From: Bacteroidales bacterium
GTDB taxonomy: Bacteria; Bacteroidota; Bacteroidia; Bacteroidales; Paludibacteraceae
Assembly (NCBI GenBank): GCA_015061115.1
Contig: SUXE01000006.1
Coordinates: 1 to 64,000, forward strand
Direction of reading: 5' to 3'
Length of the DNA stretch: 64,000 nt
Notes under the pieces: model-generated
What the model was told of the DNA's origin: nothing
What the model saw: only the letters and a program-made list of their open reading frames with translations
Database searches by the model: none
Made by a program: the position numbers and the translations under genes
Shown: piece by piece, positions 1-64,000 of the stretch
How positions within the stretch are numbered: position 1 is the first letter of the stretch
Layout: every line of letters begins with the position of its first letter

Positions 1-72
1 GCCTTCCCAGCGTCCCCAGTCTGGATCCTATATTTTTTTCAATTTTTCTTGGATATATCATAAGAATATTCA

Positions 73-254
73 TAATTGTTGGTAAACCCATGCATTTGGC
101 AAATATCCCCTCTCGAGACGCAAGGACGTGCAATAATCAATTCATAATGCATAATGCAAAATTCGTAATTGTCGGGAAACCCATACAATAGGTAAACATA
201 TACTCTCGAGACGCACGCACGTGCGTGTAATAGATTGCGTGAAATAATCAATTG
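73..254. repeat. Two tandem copies of a ~90-bp repeat (units ~73-143 and ~165-254). Shared core CTCTCGAGACGCA; copy 2 contains the perfect palindrome CGCACGTGCG.
   Basis: Direct reading: aattgtYgGKaaacccat...ctctcgagacgca...ataatcaatt occurs twice. The overlapping minus ORF 39..251 is judged spurious. Confidence 0.6.
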
Positions 255-347
255 TAAATCGTAAATTACGCCGTTAGGCGTTTAATATTGGTGATTTGAT
301 ACCTAATTTCGTCCATTTTTAGCCAAAAAATGTCAATTAAAAGCGTG

Positions 348-383
348 TTTGGCTGATTAAGTAAGTGATTTTTTATAATTTTG
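348..383 (+). promoter_or_regulatory. Putative Bacteroidetes sigmaA-type promoter for manA (-33 TTTG at 348-351, -7 TAATTTTG at 376-383). It overlaps an inverted repeat TTTGC-N4-GCAAA.
   Basis: TAnnTTTG consensus lies ~33 nt upstream of the ATG at 416; TTTG lies ~25 nt further upstream. Confidence 0.3.
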
Positions 384-415
384 CACCCGCAAATAAAAAC
401 AGATTTTAGAAATAG

Positions 416-1462
416 ATGTCTCAGGAAACTCTATATCCATTATTGCTGAACAATAATCTTCATACAAAAGTGTGGGGTGGCACACGTATCAAACCGATGA
501 AAGGATTGGATGCTGATTCGGAGCGCATAGGTGAGAGTTGGGAGTGCAGTGCGGTGCCAGGAAGTGAGTCTGTTGTGGAAAATGGAATTTTTGCCGGTCG
601 CACTCTTAATTCGCTAGTCGACGAATATGGAGAAAAACTGCTTGGCAAGAAAGTCTATAAAATGTATGGCGCGAAGTTTCCATTGTTGATCAAATTTATT
701 GATGCTGAATCAGATCTGTCGATTCAGGTTCATCCCGACAACAAAATGGCGAAAGAGTATCATGATTCGTTTGGAAAGACGGAGATGTGGTATGTGATGG
801 ATGCAAAGCCTGGGGCAAAACTTTATTCTGGATTTAAGTGTCAGATCTCGGAATATGAGTATAAGAAGCGTGTGGAAGACGGTACTATATGCGATGTTTT
901 GCAGGAGCATCCTGTGAAGAGCGGTGACGCTTTTTTTATCCCTGCCGGACGTATTCATGCCATCTGTGGAGGAATCATGGTTGCTGAGATCCAACAAAGT
1001 TCAGATCTGACATACCGTATATTCGATTATAACCGACCTGGTTTGGATGGCAAACCACGTCAGCTCCATACTGAACTTGCTGCAAAAGCTATTGATTTTA
1101 AGGTTTACGACAACTATCGCAGCGAGTATGTAAGAAAAATCAACAAACCTGTATGTATTGCTGAATGTGAGTTTTTCACAGTCAAGTTGCTTGAAGTAGA
1201 CAGAGCATTTCATCGAAAATTATACAAGTACGACTCTTTTATATCATATATGTGTCTTGAAGGCACATGCACAATCACTATCCGATCATGGGAGATGTTT
1301 GATAAAAAGAATGAGCCTTGTGTCCGTAAAATCACATTGACAAAAGGAAACAGCTGTCTGATACCGGCTGGAATCGCCGATTTTGATGTCACTCCACATA
1401 ACCCAGATGGCCTTACAAAACTGTTGGAGACATATATTAATAATCGTGATTTTAACGGTTGA
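416..1462 (+). CDS. manA: Mannose-6-phosphate isomerase, class I
   Basis: 348 aa. N-terminal KVWGGTRI, HPDNK and KTEMWYV motifs are typical of type I PMI (cupin fold). Confidence 0.9.
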   Translation: MSQETLYPLLLNNNLHTKVWGGTRIKPMKGLDADSERIGESWECSAVPGSESVVENGIFAGRTLNSLVDEYGEKLLGKKVYKMYGAKFPLLIKFIDAESDLSIQVHPDNKMAKEYHDSFGKTEMWYVMDAKPGAKLYSGFKCQISEYEYKKRVEDGTICDVLQEHPVKSGDAFFIPAGRIHAICGGIMVAEIQQSSDLTYRIFDYNRPGLDGKPRQLHTELAAKAIDFKVYDNYRSEYVRKINKPVCIAECEFFTVKLLEVDRAFHRKLYKYDSFISYMCLEGTCTITIRSWEMFDKKNEPCVRKITLTKGNSCLIPAGIADFDVTPHNPDGLTKLLETYINNRDFNG

Positions 1463-1741
1463 TTATATCTGTAGATGACATAAATCATTGAATTTTAGTT
1501 TAAATCGGCCTGAAAAACCTTAATTTTCGGGTGCAAATGTTAATTAATATTAAAATTTACCAATTAAATTCAAATCCAATTAATTTAAGTGAATCATTGT
1601 AAGGAAAATCACTTACCTTTGTCACATACAAGAAACCGATGATAAGTGATGTATTTGTAGAGAATAGTTTATAGGGGGTGCAAATTTAACTGTTTTCATT
1701 CTTACTAAACCGAATATATCCGACGTTTGTTTTTTGTTTTC

Positions 1742-1770
1742 ATAAACGCAGTTATAGTACTTGCGTTTAT
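1742..1770. promoter_or_regulatory. Perfect 9-bp inverted repeat ATAAACGCA-N11-TGCGTTTAT. It could be an operator or a terminator-like hairpin in the manA / trx-like intergenic region.
   Basis: Seen directly in sequence; a T-rich tract follows ~15 nt later. Confidence 0.3.
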
Positions 1771-1821
1771 AGAAGCATTTAGGGATTTTTTTGTTATTAG
1801 AGAACTATTAAAAGGATTTTT

Positions 1822-2091
1822 ATGGAAATTAAGGTATTAGGTACTGAATGTGCTGCAAGTAATTCGTTGGAACGTTTTGTCAATAAGGCAATTAACGATC
1901 TATCTATTGATGCCAAGATAACTAAGGTAGTTGACATCATTGAAATTTTTAAGTATAACGTCGTGACTCTACCTGCGATTGTAATCGACAATAAAGTTGT
2001 TGCAAAAGGCAAGGTGAGCTTCGATGAAATCAAGGATTTGTTGGCTGACAACAGCTCTAAGTACGTATATACCGATATGTATTTGTCCTAA
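1822..2091 (+). CDS. Small thioredoxin-fold protein (redox-active disulfide protein 2 / TM0487-like) with a degenerate CXXC (C-A-A-S)
   Basis: 89 aa. MEIKVLGTECAAS...TLPAIVIDNKVVAKGKVSFDEIKDLL matches the KIxVLGxGCxxC...PALVIDGKVV family pattern but keeps only one Cys. Confidence 0.55.
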   Translation: MEIKVLGTECAASNSLERFVNKAINDLSIDAKITKVVDIIEIFKYNVVTLPAIVIDNKVVAKGKVSFDEIKDLLADNSSKYVYTDMYLS

Positions 2092-2230
2092 AATGTGAAG
2101 TGACTTTGGGTATCATGATATTTGAAATATAGGCAGTCCATATGGATTGCCTTTTTTAGTTTGTGATTATAGGTCATTATTTTGCAAAAAGTGATAATTA
2201 TATATCTTTGTGATACTTAACTTGATACTA

Positions 2231-3316
2231 ATGCGTATGAAAAAGATTTGTTTGTTGCTTTTTGTCATTGTCCTCATCTGTGGCTTCTTCTTTATTGCTG
2301 GAAATAAATCTAAACCTGTTTCAGCGGATATGGAAGATGATTCAACTGCATCAAAGACACAGATGCAAGCCGCTGAAGTCTCGGATCTTGAACCTGATTT
2401 TGTAGTTCCTACTACATATCTGATAGATAAAAAGACTACCAAACGATCAATTTGTACTCATCCAATGTATTATGTAGGCAAGTTGAATGAGGATAGTGTT
2501 TTGTTTCGTTGTTTTAAAGAGTTTCAATATTATGTAAAAACGGACAGTATTTATTCTTTGTTAGAAGATGTTGTTGCTTTTCCTGATTCTGATTTGATTG
2601 ATGTATATAAAGATAAATTTCTATGGTATGTTTATTCTGATAGTAGTAGGAAACTAGTGTGTAGACAAGGACAAAAAATTTTGTTTGAACATGATTTTCC
2701 GATTCCTCAAGGCAATCGATTCGATGCTATGTTTTTCAGTCACGGTAATTCTATTTCAGTAAAATCTTATAATGATCCATGGAAAAAGTGTGGAGAACTT
2801 GATCCAATTACGTATATTGTTGATTTGGAGTCGCTTGTTATCAAAAAGATGAGGATTGATAGCAGCATAAATGTCATCCCTTTTGGAAAAAAGATTTATT
2901 ATTCAAAACAAAAAAATTATTCTTTACCAGACGAGGAAAATGAATATTCTACAATGGATATACACTGTATTGATGAAAATGGAAAAGAATCTGTGATTGC
3001 TAAAGATGCATTTATGCATAGTATCTCTCCAAATGAAAAATACATGTTGGCAGAAAAAATGCTTTATGGGAAAAGTGTTCCTGTCATTATTGACTTAGAT
3101 CTGAAAAAATGTTTATATCTGTTTGGTAAGGAGGATTGGTCGCTGTATCATATCTTTTTTGATGAGCGAAAGGTGGAGTTTGCATGCGATCTTGGAACAC
3201 AAATTGAATATTTCTCTTCTGAAAATTCATTCTCGCACGACCCATTGAAAGTGTTTTCCAGAAATAAACAGGATTGTGACAGGTTTTGGGAATCACATCA
3301 ATTGAGTAATGACTAG
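2231..3316 (+). CDS. Hypothetical membrane-anchored protein (N-terminal TM/signal-anchor)
   Basis: Long ORF. Start moved to MRMKKICLLLFVIVLICGFFF (a hydrophobic N-terminus); no recognisable domains. Confidence 0.5.
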   Translation: MRMKKICLLLFVIVLICGFFFIAGNKSKPVSADMEDDSTASKTQMQAAEVSDLEPDFVVPTTYLIDKKTTKRSICTHPMYYVGKLNEDSVLFRCFKEFQYYVKTDSIYSLLEDVVAFPDSDLIDVYKDKFLWYVYSDSSRKLVCRQGQKILFEHDFPIPQGNRFDAMFFSHGNSISVKSYNDPWKKCGELDPITYIVDLESLVIKKMRIDSSINVIPFGKKIYYSKQKNYSLPDEENEYSTMDIHCIDENGKESVIAKDAFMHSISPNEKYMLAEKMLYGKSVPVIIDLDLKKCLYLFGKEDWSLYHIFFDERKVEFACDLGTQIEYFSSENSFSHDPLKVFSRNKQDCDRFWESHQLSND

Positions 3317-4071
3317 TGATTTATCCCCTTGACGGCGATAATGCTTGCTTCATATAGCAGATAGATTGGCAGACTCACCAGCATCAGCGTCATTATATCG
3401 GTGGTGGGGGTGATGATGGCGGCGACGATAAGGATGGCTACTATTGCATGTCGACGGTACTCTTTCATGAAATCTGCGGTGAGAATGCCCATTTTGCCAA
3501 GTATCATACATAATATCGGCAACTCAAACACTATTCCCAGCATCAGTGTCAGCATCGTCAACGTGTCTATATATGAACTTAATGTGATGATGTTCGCAAC
3601 GTCTTCGCTGACTTGATAATCTCCTAAGAATCGTATTGTGAGAGGAAATACCAGAAAATAGCTCAATGCTACGCCAATCATAAACATGATGTATCCAGCC
3701 ACTACTAATAATCTGGCATATTTACGTTCTGCCTCATACAATGCCGGTGAGACAAACGCAAAGATAGAGTAGAGTATGTATGGGCTGACGCAGATGAGCC
3801 CGACGATTATACTCACCTGTATGTGGACGGAAAACTGAGATGTGAGCTGGGTGTTGATGAGGTTGAGGTTGAAATCTGCCAATTCACCAAACCTGGAAAT
3901 GAATCTGTAGGTGATGAAATCAGATTTTGATGGTGCCAATACGATGGAAAACAACTCCGTCTTCATGGCAAATGCGACAACCGCACCTACTAATACGGTG
4001 ATTATAATGCGTATTAAGCAGGTGCGTAATTCGTCTAAATGATCCCAAAATGATTTGGTCTGATTTGTCAC
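3313..4071 (-). CDS. tatC: Twin-arginine translocase subunit TatC (GTG start)
   Basis: 252 aa, multi-TM. N-terminus [14 protein letters not shown] is characteristic of TatC. Overlaps tatA by 4 nt. Confidence 0.9.
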
Positions 4072-4241
4072 TTTTCTTCTTTTTCTTTTTCGTCGTCAGA
4101 TGTGACGTCTTTCATTCCGTCTTTGAAACTGCGGACTCCTTTTCCTAGTCCACGCATCAATTCTGGAATTTTCTTGCCGCCGAACAAAAGTAGAACGACA
4201 AGCATAATCACTAAAAGTTCTGATCCTCCTAATCCAAACAT
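4068..4241 (-). CDS. tatA: Twin-arginine translocase subunit TatA/E (57 aa, absent from the ORF track)
   Basis: Manual translation gives [57 protein letters not shown]. This has the TatA TM helix plus hinge plus amphipathic helix, and sits directly upstream of tatC. Confidence 0.8.
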
Positions 4242-4252
4242 ATCGTTGTGAT

Positions 4253-4768
4253 TTATTTGATTAATACGTATTTTAATAGCAGATATCCGCCGAATAGTTG
4301 CAAAAGCATGCCGGGAATACCCATTCTGAAGTCGCTTATCGCAGCATAGAAATCATGTTGGAACAATGCGAATTCACCTAATGTTCCTATCACCTGATAA
4401 ACCAGTACTGTCGCCAACAATGTCGGTAATGTCACTTTGTTTGTCCTCTCTGCTATCATTCCTGCCACTACTGCCAACACAACTGATTTGCATAGTATTG
4501 ACGGCAGTACAGCCAACGGTGGCATTCCGAACATCAAATGGTTGATCAACGGTGAGAGAACGGCTGTGAGTAGACCTACTGCCATTCCATATTTGTAGGC
4601 TCCTATCAAAGTGAAGAAGTATATTGGCAACCATACGTGGCCTGCATGACTTCCTCCGATAAAGTGGCACAACTGTGGCATTAAAATGTTGCCGATCACA
4701 AATAGTGTCGACATCATGTAAGTGTCGACCTGATTCAACTGGTAACTGTGTAAAGAATTGTTGTCCAT
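4253..4768 (-). CDS. Small polytopic membrane protein, possibly an ECF-transporter S-component-like vitamin uptake protein
   Basis: 171 aa with ~5 TM segments and an HxGH-like motif; assignment is by general shape only. Confidence 0.35.
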
Positions 4769-4843
4769 GAAGATTATTTTTTCATTTTGTGAATGTTTCT
4801 TTTCTGCAAAGTTAATATTGTTGGCTCTAATGGCAAAATTTAA

Positions 4844-5695
4844 TTATGATTCAGATTTTATTTTCTCTGCTTCTTTCTCGTCTAATTTTGCCTCCAAACG
4901 TTCAATATGATTTTTTAACTCAGTGATTTGCTGCAATAATTCAGCGTTGGTGACTTTCTTTGTCTTCATCTTGTTCTTCATGTCAGTGACATCGTCGTCG
5001 TCGGATAGGTCACTTGTGGCGTTTACTACGACTCCTACCACCACGTTCAACACAATGTAAGAAGAAATCATGACAAATGGCACAAAGTAGCACCAAGCCC
5101 ATGGAAATACCTTCATCACTGGTCTGGCAATACCCATCGACCAACTTTCAAGTGTGGTGACTTGGAATAGTGTGTACACCGTCTCTCCAAGAGTTCCGAA
5201 CCATTGTGGAAATTCCTCGTGGAAAAGGTTTTGTCCCATTATTCCGAAGATATAGAAGATGATCATCAGCAACACAGCCGCCCAGAAAACGTGTGGGGCT
5301 GATACTAATATGGCAGAAACAATATGACGCAGTTTCTTAAATGACGACACCATTCTCAACGCTCTCATCACTCTGAACACTCGGAATGTGATGGCTGCAC
5401 CTGTCTCTGGCATCAGTGCGATTGATACAAGTACAAAATCGAATATGTTCCATCCGTTGAGGAAGAATCGCCAGCCTTTAGCAATGATTCTCAGTATGAT
5501 TTCCACAGTGAAGATGGCGACACATGTAGAAAGAATAAACTCTAATATTTTTCCAAATTTGGCATAGATCGCGTCACTGGTAATCAATCCTAACACGATC
5601 GAGTTTATAAGAATTATAAGGACAATCGTGTTTTTGAAGATTTTACTGCTCGTTACTCGTACGCAGAACTCGTGTATTTGTGAGAAAATATTCAT
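4844..5695 (-). CDS. Voltage-gated sodium channel, NavBac family (single 6-TM domain)
   Basis: Pore sequence FQVTTLESWSMGIARPVM is almost identical to the NavAb/NaChBac selectivity filter TLESWSM. S4-like RVFRVMRALRMV is present, and there is a C-terminal coiled coil. Confidence 0.8.
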   Translation of the reverse strand: MNIFSQIHEFCVRVTSSKIFKNTIVLIILINSIVLGLITSDAIYAKFGKILEFILSTCVAIFTVEIILRIIAKGWRFFLNGWNIFDFVLVSIALMPETGAAITFRVFRVMRALRMVSSFKKLRHIVSAILVSAPHVFWAAVLLMIIFYIFGIMGQNLFHEEFPQWFGTLGETVYTLFQVTTLESWSMGIARPVMKVFPWAWCYFVPFVMISSYIVLNVVVGVVVNATSDLSDDDDVTDMKNKMKTKKVTNAELLQQITELKNHIERLEAKLDEKEAEKIKSES

Positions 5696-5719
5696 TGGGT
5701 GAGTTTTAAGGACTAATAC

Positions 5720-6478
5720 TTATTCAAATGCTATGGATAATCCGTCGTAAGCAAACAGGATATTTTCTGGCACGAGGTCTTCTATCTCTGAATGCAGACC
5801 GATATGATGGCACATGTGTGTGAAGAATGTCTGTTTCGCACCGATTCTTCTGGCCATTTCCATAGCCTCTTGGAATTTTTGGTGTGAATGATGCTCAGTC
5901 ATACGTAGGCATCCCAACACTACGACTTCCAATCCTTTGAGTTTTTCATATTCGGCATCGTCAGCAAGTGATGATACATCTGTGATGTAGGCGAAACTGC
6001 CGATTCTGTAACCTTTTATTTCCATCTTTCCGTGCATAACTCTGATTGGAGTCACTTCGATTGTCCCGTCGCATATCTTGAAAGGCTCGTTGCTGATTCT
6101 TTCAAGGCTGAGTGATGGCACTCCAGGATATGGGTTTTCTGCAAAACAGTAGCCATACATTTGTCTTACAGCATCTTCTGTCTGTTTGTCGAGATATATT
6201 TTATTGTTTCCAAGTGGACGCAGGTCATCTATACCTCCGATGTGGTCGATATGTTTGTGAGTGAGTAGGATGGAGTCTATTTTGTCAATACCATGAAACA
6301 GCATCTGAGCACGGAAATCAGGACCACAGTCAATCAGGATGTTTTTGTCATCAACTTCCAAAAACACACTTGCGCGCATACGTTTGTCTCGTATGTCATC
6401 CGATTGGCATACTTTACATTTGCATCCTATCACTGGCACTCCTGATGATGTGCCTGTACCTAAAAACGTCAATCTCAT
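5720..6478 (-). CDS. MBL-fold metallo-hydrolase (PhnP/YhfI-like)
   Basis: HKHIDHIGG (HxHxDH) motif; N-terminal Cys cluster CKCKVC. Confidence 0.85.
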   Translation of the reverse strand: MRLTFLGTGTSSGVPVIGCKCKVCQSDDIRDKRMRASVFLEVDDKNILIDCGPDFRAQMLFHGIDKIDSILLTHKHIDHIGGIDDLRPLGNNKIYLDKQTEDAVRQMYGYCFAENPYPGVPSLSLERISNEPFKICDGTIEVTPIRVMHGKMEIKGYRIGSFAYITDVSSLADDAEYEKLKGLEVVVLGCLRMTEHHSHQKFQEAMEMARRIGAKQTFFTHMCHHIGLHSEIEDLVPENILFAYDGLSIAFE

Positions 6479-6495
6479 TGTTAATCAAATATATC

Positions 6496-7869
6496 TCAGA
6501 ATATATCTATGTATCGGCTTTTGTCTGCGGACATTAAAATTCTCCAATTTTGTGGATAAAGGTTGTTGGCTCTGCCGCCAAGATTCTTTACAAATCCGAT
6601 TGGCACATTTTTGTATGTCAGCATCAGCCATCCTTTTTTGTCGCTTTCCACCTCGATGTTGTCTTTCCTCAAAAATGCGATCGCTTTTTCCCAGTCGACT
6701 TCCTCTTTCTCAAAGAAATCTTTATTCACAATATTGCTGATGGCAAGATTGTGCTGAGGAATAATGTCTTTTCCTTTTTGGATGTAGACGGGGATTCCAT
6801 ATTGAAGAAGACGTAGGTTTTGATTCAAAAACTGTATCAGCTGCTCAAATTCGGTAGGGTAGGCTATTCCGTCTGCCACAGTGATAGATGAGTCGTCGAT
6901 CCATTTCATCACCTCAGCTGGAGTGGGTTGGCTGACATTTCCTTTGTTTCCTTTTTTCTTATCCTGCTTTGTGCGGATGGATATCTCGTCTTCCTGCTGA
7001 TTCTTGCGGAATGCGGCAATGTAAAATCCTTCTCCTTTTGTCTTGTGAGGATAGAAATGGTAGCCACATTTGTCTTTGGTTACTCCGCTATCTGCTGGAA
7101 AATCAATGTCTAACACGTCTGCTCCAAGTTCATCGGCAATCCATTGTGCATTCTCATCATCCTCATGCGGATTGAATGTACATGTGCTGTAGATTAGAAT
7201 TCCGTCTTCTTTCAAAGCAGGAAAAACATCTTTCAGGATTGTGCGTTGTCTGTCTGCACACATCTTCACATTGTCACGGCTCCATTCCGAAACCGCAACT
7301 TCGTCCTTTCTGAACATGCCTTCGCCTGAGCATGGCGCGTCGACGAGAATCAGATCAAACAATCCTGTCAGTTCAGTGAATGATGATGGCATGACGGAGC
7401 ATACGGCAGTGTTGGCGAATCCCCATTTAGACACGTTCTCACACAATGTCTTTGTGCGAGTCTTTACAACTTCATTGCTCAACAGAAATCCGTTTCCATC
7501 AAGCAATGATGCCAAATGCGTGGTCTTTCCTCCAGGTGACGCGCATAAGTCGAGCACAATAGGACTCTCGACTCCTGTCATATACTGTTTGTATACCTGT
7601 CCGACAGCCATTGAACTTGCTTCCTGCACATAGTATGCTCCTGCGTGGAATAGCGGATCCATAGTGAAGGTAGGACGGTCGTTTAGATAATAACCGTCTT
7701 CGCACCATTTGACCTTTTCCAATGAGCATTCTGTATCAATTTTACGTCTGTTCAAACGAATGCTTGATACTGGTTCTGTGGCCAATGCATCAATCAATTG
7801 TTGATGTTCGTTTGGCAAATACTCACGCAAGTCTGCAATGAAATCGTCAGGCAACTGTATGTTTTCCAC
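6496..7869 (-). CDS. RsmB/RsmF-family 16S rRNA (cytosine-C5)-methyltransferase
   Basis: SAM motif DLCASPGGKT; catalytic DAPCSGEG and YSTCT motifs; C-terminal extension as in RsmF/YebU. Confidence 0.85.
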   Translation of the reverse strand: MENIQLPDDFIADLREYLPNEHQQLIDALATEPVSSIRLNRRKIDTECSLEKVKWCEDGYYLNDRPTFTMDPLFHAGAYYVQEASSMAVGQVYKQYMTGVESPIVLDLCASPGGKTTHLASLLDGNGFLLSNEVVKTRTKTLCENVSKWGFANTAVCSVMPSSFTELTGLFDLILVDAPCSGEGMFRKDEVAVSEWSRDNVKMCADRQRTILKDVFPALKEDGILIYSTCTFNPHEDDENAQWIADELGADVLDIDFPADSGVTKDKCGYHFYPHKTKGEGFYIAAFRKNQQEDEISIRTKQDKKKGNKGNVSQPTPAEVMKWIDDSSITVADGIAYPTEFEQLIQFLNQNLRLLQYGIPVYIQKGKDIIPQHNLAISNIVNKDFFEKEEVDWEKAIAFLRKDNIEVESDKKGWLMLTYKNVPIGFVKNLGGRANNLYPQNWRILMSADKSRYIDIF

Positions 7870-7873
7870 TGTT

Positions 7874-9883
7874 TTATCTGTCTAATTTTAGAACCATGCA
7901 AGAACGGGCAGGAATGTATAGTTTCAACCACTCTTTGCCGGCAGATGTGTGATTCATGTCTTCCATCGTAAAATGCTCCTGAGCTTCGTCGACTTGGCCA
8001 AAACCGCCAAAGACTTTTGAATCAGATGTTAATACCATTTCGTATTTGCCTGCTGGTGCAAGAATACCGTAGTCGGTAAACGATTTAAATGGATGGAAAT
8101 TGAATACGAACACAAGTTCATCTCTGCGGAATGCAAGCACCTGGTCGTCGCTCTTATCCCATAGCACTTCGATCGGCATCGTGTTGAATTTATGCACGCT
8201 GCTGACAAGTTTGATGATAGCCTTATCCCAGTCTCCTAAATATTTGTATTTCAAGTTAGGATCATCGACCAAATGCCACTGGCGACGAGCATATTTGTAT
8301 GACCATCCGTTACCTTCACGTGGAAAATCAATCCATTCTGGATGACCAAACTCATTACCCATGAAGTTGAGGTAACCTCCGTTGATTGATGCCAATGTGA
8401 TTAGTCGGATCATCTTGTGGAGTGCGATTGCACGGTCTACCATGTATGAACTGTCGTATAAGTTCGACATGTGCCAATACATATCCGCGTCTGCGAGACG
8501 GAAAATTATCGTCTTGTCTCCCACCAATGCCTGGTCGTGGCTTTCAGCGTAGTTTATAGTTTTCTCTTCCGCTCTATGGTTTGTGAGAACCCAAAGAATA
8601 TGGCCTGGTTTCCACTCTTCGTCCTTGACCTCCTTGATCATCTTTATCCAGAAATCAGGTATTCCCATGGCAAGACGGTAGTCGAATCCCATACCTCCGT
8701 CTTCAATTTTAGCCGCAACACCTGGCATTCCGCTGACCTCCTCCGCGATTGTGATTGCGTATGGATGCACTTGATGGATCAGTTTGTTTGCCAATGTCAG
8801 ATAGCATATAGCATCTCCGTCCTGATTGCCGTTGAAATAGTTGCCGTAATCTCCGAACACGTTGCCCATAGCGTGGTCTAGGAACAGCATTGAGCTTACA
8901 CCGTCGAATCTGAAACCGTCGAATTTAAATTCGTCAAGCCAGTATTTGCAGTTGGAAAGCAAGAAGTGTAGCACTTCAGGTTTCTCATAATTGTAGCATA
9001 GTGAATCCCACTGTGGATGTTCTCTGCGGTATCCGTCGTGGAAATATTGGTATGGAGTACCGTCGAACAAACCAAGTCCCTCCACTTGATTCTTCACAGC
9101 GTGTGAGTGGACAATATCCATGATCACAGCCAATCCACGCTTGTGAGCTTCGTCGATAAGCTCTTTAAGCTCTTCTGGTGTTCCGAATCGAGAAGACGGT
9201 GCGAATAGGCTTGATACGTGGTAGCCGAACGAACCGTAGTATGGATGCTCCTGAATTGCCATGATCTGAATACAGTTGTATCCGTCATCCACGATGCGAG
9301 GCAATATCTTTTCACGAAACTCTGTATATGAGGTTACTTTTTCCTCCTCACCACTCATTCCGATGTGGCATTCATAGATTAATAGAGGGGAAACGTTCGG
9401 TTTGAACTGCTTGATTTTGAATTTGTAAGGTTTTTCTGGAGCCCACACCTGAGCCGAGAAAATTTTAGTGGTATCATCCTGCACCACACGTCGGCACCAT
9501 GCAGGGATGCGTTCACCTTCACCGCCATTCCAATGAACTTTCAGTTTGTAAAGATCCTTGTGTTTCATTGCGGATTCTGGAAGTTCTATCTCCCATACAC
9601 CGTTATCCTTACGTTTCAAAGAATAAGCCTCGTCTTCCTTCCAATTGTTGAAGTCGCCGATGATATAGATAGCTGTAGCGTTGGGAGCCCATTCACGCAA
9701 TACCCATTTCTTGCCGACTTTGTGTAGTCCAAAATAGAGGTGTCCAGATGCAAAGTCAGCAAGGTTTTCCTTGTCTCCGACTAGTTGTGATTCTTTCCAC
9801 AAAAAATGCTTGTATCTTCCTACTAGCGCATTCTCAAAGGGTTTGAGCTGCTGATCATATTTCACCAAGTTAAGCATATCCAT
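7874..9883 (-). CDS. glgB: 1,4-alpha-glucan branching enzyme (GH13)
   Basis: 669 aa. GH13 catalytic regions (GFRFDGV, HSHAV...) and an N-terminal CBM48-like part. Confidence 0.9.
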   Translation of the reverse strand: MDMLNLVKYDQQLKPFENALVGRYKHFLWKESQLVGDKENLADFASGHLYFGLHKVGKKWVLREWAPNATAIYIIGDFNNWKEDEAYSLKRKDNGVWEIELPESAMKHKDLYKLKVHWNGGEGERIPAWCRRVVQDDTTKIFSAQVWAPEKPYKFKIKQFKPNVSPLLIYECHIGMSGEEEKVTSYTEFREKILPRIVDDGYNCIQIMAIQEHPYYGSFGYHVSSLFAPSSRFGTPEELKELIDEAHKRGLAVIMDIVHSHAVKNQVEGLGLFDGTPYQYFHDGYRREHPQWDSLCYNYEKPEVLHFLLSNCKYWLDEFKFDGFRFDGVSSMLFLDHAMGNVFGDYGNYFNGNQDGDAICYLTLANKLIHQVHPYAITIAEEVSGMPGVAAKIEDGGMGFDYRLAMGIPDFWIKMIKEVKDEEWKPGHILWVLTNHRAEEKTINYAESHDQALVGDKTIIFRLADADMYWHMSNLYDSSYMVDRAIALHKMIRLITLASINGGYLNFMGNEFGHPEWIDFPREGNGWSYKYARRQWHLVDDPNLKYKYLGDWDKAIIKLVSSVHKFNTMPIEVLWDKSDDQVLAFRRDELVFVFNFHPFKSFTDYGILAPAGKYEMVLTSDSKVFGGFGQVDEAQEHFTMEDMNHTSAGKEWLKLYIPARSCMVLKLDR

Positions 9884-9949
9884 AATCTTATCCTATTTTA
9901 TTTACACGACGAATCTACTGAATCGTTGGTTAAAAAACAAATCGTTTGT

Positions 9950-10390
9950 CTACAATTTAATTTTGACTACTATTTTTTTCTCGTAACCGCTTCCGATTAT
10001 TGGGGCGTGACCGTCGGAAGGAAAGAAAATTGCGAAATCTTCAGGTGTCAGACGGAAATATCCCGTCGGCATCTCTTTGTAAATCACATAGTCTTTTTCT
10101 GCGTCTTGTCTGTCGACGGTATGGCATTCAGAGCGAGGAATATATCCACATGTCTCTTCACCCACGATTGGAATCTGTATGTCGATATACTTGTCGTGAG
10201 CCTCTGGTGTCGCCACCTCTTTATTTCGTAATGTCGGTTCATCAACGTTGATGAAAACATCTTCGTCGATCACGATCTTTCCCGCAGGAATGGTTTTGAA
10301 ATCGTGAGAGAAAATATATTCAAAAGCCATTTTGAATTTTGGATGAAGCGAATAATATTTTGATGCTTCTGATATTTTGTCTAAAACCAT
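9950..10390 (-). CDS. YhcH/YjgK/YiaL (DUF386) family protein
   Basis: 146 aa. YIDIQIPIVGEE matches the family YLDIQIVLKGQE region. Confidence 0.7.
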   Translation of the reverse strand: MVLDKISEASKYYSLHPKFKMAFEYIFSHDFKTIPAGKIVIDEDVFINVDEPTLRNKEVATPEAHDKYIDIQIPIVGEETCGYIPRSECHTVDRQDAEKDYVIYKEMPTGYFRLTPEDFAIFFPSDGHAPIIGSGYEKKIVVKIKL

Positions 10391-10448
10391 AGTTTTATTA
10401 GTCTTAATTCTGGTTAATAATTAAAAGTCAATGCTCGTCACGATTATT

Positions 10449-11255
10449 TCATTGTTCCAATATGTTTTCATTCACGAACTGTATGACTTTATCTGTTGTA
10501 AAATAATCTTCATGTTTGATTCCACTGAATATCTGACATTTAGCGTTCTGATAACAGTTTGTCAGTTCCTTTTGAATTGTCTCATCAAGGGTTTTGTCTG
10601 CATCCGAACCGATTATTGTCACAGGGCAACTTGTATTCTGTGCGTATTGGTCGACTCTGATATTGTTTTTGATGAATACTTGCAAAGGTCCCCAGAAAAT
10701 AGGTATGATTTTATTATAAAGGTCCGCGCAAGTTCTGTAGCCAGATGCAAGCACCAAATGTTTGCATTCTCTGACGCTTGCCAAATAAGCTGCCATACCA
10801 CATCCGTAGCTGTGTCCGAAGATGTAAATGTCTTTGTTTGGAAAATTCTTCTTGACATAATCATACAGATCTTCTGCGGATTTTTGCATTGTTTCAAGGT
10901 TCATTGTCCCTTTGCTTTTCTGAGTGCCATAATAGTCTGCTGAAAGAAACGGACAGTTAAATTTTCCTGCGTATGTGCCTACTGAATTATAAGCGATAAA
11001 TGTTGAGCCTCCAAAAAACAGAATCACTTTATCTGATTGGGTGTCAAGGTTATATCCATACCCAGATAATGAATCATTGTATGATATTTCGACGGGAATA
11101 TATGCGACATTTGCTAATTGTCTGTCTCCTTTGTAGAATGAATATGATATATATTGCATGATTGCATCCGTTGAAAAGAATGCGATCAGCGTCCACATCA
11201 ATATTTTCAATATTATATATACAATACTCATTTTCCTACATTCCGTCGTTCCCAT
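10449..11255 (-). CDS. Membrane-anchored alpha/beta hydrolase (serine hydrolase)
   Basis: GHSYG nucleophile elbow; N-terminal TM. Confidence 0.75.
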   Translation of the reverse strand: MGTTECRKMSIVYIILKILMWTLIAFFSTDAIMQYISYSFYKGDRQLANVAYIPVEISYNDSLSGYGYNLDTQSDKVILFFGGSTFIAYNSVGTYAGKFNCPFLSADYYGTQKSKGTMNLETMQKSAEDLYDYVKKNFPNKDIYIFGHSYGCGMAAYLASVRECKHLVLASGYRTCADLYNKIIPIFWGPLQVFIKNNIRVDQYAQNTSCPVTIIGSDADKTLDETIQKELTNCYQNAKCQIFSGIKHEDYFTTDKVIQFVNENILEQ

Positions 11256-11315
11256 TTCAGCCTCCGTTTCTGATTCTCAATGGTATTTGATTTTGGAATA
11301 GAGTCTGAATGGTTG

Positions 11316-12335
11316 TTATTTTGTTGCTTTAGAGCTTACATTCTGCAAATGAGCTGGCACACATTGAATCCATTTTTGATTATGGACAGGAAGCTGCGAC
11401 GGTGGAAGATTGATGCATTCCTTTTTAGGAACGTTGATCGTGAATGTCTTGCCTGGATGTCTTTTCAGACTGTTGTCTCTCATCCATGCATTACTGTCTT
11501 TCAGGATCTGCAGCGTCAATCCATATGATTTTGCAAACTCAGTCAAATTAGGAATGGCTGTGTCCACTTGTACGGCGAATGTCTCAACTGGGAAATACAG
11601 CTCGTTTTGTGTCAGGTAGAATCCTACGCGTGAAGGATCTTCCAATACATATTTAGCCAACAGAATTCTGTAGACATATCTGTTTGTCTCCTCGCTGAAC
11701 TGCATATCGAAGAAGTTTCTTGTCTGTTGAGCTTCGATCTGTCGCATCACTCTTGCTCTTCCTGTGTTGTAAGACGCTGCGGCGAGTGTCCAGCTGCCAG
11801 TGGCGTCATAAGAGGCTTTCAGGTGTCGGCATGCGGCACGTGTGGCTTTTTCAAGGTTGTAGCGCTCATCCACGTCTGGTGTGATGACAAGTCCAGCCTC
11901 TTTGCCGGTCTGCTCCATAATCTGCCATATTCCGGCTGCTTTTGTAGGAGACAATGCTCTTTGATCCAAACAACTCTCGATAACAGCCAGATATTTGAAA
12001 TCATCAGGAATACCTTCCTCTTTCAGAATTTTCTCAAGTATAGGGAAATATCTGTTGGCACGTTTGATCATCAAGAAAATGCTTGAGTGGAAGTAGCTGA
12101 AACTCAATAGTTCACGGTCGAATCTCTCACGCATATAGTAATTCTTCAGCTCTAATTTCTCTCCGCAGAATTCTATGTTTTGTGGTATAGACGGTGCAAT
12201 GTAAATCTGTGACGGATCCACAGCACATGCTGCTCCAGACTGGATTGTGTTCTCACTGTTGTCGGCAATCATACATTGTGAGCAAAGTAGAACCATTGCC
12301 AACGTCGCTCCACCTGCTATTATCTTGAATTTCAT
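11316..12335 (-). CDS. Lytic transglycosylase domain protein (MltD/Slt-like)
   Basis: Signal peptide; ESCLDQRALSPTKAAGIWQIM catalytic motif (ES...AAGLWQ). Confidence 0.8.
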   Translation of the reverse strand: MKFKIIAGGATLAMVLLCSQCMIADNSENTIQSGAACAVDPSQIYIAPSIPQNIEFCGEKLELKNYYMRERFDRELLSFSYFHSSIFLMIKRANRYFPILEKILKEEGIPDDFKYLAVIESCLDQRALSPTKAAGIWQIMEQTGKEAGLVITPDVDERYNLEKATRAACRHLKASYDATGSWTLAAASYNTGRARVMRQIEAQQTRNFFDMQFSEETNRYVYRILLAKYVLEDPSRVGFYLTQNELYFPVETFAVQVDTAIPNLTEFAKSYGLTLQILKDSNAWMRDNSLKRHPGKTFTINVPKKECINLPPSQLPVHNQKWIQCVPAHLQNVSSKATK

Positions 12336-12382
12336 TTTTGTTAGACCTAATTTATTATGCGTGGAAATTTATTTGTTTCCAT

Positions 12383-13510
12383 TTACGCATGGAATATAAG
12401 TGTAGGGAATTTTCCTTCAAACACCATTCTTCTTGTGACTCCGGTTTCTCCTGTGTTGAAAATACGGGAGATAAGTTTTCCTCTATGTGTTGTCATTGAC
12501 AAAACGGATATGTTTTTTTCTTCCATATAGCTGTTTATGCTTTTGCATGGACTTACTCCGTCAAGGATAGCGGTGTCTGCTTTGGCAGTAGGGTAGTGCT
12601 CTGCAAAATAGCTTTTTATTCCATTAAGTTTGATTTCATCCCAAGTGTCCTTTGATCCTGATTCACGGAAATGCACAAGGTTGACTTCTATTTCCTGGAA
12701 CGAAAGACGTGACATCATTTTGGAGAATGCTACCAAATCACGGTCGTCAAAGTTTGTGATGAACATGATTTTTTTCACCATGTCGACACTGTTGAACTCA
12801 AGGTTCTCTGGCAATACAAACACAGGTATCGGAGCTCCTTCTGCGACTTCAGCGCTGACACTTCCGATCATATCAACCTCTTTTTTCGCTCTTTCTCTCG
12901 TCGACATGATAATCATTTCTGGACGGAGAATTTCAGAATATTTGATGATCTGCTCCTCTGGCACACCTTCCAAAGCAATACATTTGAATTTAGTATCGGC
13001 AAGTTCACCTGCATCAATACGTTGTTGTATAGTCTTTTGGTATTCCTCTGCACGTTGTTTAGCTTCCGAATGGGCTCTCTCAACACGTTCGCGAAGAGCT
13101 TCTTTGTCGTAGTCGAACATACGGTTGAGGATAGTAAGGTTCTCAGTCTCTTCGGTAGAGTAGACATTAAGCATTTCGATTTCCGCACCGACTGCTTTTG
13201 CCCAAGAAAAAGCAAGTGGAAATGCCTTCTCACTTGTCTCTGTGTAGTCGAATGGAAGAAGTATCACCTTGCGGTTGTTCGCTTCTGTGTTTGGAATTCG
13301 TTTAGTGCCTTCTGAATTCATACTTTCAACGATGGCCAATGCTTTTGACAAGTCCGCCTCATCAATTTTCACTCTGAAACCTCCTGTGAGTGAAGGGAAT
13401 AACTGATTCACCTCTTCTGTGAAAGCATCTATTCCATTTGCTTTTAAGATGTGAACAAGCGTTTGGGCTTTTAATTCAGTATGTATCGCTAACGTCACAA
13501 AATTTGCCAT
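12383..13510 (-). CDS. Universal stress protein family protein (tandem USP domains plus a small N-terminal domain)
   Basis: USP-like ATP-binding segments (GSVSAEV..., C-terminal VTRRMV...). Confidence 0.55.
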   Translation of the reverse strand: MANFVTLAIHTELKAQTLVHILKANGIDAFTEEVNQLFPSLTGGFRVKIDEADLSKALAIVESMNSEGTKRIPNTEANNRKVILLPFDYTETSEKAFPLAFSWAKAVGAEIEMLNVYSTEETENLTILNRMFDYDKEALRERVERAHSEAKQRAEEYQKTIQQRIDAGELADTKFKCIALEGVPEEQIIKYSEILRPEMIIMSTRERAKKEVDMIGSVSAEVAEGAPIPVFVLPENLEFNSVDMVKKIMFITNFDDRDLVAFSKMMSRLSFQEIEVNLVHFRESGSKDTWDEIKLNGIKSYFAEHYPTAKADTAILDGVSPCKSINSYMEEKNISVLSMTTHRGKLISRIFNTGETGVTRRMVFEGKFPTLIFHA

Positions 13511-13562
13511 AATGAAGTATGTTTTCTAATTTGTCGTAAAAGTAGTAAAAAATAATTTAATT

Positions 13563-13599
13563 GCAAAAAAAAAGGAGACGATGCTTGCACCGTCTCCTT
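13563..13599 (-). terminator. Rho-independent terminator (9-bp stem AAGGAGACG/CGTCTCCTT) for the flotillin operon
   Basis: A-run precedes the hairpin on the plus strand, which is a U-run after it on the minus strand. Confidence 0.5.
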
Positions 13600-13618
13600 G
13601 GGATATTATTGAAATTTT

Positions 13619-15031
13619 TTATTTCTTCTTGTCTCCGGCAACACCAGCTGCGTTTGACTGCTCTTTGATCTCCTCTGCCTCTACATCTTTTGGCTCATCT
13701 TTCTTTTTTGCCAAGTATTCTGGAAGGCTCATTCCTGCCTGGTCGAACAACTCTGACAATGGGGGAACACTCTTCATCAGACCTGATAGAAAGTTGGCTG
13801 TGCTTGTCTTGCCATCGCCATTTCCTCCACCGTTATCCCAAACAGTAACCTTGTCGATCTGGATGCCCTTGATTGCGTCAACCTGTGTCTTAACCAATTC
13901 AGGAAGCTTCTCAAGTAGCAATAGTGTGTATGCCTTTGTAGCGTCGCCACCTGCTGCCTGAATCATTCGGTCGTAACCGTCAGCCTGCTTAGTAAGGATC
14001 TCGTACAAACCTTTGGCCTCTGCTTCCATCTTAGCGTAGATGGCGTCAGCCTCTCCTTTAGCGTTTACTCTCTTCTGCTCAGCCTCAGCCTCTGCGGCGA
14101 TCACCAAACGTTTCTTTTCAATCTCCTGTGCGACGATGACGTTGGCAGTCTGTGTAGAACGCTCACGGTCTGCACGTGCCTCCTCGGCTTTCTGCTCAGC
14201 TGCGTAAGCCTCTTCCAATGCTTTCGCCTGTGCAACCTTCTCTGCTGCTGTAGCTTTACGCTGTGCCTCTGCCTCTGCCTCACGACGGTCAGCATCTGAT
14301 TTTGCGATATTTACCTTTGCTTCGTTCTCTCCCTTTACAGCTGCTGCGTTTGCCTCTGCTGTACGGATACGTGTCTCACGAATTGCATCAGCCTTACCGA
14401 TTTCTCCGATTTTCTCCTGCTCTGCCACACGAACCTTAGCCTCGTTGATAGCCTTTGCTGCAGCCTCCTGACCTAGAGCCTCGATATATCCAGACTCATC
14501 CTTGATATCGGTTACGTTTACGTTGATAAGCTTCAAACCGATCTTCTTCAACTCGACCTCCACGTTTGCTGTGATGGCTTCAAGGAACTTGTCACGGTCT
14601 GAGTTCAACTCCTCGATACTCATTGTCGCGATAACAAGACGCAACTGACCGAAAAGGATATCTCTTGCCAACTCCTGGATCTGTGTTGCGCTTAGTCCAA
14701 GCAAACGCTCTGCTGCTGCAAGCATTGTCTCAGGCTCTGTGCTGATACCTACTGTGAATCGACAAGGCACGTCTACACGGATGTTCTGCTTTGATAGTGC
14801 GTTTGTCAAGTTCGCATCAATACCAATAGGAGTCAATGACAGGTAAGCGTAGTCCTGGATGATTGGGAATACGAATGTACCACCTCCATGGACACATTTC
14901 GCACTTTTGTTTCCTCCTGATGTTCCATAGACTACCAAAACTTTGTCTGATGGACAACGACGGTAGCGATTGATTAATGCGGCAACAACTCCGATAACGA
15001 CCGCAATGATGACGAAAATAAATGGTTCCAT
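13619..15031 (-). CDS. Flotillin/SPFH (band 7) family protein, YqiK-like
   Basis: N-terminal TM; SPFH domain; long Ala/Glu-rich coiled coil (EAEAQRKATAAEK...). Confidence 0.85.
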   Translation of the reverse strand: MEPFIFVIIAVVIGVVAALINRYRRCPSDKVLVVYGTSGGNKSAKCVHGGGTFVFPIIQDYAYLSLTPIGIDANLTNALSKQNIRVDVPCRFTVGISTEPETMLAAAERLLGLSATQIQELARDILFGQLRLVIATMSIEELNSDRDKFLEAITANVEVELKKIGLKLINVNVTDIKDESGYIEALGQEAAAKAINEAKVRVAEQEKIGEIGKADAIRETRIRTAEANAAAVKGENEAKVNIAKSDADRREAEAEAQRKATAAEKVAQAKALEEAYAAEQKAEEARADRERSTQTANVIVAQEIEKKRLVIAAEAEAEQKRVNAKGEADAIYAKMEAEAKGLYEILTKQADGYDRMIQAAGGDATKAYTLLLLEKLPELVKTQVDAIKGIQIDKVTVWDNGGGNGDGKTSTANFLSGLMKSVPPLSELFDQAGMSLPEYLAKKKDEPKDVEAEEIKEQSNAAGVAGDKKK

Positions 15032-15067
15032 ACTTATAAATTAATTTTTTATTTGATTTCTAATCTG

Positions 15068-15649
15068 TTAGAGTTTTTCAACGTGAAGAATGTTGTTGTT
15101 TAATACCTCCATCACCACAACTTTTGTGCCTGTAGGAATCATCTCTCCATCTGTCACTGCGTCAATCTCTTGCACAGAACCGTCGAAACTGATCTGCACT
15201 TTTCCTGTTCCTGTTCTGTTTGCAGGAATTCTCAAGTAGACGTTGCATGTTTTGCCTTCTGCTGTGTTGATGTCAAAAGCTCCGTTTGACTCAAGCTTCA
15301 TCATTTTTTTGAATAAGTAGATGAACATGGCTACGAAGGCTAGTCCACATAAGAAGGCTACTATTCCAAGTATGATGCTATTAGGGATGCTGTCGTAAAA
15401 ACAAACACCTGCCCAACTGAAACCTAATAAGAAGTTGATTGCATTTTTGATGGACAACATGTCGGAAAATCCACTTGAATCCAATGCGTCTCCTCCGTCT
15501 AAATCAATATCCATATCAAAATCTCCAAGTCCGATCAATGAAAGAATAGTCTGGATTACAAATATGGTTGATGTGACTAATGCGATCGCCCAATAAACCT
15601 TAATTCCTGGCTCAAGATTGTTGAACCAATCTAAAAATGTATCTACCAT
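15068..15649 (-). CDS. NfeD/YqiJ-like membrane protein (flotillin partner)
   Basis: Multi-TM N-terminus plus a C-terminal OB-like beta domain; immediately upstream of the flotillin gene. Confidence 0.65.
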   Translation of the reverse strand: MVDTFLDWFNNLEPGIKVYWAIALVTSTIFVIQTILSLIGLGDFDMDIDLDGGDALDSSGFSDMLSIKNAINFLLGFSWAGVCFYDSIPNSIILGIVAFLCGLAFVAMFIYLFKKMMKLESNGAFDINTAEGKTCNVYLRIPANRTGTGKVQISFDGSVQEIDAVTDGEMIPTGTKVVVMEVLNNNILHVEKL

Positions 15650-15994
15650 AACTATGTCCTCCTAATATTAAAATTTAATTATTTTTCTGTTTCTACAAAT
15701 ATAGAAATTCTGTACAATATTTTATTAGATTAAAGATGAATTAGCACGTCGATTTAGATTTATTTAACAATTATAAATGAGTGTTGTTGTTTGATTGGAT
15801 CTTATTATGCTATGGAATACCTAAAAATGAAAAATTTCTGTGTATATAATGAGGCATCGTAAAAAATCAATAATTTTGTTTTTCAGTTGGCGTTTGTTAA
15901 AAAAATGAGGAATACTAAACCACAAAAATATAAACCTAATTGAAAATAAAGTCTAAAAGAAATTTACACAAAACAATCTATTAAATAAAGCATT

Positions 15995-16789
15995 ATGGTT
16001 GGATTTTTTATAGAAAATGGAGTTTCTAAAGGAATTATATTTGGATTTTCTAAAGGAATTATGTTTGGAGTCTCTGAAGGAGTTTTCTTTGAATACAAAG
16101 GAAAGCTTATGTCTTTTTCTCCGTCTTATGATGGATTATACATAAGTGAGTATATTTCAGATTATAGAGAAATCACGAAGGAGGAAAGAAAGTATATTAA
16201 TGATATGGGTTTTGATTTGGTTTTAGTGAATGATAATCCCATTGTTTTTAGAGATTTTTCTTGTCTGGAAGAGGCGGTTAAAAAGAATGATGAATATCGT
16301 CTTAGTATGAATTGGGGTAAAAGCTATGTCCTCAGTTTACGTAAAAAAATAGAATTGGAAGATATTAAAGCATTTTATCGGATAGATTCTTTTCTTCAAA
16401 TTCAAGGTATGAAGTTTCGTTTTTCCAAAACATTATATTTTAAGAAAGATGGGGATTACTTTAGAGATAAATTTGACATATCACCTGATGATTTGACTGA
16501 AGAACAAATCATCACATTGAAGAGTCTTGGTTGCGTGTTTACACGTGATATCCCAGCAAACAGAGGAGAGCGGGCTCAATTCATGACTTGTCTTGTCCCA
16601 TTTAATGCTATTGACGGATTTGTAATTGAAAAACAAAATTTGGATATAAATTCTATTGCAGAGTATAAGCAAAGATCTGTCGGAGAAAAGGAAATTTATT
16701 TTCTTGATAAAGAGAATCCAGATCCTGAACTTTGGGAAATGTTGGAGTCTCACTGGCTTATTTATGACATGAGACCATATGGTGCTTGA
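15995..16789 (+). CDS. Hypothetical protein in an AT-rich islet (true start may be M at ~16108)
   Basis: Long ORF with no recognisable domains. The 5' end is made of three 24-bp tandem repeats. Confidence 0.45.
   Translation: MVGFFIENGVSKGIIFGFSKGIMFGVSEGVFFEYKGKLMSFSPSYDGLYISEYISDYREITKEERKYINDMGFDLVLVNDNPIVFRDFSCLEEAVKKNDEYRLSMNWGKSYVLSLRKKIELEDIKAFYRIDSFLQIQGMKFRFSKTLYFKKDGDYFRDKFDISPDDLTEEQIITLKSLGCVFTRDIPANRGERAQFMTCLVPFNAIDGFVIEKQNLDINSIAEYKQRSVGEKEIYFLDKENPDPELWEMLESHWLIYDMRPYGA
16019..16090 (+). repeat. Three tandem ~24-bp repeats (agtttctaaaggaattatatttgga / ttttctaaaggaattatgtttgga / gtctctgaaggagttttctttgaa)
   Basis: Seen directly; translates to GVSKGIIFG/FSKGIMFG/VSEGVFF. Confidence 0.5.
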
Positions 16790-16977
16790 TCAATAAATGT
16801 AGAGTTCTTTGCGAATTCAGTGTGTTTGACGGCAAAAAGATTTACTAATGATAAAGAATTTGACAACAAAAATGCTTCGATATGTATCATATTTTTTTGA
16901 CCCATCGTTATAGGTGATAAATTATATGCTTATTCAAGAGAAACTGAAGAACTTTTTGTTTTTGAAAAATAAAGATT

Positions 16978-17451
16978 ATGAATAAAGAAAGATTGTCAGA
17001 ATGGAAGTCATTTAATGACTACGAAGAAATAGTGTCAATAATAAAAAATGGCGGATTAAATGATTTTGTTGCAGGTAGAGTTCTAAAACAGGGAGGTTAT
17101 ACACAATCTCCAGGTGATGACATTACTCATGCGGGAATTGTCCTTATGTTTTTAGATGCAATAATGACAGAAGGAAATCTAACAAATCAGGAGATAAATG
17201 ATGCTTTGTCTAAACTTGAAATTTGTACTTTACTTGATGTATGGTTAGTTGTGTCTTATATAAGTGAGTATTTTGGAATTACAACTCTGTTTCATGATTT
17301 GATTCTTGAAATTAACGTTGATATGTTGTCTGAAAAAATTAGGACTTGTGATAAAACCTATCAACAAGATAGTGTCGTCCGAAACTTTATTGAGACTATT
17401 TCGAAGGAATATGGTTACAATGTGGTTCCCTCGTTAGACTCAATTGTGTGA
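16978..17451 (+). CDS. Hypothetical protein, paralog 1 of the tandem pair
   Basis: 157 aa. C-terminal 69 aa are identical to paralog 2. Confidence 0.7.
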   Translation: MNKERLSEWKSFNDYEEIVSIIKNGGLNDFVAGRVLKQGGYTQSPGDDITHAGIVLMFLDAIMTEGNLTNQEINDALSKLEICTLLDVWLVVSYISEYFGITTLFHDLILEINVDMLSEKIRTCDKTYQQDSVVRNFIETISKEYGYNVVPSLDSIV

Positions 17452-17635
17452 TATTTTTGATTATTGACTTTTGAATTAGATTTAATTCGGAATGATAATT
17501 GATTATGATAAAGAAATAGACAACAAAAATGCTTCGATATGTATCATATTTTTTTGATTCATCGTTATAGATGATAAAGTATATGCTTATTCAAGAGAAA
17601 CTGAAGAACTTTTTGTTTTTGAAAAAATAAAGATT

Positions 17636-18109
17636 ATGAATAAAGAAAGATTGTCAGTATGGAAGTCAAAAAAAGACTACGAAAAAATAGTGTCAATAAT
17701 AAAAAATGGCAGATTAGATGATTTTGTTGTAGGTAGAGTTCTAAAACAGGGAGGTTATACTCAATCTCCAGGTGATGACATTACTCATGCGGGAATTGTC
17801 CTTATGTATTTAGATGCAATAATGACAGAAGGATATATAACAAATCAGGAGATAAATGATGCTTTGTCTAAACTTGAAATTTGTACTTTACTTGATGCAT
17901 GGTTAGTTGTGTCTTATATAAGTGAGTATTTTGGAATTACAACTCTGTTTCATGATTTGATTCTTGAAATTAACGTTGATATGTTGTCTGAAAAAATTAG
18001 GACTTGTGATAAAACCTATCAACAAGATAGTGTCGTCCGAAACTTTATTGAGACTATTTCGAAGGAATATGGTTACAATGTGGTTCCCTCGTTAGACTCA
18101 ATTGTGTGA
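17636..18109 (+). CDS. Hypothetical protein, paralog 2 of the tandem pair
   Basis: 157 aa. Eleven differences from paralog 1, all within the first 88 residues. Confidence 0.7.
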   Translation: MNKERLSVWKSKKDYEKIVSIIKNGRLDDFVVGRVLKQGGYTQSPGDDITHAGIVLMYLDAIMTEGYITNQEINDALSKLEICTLLDAWLVVSYISEYFGITTLFHDLILEINVDMLSEKIRTCDKTYQQDSVVRNFIETISKEYGYNVVPSLDSIV

Positions 18110-18201
18110 TATTTTTGATTATTGACTTTTGAATTAGATTTAATTCGGAATGATAATTGATTATGATAAAGAAATAGACAACAAAAATGCTTCGATATGT
18201 A

Positions 18202-18226
18202 AGGGGCAGGTTAGAAACCTGCCCCT
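18202..18226. terminator. Perfect 11-bp hairpin AGGGGCAGGTT-aga-AACCTGCCCCT, likely a bidirectional terminator
   Basis: Sits at the junction where the third repeat copy is truncated, between the paralog array (+) and the rhomboid gene (-). Confidence 0.5.
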
Positions 18227-18260
18227 ACGGATTTGTGATATATATTAAAATGTGGTTGAT

Positions 18261-18848
18261 TTAAAATTGTGAAATAAAATGGTTTATCACATTCGGAATT
18301 GTCAGAATCGTGAATAACACTCCGAAGATGGCTCCTGAAATGTGTGCCTCATGACCTATATTATCCATGTTCTTCTTTGCCATGTATGAGGAATAGATAA
18401 GAAACAAAACCGCAAAAATTATCGCTTTTATCGGAATCACAAAGATATAGATCGTGCTGAATGGATTTATTAGAATAAATGAGAATAATATTGCGTTCAC
18501 TGCTCCTGACGCTCCAATTGCCGAGTATCTTGGATCATCTTTATGTTGGTATAGTGATATGAGCGACGACGCTGGAATAGAGAGTAGGTAGAATAATATG
18601 AACGACATCTCTCCATTTATAGCTGTGAATATTTGCTCCTGTGTCCTGCCGAAGAAATATAATGTCAGCATGTTGAAAAAGAGGTGTGTCCAATCAGCAT
18701 GGACGAAACCATTGGTTATCAGCCTGTAATATTCTTTATTGTGAACTACCTTGTATGGCTTGAATGACAATTTCTCAAACAACTCTTCGTTGTTGAATGC
18801 CTGATATGAAACAAGGCATGTTGCGGCAATGATGATGTATGTAATCAA
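18261..18848 (-). CDS. Rhomboid family intramembrane serine protease
   Basis: 195 aa, 6 TM; GASGAV (GxSG) serine motif and a downstream His. Confidence 0.75.
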   Translation of the reverse strand: MITYIIIAATCLVSYQAFNNEELFEKLSFKPYKVVHNKEYYRLITNGFVHADWTHLFFNMLTLYFFGRTQEQIFTAINGEMSFILFYLLSIPASSLISLYQHKDDPRYSAIGASGAVNAILFSFILINPFSTIYIFVIPIKAIIFAVLFLIYSSYMAKKNMDNIGHEAHISGAIFGVLFTILTIPNVINHFISQF

Positions 18849-18936
18849 AATTTAATCTTTTAGTTATAAAATGTTGAATGTTATTTGTTTGTGGGTGTTT
18901 TTGCGAGTAGCCGCCGCAAAATCGCCACATTGATAT

Positions 18937-19362
18937 TTAGCTTTTTTGGCTTATTGCCTCCAGTGTGCGGCTTAAAGATTTGACTGTGTCGCTAAGGTTG
19001 CTTTTGTCTTCTTGAAGCTGTGCCACCATTTCTCTGAGATCAGACAATTCTTTTTTGAGGCGATTTATTTCTTTTTCTCTTTCTTTATCTTCCGCTTCCT
19101 CCCAGCTTTGGGCAGATGCGTCTATTTTTGTCATAGTTCCTTCTCCATACAAAAGCCATTCTCTATTAAGTTCTGGAATTAAATTGCATAATCTATTTAT
19201 AAAGTCTTTAGGTTCGTCGACCTTTCCGTTTATAACTTGAGAAAATGACGACTCGTTTTGATATCCTAATTTGACACCTAAATCCTTCTGACTTGATACT
19301 ATACCGTTTTCCTTGCAGTATCTTATCAAACTTTTGAATCTATCTATCTTTTTCATACTCAA
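18937..19362 (-). CDS. HTH DNA-binding protein with a C-terminal coiled coil (cI-like repressor candidate)
   Basis: N-terminal HTH-like segment (SQKDLGVKLGYQNESSFSQVINGK); divergent from the downstream phage genes. Confidence 0.5.
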   Translation of the reverse strand: MSMKKIDRFKSLIRYCKENGIVSSQKDLGVKLGYQNESSFSQVINGKVDEPKDFINRLCNLIPELNREWLLYGEGTMTKIDASAQSWEEAEDKEREKEINRLKKELSDLREMVAQLQEDKSNLSDTVKSLSRTLEAISQKS

Positions 19363-19380
19363 TATATTATAAACATTTTT

Positions 19381-19431
19381 GTAAAGTCTTTATATTTTTC
19401 TTTGGATAGAATATAAAGTCTTTATATTTTT
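19381..19431. promoter_or_regulatory. Two 18-nt direct repeats (taaagtctttatattttt) in the divergent intergenic region; candidate operators
   Basis: Exact repeat at 19381-19399 and 19412-19431, between the HTH gene (-) and ORF 19516 (+). Confidence 0.4.
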
Positions 19432-19515
19432 GCATTGTCAAAATGAAACAAGTTGCTAAAATAGTTTAGCAATAAGTTACAAAATAAATAAACGGAATCT
19501 AAAAAAACAAGAAAT

Positions 19516-19911
19516 ATGACAAAAGAAGAATTTGAAACGTTGGTGGGCTACCCTGTAGCGGATCAAGAATACAAGCGAGCAATGGCAGTGTATATGGCTT
19601 GCTCTTGTAGCCTTGATGATTTTATTAAGGATTACAAAGCCCATAAATGTGACTTACTGCTAGATATAGCAGAAAGTCTAAACTTTGAGAAGAATCAAAA
19701 GGAACATGCGAACGACACATTGCTAAGTCTTGCCGAATGTATCATGTCTGAAGTGGAAGACGCTGGCGAAAATTGTGGTAAGCATCTGGCGACACTTAGA
19801 GACCACGCACGCATCGCGCTTGGCGCACGTCACTTCGTAAGACTATGTCTTGAAAAAGGCTATTCCCTGCAGGATGCGGATAGAGAATATCTTCTGAGAG
19901 CATTGTCTTAA
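19516..19911 (+). CDS. Hypothetical protein (position of an early-region cro/antirepressor-like gene)
   Basis: 131-aa ORF with no recognisable domain. Confidence 0.45.
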   Translation: MTKEEFETLVGYPVADQEYKRAMAVYMACSCSLDDFIKDYKAHKCDLLLDIAESLNFEKNQKEHANDTLLSLAECIMSEVEDAGENCGKHLATLRDHARIALGARHFVRLCLEKGYSLQDADREYLLRALS

Positions 19912-19922
19912 CTCAATCAATC

Positions 19923-20028
19923 CCCGTGTTTTTTTATGCTGTGAGGAATCACGGCTAAAAAATGGAAACAAAAGTGCTTTTCATACTGACTTATTTGAAT
20001 TAATGGGGGTTCGAATCCCCCCACGGGG
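19923..20028 (+). ncRNA. tRNA-like structured RNA 'Z': perfect 7-bp acceptor-like stem CCCCGUG/CACGGGG, canonical T-arm GGGGG-UUCGAAU-CCCCC, internal 7-bp GGAA-tetraloop hairpin
   Basis: Folding by eye. At ~106 nt it is too long for, and lacks the cloverleaf of, a canonical tRNA. Confidence 0.4.
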
Positions 20029-20166
20029 ACAATGGTAATCATTCTGTTATTTACAAATCTGGCGACAGCGGTCGCGCCCTGCTATTGCTTGTGAAAGTAA
20101 AATGCAGGTTGGTGAAACTAAAATCATTTTTTTAACTGGCCCCTCCACGGGTTGGCGGGGCAAAAT

Positions 20167-20318
20167 GGTGGGGAAGATCAACGGTTGATTCCGTGGAAAG
20201 AATTGCAGACGAGGTTCAGCGTCCCGTGTATATCTGGAATCTCCTAAAGTTTGGCGGTCTGCAATAGCGTCGACACGGCCTAGGACTGAAAGCGGTTCGA
20301 CTCCGCACCCCATCACTA
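20167..20318 (+). ncRNA. tRNA-like structured RNA 'A': acceptor GGUGGGG/CCCCAUC, T-arm AGCGG-UUCGACU-CCGCA, discriminator A
   Basis: All 7 acceptor pairs form, including G-U. A conserved 26-nt motif (cccYccacgggttggcggggcRaaat) lies immediately upstream, as for RNA B. Long internal pairings (TTGCAGACG/CGTCTGCAA). Confidence 0.45.
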
Positions 20319-20613
20319 AGCCCGTGAGGGTCGTCCAGAATACATGTTATAAAATAAGACCGCCTTACGGGTTAGGGCGGTGACAAGGGGGCAACATGAG
20401 GCCAGTGTAGCAAGGAAGCACAGCGTTCCTGCTTGGCCTGAGACACTGGTAGGATGTGTTTGTGGCTGGGATTACCCTGTATAAAAGCCTGCAAGTCACA
20501 GACGGAGTTTCGATTACTTCTGCTCCCACAAAAGCCCGTGAGGGTGCTAATTATTGTTTTTTGTTATTAAATGTTAAAAAGCAAGCCCCACCACGGGTTG
20601 GCGGGGCGAAATC

Positions 20614-20713
20614 GGGAGGAAGGCGACGGCAGCAGAGAACGTGTCAAGCTGATCATTCAGCGAGTCCGGAAAATTTGACCCTGAAAGCGGTTCGACTCCG
20701 CAGACTCCCACTC
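20614..20713 (+). ncRNA. tRNA-like structured RNA 'B': acceptor GGGAGGA/GACUCCC, same T-arm as A
   Basis: The 5' 24 nt are homologous to RNA C (GGGAGGAAGGCGACGGCAGC vs GGGCAGAAGGCAACGGCAGC). Acceptor stem has 5 bp plus conserved tandem G.A/A.G. Confidence 0.45.
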
Positions 20714-20774
20714 TGTACGATCTTTTTGATTATATATTTCTCAGTCGGCATTTGTGAAAACCCCGACTGCAACC

Positions 20775-20867
20775 GGGCAGAAGGCAACGGCAGCTGACTA
20801 TTGTCAAGTGATAAGACGACAATAGAACCTCGGTCTGAAAGTGGTTCGACTCCACAGATGCCCACCA
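20775..20867 (+). ncRNA. tRNA-like structured RNA 'C': acceptor GGGCAGA/GAUGCCC, T-arm AGUGG-UUCGACU-CCACA, discriminator A plus encoded CCA
   Basis: Compensatory changes relative to B at acceptor positions 4:69 and 5:68. Internal 8-bp/12-nt-loop hairpin instead of an anticodon arm. The 3' end abuts the excisionase gene. Confidence 0.5.
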
Positions 20868-20881
20868 AAAAAGTAACGCTT

Positions 20882-21217
20882 ATGAGTATAGAAGAAAGAA
20901 TTGATCGTCTCTCCGAAATGGTGAGCGAAAACAACAGGATGCTGGCTCTTTTGCTTGGCGAGTCAACACCACAGGTAGAGCCAAGAAAGTACATGACTGT
21001 CGCTGAGGCTAGCAGGGTGACTGGCTTGTCTGCACGCTCTTTGAGAATTTATTGTAATCGTGGAGATATAAAAGTCAGCAGGGTAGGCAAATATATATTG
21101 CTGCTCACGGAAAGCCTTTATGCCTATATCGAAAGCACGGCAAGACCGACGACAAAGGATAGGGTAAATGAAGTTTTACGTAACACAGACAGATGTCATG
21201 GGACAAGCGGATTTTAA
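20882..21217 (+). CDS. Excisionase-like / MerR-type HTH DNA-binding protein
   Basis: YMTVAEASRVTGLSARSLRIYCNRGDIKVSRVGKYILL is typical of xis-like HTH domains of Bacteroidetes mobile elements. Start chosen at MSIEERIDR; the ORF-track start at 20801 would overlap RNA C. Confidence 0.6.
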   Translation: MSIEERIDRLSEMVSENNRMLALLLGESTPQVEPRKYMTVAEASRVTGLSARSLRIYCNRGDIKVSRVGKYILLLTESLYAYIESTARPTTKDRVNEVLRNTDRCHGTSGF

Positions 21218-21461
21218 TATCACCTTCAGCAAGGTAATCGCAGAGATAGACAGACGGTGCAATGAGATAACACATCCTGTGCCGGATGACGTAAAGGTGA
21301 TTGAGCGCAAACTGATGACAATGGGTAAGATTGTTAGTATGTTGCAGGAGTCTCTGCCCATGTCTGCGGATTGTGTCAAATGGAAAGAATATGTAGAAGC
21401 AAGACTTAATGAATTGAGAGATGAAGACAAAAAAGCAGATAGCGAGATTGGAGAAGATTGA
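21168..21461 (+). CDS. Hypothetical phage protein
   Basis: 97-aa ORF. Confidence 0.35.
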   Translation: MKFYVTQTDVMGQADFNITFSKVIAEIDRRCNEITHPVPDDVKVIERKLMTMGKIVSMLQESLPMSADCVKWKEYVEARLNELRDEDKKADSEIGED

Positions 21462-21672
21462 TCGTCTGGTCGCTGAATACACCAGTCTTTCACAACAAGT
21501 TTCACAACAAGGAGACAGCCGCACAGAGATGTGGCAGAAACTTGAGGGTGATTTTGGGTGGTCACGGCAGCACATGATGAACATCCTAAAGGTTGTAGGG
21601 GTGCTGAAACCCAAAAATAATGTCAAACAAAAAAAAAGGAGGAAAGGAAATGAACGTAGAGTTGTTGCGTAG
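21421..21672 (+). CDS. Hypothetical phage protein
   Basis: 83-aa ORF, coiled-coil-like. Confidence 0.3.
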   Translation: MKTKKQIARLEKIDRLVAEYTSLSQQVSQQGDSRTEMWQKLEGDFGWSRQHMMNILKVVGVLKPKNNVKQKKRRKGNERRVVA

Positions 21673-22189
21673 AGAACTAAATCTGATTAAGGATGAGGCT
21701 CTGAAAAACAAGGTGGAGGCTATCCTACAGAACATTCCAGAAGTGATGGAGCATAAACCAAGTTCGCCATCGGGCAGGTATCATCCGGACTTTGACAATT
21801 CGGATGGAGGCAACATAAAGCACACTAAGGCTGTTGTCAAGGTTGCGGAAAAATTGGTGGACGGATTTTCGTCTTGGGATTATGCTTTGCACAGCATTAA
21901 CGCAGACCACATATATGCGGCTTGCATTCTTCACGACATGTGCAAGTATGGTACAGACCCAGACACCGCAACGCACACAGTGCACGAGCATCCGAAACTT
22001 GCTGGCGATTTGATTAGATCCGATTATCCACATGTTGCGTTTCTTATCGACTCCCACATGGGGAAATGGAACACTTCGAAATATAGTAATGTCACTCTGC
22101 CAGTTCCTGTGACGTTTATGCAGAAAATTGTGCATATCGCTGACTGCATAGCTGCACAAAAGTGGATAAGTGATAAGATACTTGATTAA
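21650..22189 (+). CDS. HD-domain metal-dependent phosphohydrolase
   Basis: H...HD...H...D pattern (RYHPDF, CILHDMCKYG, HTVHEHP, LIDSHMGKW). Strong RBS aaaggaggaaaggaaATG at 21650. Confidence 0.6.
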   Translation: MNVELLRRELNLIKDEALKNKVEAILQNIPEVMEHKPSSPSGRYHPDFDNSDGGNIKHTKAVVKVAEKLVDGFSSWDYALHSINADHIYAACILHDMCKYGTDPDTATHTVHEHPKLAGDLIRSDYPHVAFLIDSHMGKWNTSKYSNVTLPVPVTFMQKIVHIADCIAAQKWISDKILD

Positions 22190-22205
22190 GAAATTAAAAA
22201 AAAGC

Positions 22206-22940
22206 ATGGCAGGATATATCAAGCTATACAGAAAATTCGCTGAATGGGAATGGTATCAGGATGCGAATGTGACACGGGTCTTCCTGCATCTGCTTTTATC
22301 GGCAAATTACGAAGACAAGCGGTGGCGTGGACAACTGATAAAAAGGGGGCAATTTGTCACTAGTTTAGAGCATCTTTCAAACGGGTTGGGGCTGTCTATT
22401 CAACAGATTCGCACTGCACTGGAGAAATTGGAAGGTACTGGCGAGATAGCCAAACAATCAACAAACCAATATACACTGATAACTATTTGTAAATTTGATT
22501 GTTACCAAGCCGAAGGAGAAGCGGAGCAACAAACGGATAACAATCAAATAACAACAACTAAAGAATATAAAGAATATAAAGAAAGAGAAGAAGATAATCC
22601 ACACACATACGCGCATGCGTGCGTACGTGTGCGAGAGGAAGATGAAAGATTCTATGCCGAGATGAAAAGGGGTGGCACGCAATGGCAGGAAGATGCATGC
22701 AGGACGCTTAAGATAACATTGCCCGAACTTGCAGACCTTGTGTGTCAGTTCGAGGTGGAATGCAGAGCAAAAGGCACGACACACATAAGCTGGAAGGATG
22801 CATCAAGCCACTTTATTGATTGGGGTAGAAGACAAGTTCAATCAAGACAAAAACAACAATACTATGGCAGTAGAAATAAAGAAAATATTGACAAAAGGGG
22901 TGGGTTTGAACCAACCGACAACACGGATTACTCAGCATAA
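22206..22940 (+). CDS. Putative replication initiation / replisome-organizer (DnaD-like winged-helix) protein
   Basis: N-terminal IKLYRKFAEWEWYQD...LLLSANYEDK is typical of phage replisome-organizer N-domains; it is followed by a DnaC-like ATPase gene. Confidence 0.45.
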   Translation: MAGYIKLYRKFAEWEWYQDANVTRVFLHLLLSANYEDKRWRGQLIKRGQFVTSLEHLSNGLGLSIQQIRTALEKLEGTGEIAKQSTNQYTLITICKFDCYQAEGEAEQQTDNNQITTTKEYKEYKEREEDNPHTYAHACVRVREEDERFYAEMKRGGTQWQEDACRTLKITLPELADLVCQFEVECRAKGTTHISWKDASSHFIDWGRRQVQSRQKQQYYGSRNKENIDKRGGFEPTDNTDYSA

Positions 22941-23646
22941 GAACAAGATACGCTTGCCATTCTGCAGAGTGAGAAACGACATTGCCAACTACTATGTGGC
23001 AGAAGTGAAAAAGACAAACATGGAGTTGGTTGTGGATGAGGCTTTGACTGAGCCGATAGACCAGACGGCAATGTGGCTGACTGGCAGAACCAAAGAAGAG
23101 CTGGAGACAGGCTTGGCCCAAAGACCCGACCGGAAACTGGAAGACAAGAAACTGGAAATAACCGACGACGAAAAGATTTGGCTGTGTATTATGGGTGTAT
23201 GTGGAAATGGAAAGACGACGCTACTAAAGGCTATCAGCGAATATCTTAAACAGATACACACGTTTAACGACGGCAAATTTATTCATCTAGCCCCTTTTTC
23301 CTTCAAGTATGTGACAGCGGTGGAGCTGGCTGAGATGTACCTGGAAGACCGTAAGACGTACATGGGCATTCGCAACACAAAACTGTTGCTCATAGACGAT
23401 CTAGGAAAAGAGCCAGCTGAGATCTTGGATTATGGCAACAAATTCAAACCGATGGAAGACATGCTGCAGTATCGGTACAATGAGAGGCTAGGCACGATAT
23501 TTACAACGAACATGAATAGGACACAGGCGACCGCATACTACGGCAAGAGAATTGGCGACAGGATGCTAGAGTGCTGTAAGTATGTTGTGTTTGAGGGAAA
23601 AAGTTTTCGTGGCAGACTTGCACAGACGGAAATTCTGTTTCAATAG
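22867..23646 (+). CDS. DnaC/IstB-like AAA+ ATPase (helicase-loader-like replication protein)
   Basis: Walker A GVCGNGKTTLL; Walker B LLLIDDLG. Confidence 0.75.
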   Translation, partial: AVEIKKILTKGVGLNQPTTRITQHKNKIRLPFCRVRNDIANYYVAEVKKTNMELVVDEALTEPIDQTAMWLTGRTKEELETGLAQRPDRKLEDKKLEITDDEKIWLCIMGVCGNGKTTLLKAISEYLKQIHTFNDGKFIHLAPFSFKYVTAVELAEMYLEDRKTYMGIRNTKLLLIDDLGKEPAEILDYGNKFKPMEDMLQYRYNERLGTIFTTNMNRTQATAYYGKRIGDRMLECCKYVVFEGKSFRGRLAQTEILFQ

Positions 23647-23676
23647 TTAATTTATGAATTAAAACAAAAAGACAGG

Positions 23677-24498
23677 ATGAAAACTAAGTTGTTAAAAAAA
23701 ATAAATCGTGCTATTAGATTGTTGCAATCTATTGAAGGCGAGGTCGAGATTGCATATTCTGGCGGCAAAGATTCGGATGTGATTTTGCAACTTGCAAAGG
23801 AATCAGGAATTTCATTCAGAGCCGTTTATAAGAACACGACAATAGATCCGCCGGGTACGATTAAGCACGTAAAGGAGGTGGGGGCTGAGATCTTACACCC
23901 GAAAAAAAACTTTGGGCAGCTGATCGAAGATAAAGGATTACCCAACAGATTTCGCAGATTTTGTTGTGCGGAATTGAAGGAATACAAAGTCGCTGACAAG
24001 GTAGTGATAGGAATAAGAAGGGCAGAAAGCCGAAAGAGAGGCGAACGTTATAAAGAACCGACAGAATGCAGGTATTACGGAAAAAAGACAGAGGCAAACC
24101 ACGTCGTACAATATTACCCGATTCTTGATTGGACGGACGAAGATATAAGGGATTTTGTACTGGATAGAGGCATCAAACTCCACTCCCTATATTACACCGA
24201 AGGAGGAGATATAGACGTGACAAGGCGGTTGGGTTGCATGTGTTGCCCGTTGGCAAGTCGAAAAAAAAGAATTGCGGAGTTTAAAAAATATCCTCTCATG
24301 CTAAGGTACTATGCAAGGCATGCAAATATATTTTTAAAGAAAAAGAAGTTGGACTACGATGACGTTTTTGAATGGCTAGTCAGGGATATATTTTATAGCA
24401 CGCAGAGCAAATTTAACAAGAACAAAGAGAAAAATCTGTTTGATGACAAAATCGACTACAAATCTTTTTTGGAAAATTACTTTAAGATAAAATTATGA
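23677..24498 (+). CDS. Phosphoadenosine-phosphosulfate-reductase-family (PP-loop ATP pyrophosphatase) protein
   Basis: PP-loop IAYSGGKDSDVIL; C-terminal Cys cluster (CMCCPLA). Confidence 0.8.
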   Translation: MKTKLLKKINRAIRLLQSIEGEVEIAYSGGKDSDVILQLAKESGISFRAVYKNTTIDPPGTIKHVKEVGAEILHPKKNFGQLIEDKGLPNRFRRFCCAELKEYKVADKVVIGIRRAESRKRGERYKEPTECRYYGKKTEANHVVQYYPILDWTDEDIRDFVLDRGIKLHSLYYTEGGDIDVTRRLGCMCCPLASRKKRIAEFKKYPLMLRYYARHANIFLKKKKLDYDDVFEWLVRDIFYSTQSKFNKNKEKNLFDDKIDYKSFLENYFKIKL

Positions 24499-24896
24499 GG
24501 TACGTGAAAGTTAAAGTTGTTTGTTTTGACGAACAAGTGGGAAAAAATGTCAACAAAACATTTTTTGTTGATGCAGAATCATTCGCTGACGCAGAAAAAA
24601 AAGTTTATGAAGCAATTTATTCTGTCATGCCACATTCGCTAGCGAATATAAAAAGCATGGGCTATGTTCAGTTTTCAGAATGCAAGCTTACACAGAATGA
24701 TGGTGATTTCTACAAGGTCACGCTTTGCATGGTGTTTGACGACGAAAATACAGGCAGACGAAAAAAGACAAAATACACAATGCTTGTTGAGGCTATGGAC
24801 ACCAAGGATGCCCATTTTATTGTGGAATCAGAGTTGAGAGACGATGAAATTCTTAAGATCGAGAAGTTGGATGTTGAGAATGTAATAAGTTGTTGA
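24495..24896 (+). CDS. Hypothetical phage protein
   Basis: 133-aa ORF. Confidence 0.45.
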   Translation: MRYVKVKVVCFDEQVGKNVNKTFFVDAESFADAEKKVYEAIYSVMPHSLANIKSMGYVQFSECKLTQNDGDFYKVTLCMVFDDENTGRRKKTKYTMLVEAMDTKDAHFIVESELRDDEILKIEKLDVENVISC

Positions 24897-24900
24897 GGCT

Positions 24901-25089
24901 ATGATAAAAAAAGTATTAATAGCATTGTCTTATTTGGTTGTGTTTGCATGGGGTGTGTCTATCGGCAAGATCAAACAGCAACGCACAGAGACAGCATGTC
25001 TGGATGAATATGAAACAATATATTGTCGTATGATGGAACAGAGAGGGGACACAATAACTACCCTTAACACGTTGATAAAGAAAAATTAA
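24901..25089 (+). CDS. Small membrane protein (hypothetical)
   Basis: 62 aa with an N-terminal TM. Confidence 0.35.
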   Translation: MIKKVLIALSYLVVFAWGVSIGKIKQQRTETACLDEYETIYCRMMEQRGDTITTLNTLIKKN

Positions 25090-25094
25090 ATCTT

Positions 25095-25394
25095 ATGGGA
25101 AAAAAAATTTTTATTTCTGGGGCAATCACAAATGATCCTGATCACAAAACAAAATTTGCTGAGGCTGAAAAGCATCTGCAGGAACAAGGATATGTGGTGG
25201 TTAATCCTGCGAAATTGTCGGAAATCATGAACTCTGATGAATTCCAATGGGAGGATTATATCAAAGTTACTATAACTATGCTATGTGCTTGTGACAGTAT
25301 ATATATGCTGCAGGGATGGCAAGAGTCCAAGGGGGCAAGGGAAGAAGAATTGTATGCGTGGGTGCATGGCAAAGAAATAATTCACCAAAATTGA
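25095..25394 (+). CDS. DUF4406-like protein (nucleoside 2-deoxyribosyltransferase-like fold)
   Basis: MGKKIFISGAITNDPDHKTKFAEAEKHL...VVNPA matches the DUF4406 pattern (KIYISGxITG...FxxAExxL...VxNP). Confidence 0.5.
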   Translation: MGKKIFISGAITNDPDHKTKFAEAEKHLQEQGYVVVNPAKLSEIMNSDEFQWEDYIKVTITMLCACDSIYMLQGWQESKGAREEELYAWVHGKEIIHQN

Positions 25395-25401
25395 TACTAA
25401 G

Positions 25402-25857
25402 ATGACGTATGAATTTATAGGCAATATTTTGTCGTTTACAGAGAAAAGTGGGCATAGCTCAAGAGGCGAATGGCGAATGTGGGAAGTTGTGCTGGAGCAT
25501 GACTATACTGGACAATTCCCTAGACGTGTTGTCTTGAATGTGTGGGATGAGAACGTTCAAAACATTGTTGCTATATGTAGCGGCAATAAATCCCAGATAA
25601 GAATGCTTGTGTCTGTAGACGCAAGAGAAAGCAACGGTAGATGGTTTAATGATCTCCGTGCATATCGTGCTGAGGCTGTGAGTGTACAGCCTAACGCAGG
25701 ATATCAGCAACAATATCAGCAGCCGATGCAAGGTGGGCAGTTTGTAGCCCCTGCAGCTCCTGCACAGCCAATCCCCAGTTACCAATCCAATGGTCAAATT
25801 ACTCCTGGATACTCTCAGGGACAATGGCAAGGAGGCACGGCTGATACTCCTTTCTAG
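25402..25857 (+). CDS. DUF3127-like OB-fold protein with a Gln/Gly/Pro-rich tail ending DTPF (SSB C-terminal tip mimic)
   Basis: SGHSSRGEWRMWEVVLEHDYTGQFPRRVVLNVWDENV fits the DUF3127 core. The C-terminus QGQWQGGTADTPF* resembles the SSB DDDIPF tail. Confidence 0.55.
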   Translation: MTYEFIGNILSFTEKSGHSSRGEWRMWEVVLEHDYTGQFPRRVVLNVWDENVQNIVAICSGNKSQIRMLVSVDARESNGRWFNDLRAYRAEAVSVQPNAGYQQQYQQPMQGGQFVAPAAPAQPIPSYQSNGQITPGYSQGQWQGGTADTPF

Positions 25858-25880
25858 AATTAAAAGAAAAAAATAAGAAT

Positions 25881-26285
25881 ATGGGTAAAAGTTTGCATTT
25901 GCCAATGATTGCTAAGTGGTATGGAATGATAGAATCATTGCAAAAACCGCATGAGTATAGATCTATTACTCCATATTGGATTTCGAGGCTGGTAAAGAAA
26001 GAATATGTCGACATGATAAAAGCGGAATGCAGTGTGTCATGGAGGTTTGCCAAGTTGCATATATCATCAAGGATAGAGTTAGCAGGTTATATAGAACTTC
26101 TATTGATAAAATATGGAGACTATATTTTTAAGGAATTTGATTATATCGATTTTTCTTATGGATATACGAAAAGGCACATGGTATGGACACATGAAGGCTT
26201 TGACATTAGAGAAGGTAATCCAGAATGGGGTGCAAAACAAGGTGAGCCGTGTTTTATAATAATGTTGGGTAGAAGGGTGAAATAA
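25881..26285 (+). CDS. Hypothetical protein, weakly ASCH-like
   Basis: 134 aa. The N-terminal MIAKWYGMIESLQKPHEYRSI resembles the ASCH beta-barrel start. Confidence 0.3.
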   Translation: MGKSLHLPMIAKWYGMIESLQKPHEYRSITPYWISRLVKKEYVDMIKAECSVSWRFAKLHISSRIELAGYIELLLIKYGDYIFKEFDYIDFSYGYTKRHMVWTHEGFDIREGNPEWGAKQGEPCFIIMLGRRVK

Positions 26286-26345
26286 TATGAACAACAACCA
26301 TTTTCCTGACATCAGGAAAATGGTAAAACAAAAAAACAAAAAACT

Positions 26346-26642
26346 ATGGAAGTAGCATTAGTTTACACTTACATTTATGGAGTCCTATGGATGTTTTTTG
26401 CAGCTTGCGTATTTTTTGGAGTTGTGATTGCGTATGAAATTGGGCATTACGCTAACATCTATCGAAAGCATGCAAAGTGCAAAAAATGGTTTTGGGAAGG
26501 ATTAAAATTTGTCACAATGAATGTTGGGCAAGTGAAATTTACGAGAATTGCAATTTGTATTTTGCTCTTATCTATAATGTCATTTGGTGCGGTCTTTTTT
26601 GTGGCTGGATTGATTTTGCAAGACAAATATAACATTTATTAG
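26346..26642 (+). CDS. Small membrane protein (hypothetical)
   Basis: 98 aa, 2-3 TM. Confidence 0.4.
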   Translation: MEVALVYTYIYGVLWMFFAACVFFGVVIAYEIGHYANIYRKHAKCKKWFWEGLKFVTMNVGQVKFTRIAICILLLSIMSFGAVFFVAGLILQDKYNIY

Positions 26643-26644
26643 TT

Positions 26645-26854
26645 ATGGAGAAAATAAAAAACGGAATAATAATCAGAGGATTTACATATGAGGCCGTGGA
26701 GCAGACCAGATATCATGGATGCGATGATTGCGACCTTGCGGACGAATGCACTCAGAATACTTTTTATGACAACCCTTGCGAGTTGCTGAACGATATGTAT
26801 TTTGATACAGGGTTCAAGGCTATAATGTTCAAAAGAGTAGAAGATGAACGTTGA
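26645..26854 (+). CDS. Small Cys4 (CxxC-x5-C-x9-C) protein, paralog a
   Basis: Shares KNGIII...YEAV...CxxCDLxDxC with ORF 27626. Confidence 0.45.
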   Translation: MEKIKNGIIIRGFTYEAVEQTRYHGCDDCDLADECTQNTFYDNPCELLNDMYFDTGFKAIMFKRVEDER

Positions 26855-27083
26855 ATTTTGTGTGAAAATTTCTGTCGGTAAAAGACGGTCTCATATTGTA
26901 GACGATGTTGTTTACTATCGACGTTACATGGATTTTGATTTTGTTTTGCGTTGGCAATGGTATTTTCATTATATCTCTGCTCTCGTTCAAGTTCGTCATC
27001 CAGAACTGTTCGTCAGGACTTTTATTGGCAGAACTGATATGCTGACTTCAGCAGAGTATATTGAAAAAAACGTGCTGACTTGA
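26844..27083 (+). CDS. Hypothetical phage protein
   Basis: 79-aa ORF. Confidence 0.3.
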   Translation: MNVEFCVKISVGKRRSHIVDDVVYYRRYMDFDFVLRWQWYFHYISALVQVRHPELFVRTFIGRTDMLTSAEYIEKNVLT

Positions 27084-27274
27084 TTCGTGCCCAAAAAGCC
27101 AAGCTCACTAAAATTAAAGGAATTCCAGTACAATATGATCTGTTTGGATACAACCAGACAGAACGTGTAGAAAAGGTTGAGGCTATTGAAAAGAGACTGA
27201 AGGATCTTGAAAATGGGGTTGTTGATTTTTGGGTTTATGGCGATTATATTAATAAAATAAAATCTTATTTGTAA
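27080..27274 (+). CDS. Hypothetical phage protein
   Basis: 64-aa ORF. Confidence 0.3.
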   Translation: MIRAQKAKLTKIKGIPVQYDLFGYNQTERVEKVEAIEKRLKDLENGVVDFWVYGDYINKIKSYL

Positions 27275-27277
27275 GTT

Positions 27278-27607
27278 ATGGTAAAAAACGTAGAAAAAAA
27301 AATTGTCATTGGAGACAAGGAGTATCTTATTACTTTGATGTTAATAGATGTCTATTCTGGAGCAGGATCTTGGTTTAAGGTAAGAGTTGACGAGAGACAA
27401 AAAGGCAAAAGGAAATGGGTTGCTATAAAACTGACAAGTCTGGAAGATGCGAACTTGGCAAGATTGTGGGGAAAGCATATCGAACACACATCTTATTACA
27501 TCTACTGTATAAAGTCTCGCATTCCTGACATAGATAAGATTTTGCAAGAACTGAAAAATAAACTTGCAGAGAGTATCAAGGAACAGGTTTTAGAAATTAA
27601 GTTATAA
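27278..27607 (+). CDS. Hypothetical phage protein
   Basis: 109-aa ORF. Confidence 0.4.
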   Translation: MVKNVEKKIVIGDKEYLITLMLIDVYSGAGSWFKVRVDERQKGKRKWVAIKLTSLEDANLARLWGKHIEHTSYYIYCIKSRIPDIDKILQELKNKLAESIKEQVLEIKL

Positions 27608-27625
27608 CTAGGAAGAGTGTAGAAA

Positions 27626-27853
27626 ATGGCAGAAGTTAAAAACGGAATCATTATAGATAACGTCATCTATGAGGCTGTAGACTTTAATGGAAAAGATTAT
27701 GACGGAACGTCTGCATGTACTAATTGTGATTTATTGGACGTATGTGCGTCTTTGTATAATAAAAATAGTTTGTGCCAGACTTTTGTCTATGAAAGCAAAT
27801 TGTTAAGCGAGTATGTGATTTTTAGAAAAAGAAAAGAAAAATGGAATTGTTAG
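27626..27853 (+). CDS. Small Cys4 (CxxC-x5-C-x9-C) protein, paralog b
   Basis: MAEVKNGIIIDNVIYEAV...CTNCDLLDVC...C parallels ORF 26645. Confidence 0.45.
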   Translation: MAEVKNGIIIDNVIYEAVDFNGKDYDGTSACTNCDLLDVCASLYNKNSLCQTFVYESKLLSEYVIFRKRKEKWNC

Positions 27854-28311
27854 ATATATTGCAAGCCTTTAAGGAAGGCAAAATAACTCAATACAGAGGA
27901 CATGGTGATCAGAAATGGCAAAGTGTATGTTGTGGTCACAAATGGAACACAGAAAAATTTGAATATAGGATAAAGCCAGATCGAGAGATATATCCCTATA
28001 CAAGGGAGGAGCTGTTTGAAGCACTCTCTTTGTGTGGGCCAAAAGTTATGCTAAAAAGTACAGGAGAATTGTTTTATATCTCTGATGTGCTTTCAGATAA
28101 GATACTATTGAAAAAAGACAGAAAAGGGTCAGAAATATGCGTTTCATATCAGGACTTTGCAGACGGGTACTGCTGGAATAACTCTATGTGGCCAACGTCT
28201 TGTACGTTATGTGGCTGGGATTCGCAAATATATGAGATTGTTGAAGAACCAATTTATGATAAAGGAGTTCGATGGGGCACAGAAAGAATTGTTAAAAAAA
28301 GAGAAGTATGA
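27841..28311 (+). CDS. Hypothetical phage protein (Cys-rich)
   Basis: 156-aa ORF. Confidence 0.4.
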   Translation: MELLDILQAFKEGKITQYRGHGDQKWQSVCCGHKWNTEKFEYRIKPDREIYPYTREELFEALSLCGPKVMLKSTGELFYISDVLSDKILLKKDRKGSEICVSYQDFADGYCWNNSMWPTSCTLCGWDSQIYEIVEEPIYDKGVRWGTERIVKKREV

Positions 28312-28598
28312 CAGAAAAAGACAACAGATTTTATAAGCATTTAAGGAAATGCATCTCAAAGATTGATGAGTTTGGGGAAATGACAATATATCCGTCTATG
28401 TACCCGAATTTTATTGCACCTTTTGTTCCGTTCAGGAGTACCATTTTTGGTTGCACTTTTGATTGTGTTCCTGATTGTATTATACAAACAGATGGCAGCC
28501 TATGCGTAGGCTTAATTGATTTTATATCATTTTTTGATGATTATGATTCGGTTGAAAAGGCTTTGTTTAACCATTTTAACATTGACGAAGATGAGTAA
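28308..28598 (+). CDS. Hypothetical phage protein
   Basis: 96-aa ORF. Confidence 0.4.
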   Translation: MTEKDNRFYKHLRKCISKIDEFGEMTIYPSMYPNFIAPFVPFRSTIFGCTFDCVPDCIIQTDGSLCVGLIDFISFFDDYDSVEKALFNHFNIDEDE

Positions 28599-28851
28599 GG
28601 TATTGGAAGCACTGCATTTAGTGCAAGAAATGAAGAAACGCAACAAAGAAAGGGAGTTGTCGGCTGTATCTTATAGCGAAGATAAAAGAGAATACTTCCG
28701 TATAGCGTCGCGTCGCGCGAGAGCTAAAAATTATGAGCAGATGCGTGCGTACCATAGGGAATACTATCGTCTGCATAGAGAAGAGATTAGAGAGAGGCAA
28801 AGGGAATACCGCAGGAAAAGAAAGGAGTCAGATCAAAAATCTAAAAAATAA
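28591..28851 (+). CDS. Small highly basic Arg/Lys/Glu-rich protein (hypothetical)
   Basis: Start chosen at the overlapping ATGAGTAA junction; REYRRKRKE-type sequence. Confidence 0.35.
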   Translation: MSKVLEALHLVQEMKKRNKERELSAVSYSEDKREYFRIASRRARAKNYEQMRAYHREYYRLHREEIRERQREYRRKRKESDQKSKK

Positions 28852-29153
28852 TGCTCATGAGACATAAAAATGATAATATGTATGTTTATGTTGTGTCTAA
28901 GATCAAGTGGCAAGAGACACAAGTCATAAGACATGGGAATGTGGTGTATCGCACATGTGAAGGTTCGTACAAGCACTTGAAGGTAATTCGCAAGACTATG
29001 CATGAACGGTTTTCCAATGGGAATGGCTGGAAACTCCCTAAAGTGAAGTATATCTGCGACGGTGGAGTTTGGGATTCATCAGTTAAAATGGGAGTTTATC
29101 TTAAAACATTAGATAGAGAAGAGAAAAAACAAAAACAAATAAAAAATGAGTGA
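28851..29153 (+). CDS. Hypothetical phage protein
   Basis: 100-aa ORF. Confidence 0.4.
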   Translation: MLMRHKNDNMYVYVVSKIKWQETQVIRHGNVVYRTCEGSYKHLKVIRKTMHERFSNGNGWKLPKVKYICDGGVWDSSVKMGVYLKTLDREEKKQKQIKNE

Positions 29154-30405
29154 TAGAATAACACATGCGTCGGTATTCAGTGGCATTGGTGCTTCTGAAC
29201 TGGCTGCGGAAATGTTAGGGTGGAAAAATCTTTTCCATTGCGAAATTAACGAATTTGGACGTAAGGTGTTAAATTATCATTTCCCTAATGCAAGAAGCTA
29301 TGAAGATGTTACAACAACAGATTTCTCCGAATTTCGGGGAAAAGTTACGGTTCTTACAGGAGGATTTCCTTGTCAGCCGTTTAGCTATGCCGGGAAGCGA
29401 AGAGGCTCGGAAGATGACCGCTACCTCTGGCCGTACATGCTCAATTGCATTAACCAAGTCAGACCCACTTGGTTTATTGGCGAAAATGTTGCTGGAATCA
29501 CCACGATGGTATTCCCCAGTGAGGATGTTAAGGTGGGAGAGCAAGCCGATTTGTTTGGAGAAGGTGACGGTTATGAGATATATGAAAAACGTGAAAAATA
29601 CGTCCTCGGTGGAATCTATGGAAACCTTGAAAATATCGGATATTCCGTCCAGACATTCATTGTTCCGGCTTGTGCCGTGGGAGCTCCCCACCGACGAGAC
29701 AGAATTTTTATCGTCGCACACAGACCTTCTGAAGACTCCGACTGCGTTCGATGCGGAGGTGACGACAGGGAAGAAGAACCCCAAAGCAGGAAATTCGGGA
29801 TGTCTTGCGCAGGAAGTGATGAGTGGATATGTAAAAAAGAGGATGCTAGGCCTTCTCCCAACACCGACAGCACAAGACAATCCACACCCGACAAACAAAA
29901 TAGACGAGAATGGGAGAAGATGGACGGAAGGAGCGAAAGCAAGTCATTCGATGGGGTTGGCAGACATGGCTTATATGGGATTGCTTCCGACACCGCAAGC
30001 GAGCGAGGGAGAAAAATTCGCAAACAAATACAAACCAAGCTCTCAAATGGGGCGAAGTCTTTCCGCAATGGCAGGTGGAGGATTGCTTCCTACGCCAAGG
30101 GCAAACGTAGTGACAGATTTGAATCTGAACAGCGAGGGGCTTGCAAATCGGAATCATGCGAATTTAGAAGAAAGAATTGCAGCATGCGTTTGTCGCTTGA
30201 AGACAGATGGCGACATTTCCCGACTCAATCCCCTGTTTACAGAGGAAATGATGGGTTTTCCTTTAATGTGGACAGCCTTACCATTTCTTTCGCAAAATGG
30301 AAAAAAGAAACACTAAAAGCCTATGGCAATGCGATTGTGCCGCAGGTGATGTATGAAATATTTTTAATGATAGATGAAATTGAAAAAATGAAAAAAAATA
30401 TATGA
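29146..30405 (+). CDS. DNA (cytosine-5)-methyltransferase. The conserved core is in frame 1 and the target-recognition domain (TRD) is in the +1 frame, between two compensating frameshifts; it may be recoded, phase-variable or mis-sequenced.
   Basis: Frame 1 carries motif I FSGIGASELA, IV GGFPCQPFS, VI ENVAG and VIII RRDRIFIVAHR (up to ~29724), plus motif X YGNAIVPQV at the 3' end (from ~30307). The +1 frame (ORF 29288..30316) carries four ~40-aa repeats LLKTPTAFD/LLPTPTAQD/LLPTPQASE/LLPTPRANV, analogous to the TRD TL(T/S)A motif, and the pre-motif-X segment EEMMGFPLMWT. The second shift site GG_AAA_AAG_AAA (30299-30309) is an X_XXY_YYZ heptamer in register. Confidence 0.75.
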   Translation: MSDRITHASVFSGIGASELAAEMLGWKNLFHCEINEFGRKVLNYHFPNARSYEDVTTTDFSEFRGKVTVLTGGFPCQPFSYAGKRRGSEDDRYLWPYMLNCINQVRPTWFIGENVAGITTMVFPSEDVKVGEQADLFGEGDGYEIYEKREKYVLGGIYGNLENIGYSVQTFIVPACAVGAPHRRDRIFIVAHRPSEDSDCVRCGGDDREEEPQSRKFGMSCAGSDEWICKKEDARPSPNTDSTRQSTPDKQNRREWEKMDGRSESKSFDGVGRHGLYGIASDTASERGRKIRKQIQTKLSNGAKSFRNGRWRIASYAKGKRSDRFESEQRGACKSESCEFRRKNCSMRLSLEDRWRHFPTQSPVYRGNDGFSFNVDSLTISFAKWKKETLKAYGNAIVPQVMYEIFLMIDEIEKMKKNI

Positions 30406-30495
30406 CATTAATTCGACAAATCATTTCAAGTATCAATTTGAAATGATTTGTTTTGTGTTAAAAACATTCTATTTTTGCAAAAAAATAACCTTAAT

Positions 30496-31785
30496 ATGAA
30501 ATTTAAAGAAATTAGCCTAAACTTACTTGAGTTAAACGTAGGTCAAATTGAGGGGTTGCCTGGTAATCCACGAAAAATCAGTGCTGAGAAATTAGAGTTG
30601 CTGAAAAAAGATATACAAGATTATCCCGAATTACTGGAAATGCGAGGCTTGATTGTGTATCCGCATAATGAAAAGTTTGTTCTGATTGGAGGAAACATGC
30701 GATATCGGGCAATGTTGGAGTTAGGGTATGATACAGCTCCATGCATTGTGGTGTCTAAGGATGCCAGTGTAGAAAAGTTAAAAGCTTATACAATTTTGGA
30801 CAACGCACCATTTGGCGAATGGGATTGGGAAGCGTTGTCTAATGATTGGGATGAGGCTAGTCTAATAGATTGGGGATTAACTATGCCAGAATTCGAAAAA
30901 GAGGAAACAAAAGAAAGTGCTGAAGACGATGATTTTGATGAGGCTAAAGATGTAATAGAAACTCGATGCCAGACTGGAGATTTGTGGTTGCTTGGTGAGC
31001 ATCGGTTGCTTTGCGGTGATTCTACTAAAAAAAATGATGTTGCACGTCTAATGGATGGGGAAAGGGCTTCGTTGTGGATAACCGATCCTCCTTATAATGT
31101 GGCTGTTACAAACAGTAAGGGAATGACGATTGCGAACGATAATATGTCGGCTTCCGATTTTTATAGATTTCTTGAATTTGCTTTTGCTTCAGCGTCCTCT
31201 TTTTTGGTGGATGGATGCCCCTTTTATGTTTGGTTTGCGTCAAAAGAGCATATTAATTTTGAGACAGCACTAAATGCAGTTGGCTTAATAGTTCGTCAAG
31301 AACTGATATGGAACAAAAATGCTTTTATCTTAGGACGTTCGCATTATCAATGGAAGCATGAACCATGCTTGTATGGTTGGAAAGGAGATGTGTGTAAATA
31401 TTTTACTAATTCGAGAAATCAGTCAACCGTCATATCTGATGAATTGGAATTAAATATTGATAAAATGAAAAAAGAACAAATGCGTGATTTGTTAAAAGAA
31501 ATTTTGTCAGATAAGATGCCAACTTCCGTGATCGATGAAAACAAACCCTTAAAAGATGAAGACCACCCGACCATGAAGCCGGTAAGACTGTTTGGCTATT
31601 TGATTGCAAATTCGTCGCAAAATAATGATATTGTATTAGACAATTTCGGTGGTAGTGGAACGACTTTGATTGCCTGTGAACAATTAGGACGCAAGGCGAG
31701 ACTTATAGAAATAGATCCTCATTATTGTGATGTCATAATTGCAAGATGGGAAAAGTATACTGGAAAAACAGCAGAGAAGATATAG
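30496..31785 (+). CDS. ParB-like nuclease domain fused to an N6-adenine/N4-cytosine DNA methyltransferase
   Basis: N-terminal ParB/Srx motif (GGNMRYRA). DPPY motif ITDPPYNV; SAM motif FGGSGTT. Start chosen at MKFKEISL. Confidence 0.85.
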   Translation: MKFKEISLNLLELNVGQIEGLPGNPRKISAEKLELLKKDIQDYPELLEMRGLIVYPHNEKFVLIGGNMRYRAMLELGYDTAPCIVVSKDASVEKLKAYTILDNAPFGEWDWEALSNDWDEASLIDWGLTMPEFEKEETKESAEDDDFDEAKDVIETRCQTGDLWLLGEHRLLCGDSTKKNDVARLMDGERASLWITDPPYNVAVTNSKGMTIANDNMSASDFYRFLEFAFASASSFLVDGCPFYVWFASKEHINFETALNAVGLIVRQELIWNKNAFILGRSHYQWKHEPCLYGWKGDVCKYFTNSRNQSTVISDELELNIDKMKKEQMRDLLKEILSDKMPTSVIDENKPLKDEDHPTMKPVRLFGYLIANSSQNNDIVLDNFGGSGTTLIACEQLGRKARLIEIDPHYCDVIIARWEKYTGKTAEKI

Positions 31786-31787
31786 GT

Positions 31788-32171
31788 ATGGATAATTTTG
31801 TCAAACGTATAAATCCGTTGTCTAAACCAGTTGTGTATACTGCAGAATCATTGTGGGCTAAATTTGTTGATTATTGTTGTTGGTGTGAATGTAACGCTAT
31901 TGAATTACCAGCAGCCATAAGCCTTAAAGGAAAAAAACAAGTGGATTGTCGTACAGAAAAAAAAATAACGGTAAAAAGGCCTTACTTGATAAGTGATTTT
32001 TCTTTGTGGGCTGATATTGACAATTGGGAGGCTTTTAAAACAAAAAATATGCGAAGTGATGGCTTTGCAAAGGTTATTGATTATATAGAAAAAACAATAA
32101 AAAATCAACAAACTATAGGCATAGTTACAGGAATGTACTATGCGACGGTTAAAACACGGCATTTGATGTGA
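31788..32171 (+). CDS. Hypothetical phage protein
   Basis: ORF beginning MDNFVKRIN, just after the methyltransferase stop. Confidence 0.4.
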   Translation: MDNFVKRINPLSKPVVYTAESLWAKFVDYCCWCECNAIELPAAISLKGKKQVDCRTEKKITVKRPYLISDFSLWADIDNWEAFKTKNMRSDGFAKVIDYIEKTIKNQQTIGIVTGMYYATVKTRHLM

Positions 32172-32207
32172 AGATTTTTTTTTATTTTTGCAAAAAAAAT
32201 GTAAACT

Positions 32208-32882
32208 ATGAAAAGGACTTTTTTGTTAATGTTGCTCTTAGCAGTTTTTGCTCTTAGCAGTGCACAGGTAATGTGTGTCAAGGTGTATGAGGATTTGGAT
32301 CGTTGGAAAAGGCTAAAGCAAGAAAATGTTATTGCTTGGGCAACTACACTAAAAGATTCTGCATTTTATGGCTTTAACCAAGTTGACGAATTAGAAGGTG
32401 AATATGTGATTCTGTTGGACTCTTCTCGTAAGGTGGCGGATTTGAAGGATATCACTATGGATTTTTTCAGCAAAAAATTCACGCTCACGTCGCATTGGAA
32501 AAGTGACATAAAAAACAGAATGGAGCTAAAGGAAACAGGCACTAATTCGATGTATTTTCATGCAGTATATACAAAAGCGTCTTACTTGGCTTCTGGGTTA
32601 GCGGAACATGTCATTGATATTGATGTTGTTTTTATCGTGAAGTTTAAGGAAGACAAAATTAAGATGACAATCGCTATACCAAGTTATCAATATTATAGCG
32701 GAACAAAAAGCGACGTAAGGAAGATTGGCGTATATCCGCCGTTTCAGTCGTATGGGACAAGTCGGAAGGAGCGTAGAGACGACACGTTTTTTTGCAAGGC
32801 ATACATTAAAGCATGTGAATGTATTCTTGATTATACAAAATCGTATTGCGAATACTTAAATAAAAACTTAGGTGAGTGGTAG
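32208..32882 (+). CDS. Secreted hypothetical protein (signal peptide)
   Basis: MKRTFLLMLLLAVFALSSAQ signal peptide. Confidence 0.5.
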   Translation: MKRTFLLMLLLAVFALSSAQVMCVKVYEDLDRWKRLKQENVIAWATTLKDSAFYGFNQVDELEGEYVILLDSSRKVADLKDITMDFFSKKFTLTSHWKSDIKNRMELKETGTNSMYFHAVYTKASYLASGLAEHVIDIDVVFIVKFKEDKIKMTIAIPSYQYYSGTKSDVRKIGVYPPFQSYGTSRKERRDDTFFCKAYIKACECILDYTKSYCEYLNKNLGEW

Positions 32883-32905
32883 AGCGAAAGTATAAAAAAA
32901 CAAAA

Positions 32906-32937
32906 AAATGCAGGATTACAGTCCTGCATTTTTTTGT
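32906..32937 (+). terminator. Rho-independent terminator (ATGCAGGA-ttacag-TCCTGCAT plus T7)
   Basis: Seen directly; it ends the early/modification module. Confidence 0.6.
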
Positions 32938-33003
32938 TTCGATTTTTGTTATGGCTGTTTTTTATGATTCTTAAAAAGATATATTTGTGGCGTTTGAATA
33001 TAT

Positions 33004-33300
33004 GTGACAATGGAGGTAAGAAAAAGAATTAATCTAAGTGTTGATGTTGACACGTACAGTCGGTTGTCTCGATTTGCTAAGAGTCGACGATACAAGAATG
33101 AATGCGAACTGGTGATGAGCATGATAAATGTTATGCTTGATTGCCTTGTTCCTATTGAAAAAAAGCGTTTCGATATACCAGAGGACGATGCAATGTATAT
33201 CAATGAAATGTTTGCTCAAATGTCTTATTCAGCAACAAAACAGGCAGATGGTGATGGAGGAGTCGCAATCACAAGAAGAAATAAAAAAAACAATGTATGA
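33004..33300 (+). CDS. Hypothetical phage protein
   Basis: 98-aa ORF. Confidence 0.35.
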   Translation: MTMEVRKRINLSVDVDTYSRLSRFAKSRRYKNECELVMSMINVMLDCLVPIEKKRFDIPEDDAMYINEMFAQMSYSATKQADGDGGVAITRRNKKNNV

Positions 33301-33632
33301 AAGTAGATGGAGTATATAGACGTTATATATCATCACGTCGATGGCTGAGGCTAAGACGTGAAAAGATGACTGTTTGCCCATTGTGCGAGGAATGTGCTAA
33401 GGATGATAGATGCACTGCAGCAACGGAAGTGCATCATCGAATACCTGTTGAGTCTGTTAAGTCTTACACGGAACAACAACGCTTGATGTTTGATTTCACT
33501 AATCTTATGTCGGTCTGTCATGAGTGTCATGTTAGACTTCATATAGGCTTAAAGAAGCAAACTAAAGAAGAAACCATAAAACGGAATAAAGACCAAGTAG
33601 AAAGAATCATTGAAAAATTTTTTGCTGATTAA
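33297..33632 (+). CDS. HNH endonuclease
   Basis: CPLCEEC...HHRIPV...CHECHVRLH zinc-finger HNH motif; sits adjacent to the terminase genes. Confidence 0.8.
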   Translation: MKVDGVYRRYISSRRWLRLRREKMTVCPLCEECAKDDRCTAATEVHHRIPVESVKSYTEQQRLMFDFTNLMSVCHECHVRLHIGLKKQTKEETIKRNKDQVERIIEKFFAD

Positions 33633-33633
33633 T

Positions 33634-33723
33634 GGGGGGGTGTTTTTTTTATAGGGGGGAGGGGGTGCAAACCCCGCCCCTAACCCTCTTTCACACACGT
33701 GCAATTTTTGGGGGCTTGGGGGG
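33634..33723 (+). other. G-tract element (G7, G6-a-G5, G4, G6, plus a C4-g-C4 partner) between the HNH and TerS genes; candidate cos/pac site or G-quadruplex-forming element
   Basis: Seen directly: atggggggg...atagggggga gggggtgcaaaccccgcccc...tttttgggggcttgggggg. The minus-strand ORF 33549..33752 here is spurious (it translates as a Pro/Gly run). Confidence 0.4.
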
Positions 33724-33754
33724 ATAAGAAAAATGACAAAAATGACACACATAT

Positions 33755-34450
33755 ATGCGTAAGGGAACTAGAAATAAAAAAAAAGAAAAAATGCTAGAAG
33801 AATTATCTGCATCTAGGGGGATAATTAAAATAGCATGTGATCGATCGGGAATTTCTCGCAACACTTTTTATGAATGGATTAAACAAGATCCCGAATTCAA
33901 AAAAGCTGTTGACATTATACAGGAAGAGCAAATAGATTTTGTTGAAAGCCGTTTGTTGGATAATATCAATGAAGGAGATACTCAGGCATCTACATTTTAT
34001 TTGAAAACAAAAGGAAAGGGCAGAGGTTATACAGAGAGAGATATCCCACAAACTTCTGCTGCATTAGTCCAAAACAACGCACCTGACATAGATGTCATGA
34101 AACTTGTGCAAAGTAAAATTGACGAATTGACAGCATTGCTCAAAGAACAAGGTCGATATTCTTCAGCTTACAACATACAAATCAAAATTGCGGCACAATT
34201 GTGTGTAAAGACAGATATGTTATTTGAGGAAACGTTGAAGCCAAATCATAAAGCGATAAATGTTCAGATATCACGTGAGGGGAATGAGCGAGAAACAATA
34301 TCTGCAACAGAGTCTTTATATAAGCAATATGCAGTTCACTGTCAGACTGCATTGCGTGCATTAGGACTTAATACAGATGGTAAGAAAATAGAAATAGATG
34401 ACGATTCTTTTGATCGTTTTTTTGAGGATATGAATAGAGAAGAAGAATGA
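33755..34450 (+). CDS. Terminase small subunit (HTH)
   Basis: N-terminal HTH (ASRGIIKIACDRSGISRNTFYEWIKQDPEFKKAV); immediately upstream of the large terminase. Confidence 0.6.
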   Translation: MRKGTRNKKKEKMLEELSASRGIIKIACDRSGISRNTFYEWIKQDPEFKKAVDIIQEEQIDFVESRLLDNINEGDTQASTFYLKTKGKGRGYTERDIPQTSAALVQNNAPDIDVMKLVQSKIDELTALLKEQGRYSSAYNIQIKIAAQLCVKTDMLFEETLKPNHKAINVQISREGNERETISATESLYKQYAVHCQTALRALGLNTDGKKIEIDDDSFDRFFEDMNREEE

Positions 34451-36219
34451 CAGAGGAACACAAACAGGAAGAAAGAGAGTGGAAACACAAAACAATCAGC
34501 GAATTGATAATGCTGCGTTGTTTAATGTTCACCACTTATCTACATGCATTTAATGTAGATGATAGATTGACTAAATACGTGCGACAAGTAATTGCATATC
34601 CGGCAAAACACAATTTGTATGAGTTGCTGGCTGTGCGTCGGTTTTTTTATTTGCTGGACAAATATCAGTTTAAAGCAAGTAAATTTAAAAAATTTGTTAA
34701 ATGCTATGAAACTTTGAAGTTTAGCGGAATAAATGAACGTCGTCGCTATAAATTGACTCCTATTCAATGTTTCCAATACGCTAACATTTATGGTTTTGTC
34801 GACAATCAAGGTCGACGATTGACACGTGACGTGTATATATTTGTCCCACGAAAATTTAGCAAAACAACATCGACTGCAGGAATGGCCGTCTTTGAATTGT
34901 TCTGTGGCGAATATAATGCACAAGCATATTGTGCAGCAAATTCATACAAACAAGCAAAAATTTTATTTGATGAAATTCGAAAAATTCTTAAATCAATAGA
35001 TCCAGGTCAACGACATTTTAAGATTAATCGAGAAATGGTTACATGGGATGATGGAAGAAAAGAATCGTTTTGCCAATGTCTAGCATCAAATTCAGACACA
35101 CAAGACGGTTTGTTTGCATCTCTTGTCATTATGGATGAATATAGTCAAGCAAAAGATACTGCTGGGCACAATGGAGCAGATCTTAAAAACACATTGACTA
35201 CATCTATGGGGCCACGAAAAGAACCTCTTACTGTTGTTATAACAACTGCGTCTAGTGTTATAGATGGCCCATGTGCTAGAGAGATCGCAGGAGTCAAAAA
35301 AGTTCTTAAGGGAATGATCATTAATGATCGAGTTTTTGCATCTTTGTTTATGCCTGATGTAGACGATGCAGAAGATGATCCAGCGACTTGGGCAAAAGTA
35401 CAACCCCATATGGGCATTACTGTTGAGCCAGACTTTTATGAAGAAGAATACAAAAAAGCCCTTTTGTCTTCAGATTCAATGCTTGCGTTCCGCACTAAAT
35501 TGCTTAATAAATTTGCAATTGATGAGACTTTAAGTTGGATATCACTAAAGTTTATTAAAGAACATAGTGTTGATAAAGATTTGTGTAGTTTACAAAGGGA
35601 TTATCCTGACGCAATGTGTGCGATTGATTTAAGTGAAAGCGATGATTTTTCAGCGGTCACGTTTGGAATATATGATTATGAAAAAAAATCGTTTTTTTTT
35701 CATACAAAATATTTTTTTCCTAGAGGTGCTTTGGAGAAACATGAAAATCGACGTTTGTATGAAATATGGGCAGAGCAGGGATATCTAACGTTGACAGAAG
35801 GAGATGTTATAGATTATGAAGTAATTGCTAATTATATTCTTGACACGAATAAATATGTTCGTGTACTTAACATTGGCTACGACTCCTGGAAAAGCACTGA
35901 ATTAATTAATATATTAGCGGCTTGCTTAGGTGCTGATGCTCCTTATGTGCTAAAGTCTGTGTCTCAGACTTATGGCAGTTTTAATGCACCTGTTGAATCG
36001 TTTGAGCATGGAATAAAAACGGGGAAAATTAAAATAAATCGCAATCCAATAAATGACTATTGTTTTGCGAATGCGGTTATTGATGTTGACAATATGGATA
36101 ATAAAAAGCCAATTAAACGTGGGTCTGGAACAGGTAAAGGGAAAACAAATAAAAACAAGATAGATGGGGTAATAACTAAATTAATGTGCATGCGGTTGTT
36201 TATTGATTGTGTAAGATAA
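34447..36219 (+). CDS. Terminase large subunit
   Basis: 590 aa. Walker-A-like PRKFSKTT; Walker B/DE LVIMDEY; C-terminal nuclease-like region. Confidence 0.8.
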   Translation: MTEEHKQEEREWKHKTISELIMLRCLMFTTYLHAFNVDDRLTKYVRQVIAYPAKHNLYELLAVRRFFYLLDKYQFKASKFKKFVKCYETLKFSGINERRRYKLTPIQCFQYANIYGFVDNQGRRLTRDVYIFVPRKFSKTTSTAGMAVFELFCGEYNAQAYCAANSYKQAKILFDEIRKILKSIDPGQRHFKINREMVTWDDGRKESFCQCLASNSDTQDGLFASLVIMDEYSQAKDTAGHNGADLKNTLTTSMGPRKEPLTVVITTASSVIDGPCAREIAGVKKVLKGMIINDRVFASLFMPDVDDAEDDPATWAKVQPHMGITVEPDFYEEEYKKALLSSDSMLAFRTKLLNKFAIDETLSWISLKFIKEHSVDKDLCSLQRDYPDAMCAIDLSESDDFSAVTFGIYDYEKKSFFFHTKYFFPRGALEKHENRRLYEIWAEQGYLTLTEGDVIDYEVIANYILDTNKYVRVLNIGYDSWKSTELINILAACLGADAPYVLKSVSQTYGSFNAPVESFEHGIKTGKIKINRNPINDYCFANAVIDVDNMDNKKPIKRGSGTGKGKTNKNKIDGVITKLMCMRLFIDCVR

Positions 36220-36344
36220 TATTTAGCGGTTTTTTAATCGCTTTTTTATGTTTTTTGGCATAAAACAAACAAAAAACCGCTTTTCCCTTAAAAAAATGGT
36301 ACCAAAATCACCTAAATCTATGTATAGTAGAGAGCATAGATTTT

Positions 36345-37568
36345 ATGGGAATATTTAAAGCCATTGGAAATATATTCAAACGTAGTACTCAAAATGGGCA
36401 AAGAGAAGATTCTTCTTTGCCTAGATTGGGTGCATCCACGATTTTTACGACTGCTACAGGAGGCAATCCGCTAAATATTTCAACAGTATATCACTGTGTT
36501 GATTTCTTATCAAGCAAAATTGCAGCATTGCCAATCCAATATATGCGATTGAAAGGAGATATCTATGTCGAAGACAAAGAACATCCATTGCATTATCTTT
36601 TGCAGGTGCAGCCTAACCCGGCAATGTCTGCTTTTGATTTTTGGAAAATGGTTGTTCAGTACGTGTTGTTGAGGGGTAATGCTTATATTGTTCCTGTGTA
36701 TGGTGGAGAACTCTTTTATTCTTCGTTGGCACTGCTAGACCCCGACAATGTTACACATAATACAGAAAATGATACTTATACGATTATAACTAGTAATTTG
36801 ACGTTAAATGAAGATGAAGTAATACACATCAAGAATTTTAGTTTAGATGGCAAAAGGGGGTTGTCAACCTTAACATATGCAAGACTTACATCAGATATTG
36901 CATTAGTATCAGATAAAGAGTCTCTTAATCGAATGGAGGTAGGAGTAAGAGGAATTGTTTCTAATGCAAGTGGAGATGTACGTGGGTTTGGTGCTTATCA
37001 GGATAAAGAGCTTAAAAAAACGGCTATAGATTTAGACGCTCGATTTAGAGGAGGAGAAAGAATTGTTAGTTTGCCAGGACAAACACAGTTTTCGCCAATA
37101 GCTCTAACGTCTGCTGATATGCAATTTTTAGAAACTAAAAAGTTTAATTTGAGAGACATATGCCGTTTTTTCAGCGTGTCACCAATTTTTGTTTATGATG
37201 ATTCAAGCAACAATTACAAGACAGCAGAATTGGCTAATGTAGAATTGATGTCTGATACGTTGTACCCCTTTTTAAGGAAAATAGAACTTGAATTGCATCG
37301 CAAACTTGTGCCTCGTTCATTGAGTTGTAAACGACAATTTAAATTTAATTTGCTTGATTTGCTGGCTTGTGATTTGGACAGTAAAGTCAAGTATCAGACT
37401 TCTACGATTGCGGCAGGTCTTGCAACAGTCAATGAGTGGAGAAAAAAAGAAAACAAGCCAGCTGTTGAAGGAGGTGACACAGTGTTAGTGTCAGCAAACC
37501 TTAAAAGTCTTCAAAATCTTATAAATGAAAATAAACAAAATGGGGAAGGACAAACAGGTATTAATTAG
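36345..37568 (+). CDS. Portal protein (HK97 family-like)
   Basis: 407 aa, positioned between the terminase and the prohead protease. Confidence 0.6.
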   Translation: MGIFKAIGNIFKRSTQNGQREDSSLPRLGASTIFTTATGGNPLNISTVYHCVDFLSSKIAALPIQYMRLKGDIYVEDKEHPLHYLLQVQPNPAMSAFDFWKMVVQYVLLRGNAYIVPVYGGELFYSSLALLDPDNVTHNTENDTYTIITSNLTLNEDEVIHIKNFSLDGKRGLSTLTYARLTSDIALVSDKESLNRMEVGVRGIVSNASGDVRGFGAYQDKELKKTAIDLDARFRGGERIVSLPGQTQFSPIALTSADMQFLETKKFNLRDICRFFSVSPIFVYDDSSNNYKTAELANVELMSDTLYPFLRKIELELHRKLVPRSLSCKRQFKFNLLDLLACDLDSKVKYQTSTIAAGLATVNEWRKKENKPAVEGGDTVLVSANLKSLQNLINENKQNGEGQTGIN

Positions 37569-38202
37569 ACGCACACTTTACACGGCTAACACTCTTCACA
37601 TAAGAGAAAGTGATGGCGAGAATAGTCGAAAAATAACAGGGTATGCGATTTTATTTAACACACCATCTTCAACCTTGTATGAAGATAGTGAGGAAGTGAT
37701 AAGAGAAGTTATATCACCATCCGCAGTTACGCAGGAGTTGTTAGATCAGAGTGACATTAAAATGACTTTGTTCCATGATCGGCATTTAATTTTAGCCCGA
37801 TCTAAATCCGGTGCAGGTTCTCTAACTTATCACATTGATAATAAAGGGGTGAGCTTTGAATTCGATGCCCCACATACAGCCGATGGAGACAAAGCTGTAG
37901 AACTAGTTAAGAGAGGGGATATTGATGGTTGCTCTTTTATGTTCGCAACGAGATACTATGATGAAGACTATGTGTCTAGAACCGTAAGTGCTAGAGATGG
38001 AAAATACGAAAAAATTTTTACTGTCAATAAAATTACAGGCATATATGACTTTACTCTGACTCCAGACCCTGCCTACCCAGATACTAGTTGTCAAGCTAGA
38101 GAACTGGTAGATGCGTTAAGAGAGAAAAAAGAAATGCCAGATGACATTGTTTGCAGACAAGTTGAAGAAATGCGACGCAATGCACATTTAAGAATTAACT
38201 AA
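37525..38202 (+). CDS. Prohead maturation protease (HK97 family)
   Basis: LFHDRHLILARSKSG...EFDAPHTADGDKAVELVKRGDIDGCSFMF matches the HK97 protease pattern (nHd...lGr...GL...G.SfGF). Confidence 0.65.
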   Translation: MKINKMGKDKQVLIRRTLYTANTLHIRESDGENSRKITGYAILFNTPSSTLYEDSEEVIREVISPSAVTQELLDQSDIKMTLFHDRHLILARSKSGAGSLTYHIDNKGVSFEFDAPHTADGDKAVELVKRGDIDGCSFMFATRYYDEDYVSRTVSARDGKYEKIFTVNKITGIYDFTLTPDPAYPDTSCQARELVDALREKKEMPDDIVCRQVEEMRRNAHLRIN

Positions 38203-38213
38203 AAATATATAAT

Positions 38214-39329
38214 ATGACAAAAACAACAAAAGAATTGTTGCAAGCATTTGAGAAGAACCAGAATCGAATCAATGAGATTGCAGATACTTGCGAACGTGAA
38301 AACAGACCTCGCACAGAGGCAGAGGATGTTGAGTACAAATCAATTCTGCAGAACAATGAAGTCCTAAGAATGCGAATGCATACTGTCGCATTAGGTCAGT
38401 ATGGACAGAATTCTAACGAATTTAACATGCGAGAAGCAGACCGCATTGTTCGTGACAATGTCTCAAAGGGGCAGCCTACGACAATTTTAATTTGTCGTGA
38501 CTTGGTGATGGTTGCTGACGCTAAAGCAGGTGGTATTGTTCCAATTAAAATTCAGGATATTATCGAACCTCTTGCTGAAGGATTGATTATCGACAAAGTT
38601 GGATTGCCTATGCCTACAGGTTTGGCAGGTGATTATGTGTGGCCAGTTTACGAATCTGTAGAAGCAACAATCCAAGGTGAAGGTGTTGCGTTGACAGATA
38701 CAGAGATTTCACTAAGCAAACTGACCGCTTCGCCACAACGTATTGGTATTGCAATTCCTGTTACAAGACAGACTATCAATCAGTCTGATGGCGTGATTGA
38801 GATGATTGTTAAACAGTTAATGCCGCTTGCATTGTCTAAACTGATTAACAAAATTATGTTGTCTCCTGATAAAGTCACAGGAGCAACAACCTTAGTAGGC
38901 CCTTTTGTTGCTCTTAAAGAGACTGCAAAAGCAATTGGCCTAGAGCCGACGTTCCGAGACTACAATGGCATGAAAGCGGATGTGCTTAAAGAAGGTGTCG
39001 ATGGTACGGCATTGTGCTGGGTAATGACACAATCTCAGAAAGCGATTGCTGAAGCAACTCCAAAAGATACTGGCTCAGGAATTATGGTATGTGAGAATGA
39101 CAAGATCGCTGGTCTTCCTGTTTTTTGTTCAAATTACATTGGCGAACACATTGGCCTTGGAGATTGGAGATATCAGCCTCTTGGACTGTTTGGCGATATC
39201 TCGTTTATTGTCGATCCTTATTCTCAGGCAAGAAAAGATGCTGTAGATTTTGTGCTTAATGCTAATTATGGCACAACAACACTGCAGTCTAAGGCATTCA
39301 AACTTGCCAAGGTCGCTCCTAAAGAATAA
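38214..39329 (+). CDS. Major capsid protein (HK97 fold)
   Basis: 371 aa, follows the protease; size and position are typical. Confidence 0.6.
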   Translation: MTKTTKELLQAFEKNQNRINEIADTCERENRPRTEAEDVEYKSILQNNEVLRMRMHTVALGQYGQNSNEFNMREADRIVRDNVSKGQPTTILICRDLVMVADAKAGGIVPIKIQDIIEPLAEGLIIDKVGLPMPTGLAGDYVWPVYESVEATIQGEGVALTDTEISLSKLTASPQRIGIAIPVTRQTINQSDGVIEMIVKQLMPLALSKLINKIMLSPDKVTGATTLVGPFVALKETAKAIGLEPTFRDYNGMKADVLKEGVDGTALCWVMTQSQKAIAEATPKDTGSGIMVCENDKIAGLPVFCSNYIGEHIGLGDWRYQPLGLFGDISFIVDPYSQARKDAVDFVLNANYGTTTLQSKAFKLAKVAPKE

Positions 39330-39350
39330 CTTCATAAAACGAACTGATAT

Positions 39351-39662
39351 ATGATGCTGAGCCTGGAGACTGTTAAGAAGCATGTGAGATCTGATGATTT
39401 TGCGGATGATGATGAATATCTGCAGATACTCACAGAGGCAGCTGAAGAACATATTGCCAATGTGACTAACCGCTCGATAAATGAACTTACAGAAATGAGC
39501 AGCGATGGTGTGTCTTTACCCAGACCAATACAACAGGCTGTGTTGTTGCTTGTAGGACACTGGTATAACCAAAGGGAAGCGGTTGCTGGAACACAGATGA
39601 CAGAAGCCCCTCACACTCTCCAGGCTCTAGTTAAGCCATACGTTAAACTAGTAGAAGAATGA
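39351..39662 (+). CDS. Head-tail connector (gp6-like)
   Basis: MLSLETVKKHVRSDDFADDDEYLQILTEAAEEHIANVTNRS is typical of Phage_connect_1. Confidence 0.55.
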   Translation: MMLSLETVKKHVRSDDFADDDEYLQILTEAAEEHIANVTNRSINELTEMSSDGVSLPRPIQQAVLLLVGHWYNQREAVAGTQMTEAPHTLQALVKPYVKLVEE

Positions 39663-39979
39663 GAGCAGGGGCGATGAAGTACCGTGTCGCATTGTTAGAA
39701 CCCGTGACAGAGAAAGATTTGTATGGCTCTGAGAAAATCAAGTATGTTGAGACTCGTACCGTACATGCGGAGCGTGTATCTGTGCAAGGAAATAGATCTG
39801 ATGAGTTGGGTGAACATTTCCCCGATTATTCGGTAAAATTCAACATCCGTGACATACATCATGTATCTGAGAATTGGAGATGTCGACAACTGGGTGGCGA
39901 ATTGTTTACGATTGTGGCTATTATTCCCAACATAAATCGAGGGTTTAACACTTTAATTTGCGAGAGAGTCAATGAGTAA
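39659..39979 (+). CDS. Head closure / head-tail adaptor protein
   Basis: Position and size. Confidence 0.4.
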   Translation: MRAGAMKYRVALLEPVTEKDLYGSEKIKYVETRTVHAERVSVQGNRSDELGEHFPDYSVKFNIRDIHHVSENWRCRQLGGELFTIVAIIPNINRGFNTLICERVNE

Positions 39980-40355
39980 AAGTGTATTGTCTGCAGGTAA
40001 AATAATTGGTAATGTTTTAGAGAACAATACAGAAGTTCGTAGCCGTGTCTCTAAAATATTCCCAATTATGAGCAATAAAGCTATATTGCCATATGTGTAT
40101 TATCGTCGAGTCGGGTTCTCTCAGATTCCACAAAAGGTTGGTAGGGGGGCAGATACTGTTGTGATTCAAGTGGCGTGTTGCACCGCTGACTATGAATCAA
40201 GCGTTGAATTAGCGGAAGCTGTAAGGAATGCGTTAGACTATCAACAAGCGGAATTTGATGGACAAGTGATGCGTTCGTGCGTACTGACAGACTGTGATGA
40301 GACATGGAGCGATGACGCTTTTGTACAAAATTTGATTTTTACAGTTAAAATATAA
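39972..40355 (+). CDS. Tail completion (gp10-like) protein
   Basis: Position and size. Confidence 0.35.
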   Translation: MSKSVLSAGKIIGNVLENNTEVRSRVSKIFPIMSNKAILPYVYYRRVGFSQIPQKVGRGADTVVIQVACCTADYESSVELAEAVRNALDYQQAEFDGQVMRSCVLTDCDETWSDDAFVQNLIFTVKI

Positions 40356-40360
40356 ATAAC

Positions 40361-40843
40361 ATGGCAAAAACTGGATATGTTAATGGTAGCGATTTGCTGT
40401 TGTATGTAGATGGAAAGGCGGTCGGCTCTTGCACATCGCATCAGACTACATTCAATTCTGAGACAAAGGAAAGAGCGGTTAAGCCGCCAGCGAAACAAGG
40501 AATGAAGTCTGGACTATGGAAAAAGAAAGGAGTCACAGGACTAAGTTTCTCAATTTCTGCGGATGGTCTTCTTTTCTATGATGAGACTGAATACGGTTTC
40601 AAAAAATTGTATAAGCTATGGAAAGAAGCTAAGAGTGTCGAGGTGAAGTGTATGGAGCGTTCAGAAGATGGAGACACTGATACTAATGGAGAGCCTTATC
40701 TTCGTGGTATGTGTATCATCACGTCATTGCAGCAGAATGCAGCGGCTCAGGACGATGCAACATACTCCGTAACATTGGAAAACGATGGAGAACCGGACGA
40801 ACTTGATGAGTCAAAGATCACTGAGGGTGTCCCTGGTGAATAA
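40361..40843 (+). CDS. Major tail protein
   Basis: 160 aa, immediately upstream of the chaperone pair and tape measure. Confidence 0.45.
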   Translation: MAKTGYVNGSDLLLYVDGKAVGSCTSHQTTFNSETKERAVKPPAKQGMKSGLWKKKGVTGLSFSISADGLLFYDETEYGFKKLYKLWKEAKSVEVKCMERSEDGDTDTNGEPYLRGMCIITSLQQNAAAQDDATYSVTLENDGEPDELDESKITEGVPGE

Positions 40844-40873
40844 GTGTTAAGTTACAACTAACTAAAAGCGGAA

Positions 40874-41200
40874 TTGTTTTTTAATTCCGCTTTTTTCAAA
40901 AAAAAATATATGAATAAGATCGAAATAGCAGGTAAAAGTTATCCTGTTCGTGCCACAATGGGTGCATTGGTAAGATTTAGGCAGATGCAGGGTAAGGAAG
41001 TGAGTGAGATGGACGAAAATTCATCTGAAGATGTTTGTGCGTATGTTTATTGCATTCTTGTTAGTGCGTGCAACGCAGACAAAATTAATTTTGAGTATGA
41101 TTTTTTGACTTTCTGCGATATTGTCGATTTGACGACAATCAATAGAATATCACAGATGTTGGTTGATCCTTCAACCGAAAAAAAAACGGCAAATCTTTAA
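40874..41200 (+). CDS. Tail assembly chaperone (gpG-like)
   Basis: Upstream of the tape measure; ends just after a 9-A run. Confidence 0.55.
   Translation: MFFNSAFFKKKYMNKIEIAGKSYPVRATMGALVRFRQMQGKEVSEMDENSSEDVCAYVYCILVSACNADKINFEYDFLTFCDIVDLTTINRISQMLVDPSTEKKTANL
41178..41186 (+). promoter_or_regulatory. A_AAA_AAA slippery site for the -1 programmed frameshift of the tail chaperone (G to GT)
   Basis: Zero-frame acc gaA AAA AAA acg. The -1 frame continues uninterrupted into ORF 41203..41532. Confidence 0.6.
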
Positions 41201-41202
41201 CT

Positions 41203-41532
41203 GTGCTGCAGCTGCTAGGAATTGCAGTTGGTAGAATTGGAATCAGTTATGATGAGTTTTTGCGGCTGGATGTTGATGCATTTGAAGCTATCGTCAAGTC
41301 TTATTGCGATCATGAGGAAGACAAAAGAAGAGATGATTGGGAGCGGATGAGATGGCAAACAATGTTGACAATACAGCCGTTTGTCGGCAATAAACACAAA
41401 ATGAAGCCTGAAGATATTCTTGTTTTCTCATGGGATAAACAGGACAAGAAAAATGTCAAAACAATGACACCTGCAGAACAACGGGCAAGAATGAAAAAAC
41501 TAGTTGAAAGATTAGGAGACAAGACGGTATGA
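41203..41532 (+). CDS. Tail assembly chaperone -1 frame extension (gpT-like part of the GT fusion)
   Basis: -1 frame relative to 40874..41200; the frame is open across the slippery site. Confidence 0.5.
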   Translation: MLQLLGIAVGRIGISYDEFLRLDVDAFEAIVKSYCDHEEDKRRDDWERMRWQTMLTIQPFVGNKHKMKPEDILVFSWDKQDKKNVKTMTPAEQRARMKKLVERLGDKTV

Positions 41533-41942
41533 AGTATATAGGGATATCATCGCAGATTTTAGACAAGACACAAAAATTGTCAGTTGCACAACAACAAAAA
41601 ATAGAAAAAGCTCTTGTTGCGGCCGCATATACGATGCGAAACAATGCCCGTAAACAATTCTCTCATAACAGTCATGGGTATAATATATCTAGTCTGCAAG
41701 ATGGGATAATGCTTGGCGCATTGCGTTCTGTCGCTGATGGGGTATCTACTATAACTATACATGCAATGGGCAACCTTTCAATTAAGAAGACGTGGAAAGC
41801 CCGAATATTTGCTGGAGGTGCTTATCATCGTCGCACTAAAGGCAGAGGCAGAAATAGGGGAACGATACAAGATCTTAAGACTATATCTAAGTCGATAGAT
41901 CAGAATATATTGAATACATATATAAACAATGTCATTAAATGA
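41529..41942 (+). CDS. Hypothetical phage tail-module protein
   Basis: 137-aa ORF. Confidence 0.35.
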   Translation: MKYIGISSQILDKTQKLSVAQQQKIEKALVAAAYTMRNNARKQFSHNSHGYNISSLQDGIMLGALRSVADGVSTITIHAMGNLSIKKTWKARIFAGGAYHRRTKGRGRNRGTIQDLKTISKSIDQNILNTYINNVIK

Positions 41943-43990
41943 GTCAATTAGCAGCTAAAATCACAGCAGACTCTAGCAGCTATCGCAAGGCTATTGAGGA
42001 TGCAAATAATGTGCTAAAAGCATTTACTAAGGAGGAGTCCTTGGCAGCGGATTCTCTACGCAAGGTGTATGATGTTACGCAAGACCAGGTTGATGCGTAC
42101 AAAAAAGTTACGGTTGCGATGGAGAAAACGACGGCTGGCACTAAAAACATAAGACAGACATCCTCGGCATTAAGAAGTGACATCGAGAAATTAAAGATAC
42201 AATGGGAAAATCTCAGCGACACCGCTAAAAAGAGTAAGTTCGGACAAGCGATGGCTAATTCTATCCGCACTGCAGAAGATCGTCTAAGATCAATGCAGAT
42301 GCAGATGAATACAGCCAAAACAGCCACCACATCGGCATCTACAGCGATGAGTGGAATGGTTGGCATTGTCGGTAAATTAGCCCCTGCTATAGGTGCTGGT
42401 TCTGCAGCGATTAAGGTCATGAAAGATGCTTTTTTCAATAGCGAAAAAAATATTGATGATTGGGGTCGCACTGTGAATGTCGCAAAAGGTACTTATCAAG
42501 TTTTCCTTGACACGCTTAACAAGGGAGACTGGTCTGGCTTTTTTTCTAAAGTCAAAATGGCAAAAAAAGAAATGTCAGAGATCTACGATCTTAACGACAC
42601 GTTTGGCTCGATGCAACAAAATAACAGCAATAAAATTGCTAGCATAAAACTTAAGATATCCAAATTGCGTGCTGATCTCGCATATGACAAAGATAATGAA
42701 TCTTTGAAGCAGCAACTTTTGGAAGCACAGCGAGAATTGGAAAGTACTTTTGTCGATATGTATAAGACTGTGTATGAGGCTGGACTTAAAGAAATCAAAG
42801 CATCGATGGGGACAGAAGCGAGCGAGACCATGCGAGAGATTCTTGCTGATGATCTGATTAAGAACGGCCAAAAGGCAATGGATAAAGCCCAGAAACGTCT
42901 TGAATATTTAAACCAGAAGTCTGGTGTAAAAGGTACATTTACTGTCGAGGACGAATCGGGGAATCTTCTCCAGATGGACTATGAAAAAAAAATATGGGAG
43001 ACAGAAAAAGGGCTTGCGGATGAGCGTCTTGCAATTTTAGGGTTGTTGAATAAAGAATCTAATGAATTGCGAAAACAAGGCCAAAAGCATATAGATGAGG
43101 CTTATGCCTTGCAGACGCAACTGGAGCAATTGCGTCGTGAACTGGCTGAGCAATTAAGGGAAAAGCCTAAGCCAGCTGCTGAGCCTGTAGAAATTGATTA
43201 TATGAAAGACCGTCAGATGCTTCTTGATGTTCCTGAAGGAAGCAAACCTTCTAACAAGATAGACAGATCTTCTATTGACAGTTATTTGTATGAGAAACAA
43301 TATAAAGCAAGGGTAGATGCCGCACGCAAAGCCAAAAAAGAAGAAGATAGAATCTTTTTGGAGCAAGCACCTAAGAAGGTAGTCGGAGATATTAAGGATA
43401 TAACATCGACTTCGTCGGCATTGTATGATTCTTTGTCAAGTTTAGATGAAATAGACAATCCGTTTAAGTTTTTTGACAGGCTAGCCGGAATTGCACAAAA
43501 TGTTCTTAACGTGATTGACACGATTAAGGGGTTGGGGCAAACGATGAAAGCCCTTAGTGCGATCTCCAGCATGACAACAGCACAGGAAGTGGCGGATTCA
43601 GCTGCTAAGGCTACAGCCAGCGGAACAGAAGCGGCGGCAGACACCACAGCGGCCACGGCAAAAACGTTCAAGGCTCATGCAGCTATCCCATACGTAGGAG
43701 CAGCAATTGCTGGTGTTATGGTAGGAACAATGATAAGTATGATTGCAAGCTCTAAAAATCGAGTTCCTAAGTTTAACAGAGGAGGCATCATAACAGGGCC
43801 AACTATGGGTTTGATGGGTGAGTATTCTGGAAGTTCTACTAATCCTGAAGTAGTCGCACCATTAGACCGCCTTAAAGTATTGCTATCCGGATCAGAAAAC
43901 AGCCAATCCGGCAAAGTTCGTTTTGTTATTGAGGGAAGAACATTAGTCGGAATTATAGAGAAAGAAAGAAACTTATCAAGCAGACGATGA
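41939..43990 (+). CDS. Tape measure protein
   Basis: 683 aa. Extensive coiled coils, a C-terminal Gly/Ala-rich hydrophobic segment, and position after the chaperones. Confidence 0.8.
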   Translation: MSQLAAKITADSSSYRKAIEDANNVLKAFTKEESLAADSLRKVYDVTQDQVDAYKKVTVAMEKTTAGTKNIRQTSSALRSDIEKLKIQWENLSDTAKKSKFGQAMANSIRTAEDRLRSMQMQMNTAKTATTSASTAMSGMVGIVGKLAPAIGAGSAAIKVMKDAFFNSEKNIDDWGRTVNVAKGTYQVFLDTLNKGDWSGFFSKVKMAKKEMSEIYDLNDTFGSMQQNNSNKIASIKLKISKLRADLAYDKDNESLKQQLLEAQRELESTFVDMYKTVYEAGLKEIKASMGTEASETMREILADDLIKNGQKAMDKAQKRLEYLNQKSGVKGTFTVEDESGNLLQMDYEKKIWETEKGLADERLAILGLLNKESNELRKQGQKHIDEAYALQTQLEQLRRELAEQLREKPKPAAEPVEIDYMKDRQMLLDVPEGSKPSNKIDRSSIDSYLYEKQYKARVDAARKAKKEEDRIFLEQAPKKVVGDIKDITSTSSALYDSLSSLDEIDNPFKFFDRLAGIAQNVLNVIDTIKGLGQTMKALSAISSMTTAQEVADSAAKATASGTEAAADTTAATAKTFKAHAAIPYVGAAIAGVMVGTMISMIASSKNRVPKFNRGGIITGPTMGLMGEYSGSSTNPEVVAPLDRLKVLLSGSENSQSGKVRFVIEGRTLVGIIEKERNLSSRR

Positions 43991-46287
43991 AACATCTACG
44001 TTATCAAGGGGAATTTTTATCGGTCAATGGAGTTGTCACAAGGGTCGAATTGTGGCAAGAGAGCGATGTGGCTTATGAAGTGCAAGAGTTGGAGTTCCCT
44101 GCAGAAGCTCCGTTAATAATCGAATGGGGCGAACATCAAAAATATGATGTTTTGGCAGGGTCTTCTGCTACACTTAAAATTATTAGTCCAGGCGATCGTT
44201 CGTATTTAGACCTGTATACGGTTAAGTATGGGGAAATCCGAATGGATGTATATAGAGACAGCCAGATATATTGGAGAGGCTGCATTGACACAGAGTTATA
44301 TGAAGAGCCGTATGAAAAATATAATAATTATGATGTTACTCTTACATTTTCCGATTTTAACGAGTTGAATCGTATCCCTTTTGATATGCCTGTGGGCTTC
44401 ACAAGCATAAGCGATATTTTAGTTGCGGCATTTGAGAAAACACAATGTGTTAATTCAGATTCTCTATATATAGAGACCGCAGATGTTGGAACAACATATA
44501 ACTTAGGTCTTAAAATATTATCGACTGCATATTTACGGACGGACAACTTCTATAAGGAAGATGGAGAAGCTGAGACTTGGGCAAATGTGGTTGAAGGGAT
44601 ACTTCAGCCATTAGCGGTTCATGTTACACAATATAGAGGTAGGACTTATTATTATGACTATCATACATTAATTAATCTTGAAGTTCCGACAGAATCAATA
44701 TTGTATGCGATTCCTTATCATCGCAAGATAGAGTGGAGTTCTACGCAGCAAAATCTAAGTATTGATAAAACTTATAATAACATTAAGATTACTTTTTCGC
44801 CTTATGCTCAAGCGGCAAATGTGCTTCCAACGGAATGCTGGAGCGATAGCATAGAGACAAACAGAGAAGATACAGGTATTAATAATTTGGAGGGTCGTAA
44901 TATAGGTGAAGCAACAATATGGACTTATCCTTTACGTGACGAAAGCCCGCAATTTAAAACTCCTGGTTTCACTTTGTGGACGTCTTCTAAATGCAGAAAT
45001 ATTACATTGTCCGGTGGGCGAAAAGTTTTTAAGATTGTTCCGCAATATGATGGCAACGATTGTCAAGGTGTTGTTGCGTGTTGGAATGCTTTCCAGAAGT
45101 ATAGTAAGCCAGTTGGAAACCAAATTGCATACAATTTTGATTGTGTAGAATACGGTTGGAATCCAATCGACAGATGGGATTATATCCCGGATATGGTATT
45201 GTTTGAAACGTCTCATGTCCTTTTGCCTCCACAATCTACAGATACTCCAATGCAATTGCGGTTGTCGATGGAAGTCTTGGTTGATTGCAGAATCAACCCT
45301 TTCGAGGATCCGTTTGGTTACAAGATCGGTGGTGACTCTAATTGCAAAGCTGGTATGGATAGGTTTAATGCTCGTGCACAATTCCTATATATTCCCGTTA
45401 AAATTCATTATAAACCTTTTAATTCGGATGTAGAATATGTGTATGACAACACTCGTATTATAGAGCATGGATCAGACATAACCAGTTATGAACGGACTAT
45501 GCAAGGCGAATGGGTTGTTGATGATGGTGGGGCATTCTGTTGGCTGGCTTACTATATTGCAGAAGCGGAAGAGCGACAAAAGGGGACTGCATTGTGCAAA
45601 TGGGTTAAAAATAGACAGACTATCGATGTGCATGGGTTGAGGCTTGACACAATGTTAATGAACATAGAAGATGGCCAATATATCCCTTATATAGATCTGG
45701 CACTGAACAGAGGTGGTGAAGTCTGGATTGAAGTGATGGGTAGAGGCTGGAGGGTTGCAAGATATGACGCAACAATGGGTAGCGACGATCACAATAAATT
45801 CACTGACTTGGTGATGAACAATCTCACTTTCGCTCTGTGCAAACTGCCTGAATTAGAGTTGCTGAATCAGAATCTTTTTGATCAGGAATTAGCAAACAAC
45901 GATGTTGTGTACAATGCACAGGTAAATGCCGACGCTAAAGAAGAGCTTAGCATAAATACAATATGTGGCACATACGTTGCCGGAGTTCCGTCTGCACGTG
46001 GCACTTATTACACTGAATTAGGGATGCAAATTCTTAAGATGTGGCGTGCTGGACGGTTGGCGGCTGCAGAAGAATTGTTATGTGGAACGCTATATTCTCA
46101 ATACGCAGAAAGACATATATGTCTGACTGGAGAATGTGAGCTAAAGGGGGTGCGTGCATTGTCATTCGTAGAACAGAACCAGGATGGAAAAAAGTTTATT
46201 TGTGTCAGTGAAAGCCAGAATCTGATTGCGGACACGATGGACGCAAAATTTATAGAATATTCACCAGACGAATACGATAAAAAATAA
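43987..46287 (+). CDS. Tail protein (distal tail / baseplate-hub-like)
   Basis: 766 aa, directly after the tape measure. Confidence 0.45.
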   Translation: MKHLRYQGEFLSVNGVVTRVELWQESDVAYEVQELEFPAEAPLIIEWGEHQKYDVLAGSSATLKIISPGDRSYLDLYTVKYGEIRMDVYRDSQIYWRGCIDTELYEEPYEKYNNYDVTLTFSDFNELNRIPFDMPVGFTSISDILVAAFEKTQCVNSDSLYIETADVGTTYNLGLKILSTAYLRTDNFYKEDGEAETWANVVEGILQPLAVHVTQYRGRTYYYDYHTLINLEVPTESILYAIPYHRKIEWSSTQQNLSIDKTYNNIKITFSPYAQAANVLPTECWSDSIETNREDTGINNLEGRNIGEATIWTYPLRDESPQFKTPGFTLWTSSKCRNITLSGGRKVFKIVPQYDGNDCQGVVACWNAFQKYSKPVGNQIAYNFDCVEYGWNPIDRWDYIPDMVLFETSHVLLPPQSTDTPMQLRLSMEVLVDCRINPFEDPFGYKIGGDSNCKAGMDRFNARAQFLYIPVKIHYKPFNSDVEYVYDNTRIIEHGSDITSYERTMQGEWVVDDGGAFCWLAYYIAEAEERQKGTALCKWVKNRQTIDVHGLRLDTMLMNIEDGQYIPYIDLALNRGGEVWIEVMGRGWRVARYDATMGSDDHNKFTDLVMNNLTFALCKLPELELLNQNLFDQELANNDVVYNAQVNADAKEELSINTICGTYVAGVPSARGTYYTELGMQILKMWRAGRLAAAEELLCGTLYSQYAERHICLTGECELKGVRALSFVEQNQDGKKFICVSESQNLIADTMDAKFIEYSPDEYDKK

Positions 46288-46290
46288 AAT

Positions 46291-48849
46291 ATGTCAAAAA
46301 CATTCAGCCTAAGAAGTATGTTAGTCCCTTCTAAGGGACGCTCTGAAACATTGCGTAATGGCGGTGTGGTAATAGGTGGTGTGACTAGTATAGGCACATC
46401 ACAAGAGAATGCATCGACTGTTATCGACAAGATCAACAATACGACTGTCGTTTTGAATGGGGATTATAGCAAAATACAACGTATTTCTATAACAAACTTG
46501 CTAAATCTTACACAGGATGAAATCGGAGCGAATGATTTGTATATCGTATATGCTAGCGGTAGCGATGAAAGTGGCTGGAGTGAGGAATCTTTTATATATG
46601 AAGAAGAAACTTGTCCTGCAGCTTCATTTTTCCAGTGGATAAATGGGAAATGGGAGCATATCACAGATGAGATTGACTTGTCAAAGACGTTGAAATATGA
46701 TTCCTTGCCTAAAGAGACATATATGATAATGTCATTAAATGGACAAACATCGTTCCCAAATATTTATGGCAGGAATCGTGCTGGGCTTCCTATTGCTGTG
46801 CTTGGTAAATATCAGCTTGATGAAAAAGGGGTATATAAACCAATATTTGAGACGACAGGCACACCAAGTGGCGGCACAAGTTCTAATTATACCTGGACGA
46901 TAACCGTTCCATATGCACGCTATTACATTCAGGGAGGAAACCCTATATATGAAGGTGGACTTCTTAGTGCGTCAGACTATAAACGCTTGATTGAAAATAC
47001 TGGTGTTAACATTGACACTGTTGTTCCTGAAAATCCAAGCGATACGCATGTGCCATCGACTAAACTTATGGCCGATAACTTTAAGATTGTAAATTTGTGG
47101 CTAAACAGTTTGTCGGACATGAAAGCGAGTAAAACAGATTTAAGCAACTACTTTGATAAAACTTACATATTAGCCAATTATTACGACAAAAATTCTGTTG
47201 ATAATGCTTTGTCTGAAGTACAAAAAAAGGATACGCTTGCAAGTGATGTTGAGGCTCTCGGCTTCACGAAAAACGCTGGTACAATAACTGGCGTTAATCT
47301 GAATGGAGAGAATGTTGGCAGGTCGGGAGTCGTAGACATTAAAGCGATGCCACTTGGAGGATATTATTCAGCATCTAACAATGGAACTACGCAACCAGGC
47401 AAATGGTGCGAAATAGCATTTTGTTATATAAACCCTAACAGCGTGATTTCTAAAACCCAAATTTTCAGTGTGACACGACCTACTGGACTATATGATAAGA
47501 TGCAAGGTTTAATTAATGTTAGTATCAGAGTCTCATATGGCACAGTGTCGCATTTGTATTTGTTTACTGATAACATATACTTGAAAAATCATTTTAAGGT
47601 GGTATATGACAAAAGTAAAGATAGATGCTCTTTATATGTTACAGCTAATGAGGCGTGGGAAACATGGAGGCTGACTGCTATAAGTTACCCTGTTCAATTT
47701 AGTCAGGGATTAGCACAGATTGTTGATGAGCCAATTGATCCCACTGGAGGCATGTTGGTTGATGCACAATGTTATAACGTTGAGACTTATAATAAAACAG
47801 ACATAGGCCCAATTTATTATGAAGATGTGGCTAATAGGGAAAAAGCTGTGAATGTTAATGCAATAGCATTTTGGAATGGAGCGTACAATTATCAAAATTC
47901 GTCTAATTTGGCTTATTGCCGTCATGGAGCGTTTGGAACAATTGTGACTAAAAATGTAAATGATTATGAAGCAAAAAAACCATTGTGGGCAGCTTATACT
48001 CAAGACTCTGGAGCAGGAAGTTATATAACATTTCTTAGAATGAAAGGAGTCACCGCATACATGGTGGCAAATCGTGAGTATCAGTTTTCGATAAGGCTAT
48101 TAGGGCGGCATAATAGCTTCGGCGGTGATTGTACAATTCGAGTTAAAGGCACTGTTGCTTCTTCTTCTAGCTTGGGCGATCCACGTATGTGGTATGTTTC
48201 GGGAGAAGCAAGCCATCCAGCGATTCGCATGTATAAAATTAGTGACTCTGTGTATGAAATAGCCGTGCTTAAAACTAATAGATACGCATATGCAGATGCC
48301 AAGTTAGAGGACTCGTATGCGTCAACAGGATGTGTTACATTGGAGATGATAACCAATGGCACTTCTCACGGAACTTCTGATAATTATCATGTGCAAGCAT
48401 TACTTTATCAATCAGATTGGAACGAAACAGACCAAAATAGAATAGGTTACATTAAAAATAAACCTGCAGCGGTTACTGAAGAGACTGTATCAGGGTGGGG
48501 GTTTGTTAAGAGAAAGTTCGTCTGCAGAACAATCACATATTCCAATGGAGCATATGGTGGTGCAATATTAGATAGCAGAGGTGTGGATAAATGCACTGCA
48601 TACAATGGACGTTCTCTTAGTGTTACAATTACAGGATTAACCACGCAGCAGGAGTATCAAGATTTTTTGTTGCAAAATACAATTTCAGTATCTTATACTT
48701 ATTTTGAAGATGGAGTTGCTACAAGGTCGGATGGAATTATCAGTAAAATTAGTGCAGGAACTGCAATTAATATTCAATTGAAACAAGACATGTTGCATCT
48801 GACGGATGCACTTGTATACGTAAGTGTTGTTTTTGATAAAATTATTTAA
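46291..48849 (+). CDS. Tail fibre / receptor-binding protein
   Basis: 852 aa, in the tail-tip module. Confidence 0.45.
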   Translation: MSKTFSLRSMLVPSKGRSETLRNGGVVIGGVTSIGTSQENASTVIDKINNTTVVLNGDYSKIQRISITNLLNLTQDEIGANDLYIVYASGSDESGWSEESFIYEEETCPAASFFQWINGKWEHITDEIDLSKTLKYDSLPKETYMIMSLNGQTSFPNIYGRNRAGLPIAVLGKYQLDEKGVYKPIFETTGTPSGGTSSNYTWTITVPYARYYIQGGNPIYEGGLLSASDYKRLIENTGVNIDTVVPENPSDTHVPSTKLMADNFKIVNLWLNSLSDMKASKTDLSNYFDKTYILANYYDKNSVDNALSEVQKKDTLASDVEALGFTKNAGTITGVNLNGENVGRSGVVDIKAMPLGGYYSASNNGTTQPGKWCEIAFCYINPNSVISKTQIFSVTRPTGLYDKMQGLINVSIRVSYGTVSHLYLFTDNIYLKNHFKVVYDKSKDRCSLYVTANEAWETWRLTAISYPVQFSQGLAQIVDEPIDPTGGMLVDAQCYNVETYNKTDIGPIYYEDVANREKAVNVNAIAFWNGAYNYQNSSNLAYCRHGAFGTIVTKNVNDYEAKKPLWAAYTQDSGAGSYITFLRMKGVTAYMVANREYQFSIRLLGRHNSFGGDCTIRVKGTVASSSSLGDPRMWYVSGEASHPAIRMYKISDSVYEIAVLKTNRYAYADAKLEDSYASTGCVTLEMITNGTSHGTSDNYHVQALLYQSDWNETDQNRIGYIKNKPAAVTEETVSGWGFVKRKFVCRTITYSNGAYGGAILDSRGVDKCTAYNGRSLSVTITGLTTQQEYQDFLLQNTISVSYTYFEDGVATRSDGIISKISAGTAINIQLKQDMLHLTDALVYVSVVFDKII

Positions 48850-48854
48850 TAAAT

Positions 48855-49460
48855 ATGGGAAAAAGAATAAGAATCGGAAAAGATATCGCTATTGCTTGGC
48901 ATATCACATTGCCGGAAGACACTGACGAATTGTTGTCAGATATGGATCTGACTATTGCGATGAAAGACCCCAAGGGGTTGCTGATTGCAATTAAGGATTA
49001 TGTTGTGAATGGTAATGATGTGTTGATAGGGCTTAAAGGGACTACTTTTGCGTGGCTTGGCAATTACACGCTTACGCTTTGGAAAAACAAAGGCAAAGAT
49101 GGGCAAACGGTTGTTGATGCCGTTAATGCTTTTACCCTTGTTAACTCGACAGACAAAGAGGCAGATGATAACAGCTCAGGAAGTGGCGTGCTGGAGATTA
49201 AAACAGTTGATTTGTATTCTGAACTTACGTTTTTGGTAAATTCGGCAGGTGCTAATGCAGGTCTAACAGAAAAAGTGGCATTATTGGAAAAACGAATAGG
49301 AGAGTTGTCGGACAGCAAACAAGATAATATTACATTAGATGACACGCCTCAAGCCAAATCTAAAAATCCTGTCACATCAGAAGGAATCAAAGCTTATATA
49401 GATAGTAGTCTTGGCGAAGTCAATCAGATTTTAGAACAATTAATAGGAGAAAACGTATAA
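48855..49460 (+). CDS. Hypothetical tail-fibre-associated protein
   Basis: 201 aa with a C-terminal coiled coil. Confidence 0.35.
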   Translation: MGKRIRIGKDIAIAWHITLPEDTDELLSDMDLTIAMKDPKGLLIAIKDYVVNGNDVLIGLKGTTFAWLGNYTLTLWKNKGKDGQTVVDAVNAFTLVNSTDKEADDNSSGSGVLEIKTVDLYSELTFLVNSAGANAGLTEKVALLEKRIGELSDSKQDNITLDDTPQAKSKNPVTSEGIKAYIDSSLGEVNQILEQLIGENV

Positions 49461-49807
49461 TGGCAACAATCGCAGAAAATTTGCAGAAATTGATTACTGC
49501 AAAAAATAATATCATAGATGCATTAAAAGACAAAGGGATAGAGATGCCAGACAATGCCAATCTTAGCAGTGTCTCATCCCTTATTACATCGTCTTCTATT
49601 GCTCCACAGACAGTCGCAACTGACATATCCAAATGCGGTCGGCTTTTGACTAAATTTGCGGTTTTTCAGATATCCATCTTAACTCTCCGTACAACACAAC
49701 AGATTATCAAAATAACAGAGGCTACCAAAAAGCAACCATTGCGTTTGATATGCTCGCAACTATCAAAGAAGAGTTGGATTTTGTCGCATTTAATGGAGAT
49801 TGTATAA
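49460..49807 (+). CDS. Hypothetical phage protein
   Basis: 115-aa ORF; overlaps the next gene's predicted start. Confidence 0.3.
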   Translation: MATIAENLQKLITAKNNIIDALKDKGIEMPDNANLSSVSSLITSSSIAPQTVATDISKCGRLLTKFAVFQISILTLRTTQQIIKITEATKKQPLRLICSQLSKKSWILSHLMEIV

Positions 49808-51180
49808 TCGATGAGAGTGGAGATGCCAATGTCTTTGGGGCATTAGCCCCTATATTTGACACGTATAGAGAAAAGCTTGGTAATGTCCCATTGTACATGA
49901 TTCCAGGCAATCACGACAGAGGGACGACAATAGATGTTTGGCATGAAGTGTCTAAGCCGAATTGGGATGGTGTTACATTCCGAGATTCGGACAAAGTTTG
50001 CTTCTATAAAGAAATCAATGGAGACTTGTATGTTTGGTTTGGTTTGTGGGGAAGTTCTTCTTTTAGTTATTCGGAAGGAATGTATAAATGGCTTTTTGAT
50101 TTGTTAGATGCCAATTCCAACAGACCCCGTATATTTTTATTTACTCATTGGTTTGATGGATCAGTGGATAATTGGGGATGGAGAGCGTTGGCGGGCCAAT
50201 ATTACAATAATGGCTGGTCTTCGGATGAGGCTTCACATCCAACTAGAGGTCAATTCGGCAAAATAAAAAATTATAAAAATGTGATATGGTTTACGGGTCA
50301 CTCACATACGGACTGGGAGTATGAGAACACATATCCGACAATTAAAGTGCATGCTAATGACACGGCTAAAATGGTTAGTATTCCATCTTTGTACACTAAT
50401 GGCGAATTGGCAATTGTGTCTGTTTATTCTAATATGGTTGTGATTCAGCCGTACAAGAAAAACGCAGTCATTATGACAGAGAAAGTATATTTTATAGGAA
50501 ATGCTACAAGCGTAAAAAAAGAAAATGTTGATATTTTAGACTGGGAGACAATTGACAGTAGCCACCCTACATGTCTTAAATTGATATATGAAGTGAATGA
50601 TATAACCACCCCTACTGCACTAGTTGCGGATGGCTCTCAGTCTGGACAATCTGCATATAATATGAATTATATATCTGACATGTATATTGATGGTGTTCAA
50701 GTTACACCAACGGCTACATATCAGTTTGGCAATGCAGGTAAACATATCGTATTGATTCAATTGGCAGAAAATCATTTTCATGGAGGAATGTTTTACAAAG
50801 TACATGATTTGTGGTCTGTGTCAGTTCCGGCAAATGTCACAAATTCTGCCGCTTCAGTATTTAAAGGTTGCTCTAAATTAAAATATGCAAGATTTGGCAT
50901 GACATTGTCAAATAAACTTGAAAACAATTTTGTCGACAATGTAGTCAAATTGGAAGTCGTTAAGTTTGGTGCGGGAGTGCCTGGCCTTAATGGTGCTAAC
51001 ATTCTAGCGAATGTTCCAGCATTGACAGACATATACATAGAAGGAAATACTTTTGATGTGACAGATGCGATTGGATCAACGGACATAAGCGACACTTATA
51101 TTGTGCATGTCAATAGTGGCATTGATCAAAACTCTATTATTTCTAAATTTCCTAACGCAACTTTTGTCGTAGATTTGTAA
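49750..51180 (+). CDS. Tail-module protein with an N-terminal calcineurin-like metallophosphoesterase domain and C-terminal leucine-rich (BspA-like) repeats
   Basis: Phosphoesterase motifs FNGDCIID (GD), MIPGNHDRG (GNHD), FTHWF, GHSHTDWEY (GHxH). C-terminal repeats VVKLEVVKFGAGVPGL...LTDIYIEGNTFDV. Confidence 0.6.
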   Translation: MLATIKEELDFVAFNGDCIIDESGDANVFGALAPIFDTYREKLGNVPLYMIPGNHDRGTTIDVWHEVSKPNWDGVTFRDSDKVCFYKEINGDLYVWFGLWGSSSFSYSEGMYKWLFDLLDANSNRPRIFLFTHWFDGSVDNWGWRALAGQYYNNGWSSDEASHPTRGQFGKIKNYKNVIWFTGHSHTDWEYENTYPTIKVHANDTAKMVSIPSLYTNGELAIVSVYSNMVVIQPYKKNAVIMTEKVYFIGNATSVKKENVDILDWETIDSSHPTCLKLIYEVNDITTPTALVADGSQSGQSAYNMNYISDMYIDGVQVTPTATYQFGNAGKHIVLIQLAENHFHGGMFYKVHDLWSVSVPANVTNSAASVFKGCSKLKYARFGMTLSNKLENNFVDNVVKLEVVKFGAGVPGLNGANILANVPALTDIYIEGNTFDVTDAIGSTDISDTYIVHVNSGIDQNSIISKFPNATFVVDL

Positions 51181-51463
51181 AAAAAAGATAGTGAATTTTA
51201 TTGAAAAATGTTGCACAATTCAATATAATTCACTATCTTTGTAATGTAATCAAAAGAGATGATTACCGAGAGGCAACGTACCTCAATTGTATAACGGATA
51301 AAACCTAACTGAAATGAAAATCCAAGAAGTTTCAGTGAAGTTTACAATCTTCGGACTAGAAGTGACTATCAAAGTCAAATCTTTGAAGAAGAAGTAAAAT
51401 TCAGAGGTTGGGAAGTTGGAGCTTCCCTTCCTCCTTAGGTTTTATGACACAAAAATAATCAAT

Positions 51464-51643
51464 ATGAAAACACCAACAAAACAAAAAGGAGGAAAAAGAG
51501 AGGGTGCGGGACGCAAAAAGACAACAGAGAAAAGGATAATGTTTGGCGCGTCATCTGAAGTCCTTGGAATTTTAGAAGGAATAGAGGGCAATAAAAGTGA
51601 GTTTATCAACAAAGCGATATTGGCATATTCGAATAACAAATGA
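51464..51643 (+). CDS. Small basic protein (KQKGGKREGAGRKKT), putative DNA-binding
   Basis: Start chosen at MKTPTKQKGG. Confidence 0.3.
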   Translation: MKTPTKQKGGKREGAGRKKTTEKRIMFGASSEVLGILEGIEGNKSEFINKAILAYSNNK

Positions 51644-51679
51644 TTTGTCATGAGTAAATAAAAAATTAAATTGATAACA

Positions 51680-51711
51680 AGACGTAGAGTTATGTTCTAC
51701 GTCTTTTTTTT
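51680..51711 (+). terminator. Rho-independent terminator (AGACGTAGA-gttatgt-TCTACGTCT plus T8)
   Basis: Seen directly. It lies inside the ORF-track start of 51671..52228, so the holin start is placed downstream. Confidence 0.6.
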
Positions 51712-51749
51712 ATACATTTGTAAAAACGGACTGAAAAATTTTTTAATTA

Positions 51750-52228
51750 TGTTGGAATACATTACTACAGGAAACTGGGATGCATTAGTGTCAGATTGCA
51801 TTGTGCGAATTATGATAATATTATTGAGCTGGGCATGTGCTGTTGCATCATCATTTATTGATTTGTGGAGTGGGGTGGATACGGCTAAAGCATTAGGGGA
51901 ATCAATACAAAGTGACGGGTTAAGACGGACGGTGGTCAAGATTGGTGATTATATGCGAGTCATGTTGTTTTTGCTGATGTTTGATTTGCTTGGCGCTTTT
52001 TTAAGTTTTTATGTTATGCCGTTTGCGACAATGTTAGGAGCGTTGTCAATTATACTAATAGAAGGAAAGTCAGTAATCGAGAATTCACGACGCAAAAAAA
52101 GTAATTCTGCTAACATCCCAGATGTTATGCGGCAAATCGTCAATGCAAAAAATATTAGGGAAAGTAAAGAAGTATATGAGGCAATTTTGAAAGAACTTAA
52201 TAACACTAAAGCGAATGAGAACAATTAA
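51750..52228 (+). CDS. Putative holin (2-3 TM)
   Basis: Hydrophobic helices; immediately upstream of the amidase. Confidence 0.45.
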
Positions 52229-52619
52229 CCGAATTATTATCCATTGCAGTGATACTAGGCAGGGGCAAATAGTAGATGCTAAGGTTATAGACAGATGGCA
52301 TCGAGAAAAAGGATACCGTAAAATAGGATATCATTATGTTGTTCTGGAAGACGGCACTATTGAGAAAGGAAGGGATGAGGCTGAAGTTGGTGCGCATTGT
52401 CTTAGATATAACAATGGATCGATTGGAATTTGTTATTGTGGCGGCAAAGGTGCGGACGGCAGACCAGCGGACACAAGGACACAAGCGCAAAAAAAAGCCC
52501 TGATATTTTTAGTGCAAGATTTGTGTGCAAGATATAAGATCGCAGATATTGCAGGACATTGTGAATTTGCGAACAAGGCATGTCCTTGTTTTGATGTTAA
52601 AAAAGAATTTAAGTTATGA
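52215..52619 (+). CDS. N-acetylmuramoyl-L-alanine amidase (amidase_2/PGRP) endolysin
   Basis: IIHCSDT...GYHYVV...HC...C zinc-amidase pattern. Confidence 0.85.
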   Translation: MRTINRIIIHCSDTRQGQIVDAKVIDRWHREKGYRKIGYHYVVLEDGTIEKGRDEAEVGAHCLRYNNGSIGICYCGGKGADGRPADTRTQAQKKALIFLVQDLCARYKIADIAGHCEFANKACPCFDVKKEFKL

Positions 52620-53050
52620 AACATGACGAAAAAAAAGCATCGTGCCTTTATTCTGTTATTGCCATAGCGGTTGTCTTGCTAATGTTTTTGTATTTGTTTA
52701 CTGGATGTAAGACAGTTGAGTCTGTGCCATCAGTGGAATATGTTAAAGAATATATTGATAGATATTGTACAGACACTTTGCTTGTGTATGTGAGTGATTC
52801 GACTACAATAGAAAAAAATGGCGACTCTACGACTGTAACGAAAAGTAAAAGCAGAGACACATATCGAGGTAAGACCAGGATAGACACGGTCAAAGTCACA
52901 AAATATGTGAAAGAACCATATAGAGTAGAAGTTGAAAAAAAGTTAAGCAAGTATGAAGAAATTTCACTTAAAGTAGGAATGTGGCTAATACCTATTTTGG
53001 CTATATTGGTTGTAATTGCTATCTGCCGTTTTGTCTATAAACGTAAATAA
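52616..53050 (+). CDS. Unimolecular spanin candidate (N-terminal lipoprotein signal LFTGC plus C-terminal TM)
   Basis: Lipobox L-F-T-G-C after a signal helix; C-terminal hydrophobic helix WLIPILAILVVIAICRFV; position after the amidase. Confidence 0.45.
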   Translation: MKHDEKKASCLYSVIAIAVVLLMFLYLFTGCKTVESVPSVEYVKEYIDRYCTDTLLVYVSDSTTIEKNGDSTTVTKSKSRDTYRGKTRIDTVKVTKYVKEPYRVEVEKKLSKYEEISLKVGMWLIPILAILVVIAICRFVYKRK

Positions 53051-53143
53051 CATTTGTTTTTTTTTGTGTCAAACAGCATATTCAATTTGTCCTTATAGTA
53101 TTTGCATTCTGTTATTTTTGCATTTCATTTAAATACATAAAAA

Positions 53144-53518
53144 ATGAATGAAGCACAAAGAAAACTAAAAATGATTGTCAATGTGGTTGTGTCTGCAAGT
53201 GTCACAGCAATAAAATTCGAAAATGAAGAAGAAATTCTTATGCGAGACATTTTTTCAAAATCTAAACGGGAAAATGTCGTGAGGGCAAGGACGCTATTAG
53301 CGGTAGCTCTGTACAAATATGGTTACACTGTTGAAGATGTAAGTTTTGTGCTGAATGTCTCCAAGTCTGCTGTAAGTAAAATGTTTGTTGCTCACGAAGA
53401 GTACAAGAAATTAAGTCGTATATATGATTTGACGTGTGAGAGTGTCAAGCGACAGATAGAATCTTATCGCACGCAAGACGATGAATATATGCAGAGGGTT
53501 ACATCAATGATTGAATAG
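53144..53518 (+). CDS. Small protein resembling DnaA C-terminal (domain IV) HTH DNA-binding domain
   Basis: SKSKRENVVRARTLLAVALYKYGYTVEDVSFVLNVSKSAVSKM fits the pattern rR..v..aRq.AmyL.r..t..Sl.eIG..fg.rdHsTV.hA. Confidence 0.4.
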   Translation: MNEAQRKLKMIVNVVVSASVTAIKFENEEEILMRDIFSKSKRENVVRARTLLAVALYKYGYTVEDVSFVLNVSKSAVSKMFVAHEEYKKLSRIYDLTCESVKRQIESYRTQDDEYMQRVTSMIE

Positions 53519-53529
53519 ATTCTAAATGC

Positions 53530-53558
53530 AAAGACGGTGTTATACATCGTCTTTTTTT
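53530..53558 (+). terminator. Rho-independent terminator (AAAGACG-gtgttatacat-CGTCTTT plus T-run)
   Basis: Seen directly. Confidence 0.55.
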
Positions 53559-53706
53559 ACCTAATTTTTTCCTAACTTTTTCCCAGTTTTTCCTCAGTTG
53601 TTAAAAAAGCATTTTCCAAGATTTGAATTATTGTTAAAATAAATATTCTGAAATAGTTCCTTACTATTTCCTGCTTTTTTGTTCTAAATGCCAAGCGAAT
53701 ATAATT

Positions 53707-54606
53707 TTGCGACATAAACATAAACAAAAAGATATGGAACAAGTGGAAAAAATCTTATGTTGCGACAGACCGTCCGACAACAGTGCTATGTGGGCAGCGC
53801 TCATGGCAAACAAAAACAACAGCAATGATTGGATGTATGCCAATCAGATGAACAACCCTATGTGGTTGGTATGGATGATGGCTATGCGTTGGATGTATGG
53901 CAACAATGATGGCAACAATGCACAGTTGGCACAAATTCAAAGCCAAATTTCAGACAATCAGTCATTCAACAACATGATGTCAGCCATCACGCAGAATCAG
54001 AATGTAATGAATGACATTGCGACACGCACGTCAACTTCAATAGATTTTGTTCGAGAGTCTCTTTACCAATTAGGTGCTGCGGTGCAGAATGTGGCTGGAA
54101 AAACCGAGTTGAGCGCTGAAAGAGTGGCTAATGCTGTGGCTTTAGGCGATCAGAACATCATTTCACAGATGTTGCAGTGTTGTTGCCAGGGCAAACAGTT
54201 GATTGTTGAACAAGGCTATCAGAATCAAATTGCGACGGAGAGATCGGCTACCGTTCTTGGCTCTAAAATAGACGGTAATTTTGCCGCTTTGCAATTGCAG
54301 AATTGCAAAGACACAGGTGGTATTATAACACGTATCGACCAGCTTGCAAATGGAATCACACAGGGATTCAGCGCGACAAATTACGAATCGGCACGCTTGG
54401 CTCGTGACACTCAGGATGTTGTGAAGTATGAGTCTCAGAGACAGATTGATGCGATAGCAGCAGGATTCAAGAGCATTGAGGATAAGATGTGTCAGAATGA
54501 GATCAACACTTTGCGTGCTCAGCTTGAGGAAAAAGACCGTCGTTTGATGCTTCAAGACTTTGTCTCTCAAGTTAAAGCAAGTGGCAATTGTGGTTGCGGT
54601 TGCTAA
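53707..54606 (+). CDS. Hypothetical cargo protein, Asn/Gln/Met/Trp-rich N-region, C-terminus GNCGCGC
   Basis: 299-aa ORF with unusual composition (MWAALMANKNNSNDWMYANQMNNPMWLVWMMAMRWMYGNND). Confidence 0.45.
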   Translation: MRHKHKQKDMEQVEKILCCDRPSDNSAMWAALMANKNNSNDWMYANQMNNPMWLVWMMAMRWMYGNNDGNNAQLAQIQSQISDNQSFNNMMSAITQNQNVMNDIATRTSTSIDFVRESLYQLGAAVQNVAGKTELSAERVANAVALGDQNIISQMLQCCCQGKQLIVEQGYQNQIATERSATVLGSKIDGNFAALQLQNCKDTGGIITRIDQLANGITQGFSATNYESARLARDTQDVVKYESQRQIDAIAAGFKSIEDKMCQNEINTLRAQLEEKDRRLMLQDFVSQVKASGNCGCGC

Positions 54607-54615
54607 AAAAAGGAG

Positions 54616-55020
54616 GTGGGGATGGTTACAATATCACCTGTCGGCTTGGCTACTGCAGCGTTAGTGGCAAACCAAGTCAGTTTGCTGGCGACATATAAAG
54701 AAAAGTTGTGCAATTCTGGTTGTTCTCAGACGGTAAAGCCGCAGTATTCTATAAGTTACACTTATGGGACACCCGTACTAAATGAGACTACAGTTTTTGT
54801 TCCCGTCACTGCAATTATCACAATTGTCACGTCAGATTGTTGTGGGTGTGGCAAGACCCGAATCTTTAACGAAAGATTCACTGCGGCATTCCAAGGGCAG
54901 ACAGCTGTTCCTACAAGTGTAACGATTACAAGTGAGGGCAGGCAAACCAATGACGAAAACGGATGTTGCAGATCCGGAACTTACACAATCAATGATTCAT
55001 TAACAATTCTAATTGCATAA
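54616..55020 (+). CDS. Hypothetical Cys-cluster protein (DCCGCGKTR...NGCCRSG)
   Basis: 134-aa ORF. Confidence 0.4.
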   Translation: MGMVTISPVGLATAALVANQVSLLATYKEKLCNSGCSQTVKPQYSISYTYGTPVLNETTVFVPVTAIITIVTSDCCGCGKTRIFNERFTAAFQGQTAVPTSVTITSEGRQTNDENGCCRSGTYTINDSLTILIA

Positions 55021-55504
55021 GCTTATGATGTTTAGAGACCTTAAACAAGGCGACACTTTATATGTGTACGACCGTGTAGCAATCACGTTGAGTGCCGAAA
55101 AAGTAGTTAATGTATCAGCCCCACACCTTGATAAGAACAATGTGGCGAATGGGATGATGGTTGATGTCACGATCGGCAATGTTCAGTATTCGTTTAAGGA
55201 CGCTAGCGAAGTGGGATATACTACTAATCTTGTAATAAGTCCTAACAGAGCTTGTGTTTTGCGAGAAGTCAAAAATCACAAGACGAATAACGAAACACAG
55301 ATATCGATGACTCCAAGGCTGCAAGAGGAATTGCCTAAGCTTGATGTTGTTATTGAGGAACTTGAGCCTGAACTTAAAGAGAAGAAGGAACAAGATGCAA
55401 AACTGGCTAAATTAGCAGAAGAAATTCAGTCGATGAAGCAAATGTTTGAACAGGCACTAAAACAAATGTCAAATGGAAGCAAGAGAGTTGATACAGAGAT
55501 TTGA
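55013..55504 (+). CDS. Hypothetical protein with a C-terminal coiled coil
   Basis: 163-aa ORF. Confidence 0.4.
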   Translation: MHKLMMFRDLKQGDTLYVYDRVAITLSAEKVVNVSAPHLDKNNVANGMMVDVTIGNVQYSFKDASEVGYTTNLVISPNRACVLREVKNHKTNNETQISMTPRLQEELPKLDVVIEELEPELKEKKEQDAKLAKLAEEIQSMKQMFEQALKQMSNGSKRVDTEI

Positions 55505-55940
55505 TGCAATGCACATAGAAGACGGCATGCTGCGTAAGGCGTTTGTTATGTTGGCTAATGCGTCGACTAGAAGTGCAATGCAATTTCTGGAATTTGTTGA
55601 AGGTGTTAATTCGTATGACAATTACATAAGCGAAAGTGAAGCAATGGAAATTGTCAGTAAGTTTAAAAATGCTGATGGCACAGAGGGTGCTAAATGGTCT
55701 CCAGAAGCATTGTTCAGCAAAGTTGCATCTTTAGGTGGCAATATTGATCATGCACCTAAATACAACAAATGGGCTCTGTATGTCACAATGAATATGGAGC
55801 ATAGCGATCATTATCCAGTGTTGCAGAAATGGACTGGAAGTGACGCAACCAAATACGCTGAGGCTTGCTATGATCTTGCCGTTTCGCAGCTGAAGGACAA
55901 AGACAGACATGATTGGATAAGACGGTATTTCCAACTGTAA
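55473..55940 (+). CDS. Hypothetical protein
   Basis: 155-aa ORF. Confidence 0.4.
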   Translation: MEARELIQRFDAMHIEDGMLRKAFVMLANASTRSAMQFLEFVEGVNSYDNYISESEAMEIVSKFKNADGTEGAKWSPEALFSKVASLGGNIDHAPKYNKWALYVTMNMEHSDHYPVLQKWTGSDATKYAEACYDLAVSQLKDKDRHDWIRRYFQL

Positions 55941-55962
55941 ATTCTGATTTAACCTAAACCTA

Positions 55963-55990
55963 GGGCAGTGTGACAACTGCCCTTTTTTAT
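55963..55990 (+). terminator. Rho-independent terminator (GGGCAGT-gtgaca-ACTGCCC plus T6)
   Basis: Seen directly; overlaps the integrase 3' end, so it is likely bidirectional. Confidence 0.55.
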
Positions 55991-57147
55991 ATGTGTAAAT
56001 CAGGTATTTTTTTGATTGCGTCCTGTCTGTTACGGTCTAATACTTTTGCGTAGATTTGGGTCGTCCGGATGTCTGAATGTCCCAGCAGTTTAGAAACTGT
56101 GTATAAGTCAGTGTCTAGCGTTATCATTAGTGTCGCAAAAGTATGTCGCCCTGAATGGAATGTTAATTTTTTTGTTATCCCTGCAGCAGCTGCCCAATTG
56201 CGAATGTAATTGTTTGTACATTCGTGAGATGGAAGACGTGGAAAAACATAATCTTTGTTTTTTTTTCTTTCTCCCATCAAGCGAGCCGCTTGCTCATTTA
56301 TGTCAAGATATTGCAGTCCTTTTGTTTTTTGCTGACGAAATGTCAACCGGGTAAGTCCGTTGATATTGCTGACTTGATCCCACGTTAAATTCATAATGTC
56401 AGATCGACGTAACCCAGTAAGACAGGAAAATAAAAAACAAGTTTTTATGTTTTCTATAGGGCATGGAGTATCAACAACTGCATTAAGCTCTTCTAACGTC
56501 AGATAAGTTCTTTCGGCTTCTTCGACTTTAGGCAATTTGACAAAGACACATGGATCATCATTAATAAGTTTATGCCTGTAAGCCTCTTTAATTATAGTTC
56601 TAAATTTAGAAAAATATAAACTTTGGGAGTTTGGCTTTAGAGTTGAACTTAAATATTTAAAATTGGTTTGCCCCTTATTAAGGAATTTAACAAATCCTTC
56701 CACAAACTTAAAGTCGATTTCTTCAAGTAGAATGTCTTTGCCGTTGAGATATGTGTACATTTGGCGATATGCAGACTTCATTGTACATTTGTTTCCAAAC
56801 GAGTTGGCTTTGTTTATCTTTTCCTGCCACAATTCAAGCAGATATATTTTTTTACTTTTGTTGAGGCTAAACTTGTTTTCTTGCATTTCTGTAAGTCGTC
56901 GTGATTTTACAATTTCTGCAATTTTCCAAGTTTCTTTATTCTTTTTTTTGTCTTCTTTGGTTAGTTCTGGAATAAGGTACAGCCTAAGTGATTCCTCATG
57001 TCTTTTGCCTCTATAGTAATAAGATAAAAAAATTGATTTTACACCATCTTTTCTATCTCTCAATCGGAATTTCACAAAATCTTTGTTCATAATTTTCTTT
57101 TTTTGTGTGGCGTTTTGAGGCAGTTGTTTATTTAGAATAAAAGCCAC
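55987..57147 (-). CDS. Tyrosine-type site-specific integrase (Bacteroidetes phage-integrase family with N-terminal arm-binding domain)
   Basis: C-terminal HSGRHTFAT...LLGHSDIRTTQIYAKV (R...HxxR...Y catalytic motifs). Confidence 0.9.
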   Translation of the reverse strand: MAFILNKQLPQNATQKKKIMNKDFVKFRLRDRKDGVKSIFLSYYYRGKRHEESLRLYLIPELTKEDKKKNKETWKIAEIVKSRRLTEMQENKFSLNKSKKIYLLELWQEKINKANSFGNKCTMKSAYRQMYTYLNGKDILLEEIDFKFVEGFVKFLNKGQTNFKYLSSTLKPNSQSLYFSKFRTIIKEAYRHKLINDDPCVFVKLPKVEEAERTYLTLEELNAVVDTPCPIENIKTCFLFSCLTGLRRSDIMNLTWDQVSNINGLTRLTFRQQKTKGLQYLDINEQAARLMGERKKNKDYVFPRLPSHECTNNYIRNWAAAAGITKKLTFHSGRHTFATLMITLDTDLYTVSKLLGHSDIRTTQIYAKVLDRNRQDAIKKIPDLHI

Positions 57148-57163
57148 GAAATCGCCACTGAGT

Positions 57164-57260
57164 TAATATAAATATCAAACTATATATATCAATGATGTGT
57201 ATATTACAATTAACTGAAATGCACTTTAATATAAATATCAATAGAAATAATATAAACATC
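57164..57260. repeat. Direct repeats taatataaatatcaa (57164-57178, 57229-57243) plus a variant taatataaacatca (~57248); candidate integrase arm-type sites at attR
   Basis: Seen directly, immediately outside the integrase start. Confidence 0.4.
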
Positions 57261-57398
57261 AGTATATAAACGTGAGTTTTGTAATCATGATTTCTTGGTA
57301 TTTTAAGACAAAAGTATATAATAATTTCTTTTTTGCAATCAAGTTGCATTTTCCTTCGTCTACTTTTGTTTCAGTTTAAGAATTAAAAGGAAAATGTT

Positions 57399-58742
57399 AT
57401 GAAAGAATTTTTCTATTCATTATGGGTGTTGGTTTTGGAAATGGCACCTTATTTGCTTCTAGGTTTCTTCATAGCCGGTTTGCTTTACGCATTTATCCCT
57501 CAGAAACTATTTGCCAAGCATCTTAAAACGCCTGGATTCAAATCTGTTCTATATTCGACGTTGCTTGGTATTCCACTTCCGCTTTGTTCATGTGGAGTGT
57601 TGCCTACTACGGTTTCTTTACGAAAAAGTGGAGCTTCACGTGGAGCCTGCACATCTTTTTTGATCTCTACTCCGCAGACAGGAGTCGATAGTATACTTGC
57701 AACTTATTCTTTACTGGGTTTGCCGTTTGCGATCATTCGTCCGATTGCGGCATTGATCACTGGTTTGGTCGGTGGTTTTGTCACTGATCTGTCATTCAAG
57801 GATGAGGTGGAGACGGAATCTGTTTCCAACAACAAAGAGAGTAAGAATCTTACTTTTGTGCAGAAGTTGAAGGTCGCACTCAAATATGCTTTTGGTGAGT
57901 TGTTGGAAGACGTAGGTAAATGGTTGGTCATTGGTTTGCTTGTATCTGCGTTGATTACTGTGGCCGTGCCTAACGATTTCTTTTCCGCACTACAGGATTA
58001 TCCTTTTTTGAATATGTTGATCGTCCTTGTTATTGCCATTCCGATGTATACTTGTGCAACTGGTTCAATTCCAATCGCTCTTTCTTTGATGATGAAGGGA
58101 ATGACTCCTGGAGCGGCATTTTTGTTGCTGATGGCTGGCCCTGCTATTAACACTGCTTCTATGCTTGTGATAAACAAAGCTTTTGGCAAAAAACAGACAG
58201 TGATTTATATTGTTTCTATAGTGTTGGGAGCAATTAGTTTTGGCTTGATCATGGATTATCTTTTGCCAAGCAGTTGGTTTGATGTAAGTCACATGAATGC
58301 GGCGGTCTCTTGTTGTGAAGAGGGACATAATGAATGGTTCAGCATCATTTGCAGCGTCGTCTTCTTGATTCTTTTGATTAAATCATTCTTTCATGGACAT
58401 CATCACCATGGAGAGTGTGGTTGTGGATGTCATGATGGAGGTTGTCACTGTCATGATCACGACGATGAAGGACATTGCCATTGTCATGAGGACGACGACG
58501 ATGATGACTGCTGTTGCTGTGACGAAAATAGTGAGGTGGTTTTGAAAGTGAAAGGTATGTGTTGCAGCCATTGCGCAAACAATTTAAGAGATGCTTTTCT
58601 TGCTAATGATGAAATTGACAGTTGTGAAGTAGACCATAATTCAGGTTTGGTCAATATCAAATTCAAAGAAGGAAGGAAGATGACGAAAGAGCAGTTGGCG
58701 GCAGTGGTTGACGGTTTAGGTTATGAAGTGGTTGACGAATAA
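57399..58742 (+). CDS. DUF318/ArsP-like permease with a C-terminal His/Cys-rich metal-binding tract and an HMA-like domain
   Basis: Multi-TM; PLCSCGVLP motif (ArsP TPFCSC-like). Tract HGHHHHGECGCGCHDGGCHCHDHDDEGHCHCHEDDDDDDCCCC. C-terminal VKGMCCSHCANNL ferredoxin-like HMA fold. Confidence 0.7.
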   Translation: MKEFFYSLWVLVLEMAPYLLLGFFIAGLLYAFIPQKLFAKHLKTPGFKSVLYSTLLGIPLPLCSCGVLPTTVSLRKSGASRGACTSFLISTPQTGVDSILATYSLLGLPFAIIRPIAALITGLVGGFVTDLSFKDEVETESVSNNKESKNLTFVQKLKVALKYAFGELLEDVGKWLVIGLLVSALITVAVPNDFFSALQDYPFLNMLIVLVIAIPMYTCATGSIPIALSLMMKGMTPGAAFLLLMAGPAINTASMLVINKAFGKKQTVIYIVSIVLGAISFGLIMDYLLPSSWFDVSHMNAAVSCCEEGHNEWFSIICSVVFLILLIKSFFHGHHHHGECGCGCHDGGCHCHDHDDEGHCHCHEDDDDDDCCCCDENSEVVLKVKGMCCSHCANNLRDAFLANDEIDSCEVDHNSGLVNIKFKEGRKMTKEQLAAVVDGLGYEVVDE

Positions 58743-58761
58743 GATGAATATTGTTTAAGCA

Positions 58762-58797
58762 AAAAACGTCTTCCTTTTTTGGGGAAGACGTTTTTTT
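58762..58797. terminator. Bidirectional Rho-independent terminator (AAACGTCTTCC / GGAAGACGTTT flanked by A- and T-runs)
   Basis: Seen directly, between the convergent genes. Confidence 0.6.
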
Positions 58798-58815
58798 ATA
58801 ATAAGTAATTTGATT

Positions 58816-61533
58816 TTACTTAAGCACAACCTTCTTTACAAAAGAATCTTCGGCAGTGACAACTTTCACTAGATACAATCCCTTTGCAAACGAAGAGAGA
58901 TCAAGAGAAATATTGTTGGCGTTTACTGATTCCGACATCAAAACTTTTCCTGTTATATCCAAAACAACTACATCATTGATAATATTGTTGTCAACTTCGA
59001 CATTTATACTTCCTGAAGTAGGATTTGGATAGATGCTTACAGAATTTGATTCATTGTCAGAAACAGATGATAATGATCCATTATTGTTTTCATAACTGTA
59101 TAGATTATTAGTTGAGAATCTTTCTGACAAAGAATTGAAACATAGTGGAATATCAGCTGTGCGTGGCTTTCCATCTCCTTTATATGCATTGGCTGACAAA
59201 TCACCCTTTCTTGCTCTTAATGAAGCACCGTATTTTACTGATGTTCCTGACTTTAGAGACAGTGTCTTTGAAGATCTTAGTTTTGTCGTTCCACTTTCAA
59301 CAATGAACGCACCTTCTTTCATTTGATCTGTCACCTTTTCTCCAGAAATGATGTTGTTTGCCACAATATCATGGTATCCTGTTAATGTCATATTCTGAAG
59401 ATACAAATCTGTTTTTGATACAGTCACGTAAGGAACGTAATTTGCTTTCGTGATTGTGATATAGCAAGGCACATTTACATTTTCGAACACATATTTTGTT
59501 TCATTTGATGCGTCGAATGTCTTAAAGTATGATTTGCCATAGTCAGCGATACTGCAAATTGTTATTTTTGAACCTTTCACATGAGAGTCGACTGTTATCG
59601 AATTGTCGTTTCCTCTATTGATAAACGGTTTGAATGTTGCAGGCTCAACAGTATATAATCTCATACTTGGATCTCCAAAGTAATGGCCTATTCTACGAGT
59701 CTCATCAAGTTCTGTTCTAAATGATGCTTGAAGAATAGCGGAAGCAATGGATATTTCCTGATTTTTAAATAGAGCTTCAAGAGTGCCGGATCCCATAAGT
59801 TTACTTTCACAATGTACTGCTGGATAAGAGTTGCCGAATACACCAACTGCACCACCGATTGCTTTGTTTAGCAGACATTCTGCGAAACAAAGGGAATCTT
59901 TATTTTTATAATTGAATGATCCTGTGCTGCATGTGAAATTAAAAAATACTGGGGTTTTGTCTCCATTTTTTAGTTTGGCTACCTCTTCCTGAGTGTATGT
60001 TTTGAAACTATACGCACCTTCGTTTCCATGACCATCATAAACGACGATTGATTTTCCATCGTTTAATAAATCTGTGATATGAGATGGCGTTTTATCCCAA
60101 AAATCATTTCCACTTGGGTCTTCCATGTACATACCTTCTGGCATTTTGTCTCCATTAAGGAAATATTGAGGCTGACTGTTTTCTTTATAAGTTCTTTGTC
60201 CTTCTTTACAAGTAATATAATGACGGTCTATATCATACCCCAAACGCTTTAAGTCGATACTTACACCTTCCGCAGATGATACAAAATCAAATGTCTTTGA
60301 TTCATGATTTATAGGACTGCCTTCATATTCGAAATACGATATGGACAAGGCTTTGTTATAGAAATCTGACTTTGCCGGCGGGTTACTTTCGTATGATATA
60401 ATTTTATCTACGACTGAAATTGCTTCCTGTGGAGAATATACAGATATTCTTCCTCTTGCCATATCATCAAATGGTTTGACACTTGAGATTCCATTTTGTG
60501 CTAAAGGTGCATCACTACTATAGGAAGTACTTGTTTCACTAAACATCGAAATTCTGCTGATATTACGAAATGAAGTGCTTGGCACATCACTATCAGAACC
60601 AATGATGAGAAGATAATCAGGCATGTATTTTAGTTTAGAACAGTATGCCTTAATAGTATCAGCTACATAGTAAGGATAGTATACTTCCCATTTCTTTTTG
60701 CTTAAGATGTGACATTTGTAACCAAGTCTTGTCTTCCAACTTGCCATTTTTTCTGCGGCGACTTTGTATGCATCGGTTGTTACAATCAAATAATCACATT
60801 CTTTAGATGAAGCCTCAGACTTTAACATGGTTTGATCGTATTTCTTCAACATCTCAGGATTTGAAGATGCTCTTCCTAACATGTCATATGCCATTCTTGA
60901 CAGTTTAGCAGGTGTTTCTTGTTTTTCAAAATTAATACGATATTTGATTGAAGAATAGCATCTCAATGTTTTCGTCGTAGAATTGAAAGAGACAGGATAT
61001 GTGTTTATACTTACGAGCGGTACCGTTCTGAATGTGCTTTTGGTAACACAGTATGCGAGAGTGTCCGGATAAAAGCTTTTCCTTTCTCCAGTTGTTTTCG
61101 TATTAGTATAATTACTTGCATCAGAAAGTATTGACTCGTCGGTATCAATTAGAGGACAGATGAAATCTTGATGATTTTCCTCAATGATTTCTATTTTAAC
61201 TGTAGACTCATTTGCATTTTCTGTTAATACAATAAGATCTTTGTAATATGGCAAACGACTACATTCGTCTAATACGATTTCATCTGTAATATAATGTGCA
61301 TTATCCATATATAAATGAAGGTATCCGTTGCCATTGCCTTCTGAAATATGTTTTAGATATGCACCGTCAAACTTATATTCCACATCTATGTACGAATCAC
61401 TGTTTGTGATTGTTCTTTGTGGATCGTTGAATTTCCTTTGGCTTACATATCCGTCTTTAAATGACAAATACCTGCTTTGGGCAAGTGATGCCGAAAAAAT
61501 GAATATGCATAGGCCTAGTAATATTTTTTTCAC
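58816..61533 (-). CDS. T9SS C-terminal sorting-domain protein, probably a peptidase C25 (gingipain-like) family member
   Basis: Signal peptide. Candidate His/Cys dyad segments VVYDGHGNEGAY and FFNFTCSTGSF. C-terminal ~80-aa Por/T9SS sorting domain (SIYPNPTSGSINVE...GLYLVKVV). Confidence 0.65.
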   Translation of the reverse strand: MKKILLGLCIFIFSASLAQSRYLSFKDGYVSQRKFNDPQRTITNSDSYIDVEYKFDGAYLKHISEGNGNGYLHLYMDNAHYITDEIVLDECSRLPYYKDLIVLTENANESTVKIEIIEENHQDFICPLIDTDESILSDASNYTNTKTTGERKSFYPDTLAYCVTKSTFRTVPLVSINTYPVSFNSTTKTLRCYSSIKYRINFEKQETPAKLSRMAYDMLGRASSNPEMLKKYDQTMLKSEASSKECDYLIVTTDAYKVAAEKMASWKTRLGYKCHILSKKKWEVYYPYYVADTIKAYCSKLKYMPDYLLIIGSDSDVPSTSFRNISRISMFSETSTSYSSDAPLAQNGISSVKPFDDMARGRISVYSPQEAISVVDKIISYESNPPAKSDFYNKALSISYFEYEGSPINHESKTFDFVSSAEGVSIDLKRLGYDIDRHYITCKEGQRTYKENSQPQYFLNGDKMPEGMYMEDPSGNDFWDKTPSHITDLLNDGKSIVVYDGHGNEGAYSFKTYTQEEVAKLKNGDKTPVFFNFTCSTGSFNYKNKDSLCFAECLLNKAIGGAVGVFGNSYPAVHCESKLMGSGTLEALFKNQEISIASAILQASFRTELDETRRIGHYFGDPSMRLYTVEPATFKPFINRGNDNSITVDSHVKGSKITICSIADYGKSYFKTFDASNETKYVFENVNVPCYITITKANYVPYVTVSKTDLYLQNMTLTGYHDIVANNIISGEKVTDQMKEGAFIVESGTTKLRSSKTLSLKSGTSVKYGASLRARKGDLSANAYKGDGKPRTADIPLCFNSLSERFSTNNLYSYENNNGSLSSVSDNESNSVSIYPNPTSGSINVEVDNNIINDVVVLDITGKVLMSESVNANNISLDLSSFAKGLYLVKVVTAEDSFVKKVVLK

Positions 61534-61540
61534 TGCTTTA

Positions 61541-62281
61541 TTACTTTAAGTTGTTCTTCATGTTCTCCATCTCTTGCTTCAATTGAGCGTTCTCTTTTTG
61601 TAGCTGAATCATGTGTAGAGTAAGTTCCTCCACCTTCTCCAAAAGGATGTTGCTCATTTTTGAGACGCTGATGCCCTCAGCTTCCATCTCTGCTGCTGAT
61701 GGAACTCCTGGAAGATGCTTGTGCTCATTGACGTAATTCTCTACCTCAGACAAAGACTTTAGATTGTAATCTTCTGCAAACACATAGTCAGCAACGTTGT
61801 TCATGTCCATACGGATGTCGTTAGCTTTGATTTGTGAAGCCTGGATTGAAGAAGAGTTGATGCTGTTTGTGTTAACGTCAGCAACATCCAATGAACCAGT
61901 ACAGATGATACCACCGTCAACGTGAAGTTTTGCTTTTGGATCTTCAATACCGATACCTACATTACCAGTCTTGAAATTATATTTGTTTGCTTGGAAACCC
62001 ATTGGGTCGTAATTGTTGTAACCGTAAGCTGAGATCATCGCCCAACCATCATCGGCTGTCAAACGAATTGAGTTGTAGATTAGATTGCTTGTGTTGACAA
62101 CAAGTCCGTTGTAAATTGAATTAGATTTGCCTTTTGCTACTAGATCTCCTTCTAGATAAAGGGTTTCTTCGATTGTTTCTGCGTTTGAAACGGCACATGA
62201 CAACACTAGGGATGCAAAAGCTCCCATCTTTAATAATTTTGAAAACATAATTAGAGTTTTTTTTCGGAGAGTTCCATACAT
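61541..62281 (-). CDS. Secreted protein with a tail-fibre-like motif and a C-terminal chaperone-of-endosialidase-like segment plus coiled coil
   Basis: Signal peptide; GNVGIGIEDPKAKLHVDGG motif; C-terminal ADYVFAEDYNLKSLSEVENYVNEHKHLPGVPSAAEM. Confidence 0.5.
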   Translation of the reverse strand: MYGTLRKKTLIMFSKLLKMGAFASLVLSCAVSNAETIEETLYLEGDLVAKGKSNSIYNGLVVNTSNLIYNSIRLTADDGWAMISAYGYNNYDPMGFQANKYNFKTGNVGIGIEDPKAKLHVDGGIICTGSLDVADVNTNSINSSSIQASQIKANDIRMDMNNVADYVFAEDYNLKSLSEVENYVNEHKHLPGVPSAAEMEAEGISVSKMSNILLEKVEELTLHMIQLQKENAQLKQEMENMKNNLK

Positions 62282-62692
62282 AATACAATAACATAGGCCA
62301 AAAGAATGAACTCTCCATAGTCCTTTCGGGATATGCTTGCAAAACTTAGTTAATTTTAGATTAGATAAATTTTTGGACTAATTCACAACAATCACATTGA
62401 AGTAGATTATTATACTCTAACATCTAAACAAACATCTTGCTTTGCTGAATACAAAAATAAATAATAATTCTGTTTGATAAAAATGTTTTTGATTTTTTAT
62501 ACAAGAAATTTGTTTGTGCTAAGTGGTTTGCGTATTAATATTCTCAGACCGATTTTTGTTAAATAAATATAATGTTTATAAATGCTCGTTCTTGCAGACT
62601 CGCAAATGGCAGAAGGTTAGGGCGTTGCACCATTGACAATCCTCAATTTAGTAACAGAATGTATTATGTTGTAGCCTTTTAATATAAATTTT

Positions 62693-63757
62693 TTATTCAA
62701 AAAATGTTTTTTTGATTGATTCGAATTTCATCTGAACCTCATTCCATTCATTTTCTTTTGTACTGTCGGGCATTATGCCGCCTCCAGCAAACAATGTAAT
62801 TGAATTTTTGTTGATCTTTCCGCAACGAAGGTTCACGAATATATCAGCTTCGTCTGTTGATGCGGATTGAAAACCTACTACACCTGAATATAGTTCACGT
62901 TTATGGGATTCCGCATTTTTGATTGCGGATAATGCAGGTGAAGTTGGATAACCCAACACTGCAGGAGTGGGGTGGAGTAGTCTGATAAGTGTGGATAATG
63001 ATTCCGTTGACGTGAATGAAATATCTGTGCAAAGATGCTGAATCAATCCTGCCGCCTTGGAATATGTAGTGCCGACGGTAATGTTCGCTTTTATCTCATT
63101 CAAACGTTCTGTTATATAGTCTGTTACGACTTGTTGCTCACGGATTTCCTTTTCATGCCATTTCTGCTTGCCATCATTGGATATTGTTCCGGCAAGTGAT
63201 ATTGTGGAGTATGATCCGGATTTTTTCTGAAGAAGAATTTCAGGTGTGCAGCCTATCCATGTCTCTCCGTTGGAAAGATGTAGAAGATAGGCAAATTCAT
63301 AGCTGTCTTTAGATGCTATGTTTGTGAAAATGTCAAAAACTGATTTCTCGGTCTGTATGTTTTGCTTTGCTGACAGTACAATCTTTGCCGCCTTTTTTGA
63401 CTTTAATTTTTGCATCACGGTATCGAACGACCGTTCGTACACTTCCGCTGATGTGGATGAATCTGTTTTTGATTTCAGATTAAGTTTTTGACGTTGTTTG
63501 ATATAGGAGTCGAAAATTGCAACGTCTTCTGCAGAATCAAAATCTAAAGAGATATTTTTAGGAATCATTTTTAGCTCATTGTCTTCGAATGATGATAAAA
63601 TGAATCCGTCTGTATTTGTGAAGTAATCAGTTAATTGTGATTCTTTTGATGCGAAGAACTGAATCTTTTCTCCACGTTTTTTGAAGATACAAAAAAGAGC
63701 ATCCGTCGTTTCTGCACGACGGATGACTTCGTTCCATTTATCTTCTAGTTTGGGCAT
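62693..63757 (-). CDS. menF: Isochorismate synthase (menaquinone pathway)
   Basis: 354 aa. C-terminal chorismate-binding motifs (GTPK-like, FAGGGIMPDSTKENEWNEV). Confidence 0.8.
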   Translation of the reverse strand: MPKLEDKWNEVIRRAETTDALFCIFKKRGEKIQFFASKESQLTDYFTNTDGFILSSFEDNELKMIPKNISLDFDSAEDVAIFDSYIKQRQKLNLKSKTDSSTSAEVYERSFDTVMQKLKSKKAAKIVLSAKQNIQTEKSVFDIFTNIASKDSYEFAYLLHLSNGETWIGCTPEILLQKKSGSYSTISLAGTISNDGKQKWHEKEIREQQVVTDYITERLNEIKANITVGTTYSKAAGLIQHLCTDISFTSTESLSTLIRLLHPTPAVLGYPTSPALSAIKNAESHKRELYSGVVGFQSASTDEADIFVNLRCGKINKNSITLFAGGGIMPDSTKENEWNEVQMKFESIKKTFFE

Positions 63758-63758
63758 T

Positions 63759-64000
63759 TTAATATTCCAAATATGGATTGTTTAATTTTTCCCAAGCCAC
63801 ATCTGTTGATTCTCCATGACCTGGATAAAGGATCGTGTCGTCAGGCAATCGTAATAATTTGCCGGTGATGCTTTCCATAATTTCTCTCTGGCTTCCTGTA
63901 GGGAAATCAGTTCTTCCGACAGACTGCTTGAATATGGTGTCACCTGTGAAACAGACATTTTGCTCTTTGGCATAGAAGCAGACACTTCCTGCACTATGTC
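63759..64000 (-). CDS. MBL-fold metallo-hydrolase (glyoxalase-II-like), C-terminal part; the gene continues beyond the window. The ORF track lists a different, likely wrong, frame here.
   Basis: Manual translation of the alternative minus frame gives ...HSAGSVCFYAKEQNVCFTGDTIFQ...LPDDTILYPGHGESTDVAWEKLNNPYLEY*, with the MBL FTGDTLF and LP.DT.VYPGH motifs. Its stop lies 1 nt before the menF start. Confidence 0.65.
   Translation of the reverse strand, partial: HSAGSVCFYAKEQNVCFTGDTIFKQSVGRTDFPTGSQREIMESITGKLLRLPDDTILYPGHGESTDVAWEKLNNPYLEY

What the first reader, a model, noticed from the sequence alone, without database searches (positions are those of the whole stretch)
19923..20867. Array of four tRNA-like RNAs (T-arm plus acceptor stem only) with compensatory covariation, between the prophage repressor region and the excisionase
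Four elements (19923-20028, 20167-20318, 20614-20713, 20775-20867) share the same layout. The first is divergent; the other three share a near-identical T-arm 'ctgaaagYggttcgactccRca' followed by a 7-nt 3' acceptor strand and discriminator A. Each has a perfectly complementary 5' strand 90-150 nt upstream: Z CCCCGUG/CACGGGG, A GGUGGGG/CCCCAUC, B GGGAGGA/GACUCCC, C GGGCAGA/GAUGCCC. B and C are homologous over their 5' 24 nt and differ by two compensatory pairs (A4:U69 to C4:G69, G5:C68 to A5:U68) while keeping tandem G.A/A.G at 6-7/66-67. Only C ends in CCA. None has a D-arm or a 7-nt anticodon loop; C has an 8-bp stem with a 12-nt loop instead. A and B are each preceded by a conserved 26-nt motif cccYccacgggttggcggggcRaaat, and 'aagcccgtgagggt' occurs twice nearby. 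Because acceptor sequences differ between copies, these are not att-site duplicates of one tRNA 3' end. They look like a family of expressed minihelix or tRNA-mimic RNAs encoded by the phage. Possible roles are decoys for tRNA-targeting defence nucleases, CCA-adding or RNase P substrates, or primers. No such family is known to me.
Basis: seen in the sequence. Interest (0 to 1): 0.8.

Follow-up and report, generated by a model that had tools for sequence, protein, structure and literature searches.

The report
Phage array of anticodon-less tRNA mimics
A prophage of a gut or rumen Bacteroidales bacterium carries five small RNA genes in a row that keep the top half of a tRNA but have no anticodon; relatives occur in other Bacteroidales phages, no database describes them, and their role is unknown.

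Summary

Each unit has:
- a 7-position acceptor stem closed by its own 5' and 3' ends;
- usually a small D-arm-like hairpin with an (A)CGG loop;
- a variable structured insert where the anticodon arm would be;
- a canonical T-arm, a discriminator A, and then C-N-A.

Four of the five are preceded by a stable hairpin ending 4-6 nt upstream. ARAGORN and Rfam call nothing here.

Sixteen distinct homologous units from independent Bacteroidales phage contigs show strong compensatory covariation: acceptor pairs 1-5 are always paired with 2-5 pair types each, and one T-stem pair varies CG/GC/UA. Phages with 91-100% identical flanks differ by whole units.

The units are not att sites. The att core GTAATCA lies at about 18.85 and 57.37 kb. 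No promoter or terminator was found inside the array, so it probably rides on the early transcript.

Best reading: these are tRNA-like RNAs excised by host RNase P and RNase Z. The biological role is unresolved; candidates are transcript punctuation and trans-acting decoys. The closest precedent is T4 species 1 RNA (rnaC), whose function is also unknown. I class it as a new variant of a known kind.

The parts
19401..19432 (+). Bacteroidota-type promoter-like site (-33 TTTG at 19401, -7 TATTTTTG at 19425). It is the only full match in 19300-20900 and is the presumed early promoter driving the 131-aa ORF, the array and the xis-like gene.
   Evidence: Pattern scan. No + strand terminator-like site lies between it and 21300, except a weak one at 20067. 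That it functions as a promoter is inferred.
19516..19911 (+). 131-aa ORF of unknown function (phrog_15742). A homologue lies upstream of the arrays in several related phages, but it is not obligatorily linked to them.
19922..20029 (+). Unit Z. 5' strand CCCCGUG 19922-19928; T-arm 20005-20021 (GGGGG-UUCGAAU-CCCCC); 3' strand CACGGGG 20022-20028; discriminator A 20029. It starts 10 nt after the ORF stop and has no upstream hairpin or (A)CGG hairpin.
   Evidence: (MFE closes the ends; z = -3.7). Identical in L054-L059. Scores only 15 bits with model R1.
20139..20161 (+). Hairpin GCCCCUCCA-CGGGU-UGGCGGGGC, followed by linker AAAAU, 5 nt before unit A.
   Evidence: family D3; -14.6 kcal/mol.
20167..20315 (+). 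Unit A. 5' strand GGUGGGG; D-like hairpin GAUCAA-CGG-UUGAUU; about 90-nt insert closed by CCGUG/CACGG; CUGAAA; T-arm 20291-20307; 3' strand CCCCAUC 20308-20314; discriminator A 20315.
   Evidence: (51 bits). The homologue L055_u3 has a different acceptor (GGGGGGA/GACCUCC) and a covarying insert-closing stem (GCGCGG/CCGCGC).
20318..20331 (+). Small GNRA hairpin AAGCCC-GUGA-GGGU, 3 nt after unit A. A second copy lies at 20532-20545 after unit A'.
   Evidence: family D9. A similar AGCCC-GCGA-GGGU follows a unit in L003/L006.
20360..20380 (+). Hairpin CCGCCUUA-CGGGU-UAGGGCGG, followed by linker UGACAA, 6 nt before unit A'.
   Evidence: family D2; -13.8 kcal/mol. The stem covaries with the hairpins at 20139 and 20585.
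20387..20528 (+). 5' strand GGGGGCA; T-arm 20504-20520 (GGAGU-UUCGAUU-ACUUC); 3' strand UGCUCCC 20521-20527 (one G.U); discriminator A 20528.
   Evidence: (family D1, second copy).
20585..20607 (+). Hairpin GCCCCACCA-CGGGU-UGGCGGGGC, followed by linker GAAAUC, 6 nt before unit B.
   Evidence: -15.4 kcal/mol.
20614..20710 (+). Unit B. GGGAG-GA; AG; GC-GACGGCA-GC; insert closed by GUCAA/UUGAC; CUGAAA; T-arm 20686-20702; A; GA-CUCCC 20703-20709; discriminator A 20710.
   Evidence: (80.9 bits).
20742..20769 (+). Hairpin CAGUCGG...CCCGACUG, followed by linker CAACC, 5 nt before unit C.
   Evidence: pair I1; -11.1 kcal/mol.
20775..20867 (+). Unit C. GGGCA-GA; AG; GC-AACGGCA-GC; 8-bp arm with a 12-nt loop; CUGAAA; T-arm 20840-20856 (GUGG/CCAC); GA-UGCCC 20857-20863; discriminator A 20864; encoded CCA 20865-20867. 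It ends 14 nt before the next start codon.
   Evidence: (85.6 bits).
20882..21217 (+). 111-aa HTH_17 / excisionase-like gene immediately downstream of the array.
   Evidence: Pfam HTH_17, 31 bits. PHROG excisionase / recombination directionality factor families, E about 2e-4.

Best explanation
The region encodes five anticodon-less, tRNA-shaped RNAs.

Each unit keeps the parts of a tRNA that tRNA-processing enzymes read:
- a 12-layer acceptor/T-arm stack;
- a UUCGANU T-loop;
- in most units, a GG-containing D-like loop that could form the elbow;
- a discriminator A followed by C-N-A.

The anticodon arm is replaced by a free-to-vary structured insert of 15-130 nt.

The units sit inside the early operon, which runs divergently from the repressor gene: promoter, 131-aa ORF, array, xis-like gene.

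Inferred mechanism:
1. The array is transcribed as part of that polycistronic RNA.
2. Host RNase P cuts at the 5' side of each acceptor stem.
3. RNase Z or 3' exonucleases, plus the CCA-adding enzyme, finish the 3' side.
4. This releases stable 70-150-nt tRNA-like RNAs.
5. The same cuts divide the early transcript. Upstream fragments end in the conserved hairpin 4-6 nt before the cut. The xis-like mRNA is left with a short A-rich leader.

Shown here: structure, conservation, covariation, strand, genomic context, and turnover of whole units.
Inferred: transcription, processing, and what the released RNAs do.
For: Structure and covariation:
- In 16 distinct units from independent contigs, acceptor pairs 1-5 are paired in 100% of cells with 2-5 pair types each. 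The second T-stem pair is CG, GC or UA.
- The covariation score is 0.483, against 0.129 for shuffles (0 of 500 reach it) and 0.045-0.087 for slid registers.
- RNAalifold independently predicts the same two helices.
- G.U pairs and the T-loop consensus fix the + strand.
- The D-like hairpin stems covary: GCGC/GCGC, UGUC/GACA, CCACC/GGUGG, GAUCAA/UUGAUU.
- The insert varies from 15 to about 130 nt with no conserved loop. This fits a region that a processing enzyme does not read.

Specificity:
- Covariance model R1 scores B/A-type units at 47-86 bits. It does not hit the 8 T4 tRNAs, and the only matches in the loci that carry about 50 jumbo-phage tRNAs are short T-arm-sized partial ones.

Context:
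- Units always lie on the same strand as the flanking genes, in intergenic positions of early or replication modules of temperate Bacteroidales phages.
- There is one Bacteroidota-type promoter upstream of the 131-aa ORF and none inside the array. Only one weak + strand terminator-like site (20067) lies in the array.
- 26 of 30 units have a stable hairpin ending 1-6 nt before position +1.
- The last unit ends 14-40 nt before the next start codon.

Precedents (my own knowledge):
- RNase P excises the tRNA-like P1 c4 and P4 CI RNAs from operon transcripts.
- RNase P cleavage at mascRNA forms the MALAT1 3' end.
- T4 rnaC has the same architecture.
Against: - There is no transcript or cleavage data of any kind.
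- Simple punctuation does not need five tandem units with no ORFs between them. It also does not explain the strong sequence conservation of the core (GAAGGCRACGGCAGC ... CUGAAAG-T-arm-AGA) across Prevotella and Paludibacteraceae phages, nor why arrays differ between near-identical phages.
- In L001 two units are followed by a hairpin with a U-tract and no downstream gene. That looks more like a dedicated small-RNA gene than a processing signal.
- Units that directly follow an ORF stop (Z, L009 u1) lack the protective hairpin the model would most want there.
- A structured hairpin 4-6 nt upstream could hinder RNase P rather than help it.
Confidence: 0.5

Rival explanations
1. Trans-acting decoys or sponges. 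The released tRNA-shaped RNAs titrate a host factor that recognises the acceptor end or elbow of tRNAs. The most interesting candidate is a tRNA-targeting anti-phage effector (acceptor-end modifying or cleaving toxins, tRNA nucleases). Lacking an anticodon, the RNAs would not interfere with decoding. Array size and acceptor diversity would tune capacity and specificity.
For: - There are several tandem copies with deliberately different acceptor stems.
- Whole units turn over between phages whose flanks are 91-100% identical, as is typical of arms-race loci.
- The units are placed early in the first transcript made on induction or infection.
- Exactly the top half of the tRNA is kept, and the anticodon is lost.
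- In L001 the units end at a terminator, like stand-alone small-RNA genes.
Against: - No defence or toxin partner has been identified.
- Nothing here distinguishes binding from mere processing.
- The family looks rare: 4 IMG/VR contigs and 3 GTDB genomes with the exact core motif.
- Unit turnover could be neutral unequal recombination between shared T-arms.
Confidence: 0.22
2. tRNA-scaffolded effector RNAs. The variable insert is the working part (antisense arm or aptamer). The tRNA frame only supplies processing and stability, like engineered tRNA-scaffold RNAs or the RNase P-processed immunity RNAs P1 c4 and P4 CI.
For: - The inserts are stem-closed and structured. In the A-type unit they are conserved, with covariation of the closing stem between the window and L055.
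- The location in the immunity/early region resembles c4 and CI (my own knowledge).
Against: - The shortest members (67-71 nt; L055_u6, L003_u4) have almost no insert.
- There is no complementarity above shuffled controls to the 64-kb window or to the early operon.
- Rfam C4 does not match.
- The inserts share no conserved loop.
Confidence: 0.13
3. Unusual but functional tRNAs, or tRNAs interrupted by introns, that standard detectors miss.
For: - The acceptor, T-arm, a discriminator that is A in most units, and C at position 74 are tRNA-like.
- One relative (L002) has a 5-bp stem with the 7-nt loop UUCCAGG at the right place.
- True tRNA-Cys genes occur in the same early region in L016 and L019.
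Against: - ARAGORN finds nothing in the window or in the loci carrying these units (L016 and L019 apart).
- RF00005 gives no hit even at E<=10.
- Arm lengths and loops at the anticodon position are all different: loops of 6, 8 and 12 nt, or no arm at all.
- The inserts are too short and unconserved for group I introns, and no intron family matches in Rfam.
Confidence: 0.05
4. Decayed tRNA pseudogenes or DNA-level repeats (att remnants, recombination debris) with no RNA function.
For: - Phage genomes do accumulate tRNA fragments at att sites.
- The shared T-arm acts as a recombination breakpoint between arrays.
Against: - Both-sided compensatory changes maintain three helices across distant phages.
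- G.U pairs occur on one strand only.
- The att core GTAATCA lies elsewhere, at about 18.85 and 57.37 kb.
- The matching 5' strands rule out 3'-fragment duplication.
Confidence: 0.03

Closest known systems
Bacteriophage T4 species 1 RNA (rnaC; with rnaD, the 'small stable RNAs' of the T4 tRNA cluster)
   Same: It is a phage-encoded stable RNA of 139 nt. Its 5' and 3' ends form an acceptor-like stem containing a tandem mismatch (CGAUUCG/CGUUUCG). AG sits at positions 8-9. A canonical T-arm (CCGGG-UUCGAAU-CCCGG) lies directly before the 3' strand, and long hairpins replace the anticodon arm. Its function is still unknown (PMC9697503).
   Different: - There is no sequence homology: model R1 does not hit it.
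- T4 is a virulent coliphage, and rnaC lies within a true tRNA cluster and is expressed late.
- Here the RNAs form arrays of 1-7 paralogues in the early operon of temperate Bacteroidales phages.
- Here each unit has an upstream hairpin and, in most B-type units, a conserved tandem G.A.
P1/P7 c4 and P4 CI immunity RNAs (Rfam C4, RF01695)
   Same: They are small RNAs embedded in an operon of the immunity or early region of a temperate phage. RNase P excises them because their ends mimic a tRNA acceptor/T structure (my own knowledge).
   Different: - c4 and CI act by antisense pairing to sites in the same transcript. No such complementarity was found here.
- There is no Rfam match.
- They are single-copy, not arrays.
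mascRNA / MALAT1 and MEN-beta 3'-end modules; MHV68 tRNA-miRNA-encoded RNAs (TMERs)
   Same: A tRNA-like element embedded in a longer transcript recruits RNase P or RNase Z. The cut defines the end of the neighbouring RNA, which is protected by an adjacent stable structure followed by an A-rich tract. TMERs also occur as viral arrays of tRNA-like units linked to hairpins (my own knowledge).
   Different: Those are eukaryotic or herpesviral systems that depend on Pol II or Pol III. mascRNA is a near-complete cloverleaf. The layout here is only an analogy; no cleavage has been demonstrated.
tRNA-like domain of tmRNA
   Same: It has an acceptor stem closed by the 5' and 3' ends, a T-arm, a D-loop analogue with GG, no anticodon, and a long insert between them.
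   Different: - Most units lack the G3:U70 alanine identity pair.
- There is no tag reading frame and no pseudoknots, and the RNAs are 70-150 nt rather than 260-400 nt.
- ARAGORN and RF00023 match only the 17-nt T-arm.
Bacterial Y RNA-like YrlA and engineered tRNA-scaffold RNAs
   Same: A tRNA-like module confers folding, stability and recognition by tRNA enzymes on an RNA whose anticodon arm is replaced by something else (PMC4201824 for YrlA; the scaffold comparison is my own knowledge).
   Different: - In YrlA the RNA ends form the Ro-binding stem, not the acceptor stem.
- No rsr/Ro gene was seen among the genes examined here, and there is no Rfam match.
- Scaffold RNAs are artificial.

Membership tests
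Canonical tRNA (RF00005) | 7-bp acceptor stem followed by a 5-bp T-stem, a 7-nt UUCRANY loop and a discriminator | tested here: met
   All five units have it. B-type units have 5 Watson-Crick pairs plus tandem G.A, and a 4-bp T-stem with an A.A mismatch at 49:65.
Canonical tRNA (RF00005) | Anticodon arm (5-bp stem, 7-nt loop with U33 and R37) and a standard D-arm; detected by tRNA finders | tested here: not met
   ARAGORN finds 0 genes in the window and in all loci carrying these units. RF00005 gives no hit even at E<=10 on 19800-21000. Arms at that position range from none to about 130 nt.
tmRNA (RF00023 and the permuted forms) | tRNA-like domain with G3:U70, a tag-peptide reading frame and pseudoknots | tested here: not met
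   ARAGORN finds no tmRNA. Rfam matches only 15-17 nt of the T-arm, at 7.6-12.7 bits against gathering scores of 47-84. None of the five window units has G3:U70.
C4 / CI phage antisense immunity RNA (RF01695) | Match to the family model | tested here: not met
   No Rfam hit.
C4 / CI phage antisense immunity RNA (RF01695) | Loops complementary to target sites in the same operon transcript | tested here: not met
   The longest complementary matches and the best duplex energies are no better than shuffled controls.
C4 / CI phage antisense immunity RNA (RF01695) | Excision from the operon transcript by RNase P | not testable with these tools
   Needs in vitro cleavage assays or 5'-end mapping.
T4 species 1 RNA (rnaC)-type phage tRNA-like stable RNA | Ends form an acceptor-like stem, a canonical T-arm lies directly 5' of the 3' strand, and long hairpins replace the anticodon arm | tested here: met
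   The architecture of T4 rnaC, read from NC_000866 70908-71046, matches the units here.
T4 species 1 RNA (rnaC)-type phage tRNA-like stable RNA | Sequence homology to rnaC | tested here: not met
   Model R1 finds nothing in the T4 tRNA region at E<=10. The window array has no blastn match in 50,697 phage records.
T4 species 1 RNA (rnaC)-type phage tRNA-like stable RNA | Accumulates as a discrete stable RNA during infection | not testable with these tools
   No transcript data are available for these phages.
attP/attL/attR tRNA-fragment duplication | The tRNA 3' segment coincides with the integrase crossover site and lacks its own 5' strand | tested here: not met
   The prophage junctions share the core GTAATCA at about 18846 and 57372, and the circular relative L054 joins them. 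Every unit has its own complementary 5' strand.
Bacterial Y RNA / YrlA | Ro-binding stem formed by the RNA ends, a tRNA-like module, and linkage to rsr | tested here: not met
   No Rfam hit. Here the ends form the acceptor stem. No Ro/rsr gene was found among the ten neighbouring gene products scanned against Pfam and PHROGs.

The most novel reading that the evidence does not exclude
These are a previously unrecognised class of phage counter-defence or host-takeover RNAs. They would be modular arrays of anticodon-less tRNA mimics, made immediately on induction or infection. They would saturate or misdirect a host protein that reads the acceptor end or elbow of tRNAs, for example a tRNA-targeting immune effector, without disturbing decoding. 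Unit number and acceptor sequence would be under diversifying selection. If so, this would also suggest a function for the 50-year-old orphan T4 species 1 RNA.
Probability: 0.22. Interest if true: 0.85.

Novelty: new variant of a known kind. Interest (0 to 1): 0.62.

Why it matters
Phage tRNA genes are now being re-read as counter-measures to tRNA-cleaving immunity. RNAs that keep only the enzyme-recognition half of a tRNA have barely been studied since the T4 species 1 and 2 RNAs were sequenced in the 1970s.

This locus provides:
- a covariation-supported family with many natural variants, including minimal 67-nt members;
- natural 'swap' experiments between near-identical phages;
- a defined genomic context in gut and rumen Bacteroidales prophages.

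That makes three questions directly testable. Are such RNAs excised by RNase P and RNase Z? Do they shape early phage mRNAs? Do they act in trans on host tRNA-binding factors?

It is also a practical point for annotation. About 1 kb of 'empty' intergenic DNA in these prophages is dense with RNA genes that ARAGORN and Rfam miss.

Tried and rejected
- Canonical tRNA or tmRNA: ARAGORN found nothing in the window or in the loci carrying these units. Rfam found nothing at gathering threshold, and at E<=10 only T-loop-sized fragments.
- Other known RNA families (C4, YrlA, ribozymes, GOLLD/ROOL and the rest): no Rfam match in the window or in 10 related loci.
- att-site remnants: rejected after mapping attL and attR.
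- Cis or trans antisense targets within the 64-kb window or the early operon: no signal above shuffles.
- Protein-coding explanation: ORFs overlapping the array on both strands (for example 20456-20797 + and 20653-20994 -) are broken by whole-unit replacements in phages with near-identical flanks. Gene callers did not call them in four of the six related places; one called a different ORF, and L059's xis-like gene call runs 5' into unit C.
- Similarity to deposited phage genomes: blastn (distant mode) with the 1-kb array and with a 56-nt core consensus found nothing in INPHARED.
- Obligate link to the upstream 131-aa protein: rejected. Several homologue loci have no units, and several units lack this protein nearby.
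- Literature: four full-text searches found no description of this family. A catalogue of 10,006 candidate viral structured RNAs mentions tRNA-like candidates only generically (PMC10690425).
- Jumbo-phage tRNA arrays: a set of metagenome hits sharing only UGAAAG-T-arm-CAGA turned out to be a different element and was set aside.
Full report
**1. What is in the sequence**

Window 19912-20881 is a 970-nt gap. It lies between a 131-aa ORF (19516-19911, phrog_15742, unknown function) and a 111-aa HTH_17 / excisionase-like gene (20882-21217).

The gap holds five same-strand units, not four.

| Unit | Coordinates | 5' / 3' end strands |
|---|---|---|
| Z | 19922-20029 | CCCCGUG / CACGGGG |
| A | 20167-20315 | GGUGGGG / CCCCAUC |
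| A' | 20387-20528 | GGGGGCA / UGCUCCC |
| B | 20614-20710 | GGGAG-GA / GA-CUCCC |
| C | 20775-20867 | GGGCA-GA / GA-UGCCC |

- Each unit ends with a T-arm (4-5-bp stem, loop UUCGANU), a 7-nt strand complementary to the unit's own 5' end, and a discriminator A.
- The motif CTGAAAGYGGTTCGACTCCRCA occurs three times in the window. None is expected by chance, even allowing three mismatches.
- A scan of both strands of the whole window for 'T-arm plus complementary ends' finds these five within 0.95 kb. Elsewhere it finds only two weak hits.
Equivalent hairpins (-11 to -15 kcal/mol) end 4-6 nt before units A, A', B and C.
- AAGCCC-GUGA-GGGU, a GNRA mini-hairpin, follows A and A'.

**2. Not a known RNA**

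- ARAGORN finds no tRNA or tmRNA in the 64 kb.
- Rfam 15 finds nothing at gathering thresholds. At E<=10 on 19800-21000 it reports only T-loop-sized fragments of the tmRNA models and a few chance matches. RF00005 gives no hit.
- The array and a core consensus have no blastn match in 50,697 deposited phage genomes.

**3. It is a family, and it covaries**

Exact-pattern scans and a flanking-protein search recovered homologous units from several sources:
- IMG/VR contigs L001, L002, L003 and L061;
- GTDB MAGs of Paludibacteraceae, Prevotella and an uncultured Bacteroidales (L004-L006);
- metagenome contigs L034, L035, L041, L044, L046, L052 and L053;
- contigs carrying the identical 131-aa protein (L054-L059).

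The commonest type (B and A units) has this layout:

5'-NNNNN-GA-AG-[short hairpin with (A)CGG loop]-[insert of 15-130 nt, usually stem-closed]-CUGAAA-GNGG-UUCGAMU-CCNC-A-GA-N'N'N'N'N'-A-CNA

Sixteen distinct units were aligned (A2).
- Acceptor pairs 1-5 are paired in every sequence, with 2-5 pair types per position (GC, CG, AU, UA, GU).
- T-stem pair 2 is CG, GC or UA.
- Seven of 11 pairs show changes on both sides.
- The covariation score is 0.483. Shuffles give 0.129 (0 of 500 reach the observed value). Registers slid by 1-3 columns give 0.045-0.087.
- RNAalifold predicts the same helices without being told.
- Positions 6:67 and 7:66 are G.A and A.G in 13 and 15 of the 16 units, respectively. 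Where they change, they become Watson-Crick pairs (winA, L004, L035). This supports the acceptor register.

The short hairpin at nt 9-25 has stems that differ completely between units around a GG-containing loop. Examples are GCGC/GCGC, UGUC/GACA, GGGCA/UGCCU, CCACC/GGUGG, GAUCAA/UUGAUU and AGGCAGA/UCUGCCU. That is a D-arm analogue able, in principle, to form the tRNA elbow with the T-loop.

G.U pairs and the T-loop consensus place the RNA on the + strand.

Covariance model R1 scores these units at 47-86 bits.
- It does not hit the eight T4 tRNAs.
- Its only matches in the loci that carry about 50 jumbo-phage tRNAs are short T-arm-sized partial ones.
- Units Z and A' score only 15 and 7 bits. 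The array therefore mixes at least three divergent types that share the same architecture.

**4. What replaces the anticodon arm**

- Nothing is conserved at that position.
- The smallest members (67-71 nt; L055_u6, L003_u4) have a roughly 15-nt linker.
- Others have hairpins with 6-, 8- or 12-nt loops, or multi-helix inserts of up to about 130 nt.
- Only one relative (L002) happens to have a 5-bp stem with a 7-nt loop (UUCCAGG). ARAGORN still rejects it.

**5. Genomic context**

- The window holds a prophage from about 18.85 to 57.37 kb. attL and attR share the core GTAATCA. The integrase is at 55987-57147 (-). In circular relatives of about 38 kb, the two ends join between the integrase and the repressor gene. 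The units are therefore not att sites.
- The array lies in the operon that runs divergently from the cI-like repressor gene (18937-19362, -). It is followed by HD-domain, DnaD-like, DnaC-like and PAPS-reductase-like genes.
- The only full Bacteroidota-type promoter match (TTTG / TATTTTTG at 19401 / 19425) precedes the 131-aa ORF. No such match lies inside the array, and only one weak + strand terminator-like site (20067) does.
- The same layout (repressor, divergent early operon, units, HTH gene) recurs in L002, L005, L006/L009 and L035.
- Other loci place units before a DNA methylase (L004) or at the end of a transcription unit, before a U-tract terminator (L001).
- 26 of 30 units examined have a stable hairpin, often with a GNRA or CGGGU loop, ending 1-6 nt upstream. 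The four without one include the units that start directly after an ORF stop.
- The base after the discriminator is C in all 16 aligned units. The next two are often but not always CA. The last unit of an array tends to encode a full CCA.

**6. Turnover of whole units**

Phages with 91-100% identical flanks carry different arrays.

| Loci | Array content |
|---|---|
| Window, L054, L056, L059 | Z-A-A'-B-C |
| L057, L058 | Z-A-A' plus one different unit |
| L055 | 6 units, including two copies with acceptor GGAGG/CCUCC, one A-type insert on a different acceptor (with G3:U70), and a 67-nt terminal unit |

Homology between arrays resumes within the shared T-arm. Recombination between units is therefore one source of this variation.

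**7. Mechanism**

Every conserved feature is one that tRNA end-processing enzymes read:
- the 12-layer acceptor/T stack;
- the T-loop/D-loop elbow;
- the discriminator and C74.

The part they ignore is free to vary. The units also seem to lack promoters of their own.

I therefore think the units are most likely cut out of the early transcript by host RNase P at the 5' side. RNase Z or exonucleases, plus the CCA enzyme, would finish the 3' side. This would yield stable tRNA-shaped RNAs. It would also divide the transcript into hairpin-terminated upstream pieces and an xis-like mRNA with a short leader.

This step is inferred, not shown.

Precedents, from my own knowledge:
- RNase P excision of the tRNA-like P1 c4 and P4 CI RNAs;
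- the mascRNA/MALAT1 module;
- herpesvirus TMER arrays.

What the released RNAs do is open.
- Pure 'punctuation' does not explain five tandem units, the conserved core sequence, or the cassette turnover.
- A trans-acting decoy role would explain those features but has no direct support.
- An antisense role found no support.

**8. Comparison with what is known**

The closest match in kind is T4 species 1 RNA (rnaC).
- Read from NC_000866, it has a CGAUUCG/CGUUUCG end stem with two U.U mismatches.
- It has AG at positions 8-9, two long hairpins, and a CCGGG-UUCGAAU-CCCGG T-arm immediately before the 3' strand.
- It is still described as being of unknown function (PMC9697503).
- No sequence homology is detectable.

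A large computational catalogue of viral structured RNAs mentions tRNA-like candidates only in general terms (PMC10690425). I could not determine whether this family is among them.

**9. Verdict**

- The structural interpretation is supported; the functional proposals remain untested.
- It is an undescribed sequence family. It is a new variant (arrayed, hairpin-linked, in early operons of temperate Bacteroidales phages) of a known but poorly understood kind: phage tRNA-like stable RNAs.
- I am about 90% confident that these are structured tRNA-like RNAs, about 50% confident in the processing mechanism, and much less confident about the biological role.

Noticed in passing
L021 2830-2945, L024 ~1190-1300, L030, L037 4905-5000, L042 2056-2175, L045 (metagenome contigs): This is a different element that shares only UGAAAG-[GYGG-UUCGAGU-CCRC]-AGA with the family. 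It sits inside large phage tRNA arrays; L042 has about 35 tRNAs plus a tmRNA. It has a normal-looking D-arm (UCCG-UAAUGGCG-CGGA) and a conserved ACCGACGGG. After the T-arm it has its own hairpin instead of an acceptor strand. Rfam reports no hit at gathering threshold over it.
   Followed up: partly
window 18840-18850 and 57366-57375; L054 2300-2330: The prophage ends share the core GTAATCA. attL abuts the start of a rhomboid-family gene (18261-18848, -). AAATCGCCAC occurs once on each side of the core in attP (one copy near attL, one near attR in the prophage) and may be an integrase arm-type site. The '80-aa ORF' called there in relatives is probably spurious.
   Followed up: partly
window 20318-20331 and 20532-20545; L003/L006 (AGCCCGCGAGGGU): Small GNRA-capped hairpins (GCCC-GUGA-GGGU) recur just downstream of some units in the early transcript. 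Their size and loop recall lambdoid boxB/nut hairpins. No N-like protein was looked for.
   Followed up: no
L055 3863-4005: One unit combines the A-type insert with an acceptor stem carrying G3:U70, the alanine identity pair. Its T-loop is the variant UUGGAAU. This may be chance, but it is the obvious candidate for an aminoacylation test.
   Followed up: no
L002 1395-1471: This 77-nt unit has a 5-bp stem and the 7-nt loop UUCCAGG (U33, CCA, G37) at the anticodon position. It is the only family member that looks like that, and ARAGORN still does not call it.
   Followed up: partly
L016 3932-4010, L019 2818-2897: True tRNA-Cys(GCA) genes of 79-80 nt lie in the same early region (two ORFs downstream of the 131-aa homologue) in related phages that have no tRNA-like units.
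   Followed up: no
window 16978-17451 and 17636-18109: Two tandem, nearly identical 157-aa ORFs of unknown function lie in the host DNA just left of the prophage.
   Followed up: no
L001 6806-6831 and 6956-6990: The hairpin before the unit and the terminator hairpin after it share the inner sequence GGUUCGUGAGAAUAGG. Their outer stems are different and compensating (ACUGUC/GGCAGU versus GCUCACU/GGUGAGC). The flanking hairpin is therefore itself a conserved motif, not just any stem-loop.
   Followed up: partly
window 20030-20138: The 110-nt spacer between unit Z and the first hairpin contains further possible stems (GGCGAC-AGCG-GUCGC; CCUGC...UGCAGG). It is 97-100% conserved in L054-L059. It was not analysed.
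   Followed up: no

Follow-up and report, generated by a model that had tools for sequence, protein, structure and literature searches.

The early region analysed here is probably a mosaic in which replication genes are mixed with independently mobile accessory genes, and a hypermodification pathway is not supported. The most unusual item of the region is a C5 methyltransferase whose DNA-recognition part lies in an overlapping second reading frame. The interval belongs to a stretch of 64,000 nucleotides (the window) and is the early/replication region of a temperate phage, apparently active, whose host is a member of the Bacteroidota. The whole prophage occupies 18840..57287 on the forward strand (38,448 bp), with an 8-bp att core at 18840-18847 and 57280-57287 and an integrase gene on the reverse strand at 55987-57147. 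From the metagenome, two segments (20.8 kb) of the circularly permuted contig behind locus L003 were obtained; they correspond to 52117-57287 and 18840-34498 of the window and overlap by 8 bp, and because these segments are 100% identical to the window, the prophage is apparently active. The metagenome contigs, of about 38.56-38.58 kb, carry a Pfam match to phage integrase.

Gene content of the early region

Profile searches showed that the domain calls of the initial annotation (HD, PAPS_reduct, DUF4406, DUF3127 and both methyltransferases) were essentially right. The genes that it listed are interleaved with a DnaD-like initiator, a DnaC-like loader and a DUF4494 gene that were absent from its list, and all of the early genes described below, through the second methyltransferase, are on the forward strand. 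The DnaD-like replication initiator/helicase loader (DUF7833; 22170..22940) was matched by Pfam and by phrog_2514 (5e-27), and the DnaC-like AAA+ helicase loader (22798/22900-23646) by phrog_50 (4e-26), its start in the metagenome gene call being the equivalent of 22900. DUF4494 (24495..24896; Pfam, 59.8 bits) begins within the end of the PAPS-like gene, with a 4-nt overlap of start and stop. In the Bacteroides temperate phages BS-TP4 and BKO1-TP3 (PMC12694917), DUF4494 is flanked by an HU/IHF-like gene and VRR-NUC and adjoins the replication initiator; by this synteny, the protein is probably associated with replication/recombination. The OB-fold DUF3127 protein (25402..25857) was confirmed by Pfam (55 bits), is weakly matched by phrog_4932 (ssDNA-binding protein), and has a Q/P-rich tail ending in DTPF; it is grouped with the replication/recombination genes rather than with modification genes. 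The replication set would thus comprise the DnaD-like initiator, the DnaC-like loader, the SSB-like DUF3127 protein and probably DUF4494, and the HD, DUF4406, ASCH-like and PAPS-like genes and the two methyltransferases would be independently exchangeable accessory cassettes.

Among these putative cassettes, the HD-domain phosphohydrolase (21620/21650-22189) was matched by PF01966 (32.8 bits) and phrog_5889 (3e-33), and a sequence search for relatives in the PDB found none. The small DUF4406 protein (25095..25394; Pfam, 91 bits), which is nucleoside 2-deoxyribosyltransferase-like, was also matched by phrog_355, a family annotated 'nucleoside 2-deoxyribosyltransferase'. The protein encoded at 25881..26285, previously described as ASCH-like, had no match in a Pfam search; however, its AlphaFold model is confident (pLDDT 91.7) and has an ASCH/PUA-like fold, the best Foldseek matches being the ASCH proteins 3iuw (probability 0.96, E 0.09), ZmASCH, PH0355 and PF0470. 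None of the Foldseek matches reached E <= 1e-3, and the description is therefore valid at fold level only. Family searches matched none of the approximately 11 small ORFs at 26346..29153, in agreement with the earlier statement that small ORFs here have no known function; two of them, at 26645-26854 and 27626-27853, are Cys-rich paralogs (E 3e-8).

The last early gene ahead of the packaging genes encodes an N6/N4 DNA methyltransferase that carries a fused ParB-like domain at its N-terminus (30448/30496-31785; PDLC03229, 298 bits), and the metagenome gene call begins at the equivalent of 30496. The methyltransferase half of this fusion is well matched (N6_N4_Mtase, 98 bits), but the ParB_N match, at 23.7 bits, falls just under the Pfam cut-off of 26.3. 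The next gene is the packaging gene GP3_package (31746-32171).

A C5 methyltransferase in two reading frames

The C5 methyltransferase had been described as an enzyme with a four-repeat target-recognition domain; the four modules are present, but they are in a separate +1 ORF, out of frame with the catalytic motifs. The alpha ORF (29146..30405; C5 DNA_methylase, 124 bits) contains motifs I (29176), IV (29368), VI (29482), VIII (29692) and X (30325), and its middle third is a stop-free, unconserved read-through. The beta ORF (29288..30316), which is nested in alpha in the +1 frame and has a precedent in M.EcoHK31I, contains four LL(P/K)TP recognition modules (29726, 29852, 29981 and 30083) and motif IX (MGFP, at 30251). 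The same frame-split motifs were found in BS-TP4, BKO1-TP3, L045, L050, L086 and L089. Of 78 viral loci, 77 have motif IV in the frame that precedes the recognition-array frame by one, and at least 65 have an uninterrupted alpha ORF extending from motif IV to beyond motif X.

Selection maintains both frames open. When synonymous codons were shuffled, the probability that alpha stays open across the array had a median below 1/300, and the probability that beta stays open across motifs IV-VIII was about 0.02. For a shared recognition module, differences per codon position in the beta frame were 0.20/0.14/0.53 with 78% amino-acid identity, a pattern of classic purifying selection, whereas the same module has 39% amino-acid identity in the alpha frame. 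The beta ORF is matched along almost its entire length by over 4000 database proteins, and homologs are of both kinds, fused (IrishSherpFalk gp71) and split (RedFox gp42/gp43). We infer that beta is translated as its own chain. The AlphaFold model of beta is poor (pLDDT 53) and gives no confirmation of its fold.

It is quite improbable that the locus encodes one chain made by two programmed frameshifts (+1 after motif VIII and -1 before motif X), or that it is a decaying pseudogene. Splicing alpha, beta and alpha together does reproduce the fused actinophage enzymes, and the sequence A_AAA_AAG occurs in beta phase at 30301-30307, three codons before the beta stop; however, A_AAA_AAG is missing in BS-TP4, L089 and most relatives, and neither junction has a conserved slippery site. 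Moreover, frameshifting would put no demand on alpha to remain open across the array or on beta to remain open upstream as far as a conserved ATG; both features are nevertheless strongly preserved, and a pseudogene is excluded by the purifying selection. The nested two-chain solution is also proven experimentally for M.EcoHK31I, a C5 methyltransferase whose beta ORF sits inside alpha in a different frame (PMC2836561, PMC3404938).

The PAPS-like protein and its neighbours

The gene at 23677..24498 encodes a stand-alone, 273-aa PAPS-reductase-like PP-loop ATPase (PAPS_reduct, 61 bits; phrog_424). The SGGKDS loop and cysteines C96, C97, C131, C187 and C190 (CC...C...CxxC) are invariant among its homologs; the ATPase is of the Fe-S type, with a putative Fe-S cluster. 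The best models are BrxP (PADLOC, 1e-14, residues 21-227) and archaeal-type PAPS-like families. The protein had been called DndC-like: it is indeed related to DndC and BrxP, but the DndC model matches it only partially and far below the equivalog cut-off (22.9 versus 290 bits), and profile searches found none of the partners that DndC, SspD and BrxP require (a DndD/SspC/BrxC ATPase, DndA, or DndE/SspB), so that identity as a DndC equivalog was rejected. As a candidate function, the PAPS-like protein may act against phosphorothioate defence or modify DNA; its closest functional precedent, by analogy, is a PAPS-Dam fusion of a Vibrio phage that confers escape from Dnd (10.1101/2021.05.05.442762). 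PAPS genes are also among the members of Aca-regulated anti-defence operons. Phosphorothioate was undetectable in a Bacteroides strain from the gut whose PAPS gene adjoins an ATPase gene and which lacks dndD; this argues against autonomous phosphorothioate synthesis.

Two other activities have to be weighed for this protein. The Pfam PAPS_reduct match, and the customary annotation of such genes in virome papers, would make it an auxiliary metabolic gene, i.e., a genuine PAPS/APS reductase by which sulfate assimilation in the host would be raised; this is hardly credible, because the protein has a canonical ATP-binding SGGKDS PP-loop and lacks the C-terminal ECG[LI]H catalytic motif, and because PAPS neighbours are methyltransferase, replication and packaging genes and not sulfur genes. 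Scores were 26 bits against the CysH equivalog cut-off of 154, by which CysH identity was rejected, and 21 against 235 for APS reductase. Less improbable, but still unlikely, is an action on RNA or free nucleotides rather than DNA, e.g., thiolation of phage or host tRNA in the manner of TtcA/TtuA. An SGGxDS loop with a cysteine cluster also marks tRNA thiolases, ThiI, MnmA, Ncs6 and TtcA have been listed as having the same activity as PP-loop enzymes, and the protein is stand-alone, without a DNA-binding partner. However, tRNA thiolase families are absent among its 14 NCBIfam matches at E <= 0.01, BrxP was matched in PADLOC, PAPS-like genes are linked to DNA methyltransferases, and there is the genetic precedent of an anti-Dnd role.

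The initial annotation also proposed a coherent module for DNA modification beyond simple methylation, or for anti-restriction. To assess co-occurrence, the window proteins were searched by BLASTP in the 10 kb flanking PAPS homologs on each side, at 80 viral (IMG/VR) and 80 genomic loci. HD was found at none of the 160 loci, DUF3127 at 3 (viral 3, genomic 0), DUF4494 at 3 (1 and 2), DUF4406 at 14 (6 and 8) and the ASCH-like protein at 11 (7 and 4), counts that are lower bounds because BLASTP at 1e-4 may miss fast-evolving small proteins. A Pfam scan of the -1/+1/+2 neighbours of PAPS at 43 dereplicated loci yielded 42 different families, with methyltransferases the commonest (N6_N4 5, Dam 1, C5 1) and DUF4494 not among them, and even PAPS homologs at 60-63% identity occupy different gene contexts. 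Methyltransferases are the sole enriched class, modestly so: as detected by BLAST with the window's own methyltransferases, their ORFs number 0.57 per 10 kb at distances of up to 3 kb from PAPS versus 0.24 at 3-10 kb (approximately 2.4-fold; p = 0.02). Examples of this linkage are phage NatCom_17901 (MTase-PAPS-MTase), BKO1-TP3 and likewise BS-TP4.

HD, DUF4494, DUF4406, DUF3127 and the ASCH-like gene do not accompany PAPS in relatives, and the listed set is not more than a chance association. A single pathway of HD, PAPS-like, DUF4406 and ASCH-like proteins that makes and reads a hypermodified base or backbone atop methylation is accordingly very unlikely, even though each of the four domain families was confirmed, their genes share a strand and fall inside 5 kb, the start of DUF4494 overlaps the PAPS stop, and deoxyribosyltransferase-like, PP-loop and ASCH/EVE folds are present in known modification systems. 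Beyond the missing co-inheritance, partner genes rarely adjoin the PAPS gene, and the base-synthesis and base-transfer enzymes of known pathways went unmatched: hydroxymethylase, glycosyltransferase, DpdA/Que, PurZ, Mom-like and other known hypermodification enzymes had 0 matches among the early-region ORFs scanned, most of the small ones matching no family at all. Anti-restriction is partly supported, by the two DNA methyltransferases, the DndC/BrxP-related PP-loop enzyme and the enrichment of methyltransferases beside PAPS, but not as a coherent module.

In the mosaic arrangement favoured here, phage DNA protection would involve a heterodimeric C5 cytosine methyltransferase, whose beta chain would supply the four-module target-recognition array and motif IX, so that the enzyme could methylate several sequence contexts, and the ParB-like::N6/N4 methyltransferase. 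More speculatively, the BrxP/DndC-related PP-loop ATPase would adenylate a substrate and most likely counter phosphorothioation-dependent host restriction (Dnd, Ssp or BREX type 4), either by marking phage DNA using host partners or by interfering with the host machinery.

Comparison with known systems

The anti-Dnd determinant p0018 of Vibrio podophage 44E38.1 (Piel et al., 10.1101/2021.05.05.442762; Nat Microbiol 2022) likewise has a phage-borne PAPS-reductase-like domain coupled to the function of a DNA methyltransferase, and its part in anti-defence is variable; however, the PAPS domain of p0018 is fused to a Dam methyltransferase, whereas the present protein, likened to it by description, is stand-alone and 4.6-6 kb from the methyltransferases. 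The only Vibrio phage match, in 1.210.O (26% identity), is also stand-alone. The phosphorothioation sulfurtransferases DndC, SspD and BrxP share the PAPS_reduct fold, PP-loop and conserved cysteines, but the present protein is far below their equivalog cut-offs, is not accompanied by DndA, DndD, DndE, SspB, SspC or BrxC, and lacks the DUF4007/SspB-like extension of BrxP. The early regions of BS-TP4 and BKO1-TP3 share DUF4494, a replication initiator, a DnaC-like loader, a nested C5 methyltransferase, a PAPS-like gene and other methyltransferases with the window; they differ in gene order (their DUF4494 is beside HU-like and VRR-NUC genes, here beside PAPS), in being without HD, DUF4406 and DUF3127, and in a PAPS protein only about 27-29% identical to that of the window.

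The heterodimeric C5 methyltransferase M.EcoHK31I was reportedly described by Lee, Kam and Shaw in 1995. Compared by description, its alpha likewise has motifs I-VIII together with X, and its beta, with motif IX, is wholly within alpha in another frame; however, its beta is 117 aa and its recognition domain is assigned to alpha, whereas the present beta is about 340 aa and also holds the recognition array (one to about ten modules per array), the middle of the present alpha is unconserved read-through, and the present gene is phage-borne, with occurrences in thousands of metagenome contigs from gut and rumen. M.AquI and gp42/gp43 of Arthrobacter phage RedFox likewise consist of two chains, the break falling between motif VIII and the recognition domain, with the RedFox beta in the +1 frame and bearing LLPTP modules, but their motif X is on beta and their ORFs barely overlap; here motif X is back in the alpha frame, and alpha must therefore read through the whole of beta. 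The multispecific C5 methyltransferases of Bacillus phages SPR, phi3T and rho11s, unlike the present one, are single polypeptides in one frame with modules of a different sequence type. They too carry tandem target-recognition modules on one catalytic core and exchange these modules between phages, and a recognition-module mosaic is visible among the related phage C5 methyltransferases.

Prophage and early-region gene content

The prophage occupies positions 18840-57287 (38,448 bp) and is flanked by an 8-bp att core (18840-18847 and 57280-57287). The 20.8 kb retrieved from a metagenome contig of ~38.58 kb was 100% identical to 52117-57287 joined to 18840-34498, and the 8 bp by which the two matches overlap are the att core. 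On this contig the integrase adjoins the lysis genes on one side and the early genes on the other, indicating circular permutation of the contig. The collection lists the exact PAPS-like protein encoded at 23677-24498 in 57 blocks, and 39 of those have 20-50 kb contigs; together with the permuted contig, these data indicate that the phage appears to excise or replicate. The permuted contig derives from ENA sample ERZ27248351, and a related contig is present in JGI 3300018495. No near-identical DNA was found among sequenced phages, and for several prophage genes the closest cultured-phage relatives are Bacteroides phages. On its left, the prophage directly adjoins the start of a minus-strand rhomboid-family gene (18261-18848). 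A gingipain-like C25 peptidase bearing a T9SS C-terminal sorting domain is encoded in the host flank (58816-61533, minus strand) and assigns the host to Bacteroidota; the best PAPS-like match in bacterial genomes, at 62% identity, did not identify the host. No defence system was seen in a Pfam scan of 10 flank ORFs.

The initial annotation had interpreted 21650-31785 as a DNA modification and anti-restriction cluster. Profile searches confirmed its calls of an HD domain (21650-22189), PAPS_reduct (23677-24498; PF01507, 61 bits), DUF4406 (25095-25394; PHROG annotation 'nucleoside 2-deoxyribosyltransferase'), DUF3127 (25402-25857), a C5 methyltransferase (29146-30405) and an N6/N4 methyltransferase (30496-31785). 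The listed domains are therefore real, but the list left out a DnaD-like initiator (22170-22940), a DnaC-like loader (ending at 23646) and DUF4494 (24495-24896), which lie among them. GP3_package, the first packaging gene, starts at 31746 and marks the beginning of packaging, so that the interval is the entire early region. Regarding the proposed fusion of ParB to the N6/N4 methyltransferase, the methyltransferase portion was clear (N6_N4_Mtase, 98 bits), but ParB_N scored 23.7 bits, just below the Pfam cut-off of 26.3, with a Noc-like match at 2e-5; a full-length homolog of the ParB-like fusion is present in locus L074.

The ORF at 25881-26285, called ASCH-like from the sequence, yielded an AlphaFold model with a pLDDT of 91.7, and its best Foldseek matches were ASCH proteins (3iuw with a probability of 0.96, followed by ZmASCH, PH0355 and PF0470; 5guq, 5y6b, 2z0t and 1xne are included), but these matches are weak (E >= 0.09, TM-scores 0.4-0.6), and neither the ORF nor 11 homologs (12 in total, E <= 1) had any Pfam match, the ASCH profile (PF04266) included. 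Because of the weak E-values the designation is held to the level of fold, where it is plausible. The DUF3127 protein combines an OB-fold with a C-terminal tail that is rich in Q, P and G and ends in ...ADTPF, and it matches phrog_4932 weakly; it looks like an SSB, and the tail would suggest a role in replication rather than modification. The end of this tail is reminiscent of the acidic tip through which bacterial SSBs interact with other proteins. PDB sequence searches with the HD, DUF4406, ASCH-like and PAPS-like proteins returned chance or marginal matches only, and nothing was found in the literature on a function for DUF4494 or DUF4406. The many small ORFs noted as lacking a known function mostly match no family and may encode novel enzymes. 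Two of them, at 26645-26854 and 27626-27853, are paralogous (45% identity over 42 aa, E 3e-8) and have in common an N-terminal 'KNGIII..YEAV' and a C..CDL.D.C motif; neither matched a family.

Co-occurrence of the early-region genes

The gene-neighbourhood check was run on 80 viral loci (IMG/VR) and 80 bacterial-genome loci (mainly Bacteroidales MAGs, some Clostridia), each with a PAPS-like homolog (31-69% identity); flanks of at most 10 kb per side were compared by BLASTP with every window protein. Homologs of the HD protein were found in 0/80 viral and 0/80 genomic loci, DUF3127 in 3/80 and 0/80, DUF4494 in 1/80 and 2/80, DUF4406 in 6/80 and 8/80, and the ASCH-like protein in 7/80 and 4/80 (0, 3, 3, 14 and 11 of all 160, respectively); these counts are lower bounds, since BLASTP may miss divergent small proteins. 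The matches seldom lay next to the PAPS gene. Scanning the immediate neighbours (-1, +1 and +2 genes) in 43 dereplicated viral loci with Pfam agreed with these counts: it returned 42 distinct families, with DUF4406 once and DUF4494 not at all. The commonest class of neighbour was DNA methyltransferases (N6_N4 5, Dam 1, C5 1), and PAPS homologs with 60-63% identity lay between VRR-NUC and terminase genes or amid small ORFs lacking a known function. A coupled pair of the PAPS-like gene and DUF4494, which overlap at an ATGA, was considered and rejected, as DUF4494 was never an immediate PAPS neighbour in those 43 loci and lies within replication modules in two cultured Bacteroides phages, BS-TP4 and BKO1-TP3, where it is beside the replication initiator and has an HU/IHF-like gene on one side and VRR-NUC on the other. 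In the same two phages the PAPS-like gene is 1-3 genes away from C5, Dam and other methyltransferases.

Profile searches of the ORFs scanned in 18937-34450 matched none of the known hypermodification enzymes sought, namely thymidylate-synthase-like hydroxymethylase, glycosyltransferase, DpdA/QueCDE, PurZ, kinase/aGPT-Pplase and Mom, which cover the routes to hmC/hmU and derivatives, 7-deazaguanines, base Z and Mom. Given this result and the rare co-occurrence with PAPS, the hypermodification module proposed in the initial annotation was not upheld, and the early-region genes are best read, from sequence and context, as independent cassettes in a replication region and not as a pathway. As a whole, the interval is a mosaic early region of the ordinary kind, and it should be noted that neighbouring 'modification-flavoured' domains in a phage early region need not amount to a pathway. 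What stands out in the interval is a PP-loop enzyme that is very common in phages yet uncharacterised, and a nested methyltransferase that is systematically mis-annotated.

The PAPS-like PP-loop protein

The PAPS-like protein belongs to a family of stand-alone proteins of ~280 aa with more than 5400 clusters at 90% identity. SGGKDS and five cysteines (C96, C97, C131, C187 and C190) were invariant among 22 homologs, a pattern characteristic of adenylating PP-loop ATPases that have an Fe-S site; the cysteines may hold a [4Fe-4S] cluster. The protein had been described as 'DndC-like', and the PAPS_reduct fold and SGGKDS agree with this description; however, its match to the TIGR03183 DndC model was partial and scored 22.9 bits against a cut-off of 290, and partner genes were not found. 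Specifically, no DndD/SspC/BrxC-type ATPase, DndE/SspB or DndA/cysteine desulfurase was present among the early-region ORFs scanned, and the sole ATPase there was the DnaC-like loader. The PADLOC profiles for BrxP (1e-14) and DndC (2e-6) covered the PAPS domain only, and the best models overall were archaeal-type PAPS-like and PADLOC BrxP.

Two other assignments were weighed. For an assimilatory PAPS/APS reductase (CysH), the ECG[LI]H C-terminal catalytic motif of CysH is absent from the sequence and the scores fall far under the equivalog cut-offs (PRK02090, 26.4 bits against 154; TIGR02055, 20.8 against 235), and this assignment is very unlikely. IbrA/IbrB pairs a PAPS protein with a ParB domain. 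ParB-domain matches do occur in a few PAPS loci (viral L045, L056, L074 and L084; genomic 4/80), but the matches near PAPS are to the methyltransferase domain and not to ParB, and a pairing of this type was rejected.

The density of methyltransferase ORFs within 3 kb of PAPS was 2.4-fold that at 3-10 kb (p = 0.02), and the Heliusvirales phage NatCom_17901 carries an MTase-PAPS-MTase operon directly ahead of the terminase. In this phage (2745-7062 of its locus, L256) and in BKO1-TP3 (5998-9944 of L088), PAPS is flanked or trailed by several methyltransferases just upstream of packaging genes, and both regions look like 'methyltransferase islands' that include PAPS. Among precedents in the literature, a PAPS-Dam fusion gene of a Vibrio podophage, moved with one neighbour gene, led to escape from host Dnd (bioRxiv 10.1101/2021.05.05.442762), and Aca-regulated anti-defence operons include PAPS genes (PMC13551039). 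The methyltransferase linkage, the NatCom_17901 operon and these precedents favour a role of the PAPS-like protein in anti-phosphorothioate defence or in DNA modification, which would be exerted via host partners. A different possibility, which we regard as rather unlikely, is that the enzyme is a minimal DNA modifier, independent of partners or hijacking those of the host, that places a sulfur (phosphorothioate) or other adenylation-dependent mark on phage DNA with the neighbouring methyltransferases. The anti-restriction reading of the region is thus partly supported, by its two methyltransferases together with an enzyme whose anti-phosphorothioate role is plausible.

Gut and rumen phages very commonly carry the stand-alone PAPS-like gene, which is usually labelled a sulfur-metabolism auxiliary gene; viral PAPS homologs have been treated as such (PMC8879888), and their function has been described as open (PMC11437467). 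The sequence features and context of the gene argue for an anti-defence or nucleic-acid role. Gut Bacteroidota are now known to carry phosphorothioate systems frequently. On the rather unlikely reading as a minimal DNA modifier, the enzyme would be a phage counter to Dnd, Ssp and BREX type 4 systems, a role missing from the annotation that current tools give it. The protein has in common with DndC, SspD and BrxP a PAPS_reduct fold with an SGGxDS PP-loop, but it differs in falling short of the curated DndC cut-off and in having no neighbouring partner genes. DndC, SspD and BrxP require partners for phosphorothioate synthesis, and phosphorothioate was undetectable in one gut Bacteroides strain that lacks dndD and has an ATPase next to its PAPS gene (PMC12914056).

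A C5 methyltransferase in two nested frames

Motifs I, IV, VI, VIII and X of the C5 methyltransferase (29176, 29368, 29482, 29692 and 30325) lie in a single open frame, alpha (29146-30405), the middle of which is low-complexity read-through. The four-repeat target recognition region reported in the initial annotation does exist, but the four LL(P/K)TP repeats are located not in this catalytic frame but in a +1-frame ORF, beta (29288-30316), which is fully within alpha and also carries motif IX (NPLFTEEMMGFPLMWT). The same division of motifs is common to BS-TP4, BKO1-TP3 and loci L045, L050, L086 and L089; among 78 further viral loci, motif IV was one frame before the beta frame in 77, and alpha was open from motif IV beyond motif X in at least 65. 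When codons were shuffled synonymously with the beta protein preserved, alpha stayed open in fewer than 1 of 300 trials (median), and with the alpha protein preserved, beta was open across motifs IV-VIII in ~2%. For one recognition module that occurs in many loci, the differences at the three beta codon positions were 0.20/0.14/0.53, and amino-acid identity was 78% for beta and 39% for alpha. These data point to beta as the coding frame in this recognition module, with alpha merely kept free of stops. Where it does not overlap beta, alpha has the usual third-position pattern, and its third positions are less free within motifs IV-VIII (0.39 vs 0.51).

The middle of the family is a mosaic of 1 to ~10 modules, the pattern expected if it is a multispecific recognition array. 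Beta has matches to more than 4000 database proteins; among the matches listed, most are 'hypothetical', have no Pfam domain and cover most or all of the length of beta, and many begin at a conserved ATG. AlphaFold modelled beta alone poorly (pLDDT 53). Taken together, we conclude from the sequence comparisons that the enzyme is probably a nested heterodimer of the M.EcoHK31I type, in which beta would be translated and would also contain a multi-module recognition array.

A sequencing error or pseudogene was rejected as the source of the frame split, as independent assemblies are identical and the split is conserved with purifying selection. Programmed frameshifting could join the frames, and this phage does contain A_AAA_AAG at 30301-30307, a classic -1 slippery heptamer in beta phase, three codons ahead of the beta stop, from which a slip would enter the motif X frame. 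The heptamer is not conserved, no slippery site is common to the relatives at either frame junction, and frameshifting would leave two open frames unexplained, since both need not stay open; it is therefore unlikely as the general mechanism. The heptamer is probably incidental, although this phage may make a minor fused methyltransferase product.

Several relatives depart from the nested arrangement of alpha and beta. In the metagenome variants P0161, P0179, P0198 and P0124, the alpha frame passes straight into beta after motif IV (...PCQPFSYAGKRGG followed directly by RQMTAISG...); the direct product would be without motifs VI and VIII, and the joins reflect either errors of assembly or natural variation in frame. 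The beta relative P0153 has an HNH_3-type endonuclease sequence in frame between the conserved N-part and the recognition modules, a possible homing endonuclease or intein-like insertion within the presumably translated +1 frame. A tblastn search of sequenced phages with the recognition array only returned BS-TP4 and BKO1-TP3, and the comparison with actinophages accordingly rests on direct reading of their proteins. In Mycobacteriophage IrishSherpFalk, the homolog gp71 is fused in one frame. In Arthrobacter phage RedFox the homolog is split between two genes: gp42 contains motifs I-VIII, and gp43, which lies in the +1 frame, contains the modules and motifs IX and X. The gp43 frame is open far upstream of its annotated start (781-1000 of the RedFox locus, L257) and there reads '...FELPTW...LLRTPCAAEAEG...', resembling the N-part of the Bacteroides-phage beta ORFs; the alpha/beta overlap in RedFox may thus be older and wider than annotated.

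Among Bacteroidales phages, a large group has the nested alpha/beta arrangement as its standard form. Depending on the contig, gene callers choose alpha, with its meaningless middle, or else beta, labelled a 'hypothetical protein', but never both, and such one-ORF annotation leads to wrong predictions of methyltransferase specificity and wrong entries in protein-family databases, with thousands affected. As far as was found, the arrangement is experimentally known from M.EcoHK31I, in which the beta start codons were silently knocked out (PMC2836561, PMC3404938). As in the window enzyme, alpha of M.EcoHK31I carries motifs I-VIII together with X, and beta lies inside alpha in another frame and carries motif IX; the phage beta goes beyond this layout in having a multi-module recognition array.

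Follow-up and report, generated by a model that had tools for sequence, protein, structure and literature searches.

An ORF scan of the window, i.e. the whole stretch of 64,000 nucleotides analysed here, revealed an unbroken open reading frame of 419 codons, termed alpha. A second open frame of 342 codons, termed beta and ending in KKKH followed by a stop codon, lies by its coordinates wholly within alpha, on the same strand and in the +1 frame (Table 1). Across positions 29300-30300 the three forward frames contain 0, 0 and 26 stop codons and the reverse frames 4, 8 and 16, so that only two forward frames are open, and not five of the six frames as the original prediction had stated. That prediction was right in describing the segment as GC-rich relative to its surroundings (0.47 at the locus versus 0.39 window-wide), and we agree that ORF length by itself is unable to choose between the frames. 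Composition was considered as the cause of the open frames and rejected, because of the stops in the third forward frame and because synonymous shuffling of beta nearly always closes alpha, the probability that alpha stays open after such a shuffle being 0.0 for the window itself and 0.002 as the median of 74 loci. Likewise, the alpha spacer contains 0 stops in frame 0 versus 15 in frame +2, and in the recognition region of 74 non-redundant loci the alpha frame exhibited 0 stops versus 2-19 in the third frame. The alpha frame is held open by selection.

Table 1 Features of the nested alpha/beta locus, with positions numbered along the window.
Feature	Position	Strand	Description
alpha	29146-30405	+	419 aa; large domain with motifs I-VIII, spacer, C-terminal segment with motif X
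alpha motif I	29176-29193	+	FSGIGA; AdoMet binding; from alignment to M.HhaI residues 16-123
alpha motif IV	29359-29385	+	GGFPCQPFS; catalytic Cys; from motif location and M.HhaI alignment
alpha motif VI	29479-29490	+	GENV; from motif location and M.HhaI alignment
alpha motif VIII	29686-29724	+	PHRRDRIFIVAHR; aligned with M.HhaI GIPQKRERIYMICFR
alpha spacer	29725-30201	+	aa 194-352; S/R/G/E/D/K-rich, stop-free, otherwise unconstrained
alpha C-terminal conserved segment	30202-30348	+	DRWRHFPTQSPVYRGNDG...KWKKETLKAYGNAIVPQV; includes motif X
alpha motif X	30325-30348	+	GNAIVPQV; frame-0 wobble only
beta	29288-30316	+	342 aa counted from ATG 29288; nested in alpha, +1 frame
beta target-recognition region	29726-30220	+	four LLxTPxA-headed modules; frame +1 dN/dS 0.18
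beta module heads	29726; 29852; 29981; 30083	+	LLKTPTAFD; LLPTPTAQD; LLPTPQASE; LLPTPRANV
beta motif IX (putative)	30221-30274	+	RLNPLFTEEMMGFPLMWT; variation only at frame +1 third codon positions
dual-coded segment 1	29300-29724	+	beta N-terminal domain (MTATSGRTC, DPLGLLAKMLLES, LFRLVPWE) over alpha motifs IV-VIII
dual-coded segment 2	30202-30313	+	beta C-terminus overlapping the alpha C-terminal segment
A_AAA_AAG heptamer	30301-30307	+	in register with beta; GG_AAA_AAG spans 30299-30307

Alpha scored 124 bits against Pfam PF00145 (cutoff 22) and 105.9 bits against TIGR00675 (cutoff 100.65), upholding the identity as a C5-cytosine methyltransferase that had been assigned to the locus, and it matched phrog_363 at 2e-67. 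The placement of motifs I, IV, VI, VIII and X in frame 1 was likewise borne out by their coordinates. In the AF2 model of alpha, residues 1-196 showed pLDDT values of 75-96 and a C-terminal helix (residues 397-418) values of 83-90, with residues 197-382 disordered and the spacer at 24-40. A Foldseek search matched this model to M.HhaI and M.HaeIII over ~190 aligned columns (E = 3e-11, probability 1.00). As modelled, alpha by itself lacks motif IX and a structured recognition domain; its middle part is unconstrained and predicted to be disordered.

Per-frame substitution analysis of the module region yielded a dN/dS of 0.18 for frame +1 versus 0.93 for frame 0, the sums being derived from 200 close, non-independent pairs. 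The recognition modules and the segment preceding motif X (putative motif IX) are truly coded in the +1 frame, where the original prediction had placed them. The wobble periodicity changes frame within ~10 nt at each junction. For dual-coded segment 1, the entropy at four-fold wobble positions of alpha was 1.25 bits versus 1.89 bits upstream (Mann-Whitney p = 1e-4), with near-fixation of the alpha codons GCT (90/90), GAC (88/89), GTT (86/90), CTC (84/90) and CCC (78/90). Being frozen in alpha, these five codons fix L, T, L, S and P, respectively, in beta. Within segment 2, the alpha pattern W..[FW]P is kept where beta varies, and the alpha pattern DG[LIV]P..VD and the beta pattern MMGFP..WT are both conserved on identical bases. 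Both frames of the overlap are thus genuinely coding: purifying selection acts on beta, whose amino-terminus constrains the wobble positions of alpha.

Homologues of beta are abundant: clustering at 90% leaves more than 4000 of them and clustering at 50% leaves 1611 clusters, with ~40% identity across ~98% of the beta length. A match to phrog_1008, 'DNA methyltransferase', was obtained at 1e-27, and beta alone gave no match against Pfam and NCBIfam. The AF2 model of beta was poor overall, with a mean pLDDT of 58.7 and values of 70-83 for residues 31-130, and was too weak for the fold search performed with it, which consequently returned no meaningful match. The pattern of the segment following the modules, together with an alignment to M.HhaI RKLHPRECARVMGYPD that is collinear but of weak statistical support, suggests that this segment is motif IX. 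Among 245 beta homologues, 224 contained motif IX only and ended 22-29 residues beyond it, and none of the 245 combined motifs IV, VI, IX and X in one chain. The search for a canonical single-frame protein brought up only indel-bearing hybrids (P0001, P0030, P0062, P0160 and P0178) and a natural variant, P0260, the sole protein found in which beta is fused to motif X. The four ~40-aa repeats described originally do share a common LLxTPxA head, but they are distinct module types and not copies of one another. These types recur across homologues in varying combinations, and each beta module may set a separate specificity.

Candidate starts for beta are located at 29288, 29300 and 29306, with the position of the second conserved in the family. 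Of 90 non-redundant loci, 51 have the Bacteroidota-type start, an ATG at -59 from motif IV. This ATG arises from a Tyr codon that was TAT in 52 of 55 cases, although Tyr codons elsewhere in the gene are TAC-biased. In 25 Firmicutes-type loci the ATG is found at -38 relative to motif IV, with AGGAG or GGAG 7-9 nt upstream of it. The putative Bacteroidota-type beta starts have no Shine-Dalgarno sequence, whose absence is expected in Bacteroidota. Together, these signals point to a conserved start of beta's own, from which the chain would be translated.

Comparison with related loci, as proposed along with the original prediction, recovered the same two-frame pattern. Among 241 sequences screened, all four marker motifs were locatable in 204, and 188 of these 204 loci carry motif X in frame with alpha and motif IX in the +1 frame, both frames being open and the third containing 2-19 stops. 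Viral, genomic and metagenomic collections all contributed two-frame loci, which come from several phyla, their hosts including Bacteroidales, Sphingobacterium, Chitinophagaceae, Planctomycetes, Omnitrophota, Peregrinibacteria and many Firmicutes. A canonical single-frame relative was found neither among 240 loci nor among the 245 beta homologues, and motifs IX and X shared one frame in 0 of the 240 related loci retrieved. A megablast search among phage records gave no match to a close cultured relative of the window.

With the nested architecture, its conservation, selection in each of the two frames and conserved internal start signals all observed, we are confident, short of certainty, that alpha and beta are nested genes, beta being expressed from an internal start, that encode a two-chain C5 methyltransferase without any frameshifting. 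Alpha would supply the large catalytic domain with motifs I-VIII, an unstructured spacer of ~160 residues whose sole requirement would be to contain no stop codon, and a short C-terminal segment bringing motif X. Beta (about 29300-30316) would be translated from a start codon inside alpha and would consist, in this order, of the N-terminal domain lying over alpha motifs IV-VIII, the recognition modules and motif IX. Jointly, the two chains would provide all parts of the canonical enzyme, with the chain breaks coinciding with both borders of the small (DNA-recognition) domain, and would assemble as a heterodimeric methyltransferase, which experiments have demonstrated for M.EcoHK31I. Beta is presumably translated and associates with alpha, and the resulting enzyme is presumably active. 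The locus probably represents a real, ordinarily functioning gene pair and adds to a known but rarely recognised kind, exemplified by M.EcoHK31I.

The mechanisms offered originally for joining the two frames are all unsupported. A double programmed frameshift, +1 after motif VIII (~29725) and -1 at 30301-30307, would generate one canonical chain, and the composite protein indeed runs collinearly with M.HhaI across motifs VIII, IX and X and, in the Pfam comparison proposed with the original prediction, scores 9 bits above frame 1 alone. The heptamer is also, as had been described, an X_XXY_YYZ site in the zero frame of the +1 ORF, with the beta stop three codons later. However, it is no notable signal, as the window contains AAAAAAG at 69 places, among them 29833 in the same gene; it is present because of the Lys-Lys-Glu (KKE) codons of alpha and is a by-product of these, not a conserved recoding site. 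In a set of 90 non-redundant relatives, neither junction showed a conserved slippery sequence. Relatives leave the +1 frame without a slippery heptamer (e.g. CAAAGTGGCGGCAGGAATCGATAA, GAAAATGGAGAAGAGAATCCTTGA), in some the +1 frame continues beyond motif X, and close relatives read KWRRE, so that an A6 run cannot encode the exit there. The entry junction (~29725) has no slippery sequence and, in agreement with the original description, no homopolymer. Downstream of the heptamer a stimulatory RNA structure is absent, the 3' region folding with an MFE of -12.5 kcal/mol (z = -1.29) that was equalled by 22 of 200 shuffles. Furthermore, a double frameshift has no need for an open alpha spacer, a beta start lying upstream and equipped with a Shine-Dalgarno sequence, or selection on the beta amino-terminus, all of which are observed, and we regard it as quite improbable. 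Nested genes with an added, lineage-specific partial -1 slippage at A_AAA_AAG, yielding an M.AquI-like beta that carries motif X, would draw on the same register and nearby stop and on the natural precedent of P0260; with a heptamer that follows from the alpha codons, is unconserved and has no downstream structure, and with a second copy of motif X serving no evident need, this variant retains a small probability.

A further reading takes alpha alone for the enzyme and the +1 ORF for a compositional by-product or relic, in line with gene callers and most annotations, which give alpha only, and with the Pfam and TIGR thresholds that alpha passes. It is very improbable, as motif IX and a structured recognition domain would be missing, whereas beta has purifying selection of its own, conserved start signals and, in the 224 homologues above, an end at a fixed distance past motif IX. 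Sequencing or assembly indels, one of the options raised originally, or decay of a single-frame methyltransferase into a pseudogene could draw on the occasional relatives with a single extra indel (L220, reading 'RVFFFIAHR', L092, L202 and L166). Indels are excluded, however, because the identical geometry recurs across collections and phyla, the 188 loci coming from assemblies and isolates that are independent of one another; both frames are moreover open and selected, and with motifs IX and X never sharing a frame in the related loci this explanation is effectively refuted. Phase-variable methylation specificity, driven by gain or loss of bases in the A6 tract, could act at the exit junction, six adenines being a short tract for phase variation. 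The entry junction, in contrast, offers no repeat and hence no substrate, the tract is missing in relatives, and a one-base change would truncate alpha ahead of motif X, leaving phase variation with a negligible probability.

Extending the nested two-chain interpretation beyond this locus, we lean slightly towards the view that M.EcoHK31I, far from being a curiosity, is the sole characterised representative of a very large class of nested C5 methyltransferases that spans phyla and belongs to phages and prophages, with recognition residing entirely in beta. In such a class, the swappable modules and motif IX, and thereby the whole recognition domain, would belong to beta, a stop-free alpha spacer of 140-330 codons would solely tether motif X, and stretches of ~140 and ~25 codons would be dual-coded and selected in both frames. 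If true, few natural cases of overlapping protein-coding genes in bacteria and their phages would be longer or better replicated. Natural replicates of the ~1-kb nested gene, independent of one another, number in the hundreds. As regions constrained in a single frame lie beside dual-constrained ones, they would make a useful test bed for the evolution of dual coding and for methods of overlap detection. Standard annotation would then be missing the specificity subunit: gene callers take alpha for a complete 'DNA cytosine methyltransferase', beta usually being omitted or called hypothetical, so that most annotations of phages and metagenomes fail to show the subunit most likely to confer specificity. 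The location of swappable modules on a separate subunit suggests that phages may re-target anti-restriction methylation while the catalytic core stays untouched. Natural split C5 methyltransferases have already served as scaffolds for targeted methylation (PMC2836561), and the nested family would add many more such scaffolds.

A literature search for a family-level description retrieved only M.EcoHK31I, M.AquI and an uncommented listing in Paenibacillus phages. M.EcoHK31I from E. coli HK31 (Lee, Kam and Shaw 1995) is described as a two-polypeptide C5-cytosine methyltransferase that needs both chains (PMC2836561, PMC3404938). Likened through published descriptions and gene layout, the two systems share a beta wholly inside alpha in another frame (PMC2836561, PMC3404938) and internal Met codons as beta starts, which are candidate starts in the present case. 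The 5' half of alpha gave no blastn match to complete E. coli genomes. The literature places the recognition domain of M.EcoHK31I in alpha, whereas all recognisable modules here are in beta; this discrepancy may be a real difference or may stem from a literature assignment made from position alone. In further contrast to M.EcoHK31I, the middle of alpha here is an unconstrained spacer predicted to be disordered (dN/dS 0.93, pLDDT 24-40), several modules are found in place of one, and the N-terminal ~140 residues of beta are selected and lie over alpha motifs IV-VIII.

The alpha/beta enzyme M.AquI (Karreman and de Waard 1990) is a natural heterodimeric C5 methyltransferase and resembles the present pair in being split within the variable region (PMC3404938). 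Its small subunit comprises the distal variable region together with motifs IX and X, and its genes are not nested (PMC3404938). Among the proteins analysed here, an M.AquI-like arrangement was seen only in the rare variant P0260.

The Bacillus phage enzymes M.SPRI, M.phi3TI and M.H2I are multispecific C5 methyltransferases made of a single chain in a single frame. From general knowledge, the present locus resembles them in being phage-borne, in having short tandem modules between motifs VIII and IX that serve one catalytic core, and in modules that were apparently gained, lost and exchanged. It differs from them in its use of two frames, the likeness being one of description and the function of the modules here being a probable one.

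An annotated counterpart of the layout is found in GenBank, where both nested CDSs are annotated in Paenibacillus larvae phages, e.g. TADHANA_54/TADHANA_55 of Tadhana (MG727700); the corresponding phage paper gives both genes without comment (PMC6070908). The Tadhana pair is homologous, with tblastn covering 92% of beta at an identity of ~28%. Its beta is shorter, with 234 aa and three modules, and it shares with our locus the +1 nesting, motif X in alpha and the putative motif IX in beta; the ATG of the Tadhana beta is preceded by a Shine-Dalgarno sequence.

Re-derivation of the ORFs and motifs from the window confirmed the coordinates and translations of the original prediction, which had read this segment as one C5-cytosine methyltransferase with two compensating frameshifts. 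The frame-1 ORF, termed alpha, is uninterrupted and matches C5-cytosine methyltransferase profiles (PF00145, 124 bits; TIGR00675, 105.9 bits; phrog_363, 2e-67). Nested within it lies the +1-frame ORF, termed beta, ending in KKKH*. This gene pair most likely encodes an M.EcoHK31I-type C5 methyltransferase that is heterodimeric and probably multi-module, where the LLxTPxA-headed modules between motifs VIII and IX (recognition region) are read in beta and a spacer is read there in alpha. The original count of five stop-free frames out of six was incorrect, as between 29300 and 30300 the third forward frame contains 26 stops and the reverse frames 4, 8 and 16. The GC content is 0.47 in the doubly read stretch (29288-30316) versus 0.39 for the whole window, with values of 0.39 and 0.29 for the single-coded amino and carboxy termini of alpha, respectively; a local increase of this kind may help to recognise long dual-open regions in AT-rich phages.

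Coordinates of the nested methyltransferase ORFs, their motifs and the downstream gene
Feature	Position	Strand	Remark
alpha	29146-30405	+	uninterrupted ORF, 419 codons
alpha motif I	29176-29193	+	
alpha motif IV	29359-29385	+	
alpha motif VI	29479-29490	+	
alpha motif VIII	29686-29724	+	
alpha motif X	30325-30348	+	
beta	29288-30316	+	open +1 frame, 342 codons
beta LLKTPTAFD	29726	+	+1 frame
beta LLPTPTAQD	29852	+	+1 frame
beta LLPTPQASE	29981	+	+1 frame
beta LLPTPRANV	30083	+	+1 frame
beta RLNPLFTEEMMGFPLMWT	30221-30274	+	downstream of the four LLxTPxA heads
GG_AAA_AAG	30299-30307	+	in register with the beta frame
neighbouring downstream gene	30448-31785	+	445-aa ORF

Protein searches yielded two kinds of relatives, many full-length frame-1 proteins sharing the S/R/K/E-rich middle (e.g. 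P0002, P0028, P0042, P0079), and matches to the +1 ORF, numbering >4000 at ~98% of the beta length and ~40% identity, without a Pfam domain. Together with the window, 240 related loci fetched from viral, genomic and metagenomic collections gave 241 sequences, 204 of which allowed the full set of four marker motifs to be placed. For 188 of these 204, motif X lies in the frame of the catalytic amino terminus, motif IX and the xTP motifs lie in +1, and neither frame is interrupted by a stop; each exception has a single additional indel and looks like an error or decay. The layout extends over Bacteroidales, Sphingobacterium, Chitinophagaceae, Flavobacterium, Planctomycetes, Omnitrophota, Peregrinibacteria and many Firmicutes, with amino-terminal identities down to ~41%. 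The host phage itself has no close cultured relative, megablast of 20000-40000 against 50,697 phage records giving no match; the closest methyltransferase DNA matches are Bacteroides phages BS-TP4 and BKO1-TP3 (~70% identity).

The openness of both frames is selected. Across 74 of 90 non-redundant loci, the recognition region spans 55 to 247 codons with 0 stops in the alpha frame and 2-19 in the third frame. Upon shuffling synonymous beta codons while holding the beta amino-acid sequence, the probability of an open alpha frame was 0.002 (median, 74 loci), and for the window it was open in 0/500 permutations. Stop counts and permutations therefore show that GC-richness alone does not explain the open frames. 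Nei-Gojobori sums over 200 close, non-independent pairs gave a recognition-region dN/dS of 0.18 in frame +1 versus 0.93 in frame 0. Site entropies place the wobble positions in the beta frame at MMGFP and in the alpha frame at GNAIVPQ, the switch being confined to ~10 nt. At the entry junction it lies at the end of motif VIII, where alpha's (W/F)(I/F)(V/I)A(H)R is physically overlapped by the first GLLPT(P/V) of beta.

The overlap is true dual coding. Mean wobble entropy at conserved four-fold sites of alpha was near-maximal upstream of the beta start (1.89 bits), whereas it dropped to 1.25 bits inside the motif IV-VIII overlap (Mann-Whitney p = 1e-4). Here several alpha codons are nearly frozen (GCT 90/90, GAC 88/89, GTT 86/90, CTC 84/90, CCC 78/90), and each frozen wobble site serves to set a beta residue, not to keep out a stop. 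At the 3' junction alpha W..[FW]P is kept where beta is variable, and alpha DG[LIV]P..VD and beta MMGFP..WT are both conserved on the same nucleotides.

The start sites indicate that beta has its own start codon, from which it would be translated as a separate chain. In Firmicutes-type loci the beta ORF opens a few codons past a stop, at ACAAAGGAG(A/G)nnTTTTATGA within alpha's LTKE(S/D)FYE, with a Shine-Dalgarno sequence 7-9 nt upstream of an ATG at -38 from motif IV. Bacteroidota-type loci have the ATG at -59 (29300 in the window), formed by alpha's Tyr-Glu codons; this Tyr codon is TAT in 52/55, and conserved Tyr codons elsewhere in the gene favour TAC over TAT (68:22). Among the 90 non-redundant loci, 51 carry the -59 ATG and 25 the -38 ATG.

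Sequencing indels, one explanation offered originally, are excluded because the same two frames recur in 188/204 loci from several collections and many hosts. Recoding by a double frameshift fails its own predictions at both junctions. The heptamer A_AAA_AAG, proposed as the site of a -1 exit, lacks conservation: the corresponding sequence in relatives is CAAAGTGGCGGCAGGAATCGATAA or GAAAATGGAGAAGAGAATCCTTGA, some have a beta frame that extends beyond motif X, and those at 84% identity in the amino-terminal half have KWRRE, which excludes an A-run there. AAAAAAG occurs 69 times in the A-rich window, including one further copy within the methyltransferase gene, and the 93 nt downstream of the heptamer are no more stably folded than their shuffled versions (z = -1.29). 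At the entry junction neither a slippery sequence nor a homopolymer was found in any lineage compared. Frameshifting also leaves unexplained why alpha is kept open through the spacer and beta over the 290-530 nt that precede the recognition region. The two-frame sequence of the original prediction is real; its recoding interpretation misread a nested gene pair.

A minority of database entries, some in NCBI records, fuse alpha and beta segments via a single extra indel (loci L220, with RVFFFIAHR, L092, L202, L166 and L189; proteins P0001, P0030, P0062, P0160 and P0178). These are probably sequencing errors or decaying copies and could mislead homology-based annotation.

Four near-identical relatives (P0003, P0008, P0013, P0021; flanks at 95-100%) differ by whole recognition modules (29726-30220). 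In P0003 exactly 42 residues are missing between two LLxTPTA heads, the last module is a different one in P0008 and P0013, and all changes leave both frames open, a pattern suggesting that modules are gained, lost and exchanged through recombination at the LLPTP-coding repeats. The rare 660-aa protein P0260 combines a beta-type amino terminus, ~ten LLPTP modules and motif IX with, in the same frame, FFPTQSPV...RNESIKAYGNAICPQV (motif X), suggesting that both readings are functional peptides. This division resembles that of M.AquI, and the FFPTQSPV stretch of P0260 reads SQLNHQF* in +1, giving the impression of a duplicated motif IX region that is read in two frames. Other relatives (L021, L028-L037 and others, recognition region 888-1005 nt; P0091, P0095, P0152) carry a long extra insert past motif VIII, resembling in the +1 frame an HNH/AP2-type segment (DFPFLNQWKWKINNSGYVYR...; PF13392 recorded for the three proteins), which suggests a homing-endonuclease-like domain inside beta. 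The carboxy-terminal part of the downstream ORF product matches an N6/N4 DNA methylase via PF01555, recorded for P0073, a chimera of the alpha amino terminus and this carboxy terminus, so two DNA methyltransferase genes lie next to each other in this phage.

AlphaFold2 modelling of alpha with 83 sequences yielded pLDDT values of 75-96 for residues 1-196, 24-40 for residues 197-382 and 83-90 for the carboxy-terminal helix. Foldseek matched the ordered part to the large domain of M.HhaI and M.HaeIII (~190 columns, E = 3e-11). Beta alone was modelled poorly (mean pLDDT 58.7; residues 31-130 at 70-83), and the fold search with this model gave no match. When aligned, a hand-joined alpha/beta composite proved collinear with M.HhaI, so that the chain breaks fall at the small-domain borders: GIPQKRERIYMICFR lies opposite motif VIII, and HhaI 268-314 (RKLHPRECARVMGYPD...QFGNSVV) aligns weakly with beta motif IX and then alpha motif X. 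Both chains would associate, presumably into an active enzyme whose recognition modules may confer multispecificity.

Exceptions to monomeric C5 methyltransferases are M.AquI and M.EcoHK31I (PMC3404938). The latter has motifs I-VIII and X in alpha and IX in beta, requires both chains, and starts beta at internal Met codons (PMC2836561, PMC3404938). The nested layout is already known, and the window pair is a further example. No family-level description of the nested pair was found in the searchable literature, itself incomplete; possibly the pair represents a large unrecognised class. Paenibacillus larvae phages have both nested CDSs annotated in GenBank (e.g. TADHANA_54 and TADHANA_55), with the same motif division and a Shine-Dalgarno sequence ahead of beta; the phage paper does not discuss them (PMC6070908). 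Bacteroides phage and plasmid records annotate alpha alone, or beta as hypothetical. In contrast to M.EcoHK31I as published, the recognition modules are located in beta here, the middle of alpha is a stop-free spacer, and the amino terminus of beta is a selected, overprinted domain.
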